Origin: Fibrobacterales bacterium
Lineage (GTDB): Bacteria > Fibrobacterota > Fibrobacteria > Fibrobacterales > JAOPTW01
NCBI GenBank assembly: GCA_051532035.1
Contig: JAOPTW010000037.1
Span: forward strand, 15,053-79,052
Reading direction: 5' to 3'
DNA: 64,000 nucleotides
Part shown: one piece after another, positions 1-64,000 of the stretch
Layout of the letters: the number at the start of each line of letters is the position of its first letter
How positions within the stretch are numbered: position 1 is the first letter of the stretch
Notes under the pieces: model-generated
What the model saw: the letters and a program-made list of their open reading frames with translations, nothing else
Told to the model about the DNA's origin: nothing
The model's database searches: none
Program-made: the position numbers and the translations under genes

Positions 1-108
1 TGAGTTCGTTTTCAGAATACCTTGGGAGCTTGCATTATGTTGTGCGTTGCATTTTAAGTTTCAATAAAAACTTATCGTATTAGGTTGGCATTACAGCGGA
101 AATAACCT

Positions 109-531
109 ATGCATATTAAAATAATTACTTCTTTTTTATTGCTTATATCACTGTTTGCCACTTCGCCTCAGGCTGAATGTGTGGGCTGTGGTGTAGAATT
201 ACTCTATCTGCCCATTGCTTTTTCAGTGGTTAGTGGAGTGACATCTGCGGTGCCTATGGTTTTTCAAGAGGACAATGAAGACTATAGTTATTTGAGAACA
301 TATGCATTGGGTTTTTCAGGAAGTATTGCAGGAGTTTTTATCGGTTTTTCCACAACCGATTACTACCCAAAAACAGCGGTATTTGATGAATTATTAGGAG
401 GCTTTTCTGGGTTACTCCTTGGTAATGCCTTAGGGTATTATACTTCTAAATCAACTAAGGTTCCTTCGATTAGTTTAAGAATGAATCCCAGTGGGAGTAA
501 AGGATCCATTACAGTGATCTTGAGTATGTAA
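109..531 (+). CDS. Hypothetical exported/membrane protein
   Basis: 140-aa ORF with a signal-peptide-like N-terminus and Gly-rich hydrophobic segments; no family recognised. Confidence 0.6.
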   Translation: MHIKIITSFLLLISLFATSPQAECVGCGVELLYLPIAFSVVSGVTSAVPMVFQEDNEDYSYLRTYALGFSGSIAGVFIGFSTTDYYPKTAVFDELLGGFSGLLLGNALGYYTSKSTKVPSISLRMNPSGSKGSITVILSM

Positions 532-660
532 CACCTTATCTAATACGGTGAAGTCGGCACTGACCAAAGAGCTGGGTGGTCCGACACTCAAAGCCATTCA
601 AAATTACTTGACGCATTCTGTGAATAACTCTTCGGGTTGAGTACCGCTACTCTAATGGAT

Positions 661-769
661 GAACAGTCTCAGGAGTATATCCTCAATAACATTAAGAAAC
701 AGGTGTTTAATACATGAATTCTCCGTAAAGAACTCATTGTCACTGATAGAGCCTCTTTACCACCCATGT
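661..769 (+). repeat. 109-bp direct repeat, copy 1 (copy 2 at 8943-9051)
   Basis: Hand alignment gives 105/109 identity, from GAACAGTCTCAGGAGTA to TTTACCACCCATGT. Confidence 0.95.
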
Positions 770-1248
770 GGATGTCATGGAGTATCTGGGCTTTAGGAGT
801 GATTTTGGGTTTACCAGTATGAGAGAAGCAATAGTCTCAACATTTCCGTAATAACGTTCACAATGAGTGAACGTTATTACGGAAATGATTAGCGGAAGTA
901 GTTTGGGAAATGAGAATGAGCATTTAACTTTGCGGAACTTCTTGCAAATATTTGCCTTTTTAGTAAAAAATCAAGATGAGGAAATTAATAAACATAAGGA
1001 AAAATATGATAAATATACTTCGAACAAGGTGGGGGTCTATCTAGGGCTAGGATACTGTGGTGTCATTTGCGGCCCCATGCTTACGTTGAGGAAGCACGCA
1101 GGGGTGTGTTATGATTATCATTTACAGCTTGTTTACAGTAATAAAAGCCTAATTATCTATTATAGCATCGTTTCGCACCAGTGTGGTGAGATTATTAGCC
1201 CCTTATAATCAAGGATTCAACAACACTAAAAGTAATTTGGAATTTTTT

Positions 1249-4200
1249 ATGAAATACACCTACATAGTATTAACAGTAATTTTTTTTGTATTTAATGGCT
1301 GTGAAATTTTTAATAGTGATTCAAGTACAAGAGACTATATAATAACTGTAAATTCAAAGAAAGACTTACCGATTGATAGTATAAAAGCACTTACTATCAA
1401 AGGAGCTGATTCTACACATTGGTTTTTTACAGACGCTAACTTTGAAAAGACAACTATTGATTCTATAACTGAAAGAATCACCGTTACACTAGATTTAAAG
1501 GCTCATAAAAATGAAACGATTGTCGTTGAATATTCCTGCTATAGTAGTGGATTATCTATAGTCCAAAGAAACTCTAGGTTTAAGATGAATGCCCCTATAA
1601 TACAGATTTCAGGGGGAGTTGATACTGTACTCGTTTCTTTTTTACAGGAGTATAATAAGAAACACACTTCCTTGGACTCTACAACGATGAATCCCCTCCA
1701 GCGCGAAGCTCAATGGGATCAGAATAAAACAATACTTAGAGAGCTTACCACTGTGTATATGCTTGAGCATGATAGTAGTTCTCTCACACTGTATGATGCA
1801 TACAAAAAGCATACCGTACATAAAAATAGCTCAGTACTCGCAACAGCAGATACTATAGCTCTTTTTAGCACAATACGGGATACTCTAATAATTCGAGGTC
1901 TTAATGTCGATTCTGTATTTGCCACTATCCTACCCGATAATCTCAATGCCGACTCACTTCTTGCGTCATTGCCTGAACCATCAGATATTATAAAACGAGG
2001 TGAACCTGAAGCAACATTCACCTTTTCCGGAACAATTGGTAAACATAATCAAGATGTGTCGAAAGTCGTTTTACACATATGGGGCACCACTATTGCTGAC
2101 ACAATAATCACCCCCGCTTCTTATGATCCGTCATTAGGTACCTATTTAGGGTTGTTAGATGTGTATGAAATTGGAGATAATTATACAGTTGCTGTGCATG
2201 TATATGATTACAGTTCTAGAATGACTGGATATATTAGGAAAGATTTTAATCGGTTACAGTTTGCTATAAGTTTTATTGATATTGATGCATGGAATGCAAA
2301 ACCATGGGCCTCAATTGATCCACTTATTGATGTTTCCATTAATGATACGATAGCTGTATCTTGGAACGGTGGAGACTCGCTCAACAGGGGCACAATAGCA
2401 GAAGCTTGGTGGAAATCAGGCGATAGTGACTATATACAACAAATTGACTCGGTACACTCAATAGTTGCCCCTCCAATTATGTCGCTCGACTATGCTATTC
2501 TACTAAAGGTCATGGACAATGACAGCAATGTAACATACGATACTATTTCACTAAATGTACTTCAGGATGCACCAATTATCGATGCAGGTGAAGCGATTGA
2601 GGTACCGGTAAATTTACCTATCAAATTTAAAGGAAGCGCCTCACAGGAATTTGGCTTTTTCACATTGTTTAAATGGGATTTTGTTGGCGATGGATTATAT
2701 AATGATTCAGCGAGTATTGACACAATACATGAATACACATATCAACATGCAGGCGTGTATACTGCGCGATATAGTGTGATTGATGACGACTACAATACTC
2801 AGATTGATTCTCTTCAGGTAACCGTTACCAATAGCGCACCAGAAGTATATTCACTCTCAGTTGATACTGTCGTGCTATTGAAAGATACGATAGTGTCTAT
2901 ATATGACACTCTTTTCTTTACTGCACAGGTTAAAGATGCGGAATCGAACATATGTAACGTTACCCTTAACGGAAATGGAAACACTAAAATCGATGTAAGT
3001 GATACGGTTAACTTCACTGCTGATTCTATCATTCGACTTGCACATGCATATAGTGATACAGGGACTTTTACTGCCGAATATACTGTTATAGATTATGATG
3101 GACTTTCTCATACTGCACACGTTAAAGTTGGAGTTGTTCAGGATGTGCCTAAAGTATTAGCCGGCACATCATTTACTCAGGCCATTAACAGTATGTGTAC
3201 TTTTGATGCTACAGTGACACAAAAATTTGGTTCCTACGAGATGTTTATATGGGATTTTAATGGTGATGGAATTATGGATGATTCTTCAGCTATTACTCCA
3301 GATATCGAATATATCTATCGTAAGTCGGGTTCATACACCGCAAAACTCTTTGTTCGCGATGATGATAAAAACATTGGTATAGACTCTCTCTCTGTCATTA
3401 TAACAAATACGCCTCCCATCATAGACCAATTTAAAAATGACACTCTTGTTGCAAAGGGAAGTATCGTCTCTTTTACAGCAGAGACTCATGATATAGATGG
3501 AACTATTGACCTATACGAATGGGATATGGATGGAGATGGTGTTTATGAAGTCTCAGAATCGGTGTATAAAGCTCAATTGAAACAGTTTACGATCCCTGGA
3601 ACATATATGATACGGTTAAAGGTTAAAGATGATGATGGTAAAATAGCACTTGATTCCTGTAAATTTCAAGTCAACCACCCACCCACTATTTTGACAACAC
3701 AATTGGTTATGAATGAAAATAGCCTAGCCTTAATCGGTCCAATCATCGCAGAGGATGCCGATGGGGATACATTTGATCTTTCCATAGAAGGCACTACATT
3801 TACTTTAGATGAGGGATATGTACTTCACCCTCAAATTTCCCTAGACTATGAAAAAGACTCTATCGTTGAACTTGTGGTTGTATTGTCAGATCAGATTGAT
3901 ACCATCAAAGAAACAATTGCCATAAAAATCGTAAACCTCAATGACAATATACCTAATATTATTTTTTCTAAAGAAGTGCTCAATGTTGGTGAAGATACCG
4001 AAACCCTTATAAGTATCAAAGCTCAAGATGCAGATAACGATTCGTTAGTTTGGACACATATAATTCCAAATAATGGTTCAGTCACTATCGTATCTACAGC
4101 GAGAAGCAGTATAGATCTGTCTTATACCCCTAATAAAGATTATATCGGTACTGATTTATTTAAACTAATTACAACAGATGGTGTACATTATGATACTACT

Positions 4201-7200
4201 ACAATTAACATTGATGTTGGGGGTATAGATGATCCGGCCGAATATACTGGAACGCCAATACTTTCTGGTGACAATGTAGTTACAGGTATACTTATCGTTA
4301 CTCCAGGTGAGTGTCATGATATTGACAGTGAGGAAATCTTTACCTATCAGTGGTACCGTTCGTTAACAGCTCTTGATCCCGGAACAGTAATCCCTGGAGT
4401 TGTATCAAATAGCTATCAACTAACTGAAAGTGATGGAGCACGTTTTATCAATGTTATAGCAAGTTGTAATGGTATTGAAAAGACAACAGATTTTACCAAT
4501 GAAATTAATAGTCCTCCAATCATCAGACAAAATGATATCTATAATATATTCTTAACCGAGGATAGCGATCGAGTATTTGGAATTTCTGCAACTGATGTAA
4601 ATGGAACACCACTTACATGGTCGATAATCGATCCAGTGAGTAATGCCACTGTCACTTTTTCAAAAATAAATAATGATACTATTGATATTCGCTATACCAA
4701 CAAAAATAATTTTACAGGTACCGATGAGTTTAAAGTGAAAGTAACCGATGGAACATTGTTTGATGAAATTACTATTATAGCAACGATTTCTGAAGTGAAT
4801 GATTCACCAGTGATTGCCCCCCCTGGTCAAACATCATTTACACTCATCGAAGATATGAATACAACTCAGCTTTCTACACTTTCTGCTTCGGATGAAGAGG
4901 GGGACCCATTAATATGGGCTATTCAGAAACAGGGTGTTTTAGGCGAGATGGTAGTAACCCAGTCCGGGGTGGTGTCTTACACACCTATAGGTGATGCATT
5001 TGGTGAGGATTCTATAATAATACAAGTAAGTGATTCTCATTCTACAGATGTTGTTGTGCTCTCTATTACTATTCAAGGGGTAAATGACGTGCCCGTTATT
5101 ACTCCTATTGCTTCTACAGACTTTGAAATTAACGAAGATAGTAGGGAGTCCAAACTTATAACCTTAGAATCACATGACCCAGATAAAGAATTACTCATCT
5201 GGTCAATTACTCGCTCCCCACAATATGGAACGGGTTCAGTTTCATCAACTGGTGACGTCTTCTACACTCCTAATCCTGATGCAGCAGGGGCGGACACCAT
5301 GCGAATAGAAGTAAGGGATACCCATGGTGCACAGGATAATATCGTTTTAGCAATTGAGGTGCTTCCGCTTAATGATTCACCCATTATCACTCCTCCTGAT
5401 CAGACTGAGTATACTCTTACCGAAGACGATACTGCGGTACGATTAGTTACTATAATTGCCACTGATAAAGATTCAGAAGGCCTTGTATGGAGAGCATCGA
5501 ACAATACTACTCTTGGTGTGGTTACTGTTGTGTCGGGACAAGTAACATATAGCCCTAAACCAAATAGCCATGGAAGAGACAACGTAAATATAATAGTTGA
5601 TGATGGAAAGAGTACTGACCAAGTTCCGCTGATTGTTGATATTCTATCTGTAGATGATGAGCCTATAATTACTTTACCGGCGACAACTAAATTTTCGATC
5701 GATGAAGATGCGGCTGTAACTCAACTGGTAACGCTTTCAGCAACAGATGGTGATGGTGATGTACTTGAGTGGCGTATCACTACTAACGGTAATAACGGTA
5801 TTGCCGCTATATCGACTGGAGGAATGGTAAGTTACACTCCAACACCTGAGGCCTTTGGCACCGATTTGATTATTATTCAGGTAAGTGATGGTCGCTATAC
5901 AGATGATATTTCACTAAATATTACAATTAATTCTATTAATGATGCTCCAGTGATAGAGACTCCCACAGAGACTGAATTTACTCTTTTGGAAGACGCTGAT
6001 CTTGTGCAACTTACTACACTCTTTGCAATTGATAAAGAGCGGGATGATCTTAGCTGGAGTATCTCGCAAAATGGAACAACGGGGGTTGCGTCCGTCTCAT
6101 CTGATGGTATCGTTTCATATAAAGCAAATAACAATATGTATGGTGTTGATAATATTCGTGTACGTGTAAGCGATCAAAATGCGAGTGCTGAGATAGGGCT
6201 TCGCATAACTGTTCAAGGGGTAAATGATGCACCGGTCATTTCTCCACCTGCGCAGACCTCATTCCTTGTTGGAGAAAATAGTGAGAGTGCTGACCTTATA
6301 CTTCTCAATGCGGTAGATTATGATGATGATGCCTTAGTGTGGAGTGTTATCCAAAATGGCTCACATGGTACCGCCTCAATTGATACCCTTGGACAAGTTA
6401 TTTATGCACCGAATACGATGACAAATGGTGTGGATATTCTTCGCATTCAGGTGAGTGATTCACGTGTTACAGACGAAATATCTCTTACGGTCACAGTCAA
6501 CTCTGAAAACGATACACCAATTATTGATCATCCAGCACAGGTCATCTTTACTTTTATAGAAGATGCTGTTGAGGCTGATTTAACTACTCTCAGCGCAACA
6601 GATGAGGAAAAAGATAACCTTATATGGTCTGTTTTCAAGCATGGGGGGAACGGCTCTGCAGCAGTAACTGATGGAGGATTAGTCTCTTATATTCCGAATG
6701 AAAACTTTTATGGTAAGGACACATTTAAAATAGCTGTATCAGATAACTACACTGAAGATGTGATATCATTATTTATTGTTGTAACACCTACAAATGATGC
6801 TCCAACATTTGATGAGAGTAATGAAACCTCATTTTCTCGATCTGAGGATGATGGCACAATGCATCTGGTAACATTGTTAGCTACTGATGTGGATGAAGAT
6901 AATTTAACGTGGAGCATCATTCAGAATGGTATAGAAGGTCATGCAACTATTTCTGATGGATCAATTTTCTATACCCCAAAAGACAATATCTTTGGTGATG
7001 ATGCACTCATTATTCGTGTAAGTGACAATATTGAATATGATGATATCACACTCAATATTTCTATCCAATCTGTAAATGATGAGCCGCTCATTTTTGATAG
7101 TGCCATTCAGGGGACTGTGCTTAATGGCTCCTTATTAAGTAATCCGGCGACCTGTACCGATTTAGAGGATGGAACGATTACGCCAACTATCAGTTGGTAT

Positions 7201-8607
7201 AGGAGTGATAATCAACAGCACGTTGACGATGTGTTCATTGTAAATGCTCTTGAGTATACTCTTACTGATGATGATCTTGCTAATTATATATTCTCTATTG
7301 CAACTTGTGAGGATAAAGATAATGGCATAGCAACTGCTACAACTGAGTATACTAACATTGTGAGAAATCCAGGAAAATTGACATTAGTATTTGATACGCA
7401 GGTGGGGTCTGCCGGGCTCACTGTGGCTGTGCCCCTTAAAGGGAGTGTGGATGTTCTGATAGATTGGGGGGACGGCAATACACAAGTTATAACGCAGGAA
7501 TCGAATGTGGTACATGAGTACAGTACTCATGGGACTTATACTGTAACTATAGAGGGTTCTCTTGAATGGTTTGGGAAAAGATCCTGGGATAATTCGACTT
7601 TAGTAACTAATAATCTTATTAAAGTTACCAGCTTTGGGGATCTTGGTATTCAAAGTCTGAGTGGTGCTTTTGTAAGGGCTGAAAATTTAATTGAACTTCC
7701 TCAGGAATTGCCATCAACAATAATAGATCTTACTTATATGCTCTATTACGCGACAAGTTTCAATTTCAATATAAACTCTTGGGATGTATCTAATGTTGTT
7801 AATATTAGTGGTTTATTTGCCTATGCGACTTCATTCAATCAACCATTGAATGACTGGGATACAAAAAGTGTTACCAGTATGGCTGACCTTTTTCTGAAGG
7901 CGAGTCAATTTAATAAACCACTGGATAAGTGGGATATGTCTAATGTCACAGATATGAAGTATGCATTTAGATTTGCGACAGCTTTTAATCAAAATATTAA
8001 CACTTGGGATGTTTCAAAAGTCAGATCTTTTAAAATGGTATTTAATGCTGCCACGTCATTTGACAGTCCGCTCTATAACTGGAAGACAGGAAGTGCAACT
8101 GACTTTGCCGGTGTATTTGAATATGCTACATCATTCAATCAACCTATTGATGATTGGGATGTTTCGAAGGCAACTGATATGAGTTCTGCTTTCGAAGGGG
8201 CGGGAGCATTCAGCCAGAATTTGAACGATTGGGATGTGTCTAATGTTAGATTGATGGATGATATGTTTCGTGACGCTTCCTCATTTAATAGTCCACTTGA
8301 AAAATGGGATGTTCGTAAGCTTACTTCAATGATTTTGATGTTTTATCGTGCAGCTACTTTTGATCAACCCCTTGATGATTGGGATATAATGAGTCTTACT
8401 ACAGGGGAGGGGTTTGTTTCATGTTCGTACGCGTATTCAGACATAAACTATTCAAAAAATCTTGTCAAATGGGCTGAACTGTCATTACAAAGTGGTGTTA
8501 CACTAGATTTTACTAATTGTAAATATGATACAGGTGCTGCACTTGCCCGTCAGAAAATAATTGATGATTTTGGGTGGACTTTAAAAGATGGAGGACTGAT
8601 TCCATAA
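1249..8607 (+). CDS. Giant surface lipoprotein / adhesin-like: PKD, cadherin and tandem Ig-like repeats with a C-terminal DUF285/BspA-type repeat region
   Basis: Start moved to ATG 1249 (MKYTYIVLTVIFFVFNG-C lipobox). PKD motifs WDFxGDG; ~95-aa repeats (NDAP..ED..DxDxDxLxW..YTP..G.D..VSDG); C-terminal FNQPLxxWDVS repeats. Confidence 0.85.
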   Translation: MKYTYIVLTVIFFVFNGCEIFNSDSSTRDYIITVNSKKDLPIDSIKALTIKGADSTHWFFTDANFEKTTIDSITERITVTLDLKAHKNETIVVEYSCYSSGLSIVQRNSRFKMNAPIIQISGGVDTVLVSFLQEYNKKHTSLDSTTMNPLQREAQWDQNKTILRELTTVYMLEHDSSSLTLYDAYKKHTVHKNSSVLATADTIALFSTIRDTLIIRGLNVDSVFATILPDNLNADSLLASLPEPSDIIKRGEPEATFTFSGTIGKHNQDVSKVVLHIWGTTIADTIITPASYDPSLGTYLGLLDVYEIGDNYTVAVHVYDYSSRMTGYIRKDFNRLQFAISFIDIDAWNAKPWASIDPLIDVSINDTIAVSWNGGDSLNRGTIAEAWWKSGDSDYIQQIDSVHSIVAPPIMSLDYAILLKVMDNDSNVTYDTISLNVLQDAPIIDAGEAIEVPVNLPIKFKGSASQEFGFFTLFKWDFVGDGLYNDSASIDTIHEYTYQHAGVYTARYSVIDDDYNTQIDSLQVTVTNSAPEVYSLSVDTVVLLKDTIVSIYDTLFFTAQVKDAESNICNVTLNGNGNTKIDVSDTVNFTADSIIRLAHAYSDTGTFTAEYTVIDYDGLSHTAHVKVGVVQDVPKVLAGTSFTQAINSMCTFDATVTQKFGSYEMFIWDFNGDGIMDDSSAITPDIEYIYRKSGSYTAKLFVRDDDKNIGIDSLSVIITNTPPIIDQFKNDTLVAKGSIVSFTAETHDIDGTIDLYEWDMDGDGVYEVSESVYKAQLKQFTIPGTYMIRLKVKDDDGKIALDSCKFQVNHPPTILTTQLVMNENSLALIGPIIAEDADGDTFDLSIEGTTFTLDEGYVLHPQISLDYEKDSIVELVVVLSDQIDTIKETIAIKIVNLNDNIPNIIFSKEVLNVGEDTETLISIKAQDADNDSLVWTHIIPNNGSVTIVSTARSSIDLSYTPNKDYIGTDLFKLITTDGVHYDTTTINIDVGGIDDPAEYTGTPILSGDNVVTGILIVTPGECHDIDSEEIFTYQWYRSLTALDPGTVIPGVVSNSYQLTESDGARFINVIASCNGIEKTTDFTNEINSPPIIRQNDIYNIFLTEDSDRVFGISATDVNGTPLTWSIIDPVSNATVTFSKINNDTIDIRYTNKNNFTGTDEFKVKVTDGTLFDEITIIATISEVNDSPVIAPPGQTSFTLIEDMNTTQLSTLSASDEEGDPLIWAIQKQGVLGEMVVTQSGVVSYTPIGDAFGEDSIIIQVSDSHSTDVVVLSITIQGVNDVPVITPIASTDFEINEDSRESKLITLESHDPDKELLIWSITRSPQYGTGSVSSTGDVFYTPNPDAAGADTMRIEVRDTHGAQDNIVLAIEVLPLNDSPIITPPDQTEYTLTEDDTAVRLVTIIATDKDSEGLVWRASNNTTLGVVTVVSGQVTYSPKPNSHGRDNVNIIVDDGKSTDQVPLIVDILSVDDEPIITLPATTKFSIDEDAAVTQLVTLSATDGDGDVLEWRITTNGNNGIAAISTGGMVSYTPTPEAFGTDLIIIQVSDGRYTDDISLNITINSINDAPVIETPTETEFTLLEDADLVQLTTLFAIDKERDDLSWSISQNGTTGVASVSSDGIVSYKANNNMYGVDNIRVRVSDQNASAEIGLRITVQGVNDAPVISPPAQTSFLVGENSESADLILLNAVDYDDDALVWSVIQNGSHGTASIDTLGQVIYAPNTMTNGVDILRIQVSDSRVTDEISLTVTVNSENDTPIIDHPAQVIFTFIEDAVEADLTTLSATDEEKDNLIWSVFKHGGNGSAAVTDGGLVSYIPNENFYGKDTFKIAVSDNYTEDVISLFIVVTPTNDAPTFDESNETSFSRSEDDGTMHLVTLLATDVDEDNLTWSIIQNGIEGHATISDGSIFYTPKDNIFGDDALIIRVSDNIEYDDITLNISIQSVNDEPLIFDSAIQGTVLNGSLLSNPATCTDLEDGTITPTISWYRSDNQQHVDDVFIVNALEYTLTDDDLANYIFSIATCEDKDNGIATATTEYTNIVRNPGKLTLVFDTQVGSAGLTVAVPLKGSVDVLIDWGDGNTQVITQESNVVHEYSTHGTYTVTIEGSLEWFGKRSWDNSTLVTNNLIKVTSFGDLGIQSLSGAFVRAENLIELPQELPSTIIDLTYMLYYATSFNFNINSWDVSNVVNISGLFAYATSFNQPLNDWDTKSVTSMADLFLKASQFNKPLDKWDMSNVTDMKYAFRFATAFNQNINTWDVSKVRSFKMVFNAATSFDSPLYNWKTGSATDFAGVFEYATSFNQPIDDWDVSKATDMSSAFEGAGAFSQNLNDWDVSNVRLMDDMFRDASSFNSPLEKWDVRKLTSMILMFYRAATFDQPLDDWDIMSLTTGEGFVSCSYAYSDINYSKNLVKWAELSLQSGVTLDFTNCKYDTGAALARQKIIDDFGWTLKDGGLIP

Positions 8608-8942
8608 GTCGGTAATAAACCAATAAAATTAATTACAACTTATTAGGTTAAACGCTAAAGGATAAATCCCGTGGTATGTAATGTAGGCGGGGCTTATTGT
8701 ATGCATGGTTATAAAGTAATAAGAAATTTTCACATCTAAAAATTTGCTTGAGAATTTCTGCGATATTTAGCAGGTAAACAAAATTTACGATCAATTTACA
8801 TTTCTCAGCCGTAATCTCACCATCCATTGGCTTAAATGAACGCAGTAATAAATATGTAAAGGCGCGATCGGATGGTGATGCCTATGCCATTGCTGATCCA
8901 TCAAGGTGGCCCCCTTGTCGCAGGCTGTACCATACGCTGAAC

Positions 8943-9051
8943 GAACAGTCTCAGGAGTACATTCTCAATAACATTAAAAAACAGGTGTTTAATACATGAA
9001 TGCTCCGTAAAGAACTCATTGTCACTGATAGAGCCTCTTTACCACCCATGT
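8943..9051 (+). repeat. 109-bp direct repeat, copy 2
   Basis: Four mismatches versus 661-769. Confidence 0.95.
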
Positions 9052-9104
9052 CAGTCTATTCTATACTAAAATCATCGTACTTTACAACTAGGCGATTGTT
9101 TCTA

Positions 9105-9113
9105 TGTTATAAT
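9105..9113 (+). promoter_or_regulatory. Candidate extended -10 promoter (TGnTATAAT)
   Basis: TGTTATAAT ending 11 nt before ATG 9125; sequence match only. Confidence 0.35.
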
Positions 9114-9124
9114 AATACCCTCAT

Positions 9125-10198
9125 ATGAATTCACACCAAAGGACTCCTTTGAATAAAAATAATGTACCTCTTCTGCGTCGGGCATTAACACTGTTTTTAG
9201 AAGTAAGTTGCCGCCCCGAAATTATCATTACTTTGGGGATCTGTTATTTAATGAGCTCGCACATTACCAGTGTAGGTATCGGACTCATTGTACTGTTCAT
9301 AACTATTCCTATGTATATGTTTGATCAGGTTGTGTTGCCTCGGAAAACAGGTTTTACCATAATACGCTACCTGTTTGGCTTTAAAATAGTGAACACTATT
9401 AAAGATAAGAAGCTTGGGTATTTTCAACTACTGTATCGCAGTTCATTGGTGTTGATATTAGAATCAATGGCCACTTCATTGATCAGCCTTTGTATTATTT
9501 GCTTCAGGGATGATAATCGCTCTATACATGAATTGTTATCTAAAACATCTTGTGTGGTTAGCCATAAGGCTCGGTATTATGTGTTGGTGTTTGTAGTGCC
9601 TCTGATGGTATTTCAATATCTGGCACTTATACAGGTAGGGAGTTCAGTTGTCGATAATAAAATAGTTAAGCCCCGTATTGAAGGTCAGGTCTTTAACTAC
9701 CCTCAGGTGATTAACTCTGAAGAAGAGTTTGTGAAGCGCATAACAGGTGGTGCGCTATCGACGATAGTCTCTTTTGAAAATACAATAGAATCATTTAATA
9801 GCATTGAGGCTGTTGGGATAGAGCCTCCAATAGAAGATTATTATGGATTGTTTAAGCCTGAAGAGTGGACTATGTTGAGTTATCAAAAAAGCATGTATTG
9901 TGATAGTATACTATTTGATGAAAATCCATATAAATTGTTCCACCCCATGGCGTCATCAAAAGCTATAGTGACTCGGATTCTTGCTTCCGTTTCAGTGTCT
10001 ATTATAGAGAAGCAAAATAACTATGTGTATGGCTGCGATCGAGATACCCTGTATCTTTCTCGTGAACTACTCCCGGCTACAAAGAAATACCTAATAAAAG
10101 AGTATGAGAAATATACTTCGAAAGAGATGATAAGTGCAATTCAGGTTTATGATGCAAATGGAAATATCGTAAAAATGAAAACGAGTCTAACAAAATGA
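9125..10198 (+). CDS. RDD-family membrane protein with an extracytoplasmic C-terminal domain
   Basis: LLRRALT..., G.TI.RYLFGFKIV and D.RSIHELLSKTSCVV match the RDD pattern; several TM segments. Confidence 0.65.
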   Translation: MNSHQRTPLNKNNVPLLRRALTLFLEVSCRPEIIITLGICYLMSSHITSVGIGLIVLFITIPMYMFDQVVLPRKTGFTIIRYLFGFKIVNTIKDKKLGYFQLLYRSSLVLILESMATSLISLCIICFRDDNRSIHELLSKTSCVVSHKARYYVLVFVVPLMVFQYLALIQVGSSVVDNKIVKPRIEGQVFNYPQVINSEEEFVKRITGGALSTIVSFENTIESFNSIEAVGIEPPIEDYYGLFKPEEWTMLSYQKSMYCDSILFDENPYKLFHPMASSKAIVTRILASVSVSIIEKQNNYVYGCDRDTLYLSRELLPATKKYLIKEYEKYTSKEMISAIQVYDANGNIVKMKTSLTK

Positions 10199-10258
10199 CT
10201 TGACTGTGGAGTATGAGTGCCTAAGAGGTTGACGTAGAACTGTCGCTATAAAGCTTCA

Positions 10259-12319
10259 TTAATTCTCAGTGTTTTGTTGTATGGTATGTAACAATTTCTC
10301 TTTACTCAATGGTTTTGTGAGTATGGCACTAAATTCGTTATTGAGAAGTGCTTTTTGGTCGACTGTCATTGCAAGAGCGGTGATAGCAATGATGGGTAGC
10401 TCTGGTTTAAAACTATGAATGCTTTTAGGTACCTCTATGCCATTGGAGTAATGTATAGATATGTCCATAAGTATAAGATCGAAATTATTCTCAATGGTTA
10501 AGGTGATTGCTTCAGTACCATTTGAGGCATATGTTATTGTATGACTTGATTCTAGAGTGGCAGTATGAAAATTGTCATGGTTAGAAAAATCGTCTGCAAC
10601 AATAAGTATTGAAAGGGACTTTTGGGGGGCGGTATCAAGACTTTGATTACTGTCTTTTGACTCTTGAGCAGCTGGGATGGTAAAGAAAAAACAAGAGCCT
10701 TGTCCTGGAGTTGACGTTACCCATATCTCGCCATTAAGCAAAGTAAGTAAGCTCTTTGCTATAGTGAGGCCAAGACCCGCACCTGCTTTGATAGAGTTGT
10801 TTGCTTGATCACTTTTTCTAAAGCGGTCAAAAATATGTTTTTGTTGATCATTTGGTATGCCAATTCCGGTATCTTTAACGTGAAAAAATAAGTCTGAACC
10901 ATGTTTAGAACATCCAAAATCCACTGAGCCCGATTCTGTAAATTTAAAAGCATTGTCAATGAGAATTGTCAAAATTTGTTTAAGTCGCTGTTTGTCAGTG
11001 GTTATAATTTCATTGCCCTGAGGTAACTCACATTGTCGAAAGAGAGCTACTACCTTGGAGCCTATTTGACTCAGTTGATTTTGATATACCGATTCTATGA
11101 CTTCATTAATGTTAACGGAATCGTAATACAGCGTTATTTTATTTGATTCAAGTATTGAAAGGTCTAAAATGTTAGAAATGAGCCGTAATAAATGATTTCC
11201 TCCCTTTTCTATATGGGTTAAATGTGATTGTTTCTTAGTTTCACTTAAATCAGGGGATTTGAGCAAGTTTGAAAAACCAATGATAGCATTAAGCGGTGTT
11301 CTGATTTCATGACTCATATTGGCCAAAAAGGATGTTTTTAATTTTTCACTTTCTTCAGCTTTTTCTTTAGCTTTTTCCATAAGAGATAATGAATGTTTCC
11401 TCTGGTAATCAAAAATCAGCATGATGTATACGGTAACAGCAAGGGTAGCGATAAATAGCTGTAATTCAATAAGTACTGTCTTTATTTCAGGTGAAGAAAA
11501 TGGGCCATGATCGGTAATAGAAGATGCAATAGCGAGTGCTGCAACGAGGAGAATTGCACAGTAGCTTACTCGGGAGTCCAGTTTGAAAACTGACCAGGCC
11601 AATATTGGACATAAAATAAAAAGAGGTAAATGAAACTCTGAGAACAAATTATAAAAGTCAAGTATCACTATTGTGATGATAAAAAGTGACACAAAGAAAA
11701 TGATTGATTTAAAGGGGGCTTTGAATTTATCATTTCTTTTAAACCAAAGATGAAGGAGGAGTGGAGTCAATAGAAGTACACCAACAGAGTCGCCAACCCA
11801 CCAGGTAACAAATGAGAATAGGTAGGTATCCCAAGGAACTAAACCTGCAATCCCCAGCGAAGTAATACCAAGTAATGCACTGATAAAAGGCCCAATTATT
11901 ACAGCATACAGTAAGAAATGAGATAGGTGAGTAAAGTCATTGAATAATGAATGATTTGTTAATGCTCTTTTACATCCTAAATATCCAATGTAAGCACAGA
12001 GCATGTCACCAATACCATTAGAAATACCACAAAATAGTGTTGATATAACGGAAAATAGTGTTGTTGTATCAAAATAAGATGTCGCATTGCCCAGGAATGC
12101 TCCCAAAAATATACCAGGAAGGAGTGTGCCTTTTCGAATGCAAAGGGCGGCAAGTATTATTCCTGACGGAAGCCATATTGCAGTAATGTTACCTGGTGGA
12201 ATAGAAAAAAGTTGACCTAGTTTAGCCGTACCAAAATAGAGCCCTGCAAGGAGCACATTCTGAAAAATGTGAATATAAAGCGGTATGGCCTGATTTGACT
12301 TTTCTGGCATATCATACAT
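10259..12319 (-). CDS. MASE1-domain hybrid sensor histidine kinase (MASE1-HisKA-HATPase-REC)
   Basis: IWLPSGI and WWVGDSVGVLLLTP (MASE1); FLANMSHEIRTPLN H-box; DTGIGI and GAGLGL; C-terminal receiver (LMDI, TKP). Confidence 0.9.
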   Translation of the reverse strand: MYDMPEKSNQAIPLYIHIFQNVLLAGLYFGTAKLGQLFSIPPGNITAIWLPSGIILAALCIRKGTLLPGIFLGAFLGNATSYFDTTTLFSVISTLFCGISNGIGDMLCAYIGYLGCKRALTNHSLFNDFTHLSHFLLYAVIIGPFISALLGITSLGIAGLVPWDTYLFSFVTWWVGDSVGVLLLTPLLLHLWFKRNDKFKAPFKSIIFFVSLFIITIVILDFYNLFSEFHLPLFILCPILAWSVFKLDSRVSYCAILLVAALAIASSITDHGPFSSPEIKTVLIELQLFIATLAVTVYIMLIFDYQRKHSLSLMEKAKEKAEESEKLKTSFLANMSHEIRTPLNAIIGFSNLLKSPDLSETKKQSHLTHIEKGGNHLLRLISNILDLSILESNKITLYYDSVNINEVIESVYQNQLSQIGSKVVALFRQCELPQGNEIITTDKQRLKQILTILIDNAFKFTESGSVDFGCSKHGSDLFFHVKDTGIGIPNDQQKHIFDRFRKSDQANNSIKAGAGLGLTIAKSLLTLLNGEIWVTSTPGQGSCFFFTIPAAQESKDSNQSLDTAPQKSLSILIVADDFSNHDNFHTATLESSHTITYASNGTEAITLTIENNFDLILMDISIHYSNGIEVPKSIHSFKPELPIIAITALAMTVDQKALLNNEFSAILTKPLSKEKLLHTIQQNTEN

Positions 12320-12590
12320 AAGTAAAATCTTACATCCACTGTATTAAATATCCATCAGTAAAGCAACAATAATATGATTCATTCTTGATTGCTCTTGGGG
12401 AGATACACTACAAAGATGAAATGGTTACAATGGAATTATAATGTCGAGGTTTGTAAATAACCCGATTCCTTCAATATTTTGACTGAGTGCGGGTGTAATG
12501 GCTGTGGGGTAGTATAATTCTCCCTCAACTTGTTGGCTGTATAAATAACGCACTACAACGAGTTAAAGGAGTGAGATATAGCAGGCAAAA

Positions 12591-13673
12591 TTATTTCTTC
12601 TTATACACCCGAACATAATCGACTAAAAATTGCATCGGAAATGCTGCAGCATCAGGGGCGCCACCCCAGCCACCAATGGCGAGATTAAGTAAAATAAACT
12701 GGGGTCCTGTATAGGGCCATGCTGAAGCATTGTATTGGTCACCCCCTTGAGGGCGGGCGGTAAAATAATGTTCATGGTCAAAATAAAATTCTATTCTGTC
12801 CGCATACCACTGTACCGAGTATATGTGGAAATCACTCTCTACAGTTGATTCTTCGATTGTTCCTTGTTGTGCAGTTGCACCACTATAGTTTGGTGCATGT
12901 ACGGTTCCATGAATGACTCCTGGGTGAGTGCCAACGTATTCCATAATATCGATTTCACCACACCCTGGCCAACCAGCTCCGCTAAAAATATTTGTTCCCA
13001 GCATCCAAATAGCAGGCCATGATCCACTTCCTGATGGGATTTTTGCTCGTACATCAACTCGGCCATAGGTGAATTCAAAATGGCCATGAGATTTTATACG
13101 GGCTGAGGTGTATTGATATGATTGCCACCAATCTTCGCGACCTACAATGTTAAGAAACCCATCATCTTGATAGGAGTTTTTTTCTCGCGTAGTGTATTTC
13201 TGAAGCTCATTATTGTTTGCCCCAGGTTCCATTGTTTCATAGCTCCATTTATTAGGATCAACAGCACCCGTTCCATTAAATTCATCATTCCATTTTAGTT
13301 TCCAGCCTTTAATAGTAGGGTCTGAGTGGTCTTGTGATGAAGACATAGGGCTTGATGATGAGTATGGTTCTGAACTTGAGTACTCACTTGAATTAATGAG
13401 TGTAGACGAACTTGATTGAGGCAGTTCAAGGCTACTTGATTGACTGTTAAGAACAGAAGATAGGGATTGGGAGTGCTGTGATGAAGATGCTGCTTTGGAA
13501 TACGGAGGGAATTCTGAAAGGGCAGATGTGAGACTCGAAAGCGTTTGTGAGTTACTTGATGCTCGTGATGATTGCTCAGAAGAGTTGTCTGACTGTATTG
13601 ATGCATTGGTAGTTACAGAATTACAGTTACTGAAGAGAGCAATGAGTATAAAGAGTGCCGTATATTTTTTCAT
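12591..13673 (-). CDS. GH16 glycoside hydrolase (laminarinase/beta-1,3-glucanase-like) lipoprotein with Ser-rich linker
   Basis: W.DEF, YTSARI, WPAIWML, catalytic GEIDIME, LLNLAIGG, VDYVRVY; lipobox LFSN-C. Confidence 0.9.
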   Translation of the reverse strand: MKKYTALFILIALFSNCNSVTTNASIQSDNSSEQSSRASSNSQTLSSLTSALSEFPPYSKAASSSQHSQSLSSVLNSQSSSLELPQSSSSTLINSSEYSSSEPYSSSSPMSSSQDHSDPTIKGWKLKWNDEFNGTGAVDPNKWSYETMEPGANNNELQKYTTREKNSYQDDGFLNIVGREDWWQSYQYTSARIKSHGHFEFTYGRVDVRAKIPSGSGSWPAIWMLGTNIFSGAGWPGCGEIDIMEYVGTHPGVIHGTVHAPNYSGATAQQGTIEESTVESDFHIYSVQWYADRIEFYFDHEHYFTARPQGGDQYNASAWPYTGPQFILLNLAIGGWGGAPDAAAFPMQFLVDYVRVYKKK

Positions 13674-13839
13674 TAGAGGCTAGACGGTTGGTGGTATGAC
13701 TATAACATATATTCTTAAAGCGTTCGCAAGGGGTTCGCATTTGTAAAAAGAAGTTTGGGTAATAGAACGATTAAAGGGTTATTGCCTGTTGAGCATGTAC
13801 CCGTTGACCATGTTTAATGTAATACTCTCTGCTGCTTTA

Positions 13840-13880
13840 AAAACTACCGTAGTAGGACCCAGGGTCGCTACGGTAGTTTT
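13840..13880 (-). terminator. Intrinsic terminator of the spondin gene
   Basis: AAAACTACCGTAG...CTACGGTAGTTTT inverted repeat just beyond the stop at 13898. Confidence 0.75.
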
Positions 13881-13897
13881 ATACATAAAGATGTACT

Positions 13898-15847
13898 CTA
13901 AAATTCTGGAACGGGAGTGACTATAATCATGATTGCTTCATTGGTGACGGGATACATAAATGCATCTGATACAGGCATTACCATTCCATTTTCAATAGTG
14001 CCAGTATTTGGGGCTGCTTGGCGTGGTGCTTGATTAGAACCGACACCTGGCATTTCATTGACCTCAGTACCTGCGTCCCATAGCATAATAGAACTCGTTA
14101 CGTCTCCACTGATAGGCATGCCTTCAGCATTCCATAGTGGAAGTCCATTCTCTGGTGTTCCATAAAACAGATCATTACTGTGTACAAACATTGTTGCTAA
14201 GTAGAGCATGTCACCTTTTGTTGCATCAACAGTAACAGTATACATGCCACCAGTAGGGAGGGGAGCATCGCCAAATGTAGATACAGCAATTCCCTTGCTC
14301 ATAAGGCTTGTGTGTAATGGGGTAGGGTTACCATCTTCTGCGAGGGCTTCAAGGCCAATCCCCATGTCTTTCATTGTGTTCGAAAATAATACCATATTCA
14401 TTGCAGATACTGCAGCTACACCTGGCGCAAAAACCGTTGGCGCAATAGAGTTCATTTTCAAATAGTCAGCTAAAGGCGCAGGGTTGCCATCTTCAGCTAA
14501 TGCTTCGAGACCTTTCCCCATGTCCATTACCCCATTTCCATAGAGAGGTGTACCAGACGTATGGAGTGCCCAAACTGCTGGTGCAAGCGGTGTATTTGAG
14601 GTTGCTTTCACAGTGATTGTGAACTCAAAAGTTCCTGCAGTTGTACTGGTAACTGATATCATAATATTAGCAGCTGGTTTTGTGTGATCCATTGTTGTTA
14701 ATGCTGTTACTAAAGCGGTTGGATTACCATCCTCTGCAAGAGACTCAAGGCCCATGCCAAAATCCATTACACCGGTGTTGTACAAAGGGGCGGGGGCATG
14801 ATGGATAGCGTAGGCACCAGGAGCAAGCGGTGTTGTAGATTCTGCTTTTACTTGTATTGTTACCGTAAACATATTATCAGCCAGTGCGTCGATTGTGACA
14901 TCGATGTTTTGTCCTACTGTTGTTGAATGCCCTTCAGCCATGCGTACCAATGTGTCCATATCTGGGTCACCCATATTAGGTCCAGATTGTCGTGGCGCTT
15001 GGTAGGAACCAGTTCCAATCTCTTGATCCATTTCAGTTCCCGCATCCCACAGCATTATTTGGTCTGTAATGTTTCCACTGATAGCCATACCATCCATGCC
15101 ATAGAGTTCAATTCCCTCTGGTTTGGTTCCATAAAACCAATCGTTTGATTGTACAAACATCGTCGCTAATGATAATTTTTGTCCTTTCATCGCTTTAAAT
15201 GAAAAAGAGTAAGAGCCTCCAGGGCCAGCAGGTGCTTCACCAAATGCTGCCGCTGTTACGGGTGCCACTGGTCGAACCATTGCGACCGGGTCCATCATTC
15301 CGCTATTAGGGCCTGTTTGTCGAGGTGCCTGATAGCTCCCAGCTCCTATAGGTTCATCCATTTCAGTGCCTGCATCCCACAGCATAATTTTGTCAGTAAT
15401 ATCTCCCGAAATGGCAGTGCCATCTTCATTATAGAGTGAGAGGCCTTCTGGAGCAAAGCCATAAAACCAATCATTTGATTGCACAAACATAGTTGCTAAA
15501 GAAATTTTAGAATCCATTTGAGCATCAGAGACGGTGAACTTCCATTCACTATCTGGTACAAGAGGAGCGTCTCCTACCATGCCGTATCCTTGTAATGGAG
15601 AGGGTGTTGAAATGTTTTTTATAGTGATATCAAATTTTTGAGTTGCCATAGGGACAGATGACATTGAAGTTTCATCAATGTCGTCAGAGCTCATCTGGGC
15701 ATTCATGTCATTACTGCTCATGTGCATGCTTGAACTGCTCATAATTGGTTTGGGTGATGGATCATCTGAGTCTGAGTTATTAAAAATATCACAGCCGGTG
15801 AATAGTAGACCGCTGCATGCGAGAGTAATAAGTAAGTTTTTGTTCAT
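13898..15847 (-). CDS. Met-rich lipoprotein with three spondin_N-type domains
   Basis: Lipobox LFTG-C; three copies each of LATMFVxSND, LWDAGTE, QAPRQ and GLExLAEDGNP. Confidence 0.85.
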   Translation of the reverse strand: MNKNLLITLACSGLLFTGCDIFNNSDSDDPSPKPIMSSSSMHMSSNDMNAQMSSDDIDETSMSSVPMATQKFDITIKNISTPSPLQGYGMVGDAPLVPDSEWKFTVSDAQMDSKISLATMFVQSNDWFYGFAPEGLSLYNEDGTAISGDITDKIMLWDAGTEMDEPIGAGSYQAPRQTGPNSGMMDPVAMVRPVAPVTAAAFGEAPAGPGGSYSFSFKAMKGQKLSLATMFVQSNDWFYGTKPEGIELYGMDGMAISGNITDQIMLWDAGTEMDQEIGTGSYQAPRQSGPNMGDPDMDTLVRMAEGHSTTVGQNIDVTIDALADNMFTVTIQVKAESTTPLAPGAYAIHHAPAPLYNTGVMDFGMGLESLAEDGNPTALVTALTTMDHTKPAANIMISVTSTTAGTFEFTITVKATSNTPLAPAVWALHTSGTPLYGNGVMDMGKGLEALAEDGNPAPLADYLKMNSIAPTVFAPGVAAVSAMNMVLFSNTMKDMGIGLEALAEDGNPTPLHTSLMSKGIAVSTFGDAPLPTGGMYTVTVDATKGDMLYLATMFVHSNDLFYGTPENGLPLWNAEGMPISGDVTSSIMLWDAGTEVNEMPGVGSNQAPRQAAPNTGTIENGMVMPVSDAFMYPVTNEAIMIIVTPVPEF

Positions 15848-16128
15848 TGTATCCTCTTTTTGTATCCTGTAGGTTGGTTGTTATGAAAATATATCCTCAC
15901 TAAGCCTAAAAAACAAGTAAAAGTGTATCCTTGATCGTTGTTTTTTAGAATACATACAAGTTTGAAATGAAATATGATGTAATTTGTTGGAAATGGGGGA
16001 CCATTGAACAATACTAATGGCCAAGTTTATAAAAAATGCACGATACCATGTTTGTTAGAGTACAGATAGTGCTTTATACGCTATATTTAAGCTATATTGT
16101 TGTAGGTGATTGCCATAAGAAGGATACA

Positions 16129-16968
16129 GTGAGACTAGATGACCTTTATAAGTATATTGATTACCGGGAATATTTAAAAGAATATTACCGAGTGAACAAA
16201 GAGTCTCGGTTTGGCTTTTCTTATAGAGCATTTTCAAAGAAAGCCGGCTTCTCATCACCCAGTTTTATTCGACTCGTCATTGAAGGCGAAAAAAACTTAA
16301 CTAAAAATAGTGCACTGAAGCTATCGCTCGCAATGGACCTCAATACAGAAGAATGCGAATTTTTTGAAGACCTTGTATTTTTTGGTCAGGCCAAAATGTT
16401 TGACGAAAAACAACACTATTTAACGCGCATTGATTTACGGCGCGACAAAAATGACCCCTCAGTTCTTAAGCCAGCACAGTTTGATTATCTTAAAGATTGG
16501 TATAACCCATTACTTCTTGAAATGGTAAGTGTTAATGGCTTCGAAGAAGATCCAGAAAGAATTTCATCAATGATTCCATTTGAGGTTACCCCCAAACAAG
16601 TGAAGTCGGCTCTCGAATTTTTGGTACAAAATAATTTCTTAGAGAGGGATGGACGGGGGAAATTAGTCAAAGTTGATAAAACATTAGCTACCGGACCACT
16701 TGATGAGCAAGAAGTACTGCAGATATTAGCTCGGTCATTTCATAAAAAAATGACCGAATTAGCAGTTGAAGCGGTTACCCGTTTTTCTAAAGAACAAAGA
16801 AACACGACAAACACTACGCTCAGCTTCTCACAAAAAAGCTATCAACTCGCCACCGAAAGAATTAAAGCAATGCGGTATGAGCTATTAGAACTCGCGGCAT
16901 CGGATGATGATATTGATACCGTATACCAACTGAATGTTAATCTGTTTCCGTTGATGGAGAAAAAATAG
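16129..16968 (+). CDS. TIGR02147-family protein (DUF4423; N-terminal HTH-like region)
   Basis: Y.DYREYL, FSYRAFSKKAGFSSP, W Y.P...E, C-terminal VYQLNVNLFP; likely GTG start at 16129 after AAGAAGGA. Confidence 0.85.
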   Translation: MRLDDLYKYIDYREYLKEYYRVNKESRFGFSYRAFSKKAGFSSPSFIRLVIEGEKNLTKNSALKLSLAMDLNTEECEFFEDLVFFGQAKMFDEKQHYLTRIDLRRDKNDPSVLKPAQFDYLKDWYNPLLLEMVSVNGFEEDPERISSMIPFEVTPKQVKSALEFLVQNNFLERDGRGKLVKVDKTLATGPLDEQEVLQILARSFHKKMTELAVEAVTRFSKEQRNTTNTTLSFSQKSYQLATERIKAMRYELLELAASDDDIDTVYQLNVNLFPLMEKK

Positions 16969-16970
16969 TC

Positions 16971-17591
16971 ATGAGAAGTATTCAATTGTTGTTGGTGAGT
17001 GTCTTGGTATGTATGAGTTGTTCCGATACCACTGTTGCAGGTGGAGGTACAGATGTCGACAACGCTATTGTATTGGGCAAGGTAATGGCGGACAGCCTTG
17101 GCGTTGCACAAGCCCAAGTGTATATTATGACGGATGATTATAATCCTATGACGGGCAACCAAAATATTCCTGCCCAAGCAACAGAAACTGATGCTCAGGG
17201 TAATTTTGAAATTGGAAATCTATTGCCGGGCACCTATTCTATGGAAGTACATCATCCCGATGGAAGCCAAATGGATTGGTCACATAGTTTTGAATTAAAA
17301 TCAACTGACTCCCTAGATATTACAATGGAAGTAAAAAAGAAACACTGGATTATTCTCCCTATTCCTGATTCATTAAAAATGATTGATTTTTATCTGTATG
17401 TAGCGGGGAGCAATATGTTGGTTGAGCATAACGCTGCAACATATACGAAAGACCATATCGTTCTTGAGAATATCCCCGAAAAAGAGATTCCCTTTATATT
17501 AAAAGGGTTGTTATTCGATGCATCGGTTGCTCCAGTCGTTTTTCATGGTGCGATACCTGCTTTCGATCAGGATACTCTTGATTTGAGGTAG
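16971..17591 (+). CDS. Lipoprotein with carboxypeptidase-regulatory-like (Cna-B-like) domain
   Basis: Lipobox CMS-C, AGGGTDVDN, TDAQGNF...L.PGTY; starts 2 nt after the TIGR02147-like gene. Confidence 0.75.
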   Translation: MRSIQLLLVSVLVCMSCSDTTVAGGGTDVDNAIVLGKVMADSLGVAQAQVYIMTDDYNPMTGNQNIPAQATETDAQGNFEIGNLLPGTYSMEVHHPDGSQMDWSHSFELKSTDSLDITMEVKKKHWIILPIPDSLKMIDFYLYVAGSNMLVEHNAATYTKDHIVLENIPEKEIPFILKGLLFDASVAPVVFHGAIPAFDQDTLDLR

Positions 17592-17646
17592 AATACCCAA
17601 TGTTCAGAAGGTGTAAGACCTTCCACTCATCTCGCTACTAGACATC

Positions 17647-17859
17647 ATGCCAATGCATGTTAACTCTCGAGGCTTCACTACAAAAGTCAAGGGTATGTAT
17701 CAATACTTGATGAATCCTACGGCTAGTTCTGACGGTACGGTTGATTTGAGTCATGTTACTATCGTAAGTTATTCTAATATACATCCTACCTGGGACACCA
17801 TCGCAGAGGTTGACCGTGCCTTTTTTAGGGGTATGGGATATACAGTTGTTGTGCCGTAA
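17647..17859 (+). CDS. Small hypothetical ORF, possibly a 3' gene remnant
   Basis: 70-aa ORF with protein-like composition filling the intergenic gap; no clear RBS. Confidence 0.3.
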   Translation: MPMHVNSRGFTTKVKGMYQYLMNPTASSDGTVDLSHVTIVSYSNIHPTWDTIAEVDRAFFRGMGYTVVVP

Positions 17860-17900
17860 TGAGTGATCATGAGGTAACGATTCATGATTCAATGCGCATA

Positions 17901-18905
17901 TTACATAATTAAATAGTTGAACTGAAGTCTCAGTGGTTTATTGAAATAGATCATCTCTGCATCAATGTCTTCTATGATAGTACCTTTTTCAACCGATTCA
18001 CCGCTGCTTGATTCTGTCCTGTACCACTCTTGAGTCATAGAGCCTTTAGTATAGTGGTACTGCGGATACATTCCAATATCCATAGACATGTTTTCAGATA
18101 ATGCAATCCGCATTGCCAACAGAGAGCCAATGGATATACCAAAACCCTGTGAGTTACTTACTTTTCCACGGAGTGGATGGTTGTCGTGATCGAATGAATA
18201 GGCAGGTCCGCCATTTAATCCGACACGGAGCTCGACTATCCCGAATTTTTTAAGAGGGAACTCTGCGCCAATAAGTATTGATTGATGGAGTGCCCAATAG
18301 GTTAATACTGTCGTATTACTTGTAATGGGGGGAGATTGTGACAGCAGATCTTCCTGAGTTATGTCTACTCTCATTCCATATAGATTTTGCCATCCAGCTT
18401 GTAATCCTTTGGCTTCAAAATTGAAATAGTCTACTTGATAGTTTATGTAAATGTCCACGGGTTTATTAATAACTGTTGTTTGCCCCCCGTAGCCGGTAGT
18501 AGCTCCAAAATGATAGCCCTCTGAAGTAGATTCAGTATTACTGAATTTTACTTTCGCCTCCATATTATCTGATTCGACTCCATACCAATCTTCATCAATC
18601 ATTGGTGATTGAGGTTGTATAATATTTACCCAAATGCCTCCTTTGATATGGTGTGAATTGTTGAGAAATACTTTTCCCGATAAGCCAATTCTGAGATAGT
18701 CTGTAGGGTACGTTAACTCGCTCGCAACAAATGTTTTGTTAATTTCAGGGTTGTCTATGAACAAAGAGTCTGTTCCAATATCGGATTTTAGATTAAAAAG
18801 GGTGTTACTGTTAAAGAGCCCTTTGTCGATATAGGGGGAGAGTTCAAATTTTTGGGAAAATAGAACAGTGGTAAATAGAAAAAGCAATGGCAAAATATAT
18901 TTCAT
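17901..18905 (-). CDS. Omptin-family outer-membrane protease-like beta-barrel
   Basis: Signal peptide; S.L.YP; DEDW and DHDNHPLR resemble the OmpT/Pla catalytic DxDW and DxDxH motifs. Confidence 0.7.
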   Translation of the reverse strand: MKYILPLLFLFTTVLFSQKFELSPYIDKGLFNSNTLFNLKSDIGTDSLFIDNPEINKTFVASELTYPTDYLRIGLSGKVFLNNSHHIKGGIWVNIIQPQSPMIDEDWYGVESDNMEAKVKFSNTESTSEGYHFGATTGYGGQTTVINKPVDIYINYQVDYFNFEAKGLQAGWQNLYGMRVDITQEDLLSQSPPITSNTTVLTYWALHQSILIGAEFPLKKFGIVELRVGLNGGPAYSFDHDNHPLRGKVSNSQGFGISIGSLLAMRIALSENMSMDIGMYPQYHYTKGSMTQEWYRTESSSGESVEKGTIIEDIDAEMIYFNKPLRLQFNYLIM

Positions 18906-19032
18906 AAAAGTACTGGTAAATAAAACGGATAATCTAGAAAATTAAGGGTTAAATAGGCTGGGAGGGCGTTTATATATATTTAGGTAGGTGGTTTTTAATT
19001 ATATTGTTCCTTTTTTAATAATTGGAATAGTA

Positions 19033-19650
19033 ATGAAACTTTTTAATGCAATCTTAATAATCTCACTGGTATCTATACCTCTGTTTTCTAATGAAAAGTA
19101 TAAGAACCCAGAAGAGAGTTCTTCATATACCCAAGCGTCAGATCCTAGTGTGGACAATGAACCATTTACCAGAGACATTTCTGTAACCATTTCACCATTG
19201 CATCTTTTATTTCCAGTATATGAATTTACAGCTGAGTTTAAGGCTACTCCCAAAGTAGGGGTCGGTGCAATGCTTGGGTTTGGAAGTATGGAACTTGAGA
19301 ATAATTATAATGAAACGAAAAAGATTCCTGTCTTTGAATTGGCTGGTCAGTTGAATTATTATTTATTTGGAAATTTCGACCACGGGATGCAGGTTGGGGC
19401 GGAACTATTGTACCTCCACGTTTCAATACCAGAAGATGAAGGGGTGTCAGGTACCGGAAGTGGTATTGGTATCGGTCCTTATGTAGGGTATAAAGTGATT
19501 TCTAATGCGGGCTTTACCTTTAATATCCAATTAGGATATCAACAACTATTTGCACAGGCTGTAGCGAAAGATCGTTATGGTAATGAAATAGAAGGGTCTA
19601 CCGATACAGGTATTCCGCTATTAAATATTAATCTTGGATGGTCATTTTAG
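19033..19650 (+). CDS. Small outer-membrane beta-barrel protein (DUF3575-like)
   Basis: Signal peptide from ATG 19033; amphipathic strands; terminal INLGWSF beta-signal. Confidence 0.7.
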   Translation: MKLFNAILIISLVSIPLFSNEKYKNPEESSSYTQASDPSVDNEPFTRDISVTISPLHLLFPVYEFTAEFKATPKVGVGAMLGFGSMELENNYNETKKIPVFELAGQLNYYLFGNFDHGMQVGAELLYLHVSIPEDEGVSGTGSGIGIGPYVGYKVISNAGFTFNIQLGYQQLFAQAVAKDRYGNEIEGSTDTGIPLLNINLGWSF

Positions 19651-19705
19651 TCAGCCTTTAAGTTGAAACCGAAGCCGACACACCACATTTTAAATCAGTA
19701 ATTAT

Positions 19706-19742
19706 AAAAAAGCCCTTAACCACCTTGGTTAAGGACTTTTTT
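19706..19742 (+). terminator. Intrinsic terminator
   Basis: AAAAAAGCCCTTAACCA-CCT-TGGTTAAGGACTTTTTT, 55 nt after the stop at 19650. Confidence 0.75.
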
Positions 19743-19946
19743 ACTCGAAGGCTTTGATAGGGTGAGGCAAAATATTGGGGATGAAGATTTGCTCTGCAAA
19801 AATTCGCCGAAGGCAATTGTTCTACTCATCAATGTCCTTGATCTGTAGCTTACAAATGGTAAGCGTATAAATGTGTGTGTTGGATTAAAAAGCATTGCTA
19901 TGGTTTTGACATCTGCTCATTTGAGAGAAGATCAGAGCCTATCATA

Positions 19947-19974
19947 ATCTCGACCTCAGAGTGCTCTATACCCA
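19947..19974 (+). repeat. 28-bp direct repeat, left copy (right copy 32432-32459)
   Basis: ATCTCGACCTCAGAGTGCTCTATACCCA versus ATCTCGACCTCAGAGTGCTCGATACCCA, 27/28 identical. Confidence 0.9.
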
Positions 19975-20000
19975 GAAGATTCGTCTTCTTATTTAATCCT

Positions 20001-20030
20001 AGTGTAATAGAGTGTAATATACTGTAATTA
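20001..20030 (+). promoter_or_regulatory. Three tandem 10-bp direct repeats, candidate regulator boxes
   Basis: AGTGTAATAG-AGTGTAATAT-ACTGTAATTA about 300 nt upstream of the HMGR operon. Confidence 0.4.
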
Positions 20031-20325
20031 ATGCCCATATAACTGCTATTAGCCTGTTTTCATCCTATATGTATCTCTATTTTACTTGGAATTATGCGTT
20101 AAATCTGTTGTTAGAACAAAATAACGCATTATTCCATATATATGTAACATGATGGTAACATATATCGCATCTTATTCGTCTAATAATCAAATGGTTTAAT
20201 GGTTATAACGCTCTATAGTTGGATGTACAGAATAATTATCTGTATATGAGATAAAACAACAACGATTTTTACGTAATATTGTAATTTCAAGGATGTAGAG
20301 GGGGAGACTTAACAAAGATGGGAAC

Positions 20326-21600
20326 ATGCCAAGTCAACATGATAACGTTGAAAGACACATTAATAGTATATTAGAAAGTAGTTCAATCGAAGAGATCAAG
20401 GCACAGCTTGCGCCTAAAATGGATAATATTCCGCAACCGGTTGAACAGGGGTCTACTCCTGAAAATATCCTGAACCGATTGTCTCGACTTGCTCTTTCAG
20501 AAGAGTCTCAGAATTGTATAGCAGACTCATTTGCACTAGATCAGTCTGACCAATATTTTGGTAATATTGAAAATTTTATTGGATTAAGCAGAACTCCCCT
20601 CGGAATTGCTGGTCCACTGCGGATAAACGGAATGTATGCCAATGGTGACTACACTATTCCATTAGCAACAACCGAAGCTGCTCTTGTGGCATCATACCAC
20701 AGAGGGAGCACTGTTATTTCTATGGCGGGTGGGTGTACCGCCTTATTACTCAACGAGGGTATTAGTCGATCACCGGGTTTTATATTTAACGATTCGACAG
20801 ATGCATGTATTTTCATAGTATGGGTTCAAAAGCAGCTTGAGACATTTAAAAAAATTGTAGCGAACACAACGAACTATGGTGTTCTCACTGATATGAGAAT
20901 GACTATCGAGAGTAATCATGTCTATTTAGTTTTTGAATATACAACGGGAGATGCCTCGGGACAAAATATGGTGACTATTGCTACTCAAGAGATTTGTGAT
21001 TTCATTATTGCTCAGTCACCGATTACCCCCAATAAATCATATATAGAGGCAAATCTTTCTGGAGATAAAAAGGCAAGCCACCTTTCATTTCAAAATGTAC
21101 GTGGTAAAAAAGTTAATAGTGAGGTGGTTATTCCCTATGATCTCGTTAAAAAGAAGTTGAATACGACACCAAAAGATATTGTTGAGTACTGGAAGATTTC
21201 ATCCATAGGTGGAGTGTTAAGTGGAACCATTGGTTTTCAGGGGCATTATGCAAATGGGCTCACAGCACTCTATATGGCTTGTGGACAAGATGTAGCCTGT
21301 GTTTCAGAATCGGCAGTTGGTATAACCAAAATGGAAATTACAGAAAATAACGATCTATATGCCTCAGTAAATCTACCGAATATAATTATTGGTACAGTGG
21401 GAGGGGGGACGCAACTCCCTTCTCAAAAGGCATGTCTTGATATTATGGGGCTTGCGGGGGAAGGTAAGGCCCGTGCATTAGCAGAGGTTTGTGCAAGTCT
21501 CTGTTTGGCGGGCGAGATATCTATAATGAGTGCTATTACCTCAGGGGATTTTACACGAGCGCACAAAGTACTGGCGCGTAATAGAAACAGGAATAAATAA
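20326..21600 (+). CDS. Hydroxymethylglutaryl-CoA reductase, class I-like
   Basis: ENFIG, PLATTEAALVAS, TGDASGQNM, NLSGDKK, GQDVA, GTVGGGT and a C-terminal His (RAH). Confidence 0.9.
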   Translation: MPSQHDNVERHINSILESSSIEEIKAQLAPKMDNIPQPVEQGSTPENILNRLSRLALSEESQNCIADSFALDQSDQYFGNIENFIGLSRTPLGIAGPLRINGMYANGDYTIPLATTEAALVASYHRGSTVISMAGGCTALLLNEGISRSPGFIFNDSTDACIFIVWVQKQLETFKKIVANTTNYGVLTDMRMTIESNHVYLVFEYTTGDASGQNMVTIATQEICDFIIAQSPITPNKSYIEANLSGDKKASHLSFQNVRGKKVNSEVVIPYDLVKKKLNTTPKDIVEYWKISSIGGVLSGTIGFQGHYANGLTALYMACGQDVACVSESAVGITKMEITENNDLYASVNLPNIIIGTVGGGTQLPSQKACLDIMGLAGEGKARALAEVCASLCLAGEISIMSAITSGDFTRAHKVLARNRNRNK

Positions 21601-22550
21601 TGGCTGATTACTCTCTAAAAGATAATGACAAAAACTTTTTAATTCGTTTCTGGATATACCAAAAAGAGCGGTTTCCTTTTTTTCAACATGGCATTTTAAT
21701 TACTGCATTTGCCTTTTCGGCAGCAGCATATTCTCGTCTTTGTCGCGACTCTATCAGTTTTATACCTCTATCTACATTTATAGTTGGTGCGTTTACTGCA
21801 ATTGGTTTTTTCTTTTTACTCCGACTCTTTGATGAATTTAAAGATTATGAGGATGACGCTCGGTACCGCCCATATAGAGCAGTTCCTCGTGGATTAATAT
21901 CCTTCAAAGAATTAAAACTTATGGTTTTAGTAGTTATAGGGCTTATTGTCATTGTAAATGGGATTATATTACCCAAAATGCTTCCTGCCATTGCTATCTG
22001 TTTTGTATATCTTGGATTAATGACCAAAGAGTTTTTTGTCCCGGAGTGGCTTAAAAAACACCCGATGATATATATGGCATCGCACATGATGATCATGCCA
22101 CTGATTGACTTATATACTACAGGACTTGATTGGATGAATGAAGGTATTTCTCCACCGCATGGTGTTGAAGTATTTTTGATAGTTTCATTCTTTAATGGAA
22201 TAGTTATAGAAGTAGGCAGAAAAATTAGAGCACCTCAGGATGAAGAGGAGGGGGTTGAAACCTATTCTGCACTGTATGGTACGACACGTGCGGCACTCAT
22301 ATGGATAGCTGCTTTGGTTGTAACAGCTCTATGTGCAGTAATAGCCTGTTCACTAAACTCATACAGTTCTATCAGCATTATTATTTTATCAATTGTTTTT
22401 CCCCTAACGCTGTTACCAGCAATACTCTATTTGAAAAATGTATCAACAAAATCAAGTAAAAGAATTGAGCTTGCAGCGGGAGTCTGGACTATCGGCATGT
22501 ATTTAATTGTAGGCGCAACACCGCTTATTGTAAATCAGGTACTCTCATAA
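21600..22550 (+). CDS. UbiA-family prenyltransferase-like membrane protein
   Basis: Multi-TM protein; Asp-rich RLFDEFKDYEDD followed by RPYRAVPRGLIS; second motif RKIRAPQDEEEGVETYS; TAATG overlap with the upstream gene. Confidence 0.75.
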   Translation: MADYSLKDNDKNFLIRFWIYQKERFPFFQHGILITAFAFSAAAYSRLCRDSISFIPLSTFIVGAFTAIGFFFLLRLFDEFKDYEDDARYRPYRAVPRGLISFKELKLMVLVVIGLIVIVNGIILPKMLPAIAICFVYLGLMTKEFFVPEWLKKHPMIYMASHMMIMPLIDLYTTGLDWMNEGISPPHGVEVFLIVSFFNGIVIEVGRKIRAPQDEEEGVETYSALYGTTRAALIWIAALVVTALCAVIACSLNSYSSISIIILSIVFPLTLLPAILYLKNVSTKSSKRIELAAGVWTIGMYLIVGATPLIVNQVLS

Positions 22551-22551
22551 T

Positions 22552-25155
22552 ATGGATGTTATAACAACTATTACCGATGCTCATCAGCAAAATATTATTG
22601 GCACTAAAGCATATAATCTTCTGACACTCAAAAAAGAAGGGTACCCGGTACCACCACTTTTTGCGGTTACGACGAATGCTTTTAATCATTATGTCCCCAG
22701 AGAATGGTTTAATGATCTTGACGAAGTTGTTGGGCGTATCAATGGAGTACCATTATCACCAGAGTTTTGTAGTGAACTCAATGCAATGGTTGATGAAAAA
22801 AAGTATTACGCAGTACGATCATCAGCGATAGGCGAAGACTCAGAGGAACTATCGTTTGCGGGGCAACTCGACTCCTTTTTATATGTTAAGGGTAATGATA
22901 TTACACGACATGTCAAAAAAGTGTGGGCATCTGCATTTTCTGATCGTGTGGTTGAGTATCGCCGAATAAACGATATCGCCAATGATACCGTTAATGTTGG
23001 TGTGTGTGTCCAAGAGATGGTCGCTGCAGACGTTTCTGGAGTTGCTTTTGGCATTGATCCCGTGTCGGGTAATAGAAACGCAGTAGTGATCTCTTCGGTG
23101 TATGGGTTGGGAGAGGGCTTAGTTTCGGGGGAACTCGATGCAGATACCTATACCTATTGTATGAAACAAAAGAGCTGTATCTCTAAAGATATTGTAGAGA
23201 AAAATCAGGCGATAGTTATGGACGCCGAAAGTCAACAGGGTGTGACACGAGTCTCAGTTGAAAGTGATAGACAGTCTCTATCTAGTTTAACAGATGGCCA
23301 GATTAAGCAACTTGCCGAAACAACTCGTTCTATATCTGAGTATTACCAATCACCACAAGACATTGAGTGGGCTATTGCAAATGATACGCTCTATATTCTA
23401 CAAAGTCGCCCAATAACCAATATGTCCAATATCCCCGATAAAACGCAGCAGAAAAGAGTCTGGGACAACAGTAACATTACGGAGAGCTATGCAGGGGTTA
23501 CTACTCCTTTAACCTTCTCGTTTGTTCAAAAAGTATACACAAATGTATATGAACAATTTTGTTTGATTATGGGAGTTGAGCAAGAAGTGGTTGATGCCAA
23601 CACTCCCATATTTAGTATGCTCGGATTAATGAAAGGGCGTATTTATTATAATCTACTCAATTGGTATAAAGTACTCTCGTTACTACCCGGCTACGAGATT
23701 AATGCGTCGTTTATGGAACAGATGATGGGGGTAACTGAAAAAATTGAATTTAACCCCAATCTAACGTATAGCAAAAAGAACAAGTACCGTAGAGTAGTAG
23801 GCTTGTGTTATTGCACTATAAAAAACCTTGTATCACTTTCTAAAAGTGTAACGGCATTTCATGTGTTACTCGATGCGACTCTTAAGCCTTACACTAATGC
23901 TGATTATAGTAATAGCACAGTAGAAGAACTTATTGAGAACTATACTGACCTTGAAAAAAAGCTTTTAAAAAAATGGCAGGCACCGCTAGTTAATGACTTT
24001 TTCGCTATGATTTTTAGTGGTATATTAAAAAAACTTGTGGTTAAATGGGGGATTGACTCAAATGGATCATTGCAAAATGATCTGCTGTGTGGCGAAGGGG
24101 GGATTGTTTCGACCGAGCCAATCCGAAGTATTTTTGCCATCGTAGAACAAATAAAGAGTACTCCTCGTTTAAAAGAACAGATTCTTTCACTTCCAGCAAA
24201 AAATGTACTGGAGTCAATCAGTGAATATCCTGAAGTACACAGTGCAATAATAGAACATTGTAATGCATTTGGTGATCGCTGTGTGAATGAACTGAAGCTC
24301 GAAACTATTTCGGCTAAGCATGATCGGTCAAAAGTAGTGCAGCTTATTCAATCATATTTGAAGGTTAAAGTACTCTCTATTCAACCAGGACATGAAAAAC
24401 GAATTCGTGAGAGTGCTGAAAAAATAGTGCGTACCCATATGCGTTCTAAATTGGTTAAGAAAAGGATTTTTGGATGGGTACTCAATAAGACTCGGTTGCT
24501 CATTAAAAACCGAGAAAACTTACGCTTTGAGCGAACGAAACTATTTGCAGTGGTCCGAGAAATGTTTTTGGCAATAGGCCAAAAGTATGCAGCAGAACGT
24601 ACTTTGGAGTTTGATAGAGATATTTTCTATTTAAAAATTGATGAAATATTTTCTTTTGCCGATGGAACAGCGGTAGATTGCAATTTTAAAAAAATTGTTG
24701 CTGAGCGTAAAAAAGAGTTTGAAGAGTATGAAGGCGAAAAGGTTCCCGATCGATTTGAAACTTATGGTCCGGTAAATCAAACAAACTCTTTTGAAAGTAC
24801 TACCGAAACGGTTGTTGTAGATAGCTCAAGTTTGTGCGGCACCGGATGCAGTCCTGGGAAAATCAAGGGGACCGTTGTTGTGGTTACCGACCCAAACAAC
24901 TCATCAAATTTGGATGGCAATATTATGGTTGCCGAAAAAACTGATCCGGGATGGGCGCCTCTATTCCCTTTAGCAAAAGGGATATTAGTTGAGCGAGGAA
25001 GTCTGTTATCACACTCAGCAATAGTTGCTCGTGAAATGGGTATTCCTGCTGTAGTTGGTATTAAAAATATTATGACAATACTAAAAACCGGAGATGAAAT
25101 TGAGTTTGACGGCACAACAGGAGTCGTTAATATTCTTAAAAGGAGTGAGGGATAG
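22552..25155 (+). CDS. PEP-synthase / rifampin-phosphotransferase-like dikinase (ATP-grasp, substrate domain, C-terminal His-swivel domain)
   Basis: GTKAYNL, AVRSSA.GEDS...SFAGQ, DIEWA, LQSRPIT; C-terminal TDPGWAPLF and GSLLSHSAIVAREMGIPAVVG; no PEP-binding barrel after the His domain. Confidence 0.85.
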   Translation: MDVITTITDAHQQNIIGTKAYNLLTLKKEGYPVPPLFAVTTNAFNHYVPREWFNDLDEVVGRINGVPLSPEFCSELNAMVDEKKYYAVRSSAIGEDSEELSFAGQLDSFLYVKGNDITRHVKKVWASAFSDRVVEYRRINDIANDTVNVGVCVQEMVAADVSGVAFGIDPVSGNRNAVVISSVYGLGEGLVSGELDADTYTYCMKQKSCISKDIVEKNQAIVMDAESQQGVTRVSVESDRQSLSSLTDGQIKQLAETTRSISEYYQSPQDIEWAIANDTLYILQSRPITNMSNIPDKTQQKRVWDNSNITESYAGVTTPLTFSFVQKVYTNVYEQFCLIMGVEQEVVDANTPIFSMLGLMKGRIYYNLLNWYKVLSLLPGYEINASFMEQMMGVTEKIEFNPNLTYSKKNKYRRVVGLCYCTIKNLVSLSKSVTAFHVLLDATLKPYTNADYSNSTVEELIENYTDLEKKLLKKWQAPLVNDFFAMIFSGILKKLVVKWGIDSNGSLQNDLLCGEGGIVSTEPIRSIFAIVEQIKSTPRLKEQILSLPAKNVLESISEYPEVHSAIIEHCNAFGDRCVNELKLETISAKHDRSKVVQLIQSYLKVKVLSIQPGHEKRIRESAEKIVRTHMRSKLVKKRIFGWVLNKTRLLIKNRENLRFERTKLFAVVREMFLAIGQKYAAERTLEFDRDIFYLKIDEIFSFADGTAVDCNFKKIVAERKKEFEEYEGEKVPDRFETYGPVNQTNSFESTTETVVVDSSSLCGTGCSPGKIKGTVVVVTDPNNSSNLDGNIMVAEKTDPGWAPLFPLAKGILVERGSLLSHSAIVAREMGIPAVVGIKNIMTILKTGDEIEFDGTTGVVNILKRSEG

Positions 25156-25156
25156 T

Positions 25157-26266
25157 ATGGAAGAGTCTATAGAAAACAGGGCTGCTTTTGATATTATTCG
25201 GTATGCTAACTGCTGGGAAGATACAGAAGTGTTACTCAAAGGGATGAATATAGTTCCGGGAGATATTTGTTATTCAATAGCAGCAGCAGGGGATAACTCA
25301 CTCGCTATGCTCACAAAAGATCCGGCAAAAGTAATTGCCTTTGATTTGAGTATCGCTCAAATTGCACTTGTTGAATTAAAAAAAATAGGATTTAAAAAGT
25401 TAGAATACCCTGAACTGCTCACGTTACTGGGAGTTACCGGTAGACCTGAAGAGCGTATTGCTCTTTATAATGGTATACAATCAAATTTGTCACAGGAATC
25501 AAAAATATTTTGGGAATCACGCCTCCAAGATATTGCCCAAGGGGTTATTTATACAGGGAAGTTCGAAAAGTATTTTAAATTGTTTCGTGAAAAATTCCTA
25601 CCCTTTGTTCATACTAAAAAAACCATACAAAAACTTCTAGAAAAAAAATCATTTGATGAACAAGAGAATTTTTATGCAAAAAAATGGAACACGTGGCGTT
25701 GGCGATTAATGTTTAAAGTGTTTTTTTCAAAGTGGCTCATGGGTAAAGCCGGTAGAGATAAAGAGTTTTTTAAATATGTTGTTGATGATGTACCCTCAAA
25801 TATACACCGAAGAGTAGCCCATGCACTCACAAAAATATCATGTCATCAAAACAGTTATTTGAATTTTATTCTTACGGGTAGTTATAATGGTGTTCTTCCG
25901 TATTATTTAAGAAAAGAGTATTTTACTAAAATCAAAACCAATATTGATAATTTAGAAATACATCAAGCCACATCAAGTGAGGTATTTAAAAAGGTTTCTG
26001 GCACATTTGATGCGATTAATCTTTCTGATATTTTTGAATATATGAATCCCGAACTTTTTAAAAGAGTAGCAGATGAAATTCTTGATAATGCGAACAGTGG
26101 TGCTCGTTTGGTTTACTGGAATATGATGGTTCCCCGTAAGGTGTCTGAGTTATATCCAGAACGGGTACAATGTGATGAGATGTTATCTGACTCTTTATTG
26201 AGTGTTGACAATGCATTTTTCTACCAAAAGCTGTATGTTGATACCGTAAAAAGAGTTTGCGTATGA
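25157..26266 (+). CDS. DUF3419 / BtaA-like SAM-dependent 3-amino-3-carboxypropyl transferase
   Basis: Y..CWED, SIAAAGDN, D.S.AQ..L.ELK, GKFE, LSDIFEYM; start set at ATG 25157, 1 nt after the upstream stop. Confidence 0.8.
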   Translation: MEESIENRAAFDIIRYANCWEDTEVLLKGMNIVPGDICYSIAAAGDNSLAMLTKDPAKVIAFDLSIAQIALVELKKIGFKKLEYPELLTLLGVTGRPEERIALYNGIQSNLSQESKIFWESRLQDIAQGVIYTGKFEKYFKLFREKFLPFVHTKKTIQKLLEKKSFDEQENFYAKKWNTWRWRLMFKVFFSKWLMGKAGRDKEFFKYVVDDVPSNIHRRVAHALTKISCHQNSYLNFILTGSYNGVLPYYLRKEYFTKIKTNIDNLEIHQATSSEVFKKVSGTFDAINLSDIFEYMNPELFKRVADEILDNANSGARLVYWNMMVPRKVSELYPERVQCDEMLSDSLLSVDNAFFYQKLYVDTVKRVCV

Positions 26267-27612
26267 TTACTGAAAATGAAATAGTAAACATGATTATAAT
26301 CTCAGTAATATATTTAGTAACTTTTTCCGTTGCAGAACTCTGGCGATTGTTTTTTAAACCGAAAGTTGAATATACCAGAAAATTTGTACACTTAAGCTCA
26401 GGGCTCGTATGCCTCTCGTTTTCTTATGTTTTTGAATCTCATATAAGCATCGCCATTTTGGCTTCAATGTTTGCATTGATTATGATCGTTTCAAAAAAGT
26501 TTCATTTCCTTAAATCAGTTCATGGAATTAATCGAAAAACTCATGGAGGAATATATTATCCGGTTGCAGTGTACGGTACCTTTTTTATATCTACTCTTAT
26601 ACATCAGCCAGATTTTTATTTTATCTCTATTCTAGTGCTCTCTATATCCGATACATTTGCCGCATTTATTGGTGGTGCGTATGGAGTTAAGAAATATAAA
26701 GTTGAAGTAGATTCAAAAAGCGTTGAAGGCTCCTTCGTGTTTTTTATGTTAACCTTTATAATAATCCTTGTCTGTTTGTTGCTACTCACTGGTTTGAATA
26801 GACCTGTTTGTATTCTCTTAGCATTTTACGTTGGGATACTGATAACAATATTTGAGTCACTCTCTACAACGGGGGCCGACAATTTTTTTATTCCAATGGG
26901 TACCATAATGATATTGTATAATAATGCTCATAAGTCATGGGATATTATAGCAGTACAGATTGGAATAATGACCGCTGTATTGTTTGCGGTCTATTTTGTT
27001 ATGCGCGGTCAAAAAAAGATTGGTTCAACAGGAATTCTCGGAGCAGGGATCATATGTTATGGAAGTTGGGCACTGGTTAATGAGTCATGGGCAATGGTTA
27101 TCTTTATCGCAATTTGTATCTTCTCAATGAGTAAATTCTCAAAAATTGAATCAAGGTATCGCTACAGAGTTAAAACATCATTTTTCCTTTTCCTTATACC
27201 ACTTGTGTGGCTTGTTATTGCCCGTTATAGCACTTTTCACCAAAAATTTATGTTTGTACCTTATGTTATCTGTCTTGGCGGAATCCTCAGCTGTTTGTGG
27301 GGAAGACAAATAATTAAATATAAAGATATGCTTTCAAATTACTCTCCATTATACTCACTGAATAGTATCAAAAGAAGTGTCGTACTTACGGTTGTTTTTT
27401 TACCTGCCTACTTTATTACTGATGCATCCATAAATATTGTGTTAAGTATTCCGAGTCTTATTGGGGGAATCTTTTTGGTTGATTATTTAAGTAGAAAAGA
27501 GGTATATGGTAATGTAACACAAGCGGTTAAATCTCGGGTTATCATGTTGTATTCAGTTGCTGTTTCGGCTATAGTATTTGGATTAAACTACTACATCTAC
27601 ACAGGGTATTAA
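26263..27612 (+). CDS. Phytol/dolichol kinase-like (CTP_transf family) membrane protein with an extra C-terminal TM region
   Basis: RKFVHLSSG, SDTFAAFIG, KSVEGS, ADNFFIP; ATGA overlap at 26263. Confidence 0.75.
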   Translation: MITENEIVNMIIISVIYLVTFSVAELWRLFFKPKVEYTRKFVHLSSGLVCLSFSYVFESHISIAILASMFALIMIVSKKFHFLKSVHGINRKTHGGIYYPVAVYGTFFISTLIHQPDFYFISILVLSISDTFAAFIGGAYGVKKYKVEVDSKSVEGSFVFFMLTFIIILVCLLLLTGLNRPVCILLAFYVGILITIFESLSTTGADNFFIPMGTIMILYNNAHKSWDIIAVQIGIMTAVLFAVYFVMRGQKKIGSTGILGAGIICYGSWALVNESWAMVIFIAICIFSMSKFSKIESRYRYRVKTSFFLFLIPLVWLVIARYSTFHQKFMFVPYVICLGGILSCLWGRQIIKYKDMLSNYSPLYSLNSIKRSVVLTVVFLPAYFITDASINIVLSIPSLIGGIFLVDYLSRKEVYGNVTQAVKSRVIMLYSVAVSAIVFGLNYYIYTGY

Positions 27613-27614
27613 GA

Positions 27615-28616
27615 ATGGTAAAAGTTCTGAACCAATTATCAAAAATTGAGTTTGAAGATTATTTAGATACTCTTTCAACTGCAATATATAAGGATGACCC
27701 ATGTTTTGTAAAATCACCGGTCTCTATTACCTCTGCTCAGCATAAGTATTTTGTAGTTATTCAAAACGAGGTGGTGGTTGCATGCGCTATTGCCTTTATT
27801 GATAAGAAATTACAGTATAATGGGGTTGAGACTGGAGGGATAGGGTATTTTGAATCACTTGATGATATTCAATGTGTAAAATACCTCTTTACTCACATTG
27901 AGCAGTATTTTAAAGCTCACAGAGTTACAGAGTGTATTGGTCCAATAAATGGGTCGACATGGAATAAACACCGGCTCAATGCTCCTGATAGCGAACCTAC
28001 CTTTTTTCTTGATAACTATCACGCCCCTTGGTATTTAAATCTTTGGAAAGAGAGTGGATATCGTTCCATTTCAGAATATGAATCCACCTCTGTTAAACGA
28101 AACAATTTTTCATTTACTCGATTGAGTCGATTTTCAAACTATTATTCCAAGAAGAATATTACCTTCAGACCACTCTCGATTGATGAGTTTGAGCGGGATA
28201 TTGGATCAATATACTCTCTGTGTATTAAAAGCTTTGCTGATAATTTTTTATTTACTCCTATTGCCGATACTGATTTTCAAAAGATGTATTATCAGGCAAA
28301 AACATTTATTGACCCTCAGTGGGTGATACTTGCTGAAAATGGTGAAGGGGAGTTGCTTGCAGTGATATTTGCTGTCAAAGACGTGTACTGTACGACTTCG
28401 AAACGATTGATTATAAAATCTTTGGCTATTGATCCCGAAAAATCTCCTCGAGGGCTTGGTGCCTATCTTGTAGAATTATTGCATCAACAGGCGCATAATA
28501 CAGGGTATGATGAGATAATTCATGCACTCATGCATAAAAATAACATTTCTACAAACATTGTATCAAAGTCGAGTAGTAGTTTTAGAACGTATCATTTAAT
28601 GGGTAAAGAGTTATGA
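27615..28616 (+). CDS. Tandem GNAT-fold acyltransferase (YghO-like)
   Basis: GYFES, GPINGSTW..HRL, P.YL.LW...GY, C-terminal IKSLAIDP...GLG and ALMH..N. Confidence 0.7.
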   Translation: MVKVLNQLSKIEFEDYLDTLSTAIYKDDPCFVKSPVSITSAQHKYFVVIQNEVVVACAIAFIDKKLQYNGVETGGIGYFESLDDIQCVKYLFTHIEQYFKAHRVTECIGPINGSTWNKHRLNAPDSEPTFFLDNYHAPWYLNLWKESGYRSISEYESTSVKRNNFSFTRLSRFSNYYSKKNITFRPLSIDEFERDIGSIYSLCIKSFADNFLFTPIADTDFQKMYYQAKTFIDPQWVILAENGEGELLAVIFAVKDVYCTTSKRLIIKSLAIDPEKSPRGLGAYLVELLHQQAHNTGYDEIIHALMHKNNISTNIVSKSSSSFRTYHLMGKEL

Positions 28617-30145
28617 TTTCACCCATAATAGAGCTTCTTATAGAAAATGCTCAAAGGTACCCCGATAAAGTTGCAATTGTTGAGGGTAATAAATCAGTAA
28701 CCTATAACGAACTTCTGATCCTTGTGAAACGTAAAAGTGCCGTATTAAAAAAAAGTAATATTAATTGCGGAGATACCATATTAGTATATGTGCCAATGAG
28801 TATTGCATTGTATGTGAACTTACTTGGGATTTGGTATAGAGGAGCTGTTGCGGTATTTGTTGACGCCTGGACATCCAAAAATAGACTCGATTATGTTGCT
28901 GAATTTACTCAGAGTAAAGCATTTATAGGGATTCCAAAAGCATTTTTATTCACTGTTTTTTCAAAAAAGGTCCGGGCAATACCGATTAAAATTATGGAAC
29001 GCTCTTTTTTAATGAGTCAGAACTATGATTTAGATAGAGTACCAGAATCGGTTGAGGGAAATAGAACGGCTTTGGTTACTTTTACCACGGGTAGTACCGG
29101 AGTGCCTAAGGGAGCAAACCGTACACATGATTTTTTAATGGCACAACACAATACTCTCAAAGAGCATCTTAAACTCAGTAGTGACGATGTTGATTTAACA
29201 ACATTACCCATATTTTTATTAAATAATTTAGGTATGGGGATTACAAGTGTCATTGCACCAATCAAGCATGCAAAGCCCGAGGCGCTGAGCCCTAAAAAGG
29301 TGATTCACGCAATTCGAAAATACTCTGTGACCACAACAGCCGGGTCTCCAATTGTTTATGAAACCCTTGCTCGGTATATTCAACAAAAGAGTATTTTTAA
29401 TCTCACCCTAAAAAAGATATTTATTGGAGGAGCACCTGTTTTTCCACGTTTAGCCAATACACTTAGGGATAGTTTTCCTTCTGCTCGAATTGAAGTAGTA
29501 TACGGTTCAACAGAAGTAGAACCTATAAGTAGTTGTAGTATTGATTCCGTTATACAGCATTCGGATAACTTATTGGAAAAAGGACTCTGTGTTGGAACTG
29601 TTGATAGCCATATACAACTTGCCGTTGTATCACCAGAGTCAATTTGTAGTACCATGAATGAAAACACCTTTACCACTGCATGTGTAAGCGAAGCTGCCGT
29701 TGGTGAAATATGTGTTTCTGGTAATCATGTACTTTCCTCATATTACAACAACCCAGTAGCAGAAAAAGAGAATAAGATTAATGTGTCGGGAACAATCTGG
29801 CACCGTACTGGCGATTGTGGATACTTATTACATAACACTTTATTTTTAATGGGAAGGTTACAACAAATAATTGTGGTGGATGGGAGTGAATACTTTACTT
29901 TTCCTATGGAACAAGTATTGGCAGAAATTCCAGGAATTAAGCGTGCTACTATTTTACAGAATCAAGGTGATTTACATACAGTAATTGAACCTGTTCCACA
30001 AGCTGATAGATCATTAATAACCCAACAGGTAAAGGCTATAGAAGTGTTGAATACATCTAAAATACATTATAGAGTCATACCCAAAGACCCACGACATAAT
30101 TCAAAAACTGATTACGATTCACTTAAAAAACATTTAGGATTATAA
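28613..30145 (+). CDS. AMP-binding (ANL superfamily) ligase, OleC-like
   Basis: TFTTGSTGVPKG, YGSTEVEP, HRTGD; C-terminal DPRHNSK resembles the OleC D.RHN.K motif. Confidence 0.85.
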   Translation: MISPIIELLIENAQRYPDKVAIVEGNKSVTYNELLILVKRKSAVLKKSNINCGDTILVYVPMSIALYVNLLGIWYRGAVAVFVDAWTSKNRLDYVAEFTQSKAFIGIPKAFLFTVFSKKVRAIPIKIMERSFLMSQNYDLDRVPESVEGNRTALVTFTTGSTGVPKGANRTHDFLMAQHNTLKEHLKLSSDDVDLTTLPIFLLNNLGMGITSVIAPIKHAKPEALSPKKVIHAIRKYSVTTTAGSPIVYETLARYIQQKSIFNLTLKKIFIGGAPVFPRLANTLRDSFPSARIEVVYGSTEVEPISSCSIDSVIQHSDNLLEKGLCVGTVDSHIQLAVVSPESICSTMNENTFTTACVSEAAVGEICVSGNHVLSSYYNNPVAEKENKINVSGTIWHRTGDCGYLLHNTLFLMGRLQQIIVVDGSEYFTFPMEQVLAEIPGIKRATILQNQGDLHTVIEPVPQADRSLITQQVKAIEVLNTSKIHYRVIPKDPRHNSKTDYDSLKKHLGL

Positions 30146-32355
30146 TGATTTCATTTAATACACTCTATAAATTACGCTTTATATTACTTGGCGCTATTTT
30201 AATCGTTCTTGCTGTTGCGTCTCTTTTTTTACAAAACCTTAAAATTGATAATAGCTTTGATGTTTGGTTTATGGATAATGATCCTGCACTCATTAAATAC
30301 AACGAGTTTAAAAAAGAATTCGGTAATGATGAGGCTCTGATAACAGTAATTCAGTTTAAAAATAACCCTATTAATGATTCAACATTTAAAAAATTAGTGG
30401 CGGTAACGAATAGTATTCAAAATGTTGATGGAATATTTAGAATTCAAACACTGAGTTCATACTACGCCGGAGTATCACAACTGCAAAAATTTAATGCAGA
30501 TACTCACAATTTTGAAAAGAATGAACCTATCGAAGATGAGTTACGTAAGCTCATAACAGACTCTGAGTTAAGCAAAAGGTTCTATACTCCTGAGAGTAAT
30601 AGTTTGATACTCTATTCATGGATCGATACCGATGAAAATATTGATAAAAAACGTTCAATTATCATCAATTCCGTAGATAGTATATGTAAAACGTATTTTT
30701 TAGGAGCAGAGGTGCATCATGCGGGTATCGGAGTAGTACTCAACGCTCTTAATGAAGAGTCTATGAAACAGAGTGCATTGTTTATGCCACTATCATATTT
30801 ATTAATTATCATATTTGTATTCTATTTTACTCGAAGTTTTTTGTGGACTGGTATTGCACTACTATCAGTGATACTGACTACAGTGTTTTTATTCGAATGT
30901 ATGGGGTATTTGCACAAACCTCTCACTATGATAACGGTAGCATTGCCGCCGCTCATATTAATTATGAGTGTTGCAAACATAATGCATTTTTCAAGGTATG
31001 TTGCCCTTCATTTTGATGAAAATAACTTTGAACTCACCCTTGATGCTTTTAAGAAAATACTCAAACCTTGTTTGTTTAATGTTTTTACTACTGCCGCTGG
31101 CTTTCTTTCACTTGCTAGTGCCAATATGGGAATTACGAGAGACTATGGGATGTTTGCTGCGATTGCGGTGGTTATTGCTTTTATAAACAGCTTTGTGGGT
31201 GCTTTGCTTGTACTAAAAAAGGTGAGTGTAAATAAAATTGTGGTCCCCAAATTAGCAGGCGCCGAAATGCTTGTGTCATTTTCAATTAGAAATAGTAAAA
31301 AAGTGATTGCTGTTTTTGCCATTTTGCTCGTGATATCAATTATTGGTATTAGTACAATAGTTGTTGATACTTATAGTATAGACTTTTTAAATAAACAGCA
31401 CCCTGTACGAGTATCAAGCGAAGCTATTGAGACCCATTCGGGAAACTATCTACCGATAGAGTTTAATATTCATTTAAATAACAAAGTATTGTATAGAGAC
31501 CCTGCGTTATATGCAGCCTTTAAAGCCATGCATGTCGAAGTAAAAGCAGAACCCTTTGTTGACGCACTTCTTTCACCATTAACAATCTATGCAGAGGTGC
31601 AGAGAATATTTACAGCCTCTGATGATAAATCAGCAGCCGCTTCTATATTGTTAGCAGCAACAACTATGGACAAACAGCTTGATGCAATGGGACTCATAAA
31701 TGGAGATCGTTCATTATTACGGTTTAGTTGCATGGTGCCAATGGCCAGTGCTCGAAGATTAACTGAGTACGGCAATATTATAGAAGGCATTGCGCAACGT
31801 CACTTTACTCAGTTTGGTACTGTATCTAAAACGGGTTACTTACCTTTGTATGGTCGCCTTATAGAAAATATTATTCACGACCAAGTAACGAGCATACTCC
31901 TTGCTTTGGGTGTAATATCTTTTTTAATTTCAATTCTACTTCGTTCCTTCAAGATGCTTATTATAGCTTGTATTGTTAATACTGTTCCCATAATTATGAT
32001 ACTGGGCATTATGGGGCATATTGGGATCTTCCTTGATATAGCTACAGTAACAATTGCCCCGGCCATGTTGGGTATTATTGTCGATGATACCGTACATATT
32101 TTGTTTCATTTAAAAAAGTACCTGTCAGATGGGGAAGAATTTACTCAGGCAATGAACACTATTGCTAAAAGTACCGGGTCAACATTAATAGCGACAACTA
32201 TTATTCTTATTGCAGGATTTGGTATTATTGGATTTGCAGATATCAAGTCAATGTCATACACAGGAATGTTAACAGCAATAACTGCTGGTTTTGCTCTTGT
32301 TACAGACCTTATGTTGCTGCCAGCTATTGGGTATACAATATATAAGAGAAAGTAG
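30145..32355 (+). CDS. MMPL/RND-family exporter
   Basis: Two repeats of TM, periplasmic loop and five TMs; FTTAAGF, GIIVDDTVH; TAATG overlap. Confidence 0.88.
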   Translation: MISFNTLYKLRFILLGAILIVLAVASLFLQNLKIDNSFDVWFMDNDPALIKYNEFKKEFGNDEALITVIQFKNNPINDSTFKKLVAVTNSIQNVDGIFRIQTLSSYYAGVSQLQKFNADTHNFEKNEPIEDELRKLITDSELSKRFYTPESNSLILYSWIDTDENIDKKRSIIINSVDSICKTYFLGAEVHHAGIGVVLNALNEESMKQSALFMPLSYLLIIIFVFYFTRSFLWTGIALLSVILTTVFLFECMGYLHKPLTMITVALPPLILIMSVANIMHFSRYVALHFDENNFELTLDAFKKILKPCLFNVFTTAAGFLSLASANMGITRDYGMFAAIAVVIAFINSFVGALLVLKKVSVNKIVVPKLAGAEMLVSFSIRNSKKVIAVFAILLVISIIGISTIVVDTYSIDFLNKQHPVRVSSEAIETHSGNYLPIEFNIHLNNKVLYRDPALYAAFKAMHVEVKAEPFVDALLSPLTIYAEVQRIFTASDDKSAAASILLAATTMDKQLDAMGLINGDRSLLRFSCMVPMASARRLTEYGNIIEGIAQRHFTQFGTVSKTGYLPLYGRLIENIIHDQVTSILLALGVISFLISILLRSFKMLIIACIVNTVPIIMILGIMGHIGIFLDIATVTIAPAMLGIIVDDTVHILFHLKKYLSDGEEFTQAMNTIAKSTGSTLIATTIILIAGFGIIGFADIKSMSYTGMLTAITAGFALVTDLMLLPAIGYTIYKRK

Positions 32356-32431
32356 TTGTTCAATTATAGGGGTTCTTTATCACCCATGTGGCACATACCG
32401 TGCTTATCATACACAATCACCGCATAACAGT

Positions 32432-32459
32432 ATCTCGACCTCAGAGTGCTCGATACCCA
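32432..32459 (+). repeat. 28-bp direct repeat, right copy
   Basis: 27/28 identical to 19947-19974; 76 nt after the MMPL stop. Confidence 0.9.
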
Positions 32460-32788
32460 TGAGAACTGCTATGAGATCCTGAAAGAGCCACGGAATGCCT
32501 ACGAACGAGAGATTACTGCAACAGGGCTCTACCTTCTCAGAGCACTCTGTAGATTTGTTCGTGTGGATATCATGGGTTGACCAGTGTCAGAGCAGCAATC
32601 TTTGGGATAGTAATGTAACCAAAGGTAAACAATTGGGGTAAATTGAATTAATGTCCTTTGAACACTTTAGATTACAGGATAATTGAATACATTTCTCAAA
32701 CTGTGAGTAGTGGCCTCTGGGGATCAATGAATACCATTGATAGACGTCATTACTAAAATCAATACTCATTAAAAATCGATAGGAAGTT

Positions 32789-33604
32789 ATGAATAGAGAA
32801 TTTGTTGATCTATTACTGTTTTTGGCTATGGCAGGCGTTGTCGTAGCATTTGCTATAAATGCAAAAGCGGCATATAAACGTGCATTTTCAGGTGTGATTG
32901 CACTAACAATCATACTAACTGGAGTTATTGTCTATTATGTGCGTGAATTTAAGCCGACTTTCTCAGAGCATCAGGTTGCTACAACTGAATCATTAGATGT
33001 GGAGGATGAAATTGTTGTCGATGAGCTCGAGGACGTTACCGTTGATAGTGCAGAAAATCAGGAAGCCAATGTAATCACTGAGCCTGAAGAAGCTGAAGGG
33101 AGTACAACTCCAGAAGAAAACATTATTGAGGTAGTCGAGGCTGAATCAGACGAAGAGGTAGCGGTTGAACCAGAGTTTGAAGATAGTAATAGTGATGTTG
33201 ATGAACCCGGTCCTGAACAACAGCTTAAAGCATTTAAGAAAAAAGCCCTTGCTCTCAGACGTGAAATTACTGATGTACACCGAAAAATGCAGAAGTTAGA
33301 TTTACAGGACGTGTATGACATGGAAGATCGTGAGTATAAGAGTTTTGTTAAAGATGCCAACTGGCTCAAAATTCTCGCAGTTAGATATTATAAGAGTGTA
33401 AAAAAATTAGACGTTCCATCAGATGCGAAGAATATTTTTATACAACTCAAAAAGTATGGCTCTCATGTACGATACGCGGGGATCAACCTCTACTCTTTCA
33501 GTAAGGCTGGGGATGAAGATAAAGAGGCTGAACGTGAAGCTAAATTCATAAAATATCGATCGAAAGCATGGAAGTATTACAAGAGGCTTAAAAAACTGCT
33601 GTAA
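32789..33604 (+). CDS. Hypothetical membrane-anchored protein with acidic linker and basic helical C-terminus
   Basis: Two N-terminal TMs, E/D-rich low-complexity stalk, K-rich C-terminal domain; AGGAAG RBS. Confidence 0.75.
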   Translation: MNREFVDLLLFLAMAGVVVAFAINAKAAYKRAFSGVIALTIILTGVIVYYVREFKPTFSEHQVATTESLDVEDEIVVDELEDVTVDSAENQEANVITEPEEAEGSTTPEENIIEVVEAESDEEVAVEPEFEDSNSDVDEPGPEQQLKAFKKKALALRREITDVHRKMQKLDLQDVYDMEDREYKSFVKDANWLKILAVRYYKSVKKLDVPSDAKNIFIQLKKYGSHVRYAGINLYSFSKAGDEDKEAEREAKFIKYRSKAWKYYKRLKKLL

Positions 33605-33626
33605 GGTGTGGTAAATTCAGGCGTAT

Positions 33627-34496
33627 ATGAATTCTACAAATACAACTATTCCCAGAACTTATTTCAGGAAAGAGAGTGCATCACATTTTGAATTGGAAGT
33701 TGTATCCCTTGCTCAGCTAGAGCATAAAATAATAGAGAACTATTCGCCTCGGTTCGAACGAATGGAATTTTATTTATGTATGCATATTACCAAGGGGAGT
33801 GGAGTCCATATTGTTGATTTTACCGAGTTGAAGTATGGACCGGGCTCGACAATTATGGTGTCAAAGTATCAAATTCAAAAATGGGTTACGAATAAACAAG
33901 TAGATGGTTGGGTTGTCATGTTTACTGATGACCTCCTCAATGCGTTACCAGAAGATACCGCGTTACTTTTTGATTTGCACGTAGCCTGTACTCATACCCC
34001 AGTGGTTCTAAATAATAAGGATTTGAATAGCGCTATAACCTCTCTGCAAAACGAGTATGTACAAAAAGATGATGCTGTTCAAAAAACTATTCTTGTATCT
34101 CAATTGCGTGTTATGGTATGCCAGATAATCCGCCAATTACATGAAAAAGCGGGTTCAATATCTATTGCCAATATTGAACTCTACTATAAGTATCGTAGGT
34201 TGTTAGAGGCTGAATTTATTACTTCACGAACGGCTCAGTACTATGCAGAAAAATTGTGTGTGTCATCTAAAACTCTCTCACGAACATTAAAGAGAGTTAC
34301 GGGTGAGACAATAAAGGAGAGCATAGATAATAGAATTGTTCTTGAGGCAAAAAGGCTGTTGTTAACAGGCAATAGAACAACCAAAGATGTCTGTTATGCG
34401 CTAGATTTTGATGAGCCTACTAATTTTGTGAAGTATTTTAAAAGAATCGTTGGTCAAACACCGCAAGGATATCAGCAAGAACAGCACGGTTCTTAA
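33627..34496 (+). CDS. AraC-family transcriptional regulator
   Basis: Cupin-like N-terminus; YYAEKLCVS..TL, LEAKRLL, L.FDEPTNF.KYFKR.VGQTP. Confidence 0.92.
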   Translation: MNSTNTTIPRTYFRKESASHFELEVVSLAQLEHKIIENYSPRFERMEFYLCMHITKGSGVHIVDFTELKYGPGSTIMVSKYQIQKWVTNKQVDGWVVMFTDDLLNALPEDTALLFDLHVACTHTPVVLNNKDLNSAITSLQNEYVQKDDAVQKTILVSQLRVMVCQIIRQLHEKAGSISIANIELYYKYRRLLEAEFITSRTAQYYAEKLCVSSKTLSRTLKRVTGETIKESIDNRIVLEAKRLLLTGNRTTKDVCYALDFDEPTNFVKYFKRIVGQTPQGYQQEQHGS

Positions 34497-34506
34497 AAAT
34501 GCTAAA

Positions 34507-34548
34507 TGTCTCAAATCTACCATCCTCTGTCTTGATCTGACCTGCAGA
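34507..34548 (+). promoter_or_regulatory. Candidate AraC-type tandem half-sites with 21-bp period
   Basis: TGTCT...ACC at 34507 and at 34528, upstream of TGGTATCTTT and the SnoaL-like gene. Confidence 0.45.
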
Positions 34549-34607
34549 CTTAATCTCAATACTGGTATCTTTATAATAGATACATAATTAAAATATTGGA
34601 GATTACA

Positions 34608-35465
34608 ATGAAAACTATCGCAACAGCCACGGCAGCACTGTTCATTACTTTGGGGTGTAGTAGTACCGACAAATCTGTTTCAGAAACAGGTCAGATGAGT
34701 AACAAAGAAAAAGTTGTACGGTTACTTAAAAGTATTGAAACAGGTGAGCATGAACCAATCTCGTACATCAATGCCGAAAAGTATACCCAGCATAATCTTA
34801 TGGTTAAGGATGGGCTTGTGGGTTTTGGTGAGCTCATGGCTCAGTTACCTCAGAACAGTGCTAAAGTGAATACTGTTCGATCATTTCAAGATGGTGATTA
34901 TGTGTTTACCCATACTGAGTATGAATTCTTTGGACCCAAAGCAGGATTTGATGTGTTTCGGTTTGAGGATGGACTCATTGTTGAACATTGGGATAATCTT
35001 GCAGAATTGGCGCAACAACGTAATCCATCGGGAAGAACACAGCTTGATGGGCCTGTTGAAATTGCCGATCTCGAAAAAACCGATGCCAATAAATTGTTGG
35101 TACAACGACTCATTACTGAGGTCCTTATAGAGGGTAAGTTTGAGGCAATGGCTGGCTACTTTGATGGCGATAATTATTTACAACACAATACTCATATTGG
35201 GGATGGACTATCGGGATTGTCCACTGCAATTCAAATAATGGCAAAACAGGGCATAGCAATGGAATATAGGTATCTACACAAGGTGGTAGGTGAAGGAAAC
35301 TTTGTTTTGGCTATCAGTGAAGGCATTTTCGCTGAGAAACCTACTTCATTCTATGATCTGTTCAGAATTGAAAATGGGAAAATAGCCGAACATTGGGATG
35401 TTATTGAGAAGATACTTCCCAAAGAGGATCATCAAAACACTAACGGCAAATTTAATTTTAAGTAG
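34608..35465 (+). CDS. Tandem SnoaL/NTF2-like domain lipoprotein
   Basis: Lipobox TLG-C; two repeats of YxQHN...DG and D.FR.E.G.I.EHWD; GGAGA RBS before ATG 34608. Confidence 0.88.
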   Translation: MKTIATATAALFITLGCSSTDKSVSETGQMSNKEKVVRLLKSIETGEHEPISYINAEKYTQHNLMVKDGLVGFGELMAQLPQNSAKVNTVRSFQDGDYVFTHTEYEFFGPKAGFDVFRFEDGLIVEHWDNLAELAQQRNPSGRTQLDGPVEIADLEKTDANKLLVQRLITEVLIEGKFEAMAGYFDGDNYLQHNTHIGDGLSGLSTAIQIMAKQGIAMEYRYLHKVVGEGNFVLAISEGIFAEKPTSFYDLFRIENGKIAEHWDVIEKILPKEDHQNTNGKFNFK

Positions 35466-35729
35466 AAATACAAGCGTTATACCGTGGTAACATCAGTCAT
35501 TCAGAAATGCTCGATCTATTGTTTAAATAAGGATAAACCAGTCAATAATTGTCTGATATTACATTAATGTCAAAAATACTTGTAGTAGATGATCAGAAAA
35601 TTGTTCATCAATCAATGACCCTTGTGTTAAATAGTGGGCAGTTAGAGAGCGTTTATTGCGCTTTAAGTGCTTGTGTAAGTAATGGCCTACCCTAAAAAGT
35701 AGTTAATTGATTACATAGTGATAAAGGTG

Positions 35730-35758
35730 TTGAAAAGTAAGCGTAAGTGGCGTATACT
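35730..35758 (+). promoter_or_regulatory. Sigma70-type promoter of the signalling operon
   Basis: TTGAAA-17 bp-TATACT. Confidence 0.6.
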
Positions 35759-35819
35759 ATTTAATACTATTTCGGCAAGATAGCGATTGTTGCTATTGAG
35801 TGTAGATGGATTAATAGAA

Positions 35820-37301
35820 ATGGAAAGTACGGCATGTAGCATATTACTTGTTGATGACTCAAAAAGAAATCTTGAAATAATGAGAGAGACTCTTGAGATG
35901 TCGTATATCCTGTTTGAAGCTGAGGATGGAAAAACTGGGATTGAATTAGCTCAAAAAATGAAACCAGATTTGATTTTACTGGATATTATGATGCCTGAAA
36001 TAGATGGGTTTGAAGTAATGGACGCACTGAGAAAAAATCCAAATACTTCACATATTCCTATAATATTCATAACAGCTAAAAGCAGTGAAGAAGATGTTTG
36101 TGAAGGGCTAACCCAAGGGGCAGAGGATTATATTACGAAACCTTTTACTTCCGCGAATCTCAATGCACGAGTCGAAGTCCAATTAAAAGTTAAGAAACAT
36201 CAGGATTACCTTGATTACATGGTAAAAGAAAGGACGCGTAATTATGAGCTTATGCAGCGCGTTCTTATCGAAAGTATGGGGACTATGGCTGAGTGCCGCG
36301 ACCCAGAAACCGGCGGCCATATTAAAAGAACACAGAACTATTTGAAAGCTCTGGCTATGGAGATGAAAGTTACAACGAGCTACGCATCACTTTTAACAGA
36401 ATCATATATTGATATGCTTCATATGACTGCACCATTGCATGATATCGGCAAGATTCAGATAGCAGATTCAATATTGTTAAAACCCGGTAAGTTGACTGCT
36501 GAAGAGTTTGAGATTATGAAAAAGCATGTGCAGTATGGCGTTGAAATACTTGATACTGTTTCAAACAAATTACATGATAAGGACTATTTTACAACGGTAC
36601 GGGAGCTTGTGGGAGGGCACCATGAGAAATGGGATGGCAGTGGTTACCCTAATGGTCTCAAAGGAGAAGATATCCCTCTTGCGGGTCGATTAATGGCGAT
36701 TGCAGACGTATATGATGCATTGATTAGCAAGAGAACCTATAAAGAGCCGTTTTCACAAGAAGTAGCCGTTAAAATAATTAGTGAAAGTAGTGGGAGTCAC
36801 TTTGACCCGGTCATAGTAGAATGCTTTTTACGTATTCAGGAAACATTTCGAAATATTGCACTAACCTATGCAGATTATGATGATGACGTAGTGGGCGCTG
36901 AGGCAGAAAATCATAGTGACCTCGTTCATTCTATACTACTCGTTGATGATATGGAAATAAACCTTGAAATTATGAAAAATCAACTGGAGTCAATGGGCTA
37001 TGCAGTGAGGTGTGCATTGAATGGTGCTACGGCAATTGAAAGTTTTAATAGGGATAAGCCCGATTTAGTACTCACTGATTTGGAAATGCCCGTTGCTAAT
37101 GGATACGATGTCGCTGATGGAATACGTAAAAATGACCAAACGACTCCTATCTATTTACTGACAGCAAATGATTATAATGTTACTAAGGAGAAGTTGGATA
37201 GACACCAATTAAATGGGTATATATTAAAACCTCTTGATGAAACGGTATTAAGAAAAATTATAAGCTTTTCAATTGATAGATCTGTGAAAGGTGGTTTTTA
37301 A
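35820..37301 (+). CDS. Response regulator with HD-GYP phosphodiesterase (REC-HD-GYP-REC, RpfG-like)
   Basis: LLVDD/LLDIMMP receiver; ETGGHIKR, LHDIGK, HHEKWDGSGYP, ADVYDAL; second receiver at the C-terminus. Confidence 0.9.
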   Translation: MESTACSILLVDDSKRNLEIMRETLEMSYILFEAEDGKTGIELAQKMKPDLILLDIMMPEIDGFEVMDALRKNPNTSHIPIIFITAKSSEEDVCEGLTQGAEDYITKPFTSANLNARVEVQLKVKKHQDYLDYMVKERTRNYELMQRVLIESMGTMAECRDPETGGHIKRTQNYLKALAMEMKVTTSYASLLTESYIDMLHMTAPLHDIGKIQIADSILLKPGKLTAEEFEIMKKHVQYGVEILDTVSNKLHDKDYFTTVRELVGGHHEKWDGSGYPNGLKGEDIPLAGRLMAIADVYDALISKRTYKEPFSQEVAVKIISESSGSHFDPVIVECFLRIQETFRNIALTYADYDDDVVGAEAENHSDLVHSILLVDDMEINLEIMKNQLESMGYAVRCALNGATAIESFNRDKPDLVLTDLEMPVANGYDVADGIRKNDQTTPIYLLTANDYNVTKEKLDRHQLNGYILKPLDETVLRKIISFSIDRSVKGGF

Positions 37302-37303
37302 AT

Positions 37304-38152
37304 ATGGACTCTGTTGAAGACATAGAAATGGATCAGCTTATTGAGAGTATATATCGACGATATGGGTACGACTTTAAAGGGTATACCATGCCTTCGCTCA
37401 GAAGAAGGGTTCATGAGTATGTACGGAAATTAAAATTGAATAATATTTCAGATGCTATCTCAGAATTATTAAGAAATGAAGAAGCTTTTGAGCATTTCCT
37501 TTGCTCTATTACCGTATCAGTAACCGAAATGTTTAGAGATCCTCATGTGTATAAAAAGGTGAGAGAATTAATTGTACCAGTACTAAAAACATTTCCAAGA
37601 ATTAATATCTGGCATGCAGGATGCTGTACAGGTGAAGAGGTTTATTCATTTGCAATTTTATTAAAAGAAGAAGGATTATATGAGCGCTCTACTATTTATG
37701 CGACGGATATTAATACTCAATCGTTAAAAATTGCGGCAGAGGGAATCTATCCTATAGAAAATATTGTTCTGGGCTCAGAAAACTACTTGAAGTCAGGGGG
37801 AAGGGGGACTTTGTCTGATTATTACCATGCGAAATATGGAAAAACAATATTTAATCAATCATTAAAAGAGAATATAATCTTCTCTAGTCATAATCTAGTA
37901 CAAGACAGTGCATTTAATCAGATGCACCTTATTATTTGTCGCAATGTTATAATTTATTTTACTAAAAACCTTCAGAACCGGGTTTTTAACCTTTTCTCAA
38001 GTAGTTTAAATCATAATGGACTGTTGCTACTGGGAACAAAAGAGGATTTAAGGTTCTCTCCTGCAGTAAGAGACTTTAGTGTTCTATCGAAGAGTAGCAA
38101 GATATATAAAAAAGTGAAATATGATGACGGTATTGGAAGCTACTCAATATAA
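37304..38152 (+). CDS. cheR: CheR-type protein-glutamate O-methyltransferase
   Basis: YGYDF, VTEMFRDP, IWHAGCCTGEEVYS, ATDIN, CRNVIIYF. Confidence 0.92.
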   Translation: MDSVEDIEMDQLIESIYRRYGYDFKGYTMPSLRRRVHEYVRKLKLNNISDAISELLRNEEAFEHFLCSITVSVTEMFRDPHVYKKVRELIVPVLKTFPRINIWHAGCCTGEEVYSFAILLKEEGLYERSTIYATDINTQSLKIAAEGIYPIENIVLGSENYLKSGGRGTLSDYYHAKYGKTIFNQSLKENIIFSSHNLVQDSAFNQMHLIICRNVIIYFTKNLQNRVFNLFSSSLNHNGLLLLGTKEDLRFSPAVRDFSVLSKSSKIYKKVKYDDGIGSYSI

Positions 38153-38705
38153 GGCAATAGCGATAGGCTGTTCAAAAGGTGGATTATCTATTCTACCTCA
38201 AATTCTGATGCCGTTACCCGCTGATTTTTCTATTCCGATTATAATAATTCAACATTTAAAAGAAGGGGGCGGAGAATATCTGCCTAAATATCTTGATGAT
38301 AAATGCGCATTGAAAGTGCGGGAAGCACAGGAACTCGCACCACTTAAGAAGGGATATATTTATACTGCTCCCTCAGGGTATCATCTCTATATTGACAGTG
38401 AAAAAACCTTCTCCCTGAGCGTCGATGCTAAAGTGAATTATTCCCGTCCGTCAATTGATGTTTTTTTTGAGTCGGCTGCCAATGTTTTTACTTCAAGTTT
38501 GATAGGGGTACTACTCACCGGTGCAAATTGTGATGGTGCAAAAGGCATGGTGATGATAAAGAACAATGGGGGGCTCACTATAGCGCAGTCACTCGAAACC
38601 GCTGAGGCTCCGGCAATGCCGGGGAGTGCAATTGCTGAAGGTGTAGTAGATCATGTGCTGACCCCCGAAGATATTACGAACTTTATTTTGAAATTAACCA
38701 GATAA
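38121..38705 (+). CDS. cheB: Stand-alone CheB methylesterase (no receiver domain)
   Basis: GCSKGG (Ser), IIQH (His), RPSIDVFFESAA, LLTGANCDGA (Asp). Confidence 0.9.
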   Translation: MMTVLEATQYKAIAIGCSKGGLSILPQILMPLPADFSIPIIIIQHLKEGGGEYLPKYLDDKCALKVREAQELAPLKKGYIYTAPSGYHLYIDSEKTFSLSVDAKVNYSRPSIDVFFESAANVFTSSLIGVLLTGANCDGAKGMVMIKNNGGLTIAQSLETAEAPAMPGSAIAEGVVDHVLTPEDITNFILKLTR

Positions 38706-38709
38706 ACAA

Positions 38710-41700
38710 ATGAGAAATGAGATGAAATTCCAGAATTTACCATTCAGAATAAAAATTTTACTCAGTATCTGTGTGCCACTCGTATTGGCAACAGCTATTG
38801 GCGTTATTAGCATTCTTAATTTGAGGGCACTTAATGAGACTGATAAATGGGTCGACCATACATACAATGTTATTATCGATGCAGAAGTATTGTTAAAATC
38901 AGCGGTGGACATGGAGACCGGCGAGCGGGGTTATCTGCTTTCCGGTAAAGAAGAATTTCTTGAGCCATATACTTCAGGTGCCCAGCGAATATATGAACAG
39001 TTTATAACTCTGAAATTAGAGGTGAGCGATAACCCTAAACAGGTTATGCGACTTGATAACGCAGAGACAATTATCAGGGAGTGGCAGAAAAATGTGGCAG
39101 GTCATTTAATAGCGCTTCGACATGAAATTAAGAAACTTGAAAAAGCTGACATGAGTCTCTATACTGAAAAACAGAAAGAAATAGCAAGCATTGTCGGTCA
39201 GGCAAAGGGTAAAGAGTACTTTGACCGCTTCAGGGAAGTCATGGAGGCTTTTACTTCTGAAGAACAGGGGTTGCTAATGATTCGTCAAGGTAAAGACAGT
39301 AATAAAATTAAAACAATAGAGCGGTTAATAGTTGGATGTATTATCATAGCTATACTCGTCGGACTCTTTTTTGCCTTTTTTGTTACGCGGGGAGTTCAGA
39401 AGCTTGTAGGTGGGGAGCCGGCCAAGATTGCCGAAATTGCCCAAAATGTGGCACGCGGTAACCTTGATGTCTCAATTGATGAAAAAGAGCCAGTCGGAAT
39501 ACTTGGTGCACTGGTAGAAATGATAAGTGTGCTCAATGGAATTGTATCTGAAGTGAATAATGTTGCATTTGAAGTAGAAGAAGGTAAACTGGACACCCGG
39601 GGGGATGAATCGACTTATCAAGGAGGTTGGAAAAATATGGTGCTCGGAGTTAATAATGTAATCGAAACTATTACAGGGCATATTGATCAAATTCCAAACC
39701 CGTTCATGCTTATTGATAAAGAATTCAATATTCTGTATATGAACAAAATTGGCAATGAATGGACTGGTCGTTCAAAGGAACAGGCTGTGGGGCAAAAATG
39801 CTATGATCTATTTCGAACCCCTGACGGTGGAACAACCAATTGCGTATTCGCCAGGGCTATGAACAGTGGTAATCTGGAAAGTGGCATGACCGACGCTCAC
39901 CCCGGTAACATGCATTTGAAGGTTGATTATAATGGTGTGCCTCTCAAAAATAAATCAGGGGAATGCGTCGGTGCACTTGAAATCTTTGTGGATCAGACCA
40001 GCCAAAGGGATGAAGACTGGTTAAAATCAGGATTGAATGAGCTTAATAACAAAATGAGTAATGAACAGAATCCTATTGCATTAAGCCAGAATGCCTTGAA
40101 TTTTCTTGCCGATTACCTGCACGCCCAGGTCGGTGCATGCTACCTAACGGATAAAAAAGATGATTTCAGGCTGGCAAGTAGTTACGCCTATAAAATGCGT
40201 AGCAATAATTATACTGTTTTCAAGTTGGGAGAAAGTATGATTGGCCAGGCGGCTTTGGAGAAAAAAACTATTCTTTTTTCCGATGTACCTAAAGAACACA
40301 TCCCGTTTGATATCAATTCTGGTGTCGGTGATTCCACCCCTAACAATATTATTGTTTTTCCCGTAATACATGAACAGAAAGTACTTGGAGTTATGGTGCT
40401 GGGAACGGCGTCCCAGTTCAACAACAAAGAGATGGAATTTGTTGAACGTGCCGCTGGAAGTATTTCCATAAACCTCAGTTCAGCACAAGCACAAGTACAA
40501 ACGCAGTCGCTTCTTGAACAAACACAGACTCAACAAGAAGAACTCAGAGTTTCTAATGAAGAGTTGGAACAACAGGCAGAAGAGTTAAAATCATCTGAAG
40601 AGCAGTTACAGGTTCAGCAAGAAGAGTTGCGTGTTACTAACGAGGAGTTGACCGAAAAATCGGAGCTTCTGAGTAAACAGAAAGATGACGTTGAAAAAAG
40701 TAATGCAGAGATTAGGAGTTCTCGTGAAGAATTAAAAAATAAGGCCAGAGATTTAGAATTAAGTACAAAGTATAAATCAGAATTTTTGGCAAATATGTCT
40801 CATGAATTGCGAACACCACTCAATAGCATGTTGTTACTTTCGAATAAGTTGGCTAAAAATTCGGATGAAAATTTAACAGAAAAACAGGTAAAAGATGCTG
40901 AGATTGTCTATAAAAGTGGAAAAGATCTTTTAGAGCTTATTAATGATATTCTTGACTTATCAAAGGTTGAGTCTGGGAATATGAATATTAATGTAGAGGA
41001 TGTTGCTATTGCTGATATAGTGTCTAATATGCAGAATATTTTTTCGACTATCATGGAAGAGAAAGGCTTGACCTTTAACCTTAATGTAGATAAGCAACTA
41101 CCACCATCATTATGTACCGATCAGCAGAGAGTCGAACAGGTTTTAAAAAATCTAATATCAAATGCACTAAAATTTACGCAGACTGGAACAATTGGTATTG
41201 AATTTTTTAGGCCAGATAGTTCTGTGGTTCTAAGCTCGAATAGCTCTCCCATTGAAAATATGGTGGGAATTTCTGTAAGTGATACCGGCACTGGTATTCC
41301 TAAAGAGAAACAGCGTGAGATTTTTGAGGCCTTTAGGCAGGCTGATGGCACTATTGTTAGAAAATATGGGGGTACAGGACTTGGGCTATCAATCTGCAAA
41401 GAGATGGCTCGTGTATTGGAGGGAGAAATACAGCTTCAGAGTACGGTTGATGAAGGATCAGTTTTCACACTCTTTCTACCGGAAAAATGTATTGATAAGC
41501 TAGCTATGAATACAGAATTGGTAACTGAAGCTATTGGTAACAGGATTGAGAGTCCATCAGAAGTCAAAGGATTTATTTCAGGTATCAAAGATGATCGCTT
41601 AGAGCTCAGCTCCACAGATAAAGCAATTCTCATTATTGAGGATGATGTGAGGTTTGCTCAAATAGTCTACGATATTTGTAAAGAAAAAGGAATGAAATGC

Positions 41701-42786
41701 ATACATACTACGAGTGGTGAAGAAGGTTTGCAATTGGTTCAGGAGTATCAGGTGAGTGCGATGTTACTTGATATCAAGTTACCGGGTATCGATGGCTGGG
41801 AGGTGTTAAAACGTCTTAAATATAGCTCTCATGCAAAACATATTCCTGTACATATCATGTCGGTAAATGATAAGCCAGGTGATTATTTCAATAAGGGTGT
41901 AATAGGGTATTTACAGAAACCCGCATCTTCTGAAGCATTGGAAAAAGCACTTTCACAACTCTCAAATGTAGCCACTGATACTCCTAAAAAATTGTTGGTT
42001 TGTGAAGATCAAAGTGAAGTAGCAGAACAATTAATTGAAACGTTTAGTGGATTGGATGTTGAAATTGATATTGCTAAAAATGGTATGGAAGGGTTACAAA
42101 AAATTCAAGCAAATAGTTATGATAGTATAATTCTTGATTTAATGCTCCCTGATATTACTGGACTTGAACTTTTAAAAAAACTGGATACCATAGAGGGATT
42201 TCATCTCCCACCGGTAATTATTCATACCGCAAAAAGTCTAACCGCACAGGAGTCATTTGAGCTCAGTAAATACGCCAGCTCAATGATAACTAAAGAGGGG
42301 GAGTCGCAGGATCGGCTCGTTGATGAAGTCTCACTCTTTCTTCATGCGATTAATAGTACCTCCGAATCTCATGGCACTGTTCCCTATGTCATTGTAGATG
42401 ATAAAAAAGTATTTGAAGGGAAAAAAATAATGATTGTGGATGATGATGCGAGAAACATATACTCGGTTATATCTGTACTCGAAGAGTATAAAATGAATTT
42501 TGTTAAAGCACAAAATGGTAAGATGGCATTGAAAGAGTTAGAGAATCACCCTGATATTGATGTTGTTTTAATGGATATTATGATGCCCGAAATGGATGGC
42601 TATGAAGCGACAAGAAAAATACGTGAAATGCCCAATTATAAAACATTACCCATTATCGCATTGACTGCAAAGGGGATGAAAAAAGATCGTCAATTATGCC
42701 TTGAGGCTGGAGTGACAGACTACCTAATGAAACCCATAGATGCTGATAAATTGTTGTCAACAATGAGAGTGTGTTTGCATTCATAA
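38710..42786 (+). CDS. Hybrid sensor kinase: CHASE3-HAMP-PAS-GAF-coiled coil-HisKA-HATPase-3xREC
   Basis: WVDHT...DMETGERGYLL (CHASE3); FLANMSHELRTPLN; YGGTGLGL; three receivers (LLDIKLP, ILDLMLP, LMDIMMP). Confidence 0.92.
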   Translation: MRNEMKFQNLPFRIKILLSICVPLVLATAIGVISILNLRALNETDKWVDHTYNVIIDAEVLLKSAVDMETGERGYLLSGKEEFLEPYTSGAQRIYEQFITLKLEVSDNPKQVMRLDNAETIIREWQKNVAGHLIALRHEIKKLEKADMSLYTEKQKEIASIVGQAKGKEYFDRFREVMEAFTSEEQGLLMIRQGKDSNKIKTIERLIVGCIIIAILVGLFFAFFVTRGVQKLVGGEPAKIAEIAQNVARGNLDVSIDEKEPVGILGALVEMISVLNGIVSEVNNVAFEVEEGKLDTRGDESTYQGGWKNMVLGVNNVIETITGHIDQIPNPFMLIDKEFNILYMNKIGNEWTGRSKEQAVGQKCYDLFRTPDGGTTNCVFARAMNSGNLESGMTDAHPGNMHLKVDYNGVPLKNKSGECVGALEIFVDQTSQRDEDWLKSGLNELNNKMSNEQNPIALSQNALNFLADYLHAQVGACYLTDKKDDFRLASSYAYKMRSNNYTVFKLGESMIGQAALEKKTILFSDVPKEHIPFDINSGVGDSTPNNIIVFPVIHEQKVLGVMVLGTASQFNNKEMEFVERAAGSISINLSSAQAQVQTQSLLEQTQTQQEELRVSNEELEQQAEELKSSEEQLQVQQEELRVTNEELTEKSELLSKQKDDVEKSNAEIRSSREELKNKARDLELSTKYKSEFLANMSHELRTPLNSMLLLSNKLAKNSDENLTEKQVKDAEIVYKSGKDLLELINDILDLSKVESGNMNINVEDVAIADIVSNMQNIFSTIMEEKGLTFNLNVDKQLPPSLCTDQQRVEQVLKNLISNALKFTQTGTIGIEFFRPDSSVVLSSNSSPIENMVGISVSDTGTGIPKEKQREIFEAFRQADGTIVRKYGGTGLGLSICKEMARVLEGEIQLQSTVDEGSVFTLFLPEKCIDKLAMNTELVTEAIGNRIESPSEVKGFISGIKDDRLELSSTDKAILIIEDDVRFAQIVYDICKEKGMKCIHTTSGEEGLQLVQEYQVSAMLLDIKLPGIDGWEVLKRLKYSSHAKHIPVHIMSVNDKPGDYFNKGVIGYLQKPASSEALEKALSQLSNVATDTPKKLLVCEDQSEVAEQLIETFSGLDVEIDIAKNGMEGLQKIQANSYDSIILDLMLPDITGLELLKKLDTIEGFHLPPVIIHTAKSLTAQESFELSKYASSMITKEGESQDRLVDEVSLFLHAINSTSESHGTVPYVIVDDKKVFEGKKIMIVDDDARNIYSVISVLEEYKMNFVKAQNGKMALKELENHPDIDVVLMDIMMPEMDGYEATRKIREMPNYKTLPIIALTAKGMKKDRQLCLEAGVTDYLMKPIDADKLLSTMRVCLHS

Positions 42787-42800
42787 TGGAAGGGGGAATA

Positions 42801-45254
42801 ATGAGCTATCCAAAAGTGTTAATTGTTGATGATAAATCTGAAAATTTAATAGTGCTTGAAAGAGTATTGGAAGATTTGGATGTTGAATTGATTAAAGCAA
42901 CCTCCGGAAATGAGTCGATTTTTAAAGCGCTGGAACTTGATTTTGCCATTATTATCATGGATGTACAAATGCCCAATATGGATGGTTTTGAAGCTGCAGA
43001 GCTGATTCGGAAAGAGGAGAAAAATAGAAATATTCCAATCATTTTTCTTTCCGCTGTATTTCATGATGACTATTATAAAATAAAGGGTGTAGTGGCTGGT
43101 GGCATAGATTTTCTTTCCAAACCTATTATTGAGGAGTTGTTACTGGGTAAGGTTAAAATGTTTCTTAGACTCTATGAAAACCAGAGGGCTATTCAGGAGT
43201 ACGCCAAAAAAGTAGAGCAAATGAGTGCATACAAATCTGAATTTCTTGCAAATATGAGTCATGAGATTAGGACACCAATGAATGCCATTATAGGATTAAG
43301 TCAACTGGCGTTGCAGACAGAGATGACCCCTAAGCAACATGATTATTTGGCAAAAATTGATATGTCCGCACATTCCTTACTCGGAATTATCAATGACATT
43401 CTCGATTTTTCAAAAATTGAAGCTGGAAAACTCGATATTGAAGTGGTGGACTTTAATATCGAAGAGGTCATAACAAATGTTTTTGATCAAGTTATGTTTA
43501 AAATAGAAGAGAAAAATCTTGAATTATTGTATCATGCTCCCGTTGATGTGAGCTTAAGCTTACGAGGGGATCCGTTACGGTTAGGACAAATATTGTTAAA
43601 CCTTATCAATAATGCAATTAAATTTACCGAGGAAGGTAAGGTTATTGTCTCAATAACAGTTATGGAAGTTACCGGTTCTAATGTTTCACTTGAGTTTTCG
43701 GTTAAAGATACGGGAATAGGGATGAATCCTGAACAACAAAAAAAGTTATTTGCTCCCTTTACCCAGGCTGACATTTCGAGCACTCGAAAGTATGGAGGGA
43801 CAGGGTTAGGATTATCTATATGTAAAAAGCTTGTTGAGATGATGGGGGGCACAATCTCTTTGAAATCGACTGAAGAAGTAGGGAGCACTTTTAGCTTTAC
43901 TATTGCCTTAGAAAAATCAGCAGCACAAGAATTAATGATACCAAGAAATGCTTCACAACTTAAAGAGAAGCACTTACTGCTTGTTGCTGAAGGTGTTGAG
44001 TCACTGAGTTTTTTATATGAAATGCTAAATTCTATGTTTGATCATATAGATACGAGTCTTTCTATAGGCGATGCCTTATTGAAGTTGGAGACTGTTTCAA
44101 TAATCAATGAATCATATGATCTTATAATAGTAGATTCTAATGTAGAGAAGAGTAGTGGGGGTGCCTTTATTCGGTCTCTTGAAGCAAATACAAAAATTGA
44201 TACAAAACCTCTGAGTATATTATTGACATCGAGTAGAGGCGACAAAGAAGTCCATGGTAATGATTGTAAAGGGGTTTCGGGCGTTGTAACAAAACCGGTA
44301 ACTCCATCGAATCTTTTTAATGTTATTATGGAAGTATTTCATCTTAAACATAAAATAGTGGTAAAACCCTCCATTAAAGGACCTATTGAAAATCGAGACT
44401 TAGAACCATATTTAGGGGCTCGAATTTTACTTGTTGAGGATAATGAAATAAACCAGCAAATAGCAAATGAGTTTTTAACGAATGCAGGTTTTAACGTAGA
44501 AATTGTCGATAGTGGTGATAAAGCAATTCGGACAGTACAGGAAAATGAATATCATCTGATACTTATGGATGTTCAGATGCCAGGAAAAGATGGGTATGAT
44601 ACTACCCGGGAGATACGTCAGTTGACCTCAGAAGCTAAGGATGTCGTTATTATAGCAATGACCGCCCATGCACTTAAAGGGGATGCTGAAAGAAGTATTG
44701 AGGCTGGAATGAATGATCATGTTACAAAGCCAATAGATACCGATGAACTTTTTAGAGTTTTAATTAAGTGGTTAGAAAAAATATTTGTTAAAACAACTAT
44801 TCAGAGGGAAGATAAAGGCAATGGTATCAGTTCTTATAAAAAGAAAATAATTCCTATGAAATTTAAAGGAATAGATGTAACGGCTGGCCTTAAAAATATT
44901 AATGGTAATCAAGTATTATTTAAAAAACTAATGAAAATGTTTAGGGACAAGCATGCTGACACAGCGAACGAAATAGTAAACGCTCTCAATAGTGAGAATA
45001 ATCAAGCTGTCATGGATATGGTTCATTCTATGATAGGTATAGCGGGGAACCTTGGGGCGACAGGACTTTTGAAAGTTGCCCAAGAATTTGATTCGTCTCT
45101 TAGGCAAGGTGAAACAAATCAGTATAGTGCTTTCGCGAAGGAATTTAAGAGAGAGTTTGAATTGGTATTAGGGGCCGCGTCATTGATTTGCGAGATGGAG
45201 GTCATTCCTGTTGAAGAGAACGGTGTTGAACCTGATCGCCGGGTGGGCAATTGA
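42801..45254 (+). CDS. Hybrid sensor kinase: REC-HisKA-HATPase-(degenerate REC)-REC-Hpt
   Basis: N-terminal receiver from ATG 42801 (AAGGGGG RBS); FLANMSHEIRTPMN; LLVEDNEINQ; Hpt-like VHSMIGIAGNLGA. Confidence 0.9.
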   Translation: MSYPKVLIVDDKSENLIVLERVLEDLDVELIKATSGNESIFKALELDFAIIIMDVQMPNMDGFEAAELIRKEEKNRNIPIIFLSAVFHDDYYKIKGVVAGGIDFLSKPIIEELLLGKVKMFLRLYENQRAIQEYAKKVEQMSAYKSEFLANMSHEIRTPMNAIIGLSQLALQTEMTPKQHDYLAKIDMSAHSLLGIINDILDFSKIEAGKLDIEVVDFNIEEVITNVFDQVMFKIEEKNLELLYHAPVDVSLSLRGDPLRLGQILLNLINNAIKFTEEGKVIVSITVMEVTGSNVSLEFSVKDTGIGMNPEQQKKLFAPFTQADISSTRKYGGTGLGLSICKKLVEMMGGTISLKSTEEVGSTFSFTIALEKSAAQELMIPRNASQLKEKHLLLVAEGVESLSFLYEMLNSMFDHIDTSLSIGDALLKLETVSIINESYDLIIVDSNVEKSSGGAFIRSLEANTKIDTKPLSILLTSSRGDKEVHGNDCKGVSGVVTKPVTPSNLFNVIMEVFHLKHKIVVKPSIKGPIENRDLEPYLGARILLVEDNEINQQIANEFLTNAGFNVEIVDSGDKAIRTVQENEYHLILMDVQMPGKDGYDTTREIRQLTSEAKDVVIIAMTAHALKGDAERSIEAGMNDHVTKPIDTDELFRVLIKWLEKIFVKTTIQREDKGNGISSYKKKIIPMKFKGIDVTAGLKNINGNQVLFKKLMKMFRDKHADTANEIVNALNSENNQAVMDMVHSMIGIAGNLGATGLLKVAQEFDSSLRQGETNQYSAFAKEFKREFELVLGAASLICEMEVIPVEENGVEPDRRVGN

Positions 45255-45447
45255 AAGGCGAACAGGAAGTGACATTAGTTATTGAATATCTTACCGATAT
45301 CAATGTAGGGGAGTATATCGATGAATGGAGAAAGCTCTCATAAGTGCAACCACCATTTTGACAGTAACCATACCAGGGGATTAAGGTGCTGTCTATTTAA
45401 TTAAGCCAATAAGATCTTTAATTTTGCCGAGAAGTCTAGAGTGTGAC

Positions 45448-46899
45448 CTATTCCTCCGATACATTTTGAATACACCGCACCGAAAGTGCGTAAGATTTAC
45501 TGATGCTTGTACCATAAAAAGAGGTGCCGCTGGTCAGTGTTCTTTTGTATGCATGGGTTGAGTCAGACTCTGATGTACTCCACCAGTTGCATTCAATACC
45601 CAGGTAGTCGTACTCTGAGTTATTGCGATACCCTCCGGGAATAGCAGAAAAATTAAAATCATTGGTGGCGGTATTCCAGATTGATGCGAGTTTTAGTCTG
45701 TTGGCAGTGTTCCTTGAATACTGGGAGTTGCTCACGACTGCGGTATCATTTTCGGAAGTAATAGTGGTTAGACTGAATTGAGGGGCGTTGTTTGCATATT
45801 CTTTGAGTATATTCCACTCGTCATGAGAGGGTAGGTGCCAGTTCTCTGGGCATAGTCCCTGGTAATCTTCAGATGGGTCGCCTATGGTTGAATCGCTAAA
45901 AACCAATGAATCAATTGCCATGGCGATTGCCCATGGATAGAGCCGGCCATACGTATTGCATTTTTCTGAATCATTATTATAGCAGGTTGAGGATTCTGTA
46001 TCATAGTTTAAATTCTCAGACATCCAAATTTGTGTTCCTATTCTGGCCCAGGTATATTCAATGTTGTCGCGTGAGTCGGTAACGGTACCAATGATATCTG
46101 CTTGTTCTAGCTCTTTGTCTGAAACTGATGCGTCTTTAAATAGTTTATACGGTACTCCTGCGGTATGGAGTTCTTCAATATCCACTCCGGCCTCAATAAG
46201 GTCAGTTACTCCTGCGCCACCATACAGCAGATCCCTCACAGAGATCCCCGCAGATAACAGGTAGTCAGCATCGATCCCGACATTCAGAAGGTTGGTTACT
46301 ATAGGTGACGTGTTAGTGTCGGTGTTCATAATCTTCCAGTGCTCGGATTGTTTTTTATAGTACATCTGCTCGGTGATGTCTAAATAGGTATCCCCGTATT
46401 CTCCCATATAATCCGTCGGTGGTGCGATACCCGACAGAAATGTAGTACCGTCTTCACCTAGGTTGCCATCCTCTCCATTTTTACCATCCTCTCCATCCTC
46501 ACCGTTGTCTCCATTCTTACCATTTTTTCCGTTCTTTCCATCTTCACCGTTGTCACCATCGATACCATTTTCTCCATCACTGCCACTTTTTCCATTGTTT
46601 CCGTCGGTGATTGTGATGTAAGTCCCATCGTCGCAGGATACAATTTTTATATCAGCATCATCTTCGTCTTCTGTGACAGAACATGAACTTCCATCATCTC
46701 CGGTTTTGCCTCTAGTTCCATTGTCGCCATTAGTGAGTGTATCTGCTACGATACCCCCGCACGAAATTTCAATTCCTTCTGAAATTGATTGTGCAATACA
46801 TGACGTTCCGTCCTTGGATTCACTTGAATCATCAAGTAAGCATGATGTGAGAGTGACACACAGTACTGATATGAGAGATAATTTTATTTTGTTAAACAC
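45448..46899 (-). CDS. Lipoprotein with collagen-like repeat and C-terminal Fibrobacter major paralogous (FISUMP) domain
   Basis: Lipobox LTS-C; DSRD..Y..IG.QIWMSENLNY, YGRLY.W, CP..WHLPS..EW, SVRC; AGGAG RBS before GTG. Confidence 0.88.
   Translation of the reverse strand: MFNKIKLSLISVLCVTLTSCLLDDSSESKDGTSCIAQSISEGIEISCGGIVADTLTNGDNGTRGKTGDDGSSCSVTEDEDDADIKIVSCDDGTYITITDGNNGKSGSDGENGIDGDNGEDGKNGKNGKNGDNGEDGEDGKNGEDGNLGEDGTTFLSGIAPPTDYMGEYGDTYLDITEQMYYKKQSEHWKIMNTDTNTSPIVTNLLNVGIDADYLLSAGISVRDLLYGGAGVTDLIEAGVDIEELHTAGVPYKLFKDASVSDKELEQADIIGTVTDSRDNIEYTWARIGTQIWMSENLNYDTESSTCYNNDSEKCNTYGRLYPWAIAMAIDSLVFSDSTIGDPSEDYQGLCPENWHLPSHDEWNILKEYANNAPQFSLTTITSENDTAVVSNSQYSRNTANRLKLASIWNTATNDFNFSAIPGGYRNNSEYDYLGIECNWWSTSESDSTHAYKRTLTSGTSFYGTSISKSYALSVRCIQNVSEE
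46447..46602 (-). repeat. Collagen-like Gly-X-Y coding repeat (about 17 triplets)
   Basis: GNNGKSGSDGENGIDGDNGEDGKNGKNGKNGDNGEDGEDGKNGEDGNLGEDG. Confidence 0.9.
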
Positions 46900-47192
46900 C
46901 TTTAGCTCCTGTTTGTAGGGAGAATAATTGATAGCTTAACATATTTAATGTACAAAAACCATAAGGTTTGAGATGCTCGGTTACTTTTATTGTTTTGAGT
47001 ATTTAGGTAATTGATTTTGTAATCACTGCTTATTACAGCGGTATGATCCCCTCAATGGGGCAGGGGTATGTGAAATTGGTAAGCTTGGAGGGTTTTTATA
47101 TAGTAAGCAATGGTGGGCTCAGCTTCACCATATTCATTTGGATCCTAGTCGTTTTGAATATACCGTAATGGATGCTGTTTTATTCTAAAACA

Positions 47193-47224
47193 TAAAGCCC
47201 TCTACAAAACAGTGGAAGGCTTTA
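47193..47224 (-). terminator. Possible terminator after sixA and the pseudogene
   Basis: Minus strand TAAAGCCTTCCAC...GTAGAGGGCTTTA followed by TGTTTT; imperfect stem. Confidence 0.4.
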
Positions 47225-47262
47225 AGGTACTCCTATTGAGTTGCCTTCTGTTTATGAATCAT

Positions 47263-47569
47263 TTACAGCTTAAGCCAGTATTTCTTTATATTTAATGGGG
47301 TTTCTTCTGATAGTAAAGGATTGTCAACAGTAAAGATGAGCCTGTTTGCGCAATAAAGCTCGTCCTCTTGACATTGGCTCCTTCGCATACGTAATGTGGT
47401 AATTTCCATGGGTTTTAACCGTAGCATCAAGAGCTTCTTTTAAGATTCTATGAGAGTAAACATGTCTTTTGTCATCTTTAGAAATCCCTGGAGCGAGTTT
47501 AATAACTGTTTGAGCGAGTAACGCCTGCGCCAATAATAGTATCGAAAAGAGTAGCGATTTTTTTTCCAT
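47263..47569 (-). pseudogene. Internally deleted, frameshifted periplasmic substrate-binding-like gene
   Basis: Signal peptide plus D.R..Y...L..AL..T...G.Y...M...RA stops after about 80 aa; a second frame continues NRLIFTVDNPLLSEETPLNIKKYWLKL*, which looks like the family C-terminus. Confidence 0.65.
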
Positions 47570-47611
47570 GAGATCTCCCATTCTAAAATATCGATCTGTA
47601 TTCCACAATTA

Positions 47612-48073
47612 TTAATTTGATATAATAGGGAATAGTGTCCACTTAATATACCAGTGTGAATCTGAGGTATCCCGATCAAGACACACTACGCCACTATTTT
47701 GAAATTTCAGTATTTCTACTTCAGAGGTTCCACATATAAGATAGGCACAGAGGTGGTGTAGATAGGGGAGGTGTCCGACTATCATGGTGTTGTTATTGTG
47801 CAAGGAATCTCCCAAAGCAGATACCTCATGATTGGGTGATAGAGTGTCCAGCTCTGTGAGGCCGCCTAATGGATGGAGGGCTTCGGCAAAAATTTTTGCG
47901 GTATCAATAGCTCTTTTTTTGTCACTATGTATAATATGAGTAACATCAACTTCACGGATTTGTAGTTGTTCCGCTGTAGTATGGGTAATTTTCTTCCCTT
48001 CTTCTGTTAATCCTCTGGTAGAGTCAACCTCTTTTGGATGGGCCTGTCCGTGTTGTACGAGAAAAAGTGCCAT
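47612..48073 (-). CDS. sixA: Phosphohistidine phosphatase SixA
   Basis: LFLVQHGQA, R.LT.EG, HS.K.RA..TA, IVGHLPYL; AGGGAG RBS. Confidence 0.88.
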   Translation of the reverse strand: MALFLVQHGQAHPKEVDSTRGLTEEGKKITHTTAEQLQIREVDVTHIIHSDKKRAIDTAKIFAEALHPLGGLTELDTLSPNHEVSALGDSLHNNNTMIVGHLPYLHHLCAYLICGTSEVEILKFQNSGVVCLDRDTSDSHWYIKWTLFPIISN

Positions 48074-48378
48074 GGTAATATCTCCCTGATGTTTTGTGAT
48101 ATAGTATCATACTTTATATAGTGTGTAAATGAAAATCCTTTCATGACTTGGAAAGGGCAGTGTCGCCAGTTTTTAAAAATGTTTCGTAAAAAAAGGTCTT
48201 TTTAGAATCACGGTTTTTTCACTATGGAAAATTCCGGTTCCTGCACTCGTAACCTATATCTCACCTTCAGAAATAACATGGGTATTAGCCATATTTATCA
48301 GTAATTGTTGTCTAAAACAGCATTTTATTAGCTAAAATGTGGTACTATGTATAGAAACCAATTCAATCTTAGGGATAT

Positions 48379-50577
48379 ATGTTTCGATTTGAATTATTGA
48401 TTACTCTGATATTTCTATTCATAAGTGTCGGAGCTACCAAAGATACGATAGAACTGAATAGGCAGGAATTGGACAATCTATTTGACATGTCAATAGAAGA
48501 TCTGATGTCCATGAAAATTACATCAGCAAGTTTAAGTAATTTGAAAAAGTCACTTTCTCCTACAGATGTTATTCTTATCACTTCAAATAATATACAGCAT
48601 TCTGGTGCGCGTTCGATTGATGAAGTGTTAGAAATATTTGTTCCGAGTTTTAATAAACTTATTAAAGGGAAGTTTGGTGATGCCATTGGGATTCGCGGAA
48701 TTATTAGTGATAGAAATAACAAAATTCTTTTTCTCGTAAATGGTCGAATCATGAATGATAGGAGTCTGATTGGTGCATTTTCAGAAAGACAAATTACTAT
48801 GCTCGCAGATATTGAGAGAATTGAAGTAATACAAAGCCCTCAATCCGCATTGTATGGAACAGGGGCCATTAGTGGAATAGTAAGTATTTATACCAAAACG
48901 GGATCAGAGTTTAAAAAGGGGGTGGAGGTTACTTCTCATGTCGGCCTCGTAGATAGATTTCAAAATGTTCAAATAAGACACGGCAAGTCAATAAACGATG
49001 CTATGAGTTACTCTATCTATTATGGGGTAGGCTATGCTGATGGTGCCAGTTCAAAGGATGCGCCTATTCGTATTTCTATCGATTCAGTTGATATAAATGG
49101 TGACACAATTGTGAGTAATAAAGATATCAGCTTTTTAACAAACAACCTTAATGCATCTGGTAGAATGAGGCATAAGGCACATGCTCAATTTGAGTTTGAC
49201 GACTGGAAAACCTGGGTTCGCTATGTACGAGGTGGGGGCGACTATAATTTTTCGCAACAGCAACTTTTTAAAAAGGCTGGTAAAAGTGATAGTCTCGTTG
49301 AGCATAGACTGGAGTACTCTCAATTCACAGCTCTTTCTGAATATACCCAGACCTTAGGTGACTTCTCAGTTGAAGGCCGGGTAAGTTATGATGACATGGG
49401 GGTTGTACAGCGTTCAAAAAATAGGATAGATGTTAATTATTTAGAAAAAGAGTTGTACTCTCGAGTGCTCTTAAAGTATTCAAATAATACATTGAGTTTG
49501 GCGGTAGGACCTTCAATGTCTTATGAGTGGTTTGGTGAGCCAGCAGATGGAAATGATCAATTAGATATGGTTATAAATTCAAAATTGAAGGGCTCTCTAT
49601 ATGACTCAACCCAGTCAGATTCTCTGAATGAATATTCAGAGAAATGGAGTACACTCATGACTTCTGTGGTATCCGAAGCTCAATATTTGCTCTTTGATTC
49701 ATTCAAAGTATTACTCGGATTGAGGGTTGATAAGCATAGCTATACCGGTTATTTGCTTTCGCCCCGTGCCTCAATGATATGGGGGAATGATGATTTACAA
49801 GCTCGGTTGAGCTATTCAAGGTCAAATAGAAGAACAGATGATGGTGATTTAAGGAGGGACTATTTAAATTCAGGAAAAAACGAATCCAATGATATAGAGA
49901 TAATAGACTTTTATGAGGCATCAGCAAATTATAATGTGTTTAAGGGGGTGACGGTCTCTCCTTCAGTTTTTTATGGAGACTATAATGTTGTAGGATGGGG
50001 CTGGTCAGAAAATAAATCTGTCCCAATAGGAGAATTAACCTATTGGGGAGCCGAAATAAAATTGGAGTATAGAGATAGACGAAACTACTCATATATTTCT
50101 CATAGCTATATTATGCCCATAGACTTTATACTTGATGGTGGTGAAGAGGCTTTCCCAACAAACAATGTTTCAAATATACCCTATGGCTATGGAAATAGTT
50201 TTCATAATTATCCGGATAATATTGTCAAACTATATACTCAATATTTTATTACTCCTGAACTGGGTATTAATGCTTCATTACAAATATTTGGTAAACTCTA
50301 TGGCGCGCAAGACGCCGTAAGTCACTCAAGTGAAATTGATAGCCCTGTTTTAAACTCATCGTATACCCATGGTTCAAACACTGCATTTGAAGCCTCGTAT
50401 TATTTGAATATGGGAATGAGTTACATAGTGATTGAAGGCCTAACCATAAACGTGCATGGTTATAATCTTCTTGGAATTATTGATGACAATTGGAACAAAC
50501 GCAATGAATTCCAAAGAAATTCTCAATATAGAATTCAACCTCTTTCAGCGGCACTGCAGGTGAATTGGGGATTTTAA
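48379..50577 (+). CDS. TonB-dependent receptor
   Basis: LFDMSIEDLM..ITSAS; plug motif IERIEVI..P.SALYG.GA.SGIV.I.TK; SPRAS; terminal WGF. Confidence 0.88.
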   Translation: MFRFELLITLIFLFISVGATKDTIELNRQELDNLFDMSIEDLMSMKITSASLSNLKKSLSPTDVILITSNNIQHSGARSIDEVLEIFVPSFNKLIKGKFGDAIGIRGIISDRNNKILFLVNGRIMNDRSLIGAFSERQITMLADIERIEVIQSPQSALYGTGAISGIVSIYTKTGSEFKKGVEVTSHVGLVDRFQNVQIRHGKSINDAMSYSIYYGVGYADGASSKDAPIRISIDSVDINGDTIVSNKDISFLTNNLNASGRMRHKAHAQFEFDDWKTWVRYVRGGGDYNFSQQQLFKKAGKSDSLVEHRLEYSQFTALSEYTQTLGDFSVEGRVSYDDMGVVQRSKNRIDVNYLEKELYSRVLLKYSNNTLSLAVGPSMSYEWFGEPADGNDQLDMVINSKLKGSLYDSTQSDSLNEYSEKWSTLMTSVVSEAQYLLFDSFKVLLGLRVDKHSYTGYLLSPRASMIWGNDDLQARLSYSRSNRRTDDGDLRRDYLNSGKNESNDIEIIDFYEASANYNVFKGVTVSPSVFYGDYNVVGWGWSENKSVPIGELTYWGAEIKLEYRDRRNYSYISHSYIMPIDFILDGGEEAFPTNNVSNIPYGYGNSFHNYPDNIVKLYTQYFITPELGINASLQIFGKLYGAQDAVSHSSEIDSPVLNSSYTHGSNTAFEASYYLNMGMSYIVIEGLTINVHGYNLLGIIDDNWNKRNEFQRNSQYRIQPLSAALQVNWGF

Positions 50578-50916
50578 CACGATTCCTGTGAGTGGTGCAC
50601 GATTACCAATGATATGGCACTGTTATCGGGAGTACGCTATTCTGGTGTTGTCCCTCCTGGTGAGTAATAGGCACCTTTAATCCTTTTAATAAGGACTACA
50701 AACAAGGAGTTTTTCTTTTGTGAGTACCTCTGTGGCGGGGAATGCAATAGGTGTTCGTATTCTATTAATGCCTATAGAGCCATAAATTCGCCAATTATTT
50801 GTAAAATAACCCAAGTAAAGTGTCTAAATGACACTATTGGGTAAAGCATTCGTTTACAAACGACTCTTTCCGCCTAACCGAGGTATCTTTGTTACAACTG
50901 CTGGGGGGCATTGTTG

Positions 50917-52140
50917 ATGAGAGAGACACCGAATTTGGGTACTATGCGTACTGTACGTAAAAAATCATTTTTTGATATCGCGAAACCGAAGAAAGAAGCA
51001 ACATTTTTTGACCTCGATGTCGCCACATCACGGTCGTTTAAAAAGAAACCAGAACAACCTATGCACCTCGATATTGCGGTATCGTTTACTCCAGAACAAT
51101 TGAATGATCACTTGTCACTTGAGCGTCTTGATGCTCTTATCCCCAAAAAAGTGATATCTAATACTAAACCTCTGATAGAATCTATAAACTTATCTATTCT
51201 AGGCACCCGACCTAACTCATATAAAGATGTTGTGTTAGAGAGCTATTCAGTTCTGATTGAACGGGTAAAAAGATTGTATACTGATATACTTAAGCAGAAA
51301 GAAACTACAGCACAGCCAGCCTTTGAAATTATCGATACCATTATTAAAGTTTTTGTGAGTGACCGTAATATCATGCTCAATCTCTGTAATCTAGAGACCA
51401 AAGATGATCACCTCTATCAGCATGTTGTTAAGATGGCTATATATTCAGTGAATATTGCTATTGCAATGGGTTGCTCAAAAGAAGAGATTAGAGAAATTGG
51501 TGTGGGAGCTCTCATGTCTGATATTGGAATGGCAGCCATAGCGAAGCGTATTCGTAATTTTAAGGGTACCTACACAAAAGAAGAACTGTATTATGTGAGA
51601 AAACACCCGATATTCTCTGCAAACATAATTGAGTCACTCGAGGGTTTTCCGGTTACTACCGCCATTATCGCCTATCAAACCCATGAGCGATCAAATGGCA
51701 AAGGATATCCGCGCAACAAGAGAGAGAATACCATTCACCGGTTTTCAAAAATTGTCGCCCTCGCAGATGTCTATACAGCTCTTTCGAGTAAACGTCCCCA
51801 TCGTCAAGCATACCGACCTTTTGAAGCGGTTCGCATGATTATTAGTATGGCAGACAAAGGGTGGTTTTCCAAAGAGGTTGTACAAGGTCTTCTGTCGTTT
51901 AGTTCACTCTTTCCTGTTGGTTCAATAGTAAAACTCAATACCAATGCCTATGGTAAGGTGGTCTCGGCAAGCGGTAAGTCTATCGCGGCGCCAGTAGTGG
52001 TCATTTTTACGGATAAAGAGGGGTATCGACTGGTACCTAAACAGTTTACAACAACTGATTTGAGTGTGAATTCTTCAATAAAAATTATTGGCACCAAAGA
52101 TAATCAATTTTTAGCGACTGCTGCTATGGTAGGATTTTAG
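50917..52140 (+). CDS. HD-GYP domain protein with degenerate HD motif
   Basis: LYQHVV, GALMSDIGM (SD in place of HD), HERSNGKGYP, ADVYTAL..RPHR, FPVGSIVKLNT. Start uncertain. Confidence 0.85.
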   Translation: MRETPNLGTMRTVRKKSFFDIAKPKKEATFFDLDVATSRSFKKKPEQPMHLDIAVSFTPEQLNDHLSLERLDALIPKKVISNTKPLIESINLSILGTRPNSYKDVVLESYSVLIERVKRLYTDILKQKETTAQPAFEIIDTIIKVFVSDRNIMLNLCNLETKDDHLYQHVVKMAIYSVNIAIAMGCSKEEIREIGVGALMSDIGMAAIAKRIRNFKGTYTKEELYYVRKHPIFSANIIESLEGFPVTTAIIAYQTHERSNGKGYPRNKRENTIHRFSKIVALADVYTALSSKRPHRQAYRPFEAVRMIISMADKGWFSKEVVQGLLSFSSLFPVGSIVKLNTNAYGKVVSASGKSIAAPVVVIFTDKEGYRLVPKQFTTTDLSVNSSIKIIGTKDNQFLATAAMVGF

Positions 52141-52164
52141 ATACTATACTTACATACACTGGCA

Positions 52165-52173
52165 TGGTATAAT
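52165..52173 (+). promoter_or_regulatory. Candidate extended -10 promoter
   Basis: TGGTATAAT about 125 nt upstream of the GTG at 52300. Confidence 0.35.
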
Positions 52174-52299
52174 TGTCGTACACAGTCACATAGAGAACAT
52201 ACTTGTTAAGAAATGTAAACGATGAAAGTACAAAAATAGGTACAATCTATGATTAAGGTGATTTGAACTCTAATCTATAGTAAGCTGCAAAAGGACTTA

Positions 52300-53385
52300 G
52301 TGGATTTTACTCAATATTATTCAAACTCTTACTCTGAGGCACGGAAGAAATTTTTAAAATTCTCAACAGAGGTGGGGGCAATTGTTTCTAGTGTGGAGCA
52401 TTCTGAGCTAGGGCCTAATGGAGAAAAGTTATATGCAGATTACTCACTGGTAGGTGATCCTCAAGCGAAAAAGGGGTTATTACTTTTTTCAGGAACACAT
52501 GGTGTTGAAGGCTTTGCTGGTTCTGCCATTCAATTAGCTATATTAAAAGTTTTTCGGCAAAACCCACTGAAGGGTGCTGTCAAAATGATCTTTGTTCACG
52601 GGGTTAATCCATATGGAATGGCTTATGGGAGAAGAGCTGATCACCAAAATATTGATGTAAATAGAAATTTTGTCGATTTTTCAAATGAGCTGTCTCGTAA
52701 CATACCCTATGGCTCCTTAGCTTGTTCAATTGCTCCAAGGAATATGTCGATTCTTTCTGAAATAGTCGCTTGGAGTAAGTTATTGCTGTATAGGGCTACA
52801 CAGGGTAGGCTCAAATCGCAGCACGCTTTACAAAAAGGTCAACGCTCACATGAGCGTGGACTCTTTTTTGGGGGGACTAAACCAAGTTGGTCTCACAGGG
52901 TATTAAAAAAAATCCTCAATGATCACAAAGGGGGCATTGAAAATTTGGTAGTGATAGATATTCATACTGGCCTTGGACCATATGGGGAAAGAAATCTATT
53001 TTCTGGAGCTTCTGATCACTCTGAGGAAGCAAAAAATGCTCGCCATATATGGAGTAACAAGTTTATTCAATGCGTTGATCAACATTCTAATACCCTAGAA
53101 GAACTCCCGGGAACTACTCGAGAATGTGTATTAGAAATTTTTCCTAAAAGTAACGTAACTGTAGTAACAATGGAATTTGGGACCTATAATCCCATTAAAG
53201 TATTTCGTGCACTGCGTAATGAAAATTGGGCTCATCATCATGCTGATGCAGATAGTCGTGTATATAGGGAGTCAAAAAAGAAGTTGTTAGACTGTTTTTA
53301 CCCTAATGATTTAGAGTGGAAACAATCTGTTTGTGACGCTGGTTTGTCAACTATTCAACAGGCTTTAAATGTGTTAGGCCGTTAG
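52300..53385 (+). CDS. DUF2817 / M14-like zinc carboxypeptidase or deacylase family protein
   Basis: Y..AR..F, SGTHGVEGFAGS (HxxE), DVNRNF, DIHTGLG, TMEFGT. Confidence 0.85.
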   Translation: MDFTQYYSNSYSEARKKFLKFSTEVGAIVSSVEHSELGPNGEKLYADYSLVGDPQAKKGLLLFSGTHGVEGFAGSAIQLAILKVFRQNPLKGAVKMIFVHGVNPYGMAYGRRADHQNIDVNRNFVDFSNELSRNIPYGSLACSIAPRNMSILSEIVAWSKLLLYRATQGRLKSQHALQKGQRSHERGLFFGGTKPSWSHRVLKKILNDHKGGIENLVVIDIHTGLGPYGERNLFSGASDHSEEAKNARHIWSNKFIQCVDQHSNTLEELPGTTRECVLEIFPKSNVTVVTMEFGTYNPIKVFRALRNENWAHHHADADSRVYRESKKKLLDCFYPNDLEWKQSVCDAGLSTIQQALNVLGR

Positions 53386-53607
53386 GTTTTACACAATTAT
53401 TACATGTCCTGATTAAATTTGAACAAAACTATTCGGAAACACGAGTATAGACGGGTATAAATTACCCCTGAATCATCTCTTATTAATTCCAATTATACTT
53501 TTACGCTGTTTGGTGTAATATGTATCTGTGTAGAGATCTAATAGCCTACTGTTATTTATAACTTTGCTGGTCTTGGGAGATAGCGTACGCTATTACAAAT
53601 ACATTTT

Positions 53608-56600
53608 ATGGGATTGAATATGAAAAATATGCAGATGGCTATTGTCGGAATGAGTTGTAGATTGCCTGGTGGAGTGAATTCACCTGATGAATTATGGGAA
53701 CTATTGAAAAATAAGAAAGACTCAATTTCAGAAATACCTTCTGACCGGTGGAACCCTGAAAATTATTTTCATAAAGAACAATCAGGGAAATCCTATTCAA
53801 AATGGGGTGGATTTATTGATTCAATAAATACCTTCGACCCGAGCTTTTTTGGGATATCACCAAGAGAAGCTCTGGGGATGGACCCGCAGCAAAGGTTGTT
53901 ATTGGAACTTGCTTGGGAAGCAATGGAAGACTCAGGTACTCTCCCAAAAGATCTTGAAAATAGTAATACTGGGGTGTATGTTGGAATATCAAGTCATGAT
54001 TATTGTGATTTGCAAACGGCACATGAAGCACAAAGTTCTATCGATGCGTATACCCAAACAGGGAATTGTAACAGTATTGCTGCAAACCGCATTTCCTATA
54101 TATTTAATTTTAAGGGTCCCAGTTTAGCAATAGACACTGCTTGTTCCTCATCACTCGTTGCCCTTGACTCTGCAGTAAAAGACCTTACCCTCGGTGTGTG
54201 TGATACCGCTCTTGTTGCTGGTGTTCAGGTGTTATTACGACCCGAAGTATTTACTGGCTTTTCAATGGCCTCTATGTTGTCTCCTACAGGGCGCTGTCAC
54301 AGTTTTAGTAATGATGCAGATGGGTTTGTGAGAGCCGAAGGTGGCGGAGTTGTCTTATTAAAACCATTAGAAAAAGCGATTGCAGATGGTGACACTATTC
54401 ATGCCGTAGTGTGTGCGAGTGGAACGAACCAAGATGGTAAAACGAAAGGGATGACGGTACCAAGTCAAGACTCTCAAATGAAATTGATAGAAGAGACGTG
54501 TGCGCGAGCAGGTATTGAACCACACCTCGTTCAATATGTTGAAGCACATGGTACGGGAACAAAAGTTGGTGACCCCATTGAAGCAAATTCTATCGGCACC
54601 GTGATTGGGAAAAAACGTACCAGCAATCGTATCAGCAATTGTATTATGGGGTCTATAAAAAGTAATGTGGGGCACCTTGAACCAGCATCGGGTATGGCTG
54701 GACTCTTAAAGACTGTTGTTGCTTTAAAACATGCTGAAATTCCAGCAAATATTCATGCAGAACAATTGAATGAAGATATTGATTTCGCAGGGCTTGGATT
54801 AACAGTACCGACCGAACATATGATGTGGCCTGAAAATGAAGATGGAAAACCGCGCTATGCAGGTATAAACTCCTTTGGTTTTGGTGGTGCAAATGCGCAT
54901 GTAATAGTTTCTGAAGCGCCAGCCGTCGCAAGCACTAAGGCGCAATCAGATAGTGTAAATCAAAAAGTATTGACCATTTCCTCTCAGTCAAGTCAAGCGT
55001 TGCGGTTAAATGCAATTGCCTATCGAGATGCATTGGAATCCATGAGTAACGAAGAATCTGCATCGATTAGTTTAGCGGATATTGCCTACTCGGCAAATTG
55101 TAAGAAAACACACCACAAAGAACGAATTGCTGTTATTGGATCTTCAATTGAAGAATGGTGTGAAAACCTTTCTCAATATATTGATAATGAAGCGGTAGAT
55201 TCAGTTGTAGAATCAAAAGAGACATCGAAACCTCATCCTATTGTCTATGTGTTCTCGGGAATGGGACAACAATGGGCTGGTATGGCGAAAGGTCTTTTAG
55301 AGTCAGAACCTGTATTTGCTCAAATGATTGCACGGTGCGATAAAGAATTATCAAAATATGTTGAGTGGTCTCTTTCGGAAGAACTATTAAAAGATACAGA
55401 ATATACCCTCGTTGATAAAACCTATATTGCACAACCGTTAATTTTTAGTATACAAGTTTCGTTAAGTGCCTTATTAGAATCGTGGGGAATACTCCCAAAT
55501 AAAATTGTAGGGCATAGTGTTGGAGAAGTTGCTGCAGCATATGTGTCGGGAGTACTCACGTTTGAAGATGCCATTCAGGTTATTTATCACCGGTCGCGTT
55601 TACAAAATAAAGCAGCAGGAACAGGCTCAATGCTTGCACTCGGTATTAGTGAAACAGAGGTGAATGATTATTTACTCAGTGAATACACTGGTGTGAGTAT
55701 CGCTGCGATTAACAGTTCAAGTTCAGTTACCCTTGCTGGTGACACTGATCAGCTGACCCTTATTGCAGAGGCTGCTCAAAGCAATGATGTTTTTAACCGC
55801 TTTTTAAAAGTTGATGTTCCTTACCATAGTCCAGGTATGGATCCGTACATGGAAGAGCTTACCATTGCCTTAGAAGAGTTAGATCCAAATGCTGCTCGTG
55901 TGGAACTCTATTCTACGGTACTCGGTAGTCAGATTACCGGTTTTGAAATGGATGGGGATTATTGGGCTGATAATATGAGAGAGCCGGTATTATTTAAAAA
56001 ATCCATTGAAGAGATGGCGCATGATGGGGCGGCAACATTTTTAGAAATAAGTGCACATCCAGTGTTAATGACTTCTCTTAAAGAAATATTAAGCGAGAGT
56101 ACTTTTGAACACTGTATCGAACGTTCACTCTATCGTAATAAAGATAATACCCATCAGGTGCAATTAATGATATCTACTCTGTATGTCATGGGGTATTCTC
56201 TTGATTGGAAATTGATTACCGGTGAAGGTTCATTTATTAATTTGCCCCGCTACCAATTTAATCGTGAAGTATATTGGAAAGAGCCAGAAATAATTAACAC
56301 TAAAAGAATTCAGAAAAATATTCGACCATTGTTAGGGTATAAGGAGCATACAAACTGGATTGAATTTGCCTTTGATATCAATAGTCATTCGGTTCCTTGG
56401 TTGCCGCACCATAAAATACAAGAGAAAACGGTAGTACCTGCAGCTGCATATATTGAGACCATTCTAGAATCAATGTCAGAATCAATATCTGATAAAAATG
56501 ATACACAATCATTTGCTTTGAATAACGTTGCGTTTAATAGAACACTTACCATTGATACCGTGGTTCCCAAAAAAGTTAAAATAGTATTGTTAGAGGACCC

Positions 56601-59600
56601 ACAATCATTTGAGATAATGAGTGCGACTTCTGGAGAAGAAGAGAAGTGGACAACTCATTCTGTGGGGAGTTACGAATATATGTCTCGGGCTCATTCTTTA
56701 GATTCAATTTCTCACGAATCTATTTTAAAGCGGTGTACTACATCTGTAGACGTTAATGAGATATATAACGAATTTGATCTCATGGGTTTAGGATATACGG
56801 ACCACTTTAAAAGCATTAAGGCTTTGTGGAGTGGTGCTAATGAATCAATTGCTAAATTATCATTACCAGGTGACGCCCAACAGGGAAGTGGATATGTATT
56901 GCACCCCGCTCTACTCGACGGGGCATTTCAGTCATTAATAGCTTGTATTCCAAAAAGCAGTTCAGGGAGATCACAAAGTTTGTTACCGGTGTTTCTTGAA
57001 AAAATACGGGTGTATCCAAAGAATATTGGAAATATGATGTATTGCAATGGTTCTATTGTAACTACTTCACCCAAAGGATACACCGGTGATATTGTTCTCT
57101 TTAATGAACACAATGTGATAGTTGCTGAAATTATTGGTCTGAGATTGCATGCCGTAGAAAATATTCAGTCACATGAATCTACAAAAAATATAGATGCTTT
57201 TGAATATGTATGGCAGTCGATCAATGGCCAAGAATCAATCGATGGATCTACTGATACGTGTACCGATATATTCTCTCGGTTTAAATATGAAAAATCTCAA
57301 TATGGTGCTCGTTTTAACAGAGATACCTACTATTCTGATGTGTCGACAGTATTAAATGAGCTGTCTCTCGGTTTTATGTATCGGGCGTTATGTCGTATTG
57401 GTTTATCAAAAATAGATGAGATTGATGTAGAAGGGCATTCTCTTATTAATCACCTCTCACCTCATGTAGAAAGCCTATTGAATCGGTGTTTGACTCTTTT
57501 GGAGGAGCGAGGATACCTTGAAAAGAATTCAGAAGAAGGGGTGTACCGGTTAATTAATGAATTAGATGTGTCTACTCTGAATGCGCAGTGGAATAGTGCA
57601 CTAGAAAAGTATCCATCGTACCTTGCCGAGTTAACACTCATTGCTCATTGTGGAGATACATTAGGATGTATATTTAATGATACCATAGATCCTGTAAAAT
57701 CTATGTTCCCTCAAATGAGTAATTCATTAGAACACTTGTATCAAGATTCACCATCGTCAAAAGTGTATAATCAAATAACCCGCCAAGCTATTTTAGAAAT
57801 GGTAGCTCAGTATCCAAAAGAAAAAAAGATTCGTATACTTGAAATAGGGGCTGGTTCAGGAGGGTTTACTTCTTCGATAATTGATGCGCTTCCGCAAGAG
57901 CGTACAGAGTATCATTTTACTGATGTAAGTGAAGACCTGCTCAATGAAGCGAAACTTAAATTTCATGATAAAGGGTGCATATCTTTTAGTCTGCTGGATA
58001 TCGAACGAGAAATATCAGAAGATAACAATGAGAAACAGCTCGGGATATATGATATTATAATATCCTATGATATCCTTCATGCGACTCAAAATATTTCATC
58101 TACTATTTCTCATATTAAACAATTAATGAATCCATCTGCCGCTCTATTTCTTATTGAGCTTACCGAGAAAGAACCCTGGCTTGATTTAGTGTTTGGTACG
58201 TTGCCTGGCTGGTGGCGGTTTAACGATCAACGGGTAGAGAGCAATCATCCGCTATTATCAGAGGATGAATGGAATGACCTTTTAAAGGCTGAAGGGTTTC
58301 ACTCAGTTGTGTCGTTTAATGATGATGTAATAGGCAATAAGGGTTTCCAATCGGTTATTTGTGCGCAAGGAGTTCCGGTAGCTCTCACAGAAAAACAATC
58401 TAATTCAGAATCAGAAAAAATAGTCATTACTGGCAGCTGTATCTGCATCTCTGATTCGGGTGAGCAGCATTCTACTCTGATTACAGCAATTGAGTCACAG
58501 TATGATTCAGTTATAATTATTGACTCAAAAAAATATGTAGACGCATCTATTTCAGATCAATTGTCTGAACACCTTCTCAACACTACTGATTGTAGCGATG
58601 TTATCTATTTGGTATCAAATGATATTGAAAATGATCAGTATTTTGCGACACAAAAAATACAGCTACTCACGCTATTAGATTGCATAAAGAGTATCAGTAG
58701 TAGTGCCATAGAACAACCCTCTTTAAGAGTAGTTACTCGGGGTGTGTGGAAGGTCGCAGAAGATAGTTCTTGTAATCCAATGCATGCAGGACTGTGGGGG
58801 TTGTGTAGAGTTGCAATGAATGAGTATTCAGGTCAACACATATCATTGGTTGATCTATCAGAAAAGATTGCTCCCGAAGAAATAGAGCAATTCCTAACGC
58901 TTCTACAAAATGGATCAGGAGAAGATGAAATTGCTATTCGCGGTACTGCACAGTATCAACATAGAATTAAAAAAGTCGCGAAGACGGCAGTGGCCATTGC
59001 ATCCAGTGCCCCGTTTACTATGGGGATTGACAAAGTGGGGAGTATTGATAACGTAGTATTCAATCAAGTAGCACGTGAAAAACCATATGATACTGAAGTT
59101 GAAATCGAAGTAAAAGCAGTAGCACTTAACTTTAAGGATATAGCAAAAACTATCGGACTTTTATCCGAAGATACAATGATGGGGACAGCATCTGGCTTCA
59201 ATCTTGGACTTGAATGTGCTGGTGTTGTGACGTCAGTGGGAATGGATGTAACTGACTATTCTGTCGGTGATCATGTAATTGCACTATTGCCGCGGAAAGG
59301 TATTGGGAAATATTCACTGTGTAATGCGAAGCAAGTATACAGAAAACCAAATAATATAACCTTTGAAGAAGCTGTTACGATTCCTGTAGTGTATTTTACT
59401 GCTTATTATGCCTTAAATAAATTGGCGCAATTAGAGGAGGGTGAGTCGGTGCTAATCCATGCAGGCGCAGGAGGAGTTGGACTTGCGGCAATAAAAATTG
59501 CGCTTCAAAAAAAGTGTATTGTATATGCTACTGCAGGGAGTCCTGTTAAAAGAGATTTACTGAGGGCACTTGGGGTGCATGTTGTTCTCGATTCAAGGTC

Positions 59601-61182
59601 TACTGAATTTTCTGATGAAATAATTAAACATACAAACGGCACAGGTGTTGATGTAGTATTAAACTCATTACCTGGTGATATCATGCTTAAAAGTATTGAG
59701 TGCATGGCCTCATTTGGACGTTTTGTCGAAATCGGTAAAAAAGATATTGAACAAAATAAGGTGTTGTTCTTAAAGGCATTTCAAAATAATTTATCCTATT
59801 TTGCTCTCGATACTGATAGACTTGTTGTCGAAAAACCTGAGGTTTCTTCGAGAGAAATGAATAGACTGTTAGATTTGATAGAATCATCCCATTACAGTGC
59901 GTTGCCTCACAGAACTTTTGATTTTGCAAATATGAAGCGGGCTATGAAATATATTAGTCAAGCAAAACATATTGGTAAAGTGGTGGTGTCCCTAAATGAA
60001 AATGATACTGTTGCATTAGATTCAAAAATCCCTGCTCTGGATATCGGTGATAATGAAACGTATATAGTAGCGGGAGGTGTTGGAGGTTTTGGTTTTAGCA
60101 CAGCTGAATGGCTGGCACATAATGGAGCAAAAACGATAGTTCTATTAGGGCGTAGTGGTAAAGTCAATGAAAACACCCAACAGAAAATTGATTCCTTACA
60201 ATCACAAGGAGTAGCAATTGTTGTTAAACAGGTTGATATCTCAAAAATGTCAGAAGTAACAGAATGTATTAATCAGCTTGCCGCATCATTACCGCCTATT
60301 AAAGGGGTGTTTATTACTGCTATGGTCTTAAAAGATGGGCCATTAAAAGAATCTACACACGAAGACTTTACAGCTGTTCTTGAGCCTAAAATGGCGGGGT
60401 CGTGGAACTTTCATAAGGCAACCTTAGGATTAGAATTAAAATTCTTTGTTATGTATTCTTCAATCACCACAACTGTCGGGAATGCCAATCAAGGTAATTA
60501 TGTAGCCGCAAATATGTATCTCGAACAACTCGCAGAGTATCGACAATCAATACACCTACCAGGAACAACTATTGGGTGGGGTGCAATTGGGGATGTAGGG
60601 CATGTTTCGGAACATCAAGAAATTAAAGACTACCTTTCTACTATTGGACTTCGTTCTATAGAGCCTCAGAGTGGCTTAAATGAAATGGGTATCGCTCTCA
60701 CAGAAAATGATTGTGCAGTTAGATATGTAGGGTCGGTTGATTGGGAGGCATGGAGCCGAAGTAAAACAGGGGTTTATTCAAATCGCTATGAATTCTTAAT
60801 GAAAAAGGGGAATCAATCGAGTGAAGAGGGTGAGTCGGTATTTGATTTAGATTCGCTACTCAGTATTGGGTCAATCGATGATATTAAGGACTGTCTAAAC
60901 GAAAAAATATGGAAAATTATTGGATTGGTGCTAAGAATATCTGACACGGAAATTGATAAGGATTCTACGCTTATAGATTTAGGAATAGATTCTTTGATGG
61001 TTGTTGAATTGAGTGCACTTATCGACGAAGAGTTCTCTGTTCAAATTCCTACAATGCATTTGTTTGCTGATATCACTATTCCTAATTTAACTAACATACT
61101 CATGGAAAAACTCAATATTGTACCCAGTGAAACAAGCGAAGTCGGTGATTCGGAAAAAATAGTAATGAGCAGTGAGTCTTAA
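53608..61182 (+). CDS. Single-module, fully reducing type I PKS/FAS: KS-AT-DH-cMT-ER-KR-ACP, no thioesterase
   Basis: KS DTACSSS/EAHGTGT/KSNVGHLE; AT GHSVG and VPYHS; DH HxxxxxxxxP and LLDGAFQ; cMT ILEIGAGSGG; ER LIHAGAGGVG; KR GGVGGFG and NYVAAN; ACP LGIDSL. Confidence 0.95.
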   Translation: MGLNMKNMQMAIVGMSCRLPGGVNSPDELWELLKNKKDSISEIPSDRWNPENYFHKEQSGKSYSKWGGFIDSINTFDPSFFGISPREALGMDPQQRLLLELAWEAMEDSGTLPKDLENSNTGVYVGISSHDYCDLQTAHEAQSSIDAYTQTGNCNSIAANRISYIFNFKGPSLAIDTACSSSLVALDSAVKDLTLGVCDTALVAGVQVLLRPEVFTGFSMASMLSPTGRCHSFSNDADGFVRAEGGGVVLLKPLEKAIADGDTIHAVVCASGTNQDGKTKGMTVPSQDSQMKLIEETCARAGIEPHLVQYVEAHGTGTKVGDPIEANSIGTVIGKKRTSNRISNCIMGSIKSNVGHLEPASGMAGLLKTVVALKHAEIPANIHAEQLNEDIDFAGLGLTVPTEHMMWPENEDGKPRYAGINSFGFGGANAHVIVSEAPAVASTKAQSDSVNQKVLTISSQSSQALRLNAIAYRDALESMSNEESASISLADIAYSANCKKTHHKERIAVIGSSIEEWCENLSQYIDNEAVDSVVESKETSKPHPIVYVFSGMGQQWAGMAKGLLESEPVFAQMIARCDKELSKYVEWSLSEELLKDTEYTLVDKTYIAQPLIFSIQVSLSALLESWGILPNKIVGHSVGEVAAAYVSGVLTFEDAIQVIYHRSRLQNKAAGTGSMLALGISETEVNDYLLSEYTGVSIAAINSSSSVTLAGDTDQLTLIAEAAQSNDVFNRFLKVDVPYHSPGMDPYMEELTIALEELDPNAARVELYSTVLGSQITGFEMDGDYWADNMREPVLFKKSIEEMAHDGAATFLEISAHPVLMTSLKEILSESTFEHCIERSLYRNKDNTHQVQLMISTLYVMGYSLDWKLITGEGSFINLPRYQFNREVYWKEPEIINTKRIQKNIRPLLGYKEHTNWIEFAFDINSHSVPWLPHHKIQEKTVVPAAAYIETILESMSESISDKNDTQSFALNNVAFNRTLTIDTVVPKKVKIVLLEDPQSFEIMSATSGEEEKWTTHSVGSYEYMSRAHSLDSISHESILKRCTTSVDVNEIYNEFDLMGLGYTDHFKSIKALWSGANESIAKLSLPGDAQQGSGYVLHPALLDGAFQSLIACIPKSSSGRSQSLLPVFLEKIRVYPKNIGNMMYCNGSIVTTSPKGYTGDIVLFNEHNVIVAEIIGLRLHAVENIQSHESTKNIDAFEYVWQSINGQESIDGSTDTCTDIFSRFKYEKSQYGARFNRDTYYSDVSTVLNELSLGFMYRALCRIGLSKIDEIDVEGHSLINHLSPHVESLLNRCLTLLEERGYLEKNSEEGVYRLINELDVSTLNAQWNSALEKYPSYLAELTLIAHCGDTLGCIFNDTIDPVKSMFPQMSNSLEHLYQDSPSSKVYNQITRQAILEMVAQYPKEKKIRILEIGAGSGGFTSSIIDALPQERTEYHFTDVSEDLLNEAKLKFHDKGCISFSLLDIEREISEDNNEKQLGIYDIIISYDILHATQNISSTISHIKQLMNPSAALFLIELTEKEPWLDLVFGTLPGWWRFNDQRVESNHPLLSEDEWNDLLKAEGFHSVVSFNDDVIGNKGFQSVICAQGVPVALTEKQSNSESEKIVITGSCICISDSGEQHSTLITAIESQYDSVIIIDSKKYVDASISDQLSEHLLNTTDCSDVIYLVSNDIENDQYFATQKIQLLTLLDCIKSISSSAIEQPSLRVVTRGVWKVAEDSSCNPMHAGLWGLCRVAMNEYSGQHISLVDLSEKIAPEEIEQFLTLLQNGSGEDEIAIRGTAQYQHRIKKVAKTAVAIASSAPFTMGIDKVGSIDNVVFNQVAREKPYDTEVEIEVKAVALNFKDIAKTIGLLSEDTMMGTASGFNLGLECAGVVTSVGMDVTDYSVGDHVIALLPRKGIGKYSLCNAKQVYRKPNNITFEEAVTIPVVYFTAYYALNKLAQLEEGESVLIHAGAGGVGLAAIKIALQKKCIVYATAGSPVKRDLLRALGVHVVLDSRSTEFSDEIIKHTNGTGVDVVLNSLPGDIMLKSIECMASFGRFVEIGKKDIEQNKVLFLKAFQNNLSYFALDTDRLVVEKPEVSSREMNRLLDLIESSHYSALPHRTFDFANMKRAMKYISQAKHIGKVVVSLNENDTVALDSKIPALDIGDNETYIVAGGVGGFGFSTAEWLAHNGAKTIVLLGRSGKVNENTQQKIDSLQSQGVAIVVKQVDISKMSEVTECINQLAASLPPIKGVFITAMVLKDGPLKESTHEDFTAVLEPKMAGSWNFHKATLGLELKFFVMYSSITTTVGNANQGNYVAANMYLEQLAEYRQSIHLPGTTIGWGAIGDVGHVSEHQEIKDYLSTIGLRSIEPQSGLNEMGIALTENDCAVRYVGSVDWEAWSRSKTGVYSNRYEFLMKKGNQSSEEGESVFDLDSLLSIGSIDDIKDCLNEKIWKIIGLVLRISDTEIDKDSTLIDLGIDSLMVVELSALIDEEFSVQIPTMHLFADITIPNLTNILMEKLNIVPSETSEVGDSEKIVMSSES

Positions 61183-61191
61183 GGGGGATGT

Positions 61192-62286
61192 ATGAGTAGT
61201 GCATTATTAAGTGAATATTTAGCAGACCCATTTCTCAAGGCCATATATAAAGACATAAAAAATGTTGGGTCCATGAAACCCATGATGGTTGAAATAACTC
61301 AAAACTGCAATTTGCGTTGTGAGGGTTGTTTTTTCTTCACGGATAAAATGGATAGGTTTAAAGCCCCTAAAGATGAAAAGGTATTTGATGAATTCTTGCA
61401 GCGTGAAAAAGAACGGGGGACCAATGACGTATTAGTAGTAGGTGGTGAGCCTGCATTGATGTTGCCTCGTGTTAAAAAAATTGTAGATACTTTTCGAACG
61501 GTTACGGTGGTTACGAATGGGGTTAAAAAGATTCCTATGGAAGGATTTGAAAATATAGCCCTTGCCATATCTGTGTGGGGAGACCATGAAACTGATACGC
61601 TTTTGAGAGGTAAAGGAACCAATAACATATTTGAAAAGGCATTGACTTACTATAAAGATGACCCGAGGGCACGGTGGTACTATACTGCAAGTGCTGGAAA
61701 CGCTGACCAAATTGAAGGCGTTGTCGATGAAATTGTAGAAAATGGTAATGTGGTACTTTTTAATTATTATGGTGATTTGGCTTCCAAAGGGTCTACTTTT
61801 GATCACACTATTGGATTTAAAGATGTTGCAGAGAAAATTGATGCTATGATTTTGAAACACCCCAAAAATGTGATATTTTCAAGTTATACGAATCATGTGA
61901 TTACTACTGGCACGTTGTATGATCAAAAATGGGGATACGATGTATGCCCTACAATGAGTAATGATAGAGTAGAAGCAGATCGTTTAGCGACAGGAAACCC
62001 ATTAAACCCTCACTTTAAAGTATTTGCACCTGACCTTAAGACTACGAAGTTATGTTGTCAGTCTCTTAACCGTAAGGATTGTTCTATTTGTTTTGATACA
62101 TGGGCTCATGAGGGATGGATTATGCTGAACCTCCAAAAACATTTGGGGTCTAAGCAGGAGTTTACTAACTGGCTTTCGGCGGTCTATGTGTACTATTTAA
62201 CTAATGGTGCACTTCCCTTAAAAATTGGTCGGAAACGGTTACCTGAAATGCATAGGCGTGTAATGGTGAAAGCAGAGGAGGGGTAG
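61192..62286 (+). CDS. Radical SAM enzyme with extra C-terminal cysteines
   Basis: CNLRCEGC (CxxxCxxC), GGEP, TNG; C-terminal CP...CC......DC..C; starts 9 nt after the PKS stop. Confidence 0.92.
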   Translation: MSSALLSEYLADPFLKAIYKDIKNVGSMKPMMVEITQNCNLRCEGCFFFTDKMDRFKAPKDEKVFDEFLQREKERGTNDVLVVGGEPALMLPRVKKIVDTFRTVTVVTNGVKKIPMEGFENIALAISVWGDHETDTLLRGKGTNNIFEKALTYYKDDPRARWYYTASAGNADQIEGVVDEIVENGNVVLFNYYGDLASKGSTFDHTIGFKDVAEKIDAMILKHPKNVIFSSYTNHVITTGTLYDQKWGYDVCPTMSNDRVEADRLATGNPLNPHFKVFAPDLKTTKLCCQSLNRKDCSICFDTWAHEGWIMLNLQKHLGSKQEFTNWLSAVYVYYLTNGALPLKIGRKRLPEMHRRVMVKAEEG

Positions 62287-62287
62287 T

Positions 62288-62869
62288 ATGGATGAAGAGT
62301 ACACAATAGTTGCAGTAGATTCCTTAAAAAAGAATTTGCAAAAAGCATACTATCACACCCAAAATGAATGGAGAAATAAAAAGCTTGGAATAGAAAATGA
62401 TGGTATAGACTCAAGTCTTACCATTGGTGATGTTGAGATATTATTAGCTGTTCTTAAAGGAAAATATCAAATTATTGGGGGTGTAAGGGGGGCAGTGTGT
62501 CATGGAGGGTCACAAAATAATTTACTCTTTGAACATTGGTTTAAGGGAGTTAAGTATCGAGATTATTTCCCTCAACATTCCAGTAAGGAAAACTACGCTG
62601 AAATATCTGGATTATTTATGAAGGAAAATGATGCTCGGCTGTCGCCTTATCTTTCTTTATTGGTTGAAGCTCTCTCTAATAATAATACGGTACCTGAAAT
62701 ACGCTATATCTACGCATATATCCGTAAACCTATGATTCCTATTTATCAATATATTGGAGAATCGTTACACTATACAATGGAAACGGTACCCCTTGGTGAA
62801 GCGTTTAATTCAAAAAGCTCTACTGTTGCAAGTGACGTTTCACTTATTGCTTTTACTGTATCTAAATAA
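62288..62869 (+). CDS. GNAT-fold protein (acyl-HSL synthase / N-acyl amino acid synthase-like)
   Basis: IIGGVR, YAEISGLFM, YIYA......IYQ.IG pattern; starts 1 nt after the radical SAM stop. Confidence 0.5.
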   Translation: MDEEYTIVAVDSLKKNLQKAYYHTQNEWRNKKLGIENDGIDSSLTIGDVEILLAVLKGKYQIIGGVRGAVCHGGSQNNLLFEHWFKGVKYRDYFPQHSSKENYAEISGLFMKENDARLSPYLSLLVEALSNNNTVPEIRYIYAYIRKPMIPIYQYIGESLHYTMETVPLGEAFNSKSSTVASDVSLIAFTVSK

Positions 62870-62891
62870 TATTAGTTCCTTTATTTAGTAT

Positions 62892-62928
62892 TACAAAAGC
62901 CCCCTGTGCAATACAGGGGGCTTTTGTA
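62892..62928. terminator. Bidirectional intrinsic terminator
   Basis: Perfect 16-bp stem TACAAAAGCCCCCTGT-GCAAT-ACAGGGGGCTTTTGTA between convergent genes. Confidence 0.9.
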
Positions 62929-62989
62929 TGAGCGTACTACAAGTACTCACAATTTTAATAGTATCATAGTACTTATAAGAACACGGTAC

Positions 62990-64000
62990 TTAGAGCTCAA
63001 CTACCATAACATTATCCAAATACACATCATTGCTATTTACCCCAATATTAAATACCACTCGTGCATTCATATCAGTTTGTGGCATAACAAAATCATAGGA
63101 GTAGTTTGATAGTGTAGGGGTGATAGATGTTGCAGCTATAGATCCATAGTTACTCCAAGGAGAGCCATCAGTTTCTAAGTGAGCTTCAATGGTACGATAG
63201 TCTGAGGCGCGAGCATCAAAACTAAATCGGTAGGTTTTCCCTTGTTCCAAAGGTAGGCCTCCTTGTTTGAATTGAACATTCCAGCTCGCTGAACCTCCGT
63301 TGTTGATAGCAAGTACGCCCTGACCACCATTGGTAGAGAATTGTGCATTGCCACCGTCAGCCAAGTAGAGATCCCAATTACTGGTGCCATAAGAGAAATC
63401 GCCATTAGAAATGAGATTTGTTGCAGTTACTTCGGGAAGTACTGAAAGAGATGCTGTTGTGGTAATGTTATTAAGAGTAAGAGTCATAATCCACTCACCA
63501 ACATCGGTTGAGACCACATGAGTATAATTAAACCATCCACCTCCGGTAGTTGTAAAGGTTGGCAAGCCTAATCCAGTAATTTGTGATCCAAACTGATCAT
63601 ATCCTCGATAGATAAGGGATGCTGAATTTCCAACAGTCACCGTTATGGGGTCAAATTCGATAGTGGTGAGCACGGGCTCCTCAACTTCTAATTCTACCAA
63701 GGTCACATTATCGATTGTAACATCACTTGAATTCGAGCCCACATTAAACACAATCCGAGCATTCATGTCGGTTGTATTCATAACGAAATCATGAGTAAAC
63801 ACTGAGGATGTCGTCGTAATAGAAAAAGGTGAGGTATTTGCATAGTTGGACCATGGTGAACCATCGGTCTCGAGGCGAACTTCAATCGAGCGTGCTGTTG
63901 CTCCATGTGCCTGAAAGCTTAATGAATAGTGTTTGCCTTGCTCAAGAGGAATTGAAACCTGCTTAAACTGAACATTCCATGTTGCTCCACCGCCATTGGA
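62990..64000 (-). CDS. Carbohydrate-binding protein with tandem CBM4/9-like modules; 5' part lies outside the window
   Basis: The frame is open to the window edge; two copies of WNVQFKQ..PLEQGK.Y..SF.A....R.IE..LETDGSPWSNY, plus NLISNGDFS and DNV. Confidence 0.85.
   Translation of the reverse strand, partial: SNGGGATWNVQFKQVSIPLEQGKHYSLSFQAHGATARSIEVRLETDGSPWSNYANTSPFSITTTSSVFTHDFVMNTTDMNARIVFNVGSNSSDVTIDNVTLVELEVEEPVLTTIEFDPITVTVGNSASLIYRGYDQFGSQITGLGLPTFTTTGGGWFNYTHVVSTDVGEWIMTLTLNNITTTASLSVLPEVTATNLISNGDFSYGTSNWDLYLADGGNAQFSTNGGQGVLAINNGGSASWNVQFKQGGLPLEQGKTYRFSFDARASDYRTIEAHLETDGSPWSNYGSIAATSITPTLSNYSYDFVMPQTDMNARVVFNIGVNSNDVYLDNVMVVEL

Follow-up and report, generated by a model that had tools for sequence, protein, structure and literature searches.

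A putative eight-gene operon of a Fibrobacterota genome, built around a widespread cassette that probably makes and exports an amino-acid-headed lipid

Eight neighbouring genes (Table 1) appear to form one operon around a widespread, uncharacterised membrane-lipid cassette, and we put the probability of this reading, and of a genuine lipid pathway behind it, at about 0.6. The cassette probably builds and exports an amino-acid-headed lipid. Its core would consist of a UbiA-type prenyltransferase (gene 2), a dikinase (gene 3), a BtaA-family transferase (gene 4) and the polytopic product of gene 5, with a tandem GNAT (gene 6) and an acyl-CoA ligase (gene 7) as a second module. This reading builds on gene content, conserved gene order, co-occurrence, folds and catalytic motifs, from which we infer the substrates, the order of the steps and the product.

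Table 1. Genes and flanking elements discussed in the text, with positions in the window (the whole 64,000-nt stretch of DNA that was analysed)
Feature	Position	Strand	Length	Basis or remark
Gene 1, soluble class I HMG-CoA reductase (HMGR)	20326..21600	+	424 aa	PF00368 HMG-CoA_red, E 2.8e-108
Gene 2, UbiA-superfamily membrane prenyltransferase	21600..22550	+	316 aa	PF01040, 42.4 bits (cut-off 34.2)
Gene 3, dikinase, rifampin phosphotransferase architecture	22552..25155	+	867 aa	PPDK_N and PEP-utilizers (Pfam)
Gene 4, DUF3419/BtaA family, putative SAM-dependent 3-amino-3-carboxypropyl transferase	25157..26266	+	369 aa	PF11899, E 1.3e-66
Gene 5, polytopic membrane protein	26263..27612	+	449 aa	Language-model look-alikes, domain homology, AF2 model
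Gene 6, tandem-GNAT N-acyltransferase	27615..28616	+	333 aa	Acetyltransf_1, residues 233-310, 24 bits (cut-off 20.7)
Gene 7, adenylate-forming acyl-CoA/AMP ligase	28613..30145	+	510 aa	PF00501 AMP-binding, E 5e-48
Gene 8, MMPL/HAE3-type RND exporter	30145..32355	+	736 aa	PF03176, 36.8 bits (cut-off 20.5)
Promoter-like site, TTGAGA-16 nt-CATAAT	19921..19948	+		Consensus scan; ca. 380 nt 5′ of gene 1
Conserved ca. 40-nt element, copy 1	19932..19974	+		Overlaps the -10 of the promoter-like site
Conserved ca. 40-nt element, copy 2	32417..32459	+		77 nt past the gene 8 stop

The source genome is that of a marine Fibrobacterota. In the ORF list of the window, the eight genes are co-directional on the plus strand (20326-32355), and their successive junctions (TAATG, 1 nt, 1 nt, ATGA, 2 nt, ATGA and TAATG) leave an overlap or a gap of at most 2 nt at every boundary, exactly as the initial annotation had described. 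Genes 4 and 5 are taken to begin at the ATG codons 25157 and 26263; their longest ORFs start at 25094 and 26257. Pfam reproduced the earlier family labels for seven of the eight genes, the exception being gene 5, which matched no model in Pfam or NCBIfam. Four contigs of an RNA library from the sample that also gave the DNA aligned with 0 mismatches to genes 3 (two contigs), 5 and 7. They are a weak sign that the genes are transcribed, given that DNA carry-over is possible and that such contigs carry no strand information and could stem from more than one transcript.

The promoter-like site upstream of gene 1 matches 10 of 12 consensus positions, a score shared at the top with eight other sites; it is a candidate only, because the region (54 sites, 52 expected from shuffles) is no richer in such sites than shuffled sequence. 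The ca. 40-nt element flanks the operon on both sides and may be a shared regulatory site. Its 20-base core has only two full sites in the 5.25-Mb genome at up to 2 mismatches (19947 and 32432), and two related copies of the element occur in a genome of the same genus, G130. A third match of the core, on another contig, looks like chance. The next plus-strand gene (32789) begins ca. 357 nt after copy 2, and just 3′ of the operon are genes for a SnoaL-like protein and an AraC-type regulator.

Conservation was read from 77 loci fetched with gene 5, all from uncultured genomes. The UbiA, dikinase, DUF3419, gene 5, GNAT and ligase genes were colinear in 29 of these loci; two more held genes 2-7 in another order, and 17 held partial cassettes, mostly cut by contig ends. 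One order of the same six genes in 29 of 77 loci, each fetched independently, is clustering far beyond what chance would produce. What is conserved is genes 2-5 together with the GNAT/ligase pair. The set recurs elsewhere, the co-occurrence on which the initial annotation had staked its proposal. About ten phylum labels, including gut Melainabacteria, were represented, a count that is only approximate because the labels come from MAG titles, some of which are clearly mis-binned; near-identical Melainabacteria-type cassettes were labelled Methanomethylophilaceae, Muribaculaceae and Clostridium. Literature searches found no published description of the gene set and no characterised match, in line with the earlier statement that no characterised pathway combines these families.

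Of 201 Fibrobacterota genomes in a single sample, 11 held both genes 4 and 5, four held DUF3419 only, none held gene 5 only and 186 held neither; the two genes were adjacent in all 11 genomes with both. G130 (94% complete) has neither gene, and the operon is therefore dispensable. A second arrangement, UbiA-dikinase-MMPL-DUF3419-LolA-like, was seen in Rifleibacteriota, whose gene 5 lay away from these genes. All five Rifleibacteriota genomes with a lone gene 5 carried one DUF3419 gene elsewhere. In the three loci read, this gene stood in a dikinase-MMPL-DUF3419 run, preceded by a UbiA match in two, and the MMPL genes were homologues of gene 8 in all three. In L086, the UbiA-dikinase-MMPL-DUF3419 series was confirmed by Pfam and followed by a LolA-like gene. 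No GNAT or ligase gene was found within the ca. 20 kb read in Rifleibacteriota.

No two genes of the cassette are more tightly linked than genes 4 and 5, which stand alone in loci L004 and L071, and the library protein P0250 joins part of DUF3419 and gene 5 in one reading frame. The gene 4 match covers positions 5-382 of the 385 in the DUF3419 profile, and more than 2048 homologues were found at E ≤ 1e-10, named in JGI as SAM-diacylglycerol 3-amino-3-carboxypropyl transferase. Gene 5 belongs to a family of 1408 cluster representatives (E ≤ 1e-30). Its conserved N-terminal domain of ca. 220 aa resembles the CTP-dependent DAG/polyprenol-kinase family, and this half shares homology with the C-terminal half of the CdsA-fusion proteins P0010 and P0011; the C-terminal half contains about six TM helices. 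Its language-model look-alikes in the Atlas (0.92-0.93) are named phytol kinase, DUF92 and DAG/polyprenol kinase, and the phytol/dolichol-kinase-like label rests on these look-alikes and on motifs that we take to mark such enzymes. None of eight family members matched the related Pfam models at E ≤ 5, and the AF2 model (pLDDT 90.7) found no match among PDB folds (best E 0.17, TM 0.14-0.16).

The UbiA-type protein has seven TM-like segments, and its acidic motif and RP..VPRG motif were invariant in 18 of 18 homologues. Among solved UbiA-family structures, its homologue profile matched only chlorophyll synthase (E 6e-4) and DGGGP synthase (6m31, E 1.4e-3, nearly full length); by these structures, and by NCBIfam matches too, gene 2 is predicted to be nearest to the O-prenylating members ChlG and DGGGPS. 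The dikinase comprises an ATP-grasp domain, a middle domain and a His swivel domain, and aligned best with the solved structures 5hv2 and 5fbs (E 1.1e-72), including the swivel-domain His. It scored under every NCBIfam equivalog cut-off (NF004881, 815/883; Rph, 335/999; PigC, 363/1300).

For the second module, the AF2 model of gene 6 (pLDDT 91.9) was closest in Foldseek to the tandem GNAT 7q3a (E 1.5e-13, TM 0.62), with further matches to MshD, Eis and the clavulanate-pathway tandem GNAT. Gene 7 scored best with the NCBIfam model PRK09274, 'fatty acid CoA ligase family' (326 bits, cut-off 478), and its best solved relative is a 4-coumarate-CoA ligase (E 7.5e-31). The earlier ligase assignment stood, whereas its 'OleC-like' qualifier was weak (174 and 157 bits; cut-offs 900 and 850). 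Gene 8 has about 12 TM-like segments and reached 97 bits with TIGR00921 (HAE3), below the cut-off.

Gene 1 is present in a single copy in the genome and has no predicted TM-like segment. Its best solved relative is the archaeal HMGR 6hr7 (E 5e-80), and it scored 310.9 bits against TIGR00533 (cut-off 441.8). Aligned with the archaeal class I enzyme, it keeps the catalytic and HMG-binding motifs that we take to matter (TTE, the R in ISRSP, DKK, RGK, H..N, GQD and the C-terminal His); since all checkable motifs are kept, gene 1 looks like a true HMG-CoA reductase and not a general acyl-CoA reductase. The genome has DXS and IspH of the MEP pathway, and neither HMG-CoA synthase nor mevalonate kinase was found in it. 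It uses MEP and lacks the mevalonate pathway, which extends to the whole genome the initial remark that the window holds no other mevalonate genes. Mevalonate kinase was also above cut-off in none of five other HMGR-cassette genomes. Gene 1 most likely supplies mevalonate to some process other than the synthesis of isoprenoid precursors.

The initial annotation had proposed a linear scheme in which an acid is activated, reduced by the HMGR and then phosphorylated. This scheme was not supported in that form: gene 1 looks like a true HMG-CoA reductase, the conserved unit does not include it, HMGR was present in nine and absent from 68 of the 77 gene-5 loci, and MMPL occurred in only two of them (main layout). 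Both genes are accessory, added in this Fibrobacterota lineage. In the pathway favoured here, gene 5 would phosphorylate a lipid alcohol, gene 3 would contribute a further phosphoryl group via phospho-histidine, and gene 2 would move the lipid chain from the diphosphate to an oxygen of the acceptor. Gene 4 would then add a 3-amino-3-carboxypropyl (homoserine-type) head group from SAM, the amine of which gene 6 would N-acylate with acyl-CoA from gene 7, and gene 8 would export the product from the inner membrane. Against this pathway stand the gene 5 kinase label, which lacks profile and structural support, the few loci with HMGR and MMPL, the absence of genes 4 and 5 from G130, and the unlinked gene 5 of Rifleibacteriota, where no GNAT or ligase gene lay in the stretch read. 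Furthermore, prenyl diphosphates are already made via MEP, so a two-kinase activation route is not obviously needed.

An alternative that changes only the roles of genes 1, 6 and 7 takes mevalonate as an acyl building block: the HMGR would supply mevalonate, gene 7 would form mevalonyl-CoA and gene 6 would acylate the amine delivered by the BtaA-like enzyme. The intact HMGR motifs in a genome without mevalonate kinase or HMG-CoA synthase fit this idea, as does locus L005, in which the HMGR gene lies directly after the ligase gene, between it and the UbiA gene; the SidI, SidH and SidF enzymes of fungal fusarinine siderophores offer a precedent (PMC3709128). We consider it rather unlikely, as genes 6 and 7 were kept in the six of eight further cassette genomes tested that lack any HMGR (two had one). 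In seven of nine HMGR-bearing loci, the HMGR gene lies immediately 5′ of UbiA, with genes 6 and 7 at the other end of the cassette; in L067 it stands before DUF3419. In addition, the operon contains no hydratase, SidF was absent among the 50 gene 6 Foldseek matches listed, and the scheme would need a source of HMG-CoA.

Remodelling of diacylglycerol in the manner of betaine lipids would instead make gene 4 a true BtaA yielding diacylglyceryl-homoserine and gene 5 a CTP-dependent DAG kinase that recycles DAG, with the remaining genes tailoring or unrelated. The full-length DUF3419 match with its agreeing JGI name, the tight pairing of genes 4 and 5, and the fusion of the gene 5 N-terminal domain to CdsA all suit this reading. 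It is nonetheless improbable: UbiA and dikinase genes accompany DUF3419 in two independent layouts although DGTS synthesis needs neither, the Pfam search found no btaB-type methyltransferase in the operon, and DUF3419, which had no match in 14 control genomes, is therefore not a housekeeping family. A diffusible secondary metabolite (a prenylated, phosphorylated or N-acylated signal or antibiotic), exported by the MMPL protein, appears very unlikely. Three of the eight products are predicted polytopic membrane proteins, no PKS, NRPS or terpene cyclase was found in the operon by Pfam, and the exporter and LolA-like protein of Rifleibacteriota point to lipid delivery to the outer membrane. These features outweigh, in our estimate, the small-molecule substrates of dikinase relatives (PigC, RedH and Rph among the lower-scoring NCBIfam relatives), a patchy distribution across phyla and absence from a same-genus genome that are typical of accessory metabolism, and the SnoaL-like and regulator genes downstream.

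Among known systems, the amino-acid-headed lipid proposed here comes close to the BtaA/BtaB pathway for DGTS in Rhodobacter sphaeroides and algae. BtaA belongs to DUF3419 (PMC6642084), and gene 4 is a full-length member of this family. Its members transfer aminocarboxypropyl from SAM onto a lipid hydroxyl. In contrast to that pathway, the operon has no BtaB methyltransferase, and gene 4 is always accompanied by gene 5, and in most cases by UbiA and dikinase genes as well; the presence of a tandem GNAT suggests acylation of the amine in place of the methylation in DGTS. In phytol and prenol salvage, the phytol kinase VTE5 and the phytyl-phosphate kinase VTE6 feed UbiA-family enzymes such as chlorophyll synthase. 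The two proposed lipid-alcohol phosphorylations before a UbiA-family transfer are similar, as are the names of the gene 5 look-alikes (phytol kinase, DUF92) and the position of ChlG as the nearest solved relative of gene 2. However, a soluble PEP-synthase-type dikinase, and not a DUF92 protein, would act as the second kinase in the cassette, gene 5 reaches no Pfam model, and the carriers of the cassette are non-photosynthetic.

The archaeal ether-lipid steps of DGGGP synthase and CDP-archaeol synthase likewise pair a UbiA-family O-prenyltransferase with a membrane protein of the CTP-transferase kind, but the operon has no GGGP synthase, the similarity scores are weak and gene 5 has no fold match to solved CTP-transferases. 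Rifampin phosphotransferase and the prodigiosin ligases PigC and RedH share the three-domain layout and aligned catalytic His of gene 3, which differs in its scores far under their equivalog cut-offs, its divergent middle substrate-binding domain and its genomic partners. The fungal siderophore branch comprises the mevalonyl-CoA ligase SidI, SidH and the transacylase SidF (PMC3709128), and SidF has a two-domain architecture (PMC11751504). The combination of an HMGR product, a CoA ligase and a GNAT-type transacylase is common to both systems, whereas the operon lacks the hydratase, HMGR is optional in the cassette, and neither a sequence link nor, among the matches listed, a fold link was found between gene 6 and SidF. 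Finally, gene 8 resembles the HpnN/MmpL-type RND lipid exporters in its MMPL domain, its weak HpnN and HAE3 model matches and the LolA-like partner of the Rifleibacteriota variant, but it falls below all curated cut-offs and is rare in the main layout.

The gene set at the core of the operon also occurs in many other genomes. A profile scan for gene 5, which encodes a polytopic membrane protein of 449 aa, across 185,579 species genomes yielded 82 confirmed matches, the best 80 of which represented 77 distinct loci, all in uncultured genomes. When these loci were classified by tblastn with the eight window proteins, genes 2–7 (UbiA, dikinase, DUF3419/BtaA, gene 5, GNAT and AMP ligase) were found in the same order and on the same strand in 29 of the 77. 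Two further loci contained all six genes in another order, being cyclically permuted in L005 and having genes 6 and 7 inverted in L072. Seventeen loci were partial, mostly cut by contig ends, and the remaining 29 contained gene 5 alone. Four of the partial loci look truly reduced: L004 and L071 retain only genes 4–5, L067 carries genes 1-4-5, and in L069 genes 5-6-7 come after an MFS gene. HMG-CoA reductase (HMGR; gene 1) was present in nine of the 77 loci and the MMPL gene (gene 8) in two, both from Fibrobacterota. The record titles named Fibrobacterota, Bacteroidota, Pseudomonadota, Bacillota, Melainabacteria, Elusimicrobiota, Xenobia, Gemmatimonadota, Eisenbacteria and Acetothermia, and this number of about ten phyla is approximate because some bins are plainly mislabelled. 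The co-occurrence of the genes outside the window, on which the initial annotation had made its reading depend, was borne out by genes 2–7 standing together in further loci across these phylum labels. The closest relatives of the window's cassette were labelled Fibrobacterota and Chitinispirillum.

Linkage between genes 4 and 5 was particularly tight within the phylum. In one sample of 201 Fibrobacterota genomes, 11 contained both gene 5 and DUF3419, four contained DUF3419 only, none contained gene 5 only and 186 contained neither; the two genes were adjacent in all 11 genomes that had both, and no statistic is attached to these counts because related genomes are not independent. Neither gene was found in G130, a genome of the same genus that is 94% complete. 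The 29 lone gene 5 loci were mostly from Rifleibacteriota, and each of the five such genomes tested encoded one DUF3419 gene elsewhere. In all three of the loci read, that gene lay within a dikinase-MMPL-DUF3419 run, with a UbiA match before the run in two; Pfam searches of one of them (L086) gave the order UbiA-dikinase-MMPL-DUF3419, then a LolA-like gene. This layout is an independent link among the UbiA, dikinase, DUF3419 and RND exporter genes, and it points to lipid delivery to the outer membrane. In a quick tree of gene 5 (64 rows, excluding identical sequences and those of < 340 aa), the lone forms were nested inside the cassette forms. The proteins encoded beside gene 5 where it stands alone in Rifleibacteriota gave no consistent lead; they comprised a 5'-nucleotidase, an M20 peptidase and a GAF protein.

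Some loci carry additional genes beside the cassette. In the Melainabacteria loci, a fusion protein with MFS, PlsC-type acyltransferase and AMP-binding parts, resembling LplT/Aas-type lysophospholipid re-acylation, is encoded convergently to the cassette (in L059 and, at the corresponding place, in many loci of Gastranaerophilales) and is another lipid gene by the cassette. In loci labelled Xenobia and Burkholderiales (L063 and the matching part of L065), further genes precede HMGR, and gene 5 and the GNAT gene lie approximately 5 kb apart, with genes for an SDR and a beta-propeller protein in between; the extra genes of L063 (aminotransferase, PNPOx-like protein, SDR and beta-propeller protein) likewise offered no consistent lead. 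Long ORFs suggestive of a UbiA-dikinase fusion in L072 and L080 were rejected as such, each consisting of two tblastn matches in different reading frames.

Positions of the operon, its flanking elements and other features in the window and in related loci
Feature	Position	Strand	Basis or remark
Eight ORFs of the operon	20326-32355	+	ORF calls
Terminator-like hairpin	19714-19734		Consensus scan; after the upstream gene
Promoter-like site	19921-19948		Consensus scan; one of nine joint-best (10/12)
~40-nt element, copy 1	19932-19974		Before the operon; overlaps a -10-like CATAAT
~40-nt element, copy 2	32417-32459		Before the next + strand gene
Related ~40-nt element copies in G130	L084 (G130:C58) ~250-295 and 3278-3348		Before genes for an 817-aa protein of unknown family and an HD-domain protein
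Genes 3' of the operon	32789-35465		271-aa protein without Pfam family, AraC-type regulator, double SnoaL-like protein
Giant ORF	1183-8607		2474 aa; resembles a surface adhesin, with Big_9, cadherin-like, PKD and DUF285 repeats
Giant ORF	53608-61182		2524 aa
Gene pair	16036-17591		DUF4423 protein, then CarboxypepD_reg-like protein; same pair in G130 (L084:8870-10981)
Signalling block	35787-45254		Response regulator with HD domain, CheR, CheB, two hybrid histidine kinases (one with CHASE3/PAS/GAF domains)
MFS-PlsC-AMP-binding fusion	L059:13524-16994	-	1156 aa; convergent to the cassette
Genes before HMGR	L063:111-3247		Second AMP-ligase, class III aminotransferase, PNPOx-like protein

The genome that contains the window comprises 130 contigs totalling 5.25 Mb and is 91.75% complete, and the source sequencing run is recorded as marine metagenome. 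By kinship tables, the genome falls within a phylum sample rich in Fibrobacter-like genomes. With the ATG codons at 25157 and 26263 used as the starts of genes 4 and 5, the seven junctions of the operon (TAATG, 1 nt, 1 nt, ATGA, 2 nt, ATGA and TAATG) were exactly those read initially. The region showed no overall excess of promoter-like sites (54 vs 52 in shuffled sequences) or terminator-like sites (12 vs 8.5). No Rfam family matched at the gathering score anywhere in the window, and between 19600 and 20400 only weak leader-like matches, over the upstream gene's terminator, and no known riboswitch were found. A conserved element of approximately 40 nt has only two full sites in the window's genome, before the operon and after gene 8; a third match, in contig C19, looks like chance. 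The element was considered as the attachment site of an island and rejected as such. An empty site could not be demonstrated in G130 because synteny is broken there and its related copies precede other, unrelated genes. The element may instead be a lineage-specific shared promoter or operator. The gene for the 271-aa protein downstream, with 82% DNA identity to G130, has the same element upstream of it as the operon. In the metatranscriptome from the same sample, four short contigs matched with zero mismatches, two in gene 3 and one each in genes 5 and 7. RNA contigs covered only eight of the 30 bins of the stretch searched, and bins without cover are uninformative. The four contigs are a weak hint that the operon is transcribed; neither DNA carry-over nor the strand nor a single transcript can be judged from them.

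Pfam placed seven of the eight genes in the families given by the initial annotation. Gene 5, the least characterised of them all, had neither a Pfam nor an NCBIfam match. Related Pfam models (PF01148 or kin) were matched at E ≤ 5 by none of eight members of the gene 5 family. The AF2 model of gene 5 (pLDDT 90.7) had no PDB match at E ≤ 0.001 (best E 0.17), and thus no fold match to the solved CTP-transferases CdsA and CarS. In two metagenome proteins of 472–473 aa, P0010 and P0011, the C-terminal half is homologous to the N-terminal ~220 residues of gene 5 (hhalign probability 99.75, E 2.3e-27), and the N-terminal half is a CdsA domain (PF01148). In P0011, this domain (residues 36–234) is separate from the gene 5-homologous region (248–470). 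Judged by sequence, these proteins are natural fusions that connect this part of gene 5 with CDP-diacylglycerol metabolism. In the atlas, the language-model look-alikes of the N-terminal region of gene 5 were a protein named phosphatidate cytidylyltransferase fragment (0.93) and, each at 0.92, proteins named phytol kinase, DAG/polyprenol kinase and DUF92. Across 34 sequences, D130, A134, G137, E155, G156, E198, D206, N207 and P211 were invariant, and G141 and K152 were kept in at least 90%. These residues are compatible with D..A...G...G, K-S/T-x-E-G and E...DN..P, the signature motifs of dolichol and phytol kinases. The family is large, with 1408 cluster representatives at E ≤ 1e-30 among 1.84 billion. 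One library protein (P0250, 654 aa) carries the C-terminal part of DUF3419 at residues 3–148 and gene 5 at 175–614 within a single reading frame, which could reflect either a genuine DUF3419-gene 5 fusion or an indel at an overlapping stop/start. Another (P0244, 802 aa) extends gene 5 by a C-terminal part that showed no relation to the GNAT family and no Pfam match.

Gene 2 exceeded the Pfam cut-off for UbiA (42.4 vs 34.2 bits) and has seven TM-like segments. Its first Asp-rich motif is a variant, D-E-x-x-D-x-x-x-D rather than the canonical N-D-x-x-D-x-x-x-D, which was invariant in all 18 homologues and aligned to the ChlG motif; an RP..VPRG motif was also invariant in this set. In the second Asp-rich region (DxxxD), D177 was invariant and D170 nearly so, with non-canonical spacing. 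Of the UbiA-family members with solved structures, just two enzymes were matched by the profile of the 18 homologues, chlorophyll synthase (E 6e-4) and DGGGP synthase (E 1.4e-3), and both prenylate an oxygen atom. Gene 3 combines PPDK_N (ATP-grasp) and PEP-utilizers (swivel) domains, the swivel His being aligned with that of 5hv2, and scored below every NCBIfam equivalog cut-off. Gene 4 is a full-length DUF3419 protein (E 1.3e-66, profile positions 5–382 of 385).

The structural model of gene 6 (pLDDT 91.9) is a tandem GNAT fold, with two GNAT folds predicted in one chain and a putative acyl-CoA site in the C-terminal one; Acetyltransf_1 was located at residues 233–310. The best Foldseek match was 7q3a (E 1.5e-13, TM 0.62), and the MshD structures 1ozp and 2c27 (TM 0.53–0.57) and Eis were also retrieved; the gene 6 profile had no significant match among PDB sequences. 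Gene 7 is a generic adenylate-forming (ANL) ligase, and the initial label "OleC-like" was not earned, the OleC models scoring 174 bits vs a cut-off of 900 and 157 vs 850. Gene 8 is an MMPL/HAE3-type RND protein with twelve TM-like segments (PF03176, 36.8 vs 20.5 bits), below the HAE3 cut-off (TIGR00921, 97 vs 351.9 bits).

Gene 1 encodes a soluble class I HMG-CoA reductase (362.7 bits vs the Pfam cut-off of 27) scoring below the NCBIfam equivalog level (TIGR00533, 310.9 vs 441.8). The nearest solved relative is the archaeal 6hr7 (E 5e-80), with which the TTE, DKK, RGK, H..N and GQD motifs and the C-terminal His all align; in the human enzyme, such motifs supply the catalytic Glu, Lys, Asp and His and bind HMG. 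The initial scheme, in which an activated acid is reduced at this step, was not supported as written: conservation of the active site speaks for HMG-CoA, over an arbitrary acid, as the probable substrate. The isolation of gene 1 from other mevalonate genes, initially noted for the window, extended to the genome (91.75% complete), where DXS and IspH were present and neither HMG-CoA synthase (TIGR01835) nor mevalonate kinase (TIGR00549) was found. Similarly, none of five other genomes with an HMGR cassette had a mevalonate kinase above the cut-off. HMGR occurred in four of five Fibrobacterota cassette genomes, in three of them on the cassette contig, 63 nt to ~3.7 kb from DUF3419, and in the fourth on another contig. 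Since cassette genomes without any HMGR occur (six of eight further genomes tested, namely four Melainabacteria, one Endomicrobia and one Bacillota), HMGR is an optional feeder rather than a core step.

The most likely interpretation of the observed gene content, linkage and folds is a six-step lipid pathway, for which we infer all substrates and the order of steps. Gene 5 would phosphorylate a lipid alcohol, gene 3 would phosphorylate it again, and gene 2 would move the chain onto the oxygen of an acceptor. Gene 4 would then add an aminocarboxypropyl head group, the amine of which genes 6 and 7 would N-acylate, and gene 8 would export the product. Among the main variants, mevalonate might serve as the acyl donor, by analogy with the fungal SidI/SidH/SidF branch (PMC3709128). 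Alternatively, the operon might carry out plain diacylglycerol remodelling, or its product might be a diffusible metabolite instead of a membrane lipid.

Returning to the lipid pathway, its fullest form is a tentative one, to which we assign a probability of roughly 0.3 as a whole: bacteria of about ten phyla would make an envelope lipid of a new class, with an isoprenoid chain, O-linked and bearing an N-acylated homoserine head, fed by HMGR in some lineages. Under this joint reading, the chain would be activated by an unusual kinase pair, a kinase-like polytopic protein of the membrane, assumed to use CTP, and a PEP-synthase-type dikinase, and O-joined by a ChlG/DGGGPS-like UbiA enzyme. The head group would be an N-acylated aminocarboxypropyl (homoserine) group, and a true HMG-CoA reductase would, in some lineages, feed the pathway outside isoprenoid-precursor synthesis. 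Carriers would include gut Melainabacteria, Endomicrobia, Rifleibacteriota and marine Fibrobacterota.

If the six-step lipid-pathway model is true, it would represent a new route to a polar lipid and show BtaA-type chemistry in a second role, in addition to that in betaine lipids. The model would also give a first job to the large gene 5 membrane-protein family, which lacks a Pfam model, and a first lipid-related job to a rifampin-phosphotransferase-type dikinase, and would explain the orphan class I HMG-CoA reductase in MEP-pathway bacteria. The carriers are almost all uncultured, including Melainabacteria of animal guts; the cassette of 6–8 genes (~9–12 kb) is expressible in a laboratory host, making the question directly testable.

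Every part of the operon belongs to a known enzyme family, and the combination matches no characterised pathway. No description of the gene set was found in the full-text literature searched, which is no proof of absence as most subscription papers were outside reach. Gene 3 resembles rifampin phosphotransferase (Rph) in its domain layout and conserved swivel His but differs from it at the equivalog level (NF041857, 335 vs 999; NF000283, 236 vs 1700). DUF3419 is the family of BtaA (PMC6642084). The gene set is best viewed as a variant of BtaA-type amino-lipid synthesis, and there is a fair chance that its product is a new lipid class. Gene 4 shares with BtaA of DGTS synthesis a full-length domain of the same family, whereas, unlike in the BtaA/BtaB system, Pfam detected no methyltransferase domain among the eight operon proteins.

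Follow-up and report, generated by a model that had tools for sequence, protein, structure and literature searches.

For well over a decade, to our knowledge, no product has been known for the single-module, fatty acid synthase-like polyketide synthases (PKSs) that stand next to a radical SAM gene (sup, swf and relatives). A PKS of this kind, followed by a radical SAM gene and a small third gene, lies in the 64,000-nucleotide stretch of a Fibrobacterales contig analysed here (the window). Do these genes form one system, and how would an acyl chain leave a synthase that has no release domain? The answer developed below, on which our judgement is evenly divided, is that an iterative PKS makes a methyl-branched acyl-ACP, that the radical SAM enzyme modifies the tethered chain, and that a FeeM-like enzyme releases it as an amide, replacing a thioesterase. 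The three reading frames and their strand are as first annotated, and so are the gaps of 9 nt between the PKS and radical SAM genes and 1 nt between the radical SAM and third genes; a DUF2817 gene ends 222 nt upstream of the PKS (Table 1).

Table 1. Features of the PKS locus, in window positions.
Feature	Position	Strand	Basis
Island	52141..62891	+	flanked on the left by the stop of the HD-domain gene and on the right by the terminator of the HD-domain gene; blastn against contig C58 of G001
DUF2817 protein, 361 aa, M14-like metallohydrolase	52300..53385	+	Pfam PF10994, E 1.8e-100, residues 7-345
Single-module highly reducing type I PKS, 2524 aa	53608..61182	+	Pfam domains and motifs
Shine-Dalgarno-like GGGGGA	61183..61188	+	directly 3' of the PKS stop, 3 nt before the radical SAM start
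Radical SAM enzyme, 364 aa, uncharacterised SPASM/twitch-like family	61192..62286	+	C39xxxC43xxC46, PF04055
Predicted GNAT-fold protein, FeeM/LuxI-like, 193 aa	62288..62869	+	predicted structure; no Pfam/NCBIfam match
Two-way intrinsic terminator hairpin	62892..62928	.	common to G001, directly 3' of the HD gene there

The four genes occupy an insertion/deletion block of 10.75 kb that is absent from a same-genus genome, that of a sister species (G001). When the window's own contig was compared by blastn with contig C58 of G001, the left flank (window 50805-52140) matched positions 38353-39688 and the right flank (window 62892-62947) matched positions 39740-39797 at 91% identity, and no match was obtained between the two. 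All four genes are intact, full-length ORFs, and among the ORFs of at least 80 aa the island holds, besides them, only short antisense frames. There are no flanking direct repeats and no tRNA at the borders, and GC content is the same in the island as in the flanks, with no shift. The flanking genes encode a TonB receptor, an HD protein and a CBM protein. The block was probably acquired horizontally. A search of 40 relatives gave no match for the radical SAM gene, the third gene or the KS-AT part of the PKS, and the third gene was likewise not found when 295 other genomes of the phylum were searched. The DUF2817 gene, whose membership had initially been left undecided, is part of the same block, and it was not found in G001 (E<=1e-10). 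Its M14-like label agrees with the first annotation and rests on the full-length DUF2817 match together with a weak MpaA match (E 1.8e-5, far under the cut-off). As a compact four-gene unit with clean borders, the island could be expressed whole.

A strong terminator had been annotated after the third gene. A hairpin does lie there, whose two 16-bp arms (62892-62907/62913-62928) are fully complementary and come with A and T runs and whose folding energy is -32 kcal/mol (z -7.6; 0 of 200 shuffles equally stable), but on the sequence comparison it is the older terminator of the left-hand HD gene and no feature of the island. The hairpin was absent from a consensus terminator scan and was picked up by folding and by the repeat search.

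The PKS has the domain order KS-AT-DH-cMT-ER-KR-ACP and no release domain, as first described. All Pfam domains scored above cut-off (KS 11-384, AT 546-853, DH 917-1186, methyltransferase 1397-1565, ER 1828-2127, KR 2151-2328 and PP-binding 2436-2496); no domain follows the ACP, and the chain ends 28 residues later with neither a thioesterase nor a reductase domain. The description of its motifs as intact was correct for the catalytic residues checked by script (KS C179/H314/H356; AT G635-H-S-V-G; DH D1104xxxQ; cMT ILEIGAGSG; ER HAGAGGVG; KR GGVGGFG and Y2298xxxN; ACP GIDS2462L), but not for the N-terminal DH motif, H935xxxE939xxxxP944, where Glu replaces the usual Gly of the consensus HxxxGxxxxP. 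The start codon is ambiguous: a 2515-aa version in the sequence collection begins nine codons later. Identity to the closest full-length homologues is 38-40%, and a thioesterase is present in several of these (P0213, P0216, P0219). The genome gave four KS matches, among which this PKS is the sole type I KS; since there is a single module and no other type I KS gene in the genome, the module would be used iteratively. Two phosphopantetheinyl transferase matches were also obtained, and a 243-aa, Sfp-sized enzyme of this type encoded elsewhere in the genome could activate the ACP.

The radical SAM gene belongs to a large family, with 249 homologues and a presence in at least 601 species genomes. 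The best homologue in the sequence collection is 56% identical, and homologues of 49-56% identity occur in several phyla among the matches listed. Gene context was analysed in 77 family loci fetched from these at least 601 genomes. In 18 of the 77, a type I PKS directly adjoins the radical SAM gene on the same strand, at a spacing of -4 to 111 nt in the six loci measured. The PKS-linked loci are spread over at least four further phyla, their hosts being Nostoc, members of Acidobacteriota, Myxococcota and Pseudomonadota, and an unclassified MAG; one of these loci (L056) combines the radical SAM gene with a PKS of the same KS-AT-DH-cMT-ER-KR-ACP order plus a thioesterase. Another 35 of the 77 loci hold the family member in LipS1/LipS2-GcvH-ETF lipoate operons, which form a separate sister clade. 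The tree places the window's enzyme in a half of 34 rows that contains all 19 PKS-linked rows (SH-aLRT 99). The family is present in a single copy in the window's genome, beside the PKS. The partnership of the two genes proposed in the initial annotation is thus supported by the recurrent adjacency: radical SAM enzyme and type I PKS are real partners by genomic context, and it is their joint chemistry that we infer.

The family as a whole is uncharacterised, with no product reported for any member in the literature searched. In open-access texts, supplementary tables aside, we found no literature on this radical SAM family, on pairs of a PKS and a FeeM-like protein, or on a third radical SAM enzyme in lipS1/lipS2 clusters; nor did the texts searched mention the PKS and LipS1/LipS2 contexts of the family. 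What the analysis singles out is a large conserved family with two recurrent contexts, PKS genes and LipS1/LipS2 lipoate assembly.

How the chain is released would depend on the third gene, a near-orphan. Three homologues were found among 1.84 billion representatives (P0122, P0123 and P0124), P0122 being 80% identical. A metagenome scan with the third-gene alignment (A2) matched 575 pattern stretches, none of which encodes a relative, and the 196-aa ORF that comes next to the Aquimarina radical SAM gene on its downstream side (L003), considered as a possible homologue, was rejected (BLASTP E 4.4). The protein is predicted to have a GNAT fold, as proposed at the outset. Its model is of moderate confidence, at pLDDT 66.7 and pTM 0.65 (the other four models, pLDDT 43-48). 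Foldseek placed FeeM (PDB 2g0b) first (E 4.2e-6, TM 0.57-0.62) among 223 PDB matches with E<=0.001, those listed being GNATs, and VIA-align also placed FeeM first (Z 12.5, rmsd 3.3 over 165 residues) among 170 chains with Z>=8. Acyl-homoserine-lactone synthases appeared among the structural matches (TofI, Z 11.2; LasI, Z 10.9; also BjaI), and MesI was listed too. A language-model search returned FeeM-family clusters at 0.93. A PDB profile search gave a best E value of 0.24, to cofilin, which was treated as noise, and PADLOC assigned no family name to the protein.

FeeM/LuxI-type enzymes convert acyl groups from ACP or CoA into amides, and the partner of FeeM is a free-standing ACP, not a PKS. 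The third protein has FeeM as its best structural match in the model; it differs in being only 12-16% identical to FeeM and to acyl-homoserine-lactone synthases and in not matching the FeeM (PF21926), Acetyltransf_5 (PF13444) and LuxI (PF00765) HMMs (Pfam, E<=10). One of the four aligned third-gene homologues matched PF13444 weakly (E 0.12). The distant homologues read E-I-S-R-L-F where the window's protein reads E105-I-S-G-L-F, with Gly replacing Arg. We take E-x-S-R, with a conserved Arg, to be the LuxI motif; with Gly at the Arg position and no HMM match, the window's protein was not assigned to the LuxI family. A complex prediction between the third protein and ACP residues 2425-2524 (score 0.00, mark 0.32) speaks neither for nor against binding.

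The structural evidence fits an N-acyltransferase that would release the chain as an amide, and this role is consistent with the 1-nt coupling to the radical SAM gene and with the missing thioesterase where PKS relatives carry one. The strongest competing explanation, which we consider unlikely, retains the cooperation of PKS and radical SAM enzyme and takes the GNAT for a common acetyltransferase that uses acyl-CoA or acetyl-CoA in tailoring or self-protection; the chain would then leave by hydrolysis, through a trans thioesterase or the DUF2817 protein, or by acyl-ACP transfer into membrane lipids. The lead of FeeM over other GNATs is indeed less than 1 Z unit, many CoA-dependent GNATs (Z 10.2-12.0) lying within 1 to 2 units of it, and the failure of the three HMMs to match also counts in favour of such an enzyme. 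A GNAT gene was also found in 0 of the 9 PKS-linked loci whose ORFs were Pfam-scanned; together with the scarcity of third-gene homologues, this means that the triple, whose recurrence elsewhere the initial annotation needed, was not found outside the window. Against an ordinary acetyltransferase, two independent aligners put FeeM first, with TofI and LasI also among the matches, and the gene coupling and the missing thioesterase fit release. A FeeM-like acyltransferase standing in for the thioesterase, the reading that we prefer, predicts an N-acyl amide product class and so indicates how the product could be searched for.

Whether the island makes any product in this organism is a further question. 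In a metatranscriptome library made from the same sample, five short contigs map to the DUF2817, PKS and radical SAM genes and none to the flanking genes. They are a weak hint of expression, as DNA carry-over could explain them, and the parts of the island on which no such contig maps are not thereby indicated to be silent. The branch that leads to the window's radical SAM enzyme is long (0.91; median, 0.21), which could reflect a changed or relaxed function. We find it improbable that the island was acquired recently and is carried as a passenger, decaying or silent, with intact ORFs and no product. Its absence from the 40 relatives, the long branch, the near-orphan third gene and the variant DH motif would agree with a passenger, but the four ORFs are full length, all radical SAM family-invariant residues and PKS catalytic residues checked are kept, GC content equals that of the flanks and, weakly, RNA-library contigs fall on three of the four genes.

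The PF04055 match (31.9 bits; cut-off 29.5) and the cluster motif C39xxxC43xxC46 place the second enzyme in the radical SAM superfamily. Its Pfam and NCBIfam matches are weak and N-terminal (best NCBIfam, 32 bits against a cut-off of 225), and the Pfam SPASM domain did not match. All 25 aligned family members share five extra cysteines (C252, C288, C289, C297 and C300). These would suffice for an auxiliary Fe-S cluster, which is itself a prediction. The model is a partial TIM barrel (pLDDT 80) that drops below pLDDT 50 at residues 255-260 and 288-296, in the Cys-rich segment. The best folds were BlsE (Z 16.0), SkfB (15.4), anSME (14.2), MoaA (11.9) and GDGT-MAS (11.8), at 12-18% identity; Mmp10 (Z 10.3, B12), HemN (Z 8.0) and TsrM (Z 6.9, B12) scored lower. 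In the model, the enzyme resembles SPASM/twitch enzymes, among them the lipid-tail-coupling GDGT-MAS, in its core fold and C-terminal Cys-rich extension, and differs from BlsE, SkfB, anSME, MoaA and GDGT-MAS in its family's PKS or lipoate-operon context.

That the enzyme is unrelated to the PKS and adjacent by chance, as a RiPP maturase, a viperin-like defence enzyme that modifies nucleotides or an enzyme of cofactor maturation, is very improbable: the closest folds do include the RiPP maturases SkfB, SuiB and ChlB as well as viperin, PADLOC's prokaryotic viperin (pVip) model matches at 32 bits and the sister clade sits in lipoate/sHdr-type operons, but the pVip and NCBIfam matches are confined to the generic cluster-binding segment (residues about 30-115), for which reason a pVip defence role was set aside, PKS adjacency at operon-like spacing recurs across phyla, and the island's other frames are short and antisense. 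A B12- or HemN-type methylase or cyclopropanase (SwfC or Jaw5 type) was likewise rejected, as the protein has 364 aa, no B12 domain and a HemN score of Z 8.0; Pfam, NCBIfam and the fold comparison gave no B12 domain and no HemN-like or other methylase features. With an enzyme of this kind, a CD3-Met label would chiefly reveal the action of the cMT domain.

No protein in the collection is more than 40% identical to the PKS, which is likened to SwfA and SupA by domain order, not by direct sequence comparison. SupA has the same order as the window's PKS, methyltransferase included. WcbR/RkpA loci are defined by an aminotransferase-type partner and capsule gene context; here the island and the flanking TonB, HD and CBM genes include no aminotransferase-type partner, as had been observed initially, and no capsule genes, so a capsule-type locus of this sort was discarded. 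According to the available text of the report on the swf cluster of a sponge symbiont (PMC3908369), SwfA is a KS-AT-DH-ER-KR-ACP protein, SwfB a reductase-sulfotransferase (R-ST) and SwfC a predicted methylase, a radical SAM protein of 585 aa that includes a B12-binding domain. In common with swf and sup, the island is a short operon in which a radical SAM gene comes after one large fatty acid synthase-like type I module, and its lipid product is not known. It differs in its 364-aa radical SAM enzyme without a B12 domain, in the lack of an R-ST gene and in the FeeM-like GNAT that follows. With no R or ST domain in the four island genes, and no B12 domain in the radical SAM enzyme, the island was not counted as a swf cluster.

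Jawsamycin-type radical SAM enzymes are HemN-like cyclopropanases. The window's enzyme differs from them in scoring Z 8.0 with HemN, against 14-16 with BlsE, SkfB and anSME. The jawsamycin and polycyclopropanated fatty acid type offers, in the text available, a partner radical SAM enzyme that modifies the growing chain of an iterative PKS (PMC13389473).

In the pathway that we favour, the single-module PKS, iterating like a fatty acid synthase, would assemble an acyl chain that is saturated, C-methylated and attached to the synthase's own ACP. The radical SAM enzyme would then remove a hydrogen at an unactivated carbon while the chain is bound to its carrier, and an auxiliary Fe-S cluster on the five invariant C-terminal cysteines may complete the oxidative step, for example by introducing a double bond, a ring, a cross-link or a C-S bond; methylation is excluded from these options. 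The FeeM-like GNAT would use the acyl-ACP as donor and an amine, probably an amino acid, as acceptor, and an N-acyl amide would be released, the enzyme replacing the thioesterase of the nearest PKS relatives. The DUF2817 protein, which arrived with the block and has no tblastn match in the 77 radical SAM loci, is a candidate amidohydrolase that may cleave or recycle the amide.

The PKS-bound chain as the radical SAM substrate is conjectural in this pathway, the other clade of the family occurring in a lipoate context. The operons of that clade have the order GcvH/LbpA-LplA-LipS1-LipS2-(LplA-like)-X-ETFβα-CCG oxidoreductase, a gene set that corresponds to the LipS1/LipS2 and type II sHdr-etfAB-emo clusters in the available text of PMC10332631 and PMC11094781; those texts name no third radical SAM enzyme in the clusters, and their supplementary tables may list one. 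The window's family copy differs in adjoining a PKS, outside such an operon. A wider proposal, which we advance tentatively and regard as doubtful, is that the whole family acts on carrier arms, functionalising an unactivated carbon of an acyl chain on a swinging-arm carrier: for the lipoate-operon clade octanoyl- or lipoyl-lysine on GcvH/LbpA, for the PKS-linked clade acyl-phosphopantetheine on a PKS ACP. The PKS clade would then make new modified lipids, for example thiolated, cross-linked or cyclised, which here would be released as an N-acyl amide by the FeeM-like enzyme in place of a thioesterase. If both contexts share one chemistry, the family links lipoate-type C-H functionalisation to polyketide lipid tailoring.

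Elsewhere in the window, the giant ORF at 1183-8607 and its neighbour were considered as a paralogous PKS/radical SAM pair. The neighbour has no similarity to the island radical SAM enzyme, and the two genes encode an adhesin-like repeat protein and an RDD protein instead.

Comparison with a genome of the same genus (G001, 94% complete) revealed that the window differs from it by one insertion/deletion block of approximately 10.75 kb, window 52141-62891, which holds four genes. In G001, the TonB-dependent receptor gene has an orthologue at 91% identity and the HD-domain gene one at 89%; the DUF2817 gene, the KS-AT region, the radical SAM gene and the third gene were each searched for in it and not found. 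In blastn, window 50805-52140 aligns with G001 as far as the HD stop codon and the alignment restarts at a hairpin (window 62892-62947, 91% identity) some 50 nt further on in G001, indicating a single block. The hairpin is the original terminator of the HD gene; it was absent from the consensus terminator scan and was seen by folding and repeat search. The DUF2817 (M14-like) gene, whose membership the initial annotation had left open, belongs to this block. No flanking repeats, tRNA or GC shift were found at the borders. Searches of 40 relatives for the third gene, the radical SAM gene and the KS-AT region found none of them, and 295 other genomes of the phylum likewise yielded no third gene. 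We read the block as gained in this lineage, the alternative being a loss in G001. Both junctions were bridged by contigs of a DNA run (records 1 and 8); as that run is possibly the source sample itself, the contigs do not count as independent support.

A second difference from G001 starts directly right of the hairpin (window 62948-64000, continuing past the window's end as far as about 66874, in contig coordinates): these 3.9 kb, approximately, including a minus-strand CBM_4_9 protein, have no counterpart at the syntenic place. The CBM_4_9 family is multi-copy in G001 (16 matches). The stretch from the TonB-dependent receptor to the HD gene measures about 1.85 kb in G001 (C58:36501-38353) vs. 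about 230 nt in the window (50577-50805).

The ORF list placed the three claimed genes at the expected coordinates, order and strand, and Pfam bore out the PKS domain order without a release domain: there is no thioesterase or reductase after the ACP, and the protein ends 28 residues past it. GGGGGA lies 3 nt ahead of the radical SAM start codon. The PKS start is ambiguous by nine codons. Four in-frame ATG codons fall inside its first ten codons (window 53608-53635), and the version in a public collection starts at the fourth (2515 aa). The catalytic residues sought were all present, with one departure: the N-terminal motif of the DH is HxxxExxxxP, where Glu replaces the usual Gly. Among 5.8 billion proteins, the best full-length homologues were only 38-40% identical; each has a single module in the same domain order, and several come from Nostocaceae, with a thioesterase in P0213, P0216 and P0219 and none in P0226 and P0207. 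The NCBIfam matches (PKS_plus_SDR, Pks2) were far under their cut-offs. The genome has four KS matches, the island PKS being the sole type I KS, and two PPTase-family matches elsewhere (ORFs of 132 and 243 aa). Two stand-alone KS genes (418 and 419 aa) lie approximately 14 kb from the Sfp-sized 243-aa ORF; together they may belong to a second acyl-chain pathway of the same genome.

Coordinates of the features described (window positions unless another sequence or PKS residues are indicated)
Feature	Location	Strand	Remarks
DUF2817 gene	52300-53385		222 nt upstream of PKS
PKS ORF	53608-61182	+	2524 aa
KS	PKS residues 11-384		Pfam
AT	PKS residues 546-853		Pfam
DH	PKS residues 917-1186		Pfam
C-methyltransferase	PKS residues 1397-1565		Pfam
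ER	PKS residues 1828-2127		Pfam
KR	PKS residues 2151-2328		Pfam
Phosphopantetheine site (ACP)	PKS residues 2436-2496		Pfam
Radical SAM ORF	61192-62286	+	364 aa; 9 nt after PKS
Third ORF	62288-62869	+	193 aa; 1 nt after radical SAM
Terminator hairpin	62892-62928		perfect 16-bp inverted repeat; -32 kcal/mol, z -7.6
PPTase/stand-alone KS region, window's own genome	G000:C64:29044-29352 and C64:43120-45983
Two-gene radical SAM + FAAL-PKS module	L011:9986-19747, L033:9989-19315, L043:9875-19992, L050:9986-19735, L051:9902-18243
Tandem radical SAM in PKS cluster	L006:68-20512		Nostoc punctiforme NIES-2108; similar: L007, L013, L014, L016, L017, L019
Lipoate-operon loci	L010:5402-11116		likewise L008, L012, L015, L020, L023, L032, L035, L037, L042, L044, L046, L047, L052, L053, L059-L062, L064, L065, L067-L070, L072

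As the most likely of the explanations considered, we propose a joint reading of the four genes, to which we give an even chance of being right. The PKS, presumably iterative, would build a methyl-branched saturated acyl-ACP, and the radical SAM enzyme may functionalise an unactivated carbon in the ACP-bound chain by H-abstraction with an auxiliary cluster. The FeeM-like third protein would then off-load the chain onto an amine, and the DUF2817 hydrolase, which arrived with the block, may act on the amide. Off-loading by the FeeM-like enzyme is our proposed reason why the island PKS has no thioesterase, unlike that of locus L056 and several nearest relatives. The gene anatomy, the borders of the island, the association of PKS with radical SAM and the folds were observed; iteration, the substrate of the radical SAM, the GNAT's acyl donor and acceptor and the part played by DUF2817 are inferred. 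In its working the island would resemble the sup and swf clusters of sponge symbionts, as well as pairs of an iterative PKS with a radical SAM enzyme. It carries neither the R-ST gene nor the B12 radical SAM that define swf (PMC3908369), and the partners expected in capsule-type WcbR/RkpA loci are absent from it. Among the characterised clusters considered here, none matched it closely.

The third protein had no match in the Pfam, NCBIfam and PADLOC models. A word-indexed search returned one homologue (P0122, 80% identity), and HMMER, run in full against 1.84 billion representatives, returned three (P0122, P0123 at 34% and P0124 at 27%). Their alignment keeps W28, D48, GGxR67 and E105-I-S107-x-L-F, x being Gly in the window's protein and Arg in the two distant homologues; these residues resemble the LuxI/N-acyl-amino-acid-synthase signature. 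The structural model was moderate (pLDDT 66.7, pTM 0.65; 43-48 in the remaining four models) and its topology is that of a GNAT. Thus, the GNAT fold of the initial annotation was recovered in the model, while family membership by HMM was not. FeeM (2g0b) was the top match both in Foldseek (E 4.2e-6) and in an independent VIA-align scan (Z 12.5, rmsd 3.3, 165 residues), with other GNATs at most 1 Z unit behind and the AHL synthases TofI and LasI at 11.2 and 10.9. A language-model search listed, at 0.92-0.93, clusters with T_hemolysin, with PF13444 and with PF21926 FeeM, the last of these in 62%, 45% and 49% of the cluster members. The proximity of other GNATs would suit a CoA-dependent GNAT, the chain being released by other means; with FeeM first in both scans, we consider this rather unlikely.

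A metatranscriptome library of the same sample contained five short contigs that fall on the island, 151-224 nt long and all at least 99% alike: DUF2817 and the PKS have two each, the radical SAM gene has one, and the flanking HD and CBM genes have none. Since DNA carry-over is possible, we count them as weak, a slight hint of expression. A silent passenger island, against which this hint speaks weakly, we regard as improbable.

The window's radical SAM protein has a C39xxxC43xxC46 motif, is encoded in single copy in the genome, and gave only weak N-terminal matches to curated families (best 32 bits vs. a cut-off of 225). At E<=0.001 it had 249 homologues; among the 120 listed, identity is 49-56% and the source phyla include Chloroflexota, Cyanobacteriota, Bacteroidota, Calditrichota and Acidobacteriota. 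Aligning 25 family members gave 70 invariant columns, among them five further cysteines (C252, C288, C289, C297 and C300). The nearest folds of the AlphaFold model (pLDDT 80, pTM 0.85) were BlsE (Z 16.0), SkfB (15.4) and anSME (14.2), followed by ChlB, SuiB, viperin, MoaA and the lipid-coupling GDGT-MAS (11.8). We conclude that the protein is a putative SPASM/twitch-like enzyme, probably with one auxiliary cluster. A methylase identity was rejected (HemN Z 8.0, B12 enzymes likewise lower).

More interesting than the island itself is that this radical SAM family has two conserved contexts. Scanning a single genome from each species gave 601 stretches encoding a relative, and 77 loci were kept. 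A KS lies at most 10 kb away in 18 of these, always on the same strand, and Pfam analysis of nine of the 18 revealed three arrangements. In five loci, from Acidobacteriota, Myxococcota and a proteobacterial MAG, the radical SAM gene is followed (gap -4 to 111 nt) by one FAAL-ACP-KS-AT-DH-KR-ACP-TE protein, the AT missing in L051. In L056 the next protein is KS-AT-DH-cMT-ER-KR-ACP-TE, the window's order plus a thioesterase (KS identity 52%). Nostoc locus L006 has two tandem family members within a larger PKS cluster, together with an HMG-CoA-synthase beta-branching cassette, KS-ACP, FAAL-ACP-TE, a class 3 lipase and an HlyD/FtsX-type exporter. Lipid genes recur near such loci: L050 has a fatty acid desaturase, L011 has PlsY and FakA/DegV, and L033 has a patatin. 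A B12 radical SAM is also found near the L011 module. A radical SAM unconnected with the PKS would fit the family's second context, and against this recurrent pairing it is very improbable.

The second context, found in 35 of the 77 loci, has at least one of GcvH, LplA, two other radical SAM genes, ETFβα and a CCG/Fe-S oxidoreductase; the four core genes (GcvH, LplA and both other radical SAMs) are all present in 26. NCBIfam named the other radical SAMs LipS1, which passes its cut-off (234 vs. 230 bits), and LipS2, which falls short of its own (199 vs. 270 bits). These operons read GcvH/LbpA-LplA-LipS1-LipS2-(LplA-like), usually with ETFβα and a QmoC/HdrD-like CCG oxidoreductase, and the family member is a conserved extra gene. 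The gene set agrees with the lipS1/lipS2 and type II sHdr-etfAB-emo clusters as described in passages of PMC10332631 and PMC11094781 in which a third radical SAM is unmentioned. A quick maximum-likelihood tree of 76 loci and the window (L044 was excluded because its match is just 250 aa) separated a 43-row clade (34 lipoate-context and 9 without context, several of them on short contigs) from the 34 others with an SH-aLRT of 99. The latter comprise 19 PKS-context rows, including the window, and 15 without context. The branch of the window's protein is long (0.91 vs. a median of 0.21). In this tree, the lipoate-operon radical SAMs are a sister clade of the window's enzyme.

Elsewhere in the window, the 2474-aa protein encoded at 1183-8607 consists of repeats, among them ten Big_9 stretches, and has cadherin-like, PKD and DUF285 domains; it is adhesin-like, and a synthase identity was rejected. 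The stretch 20326-45254, presumably the first candidate system of the initial annotation, carries a long series of ORFs on one strand, with products of 867, 736, 1358 and 827 aa among them.
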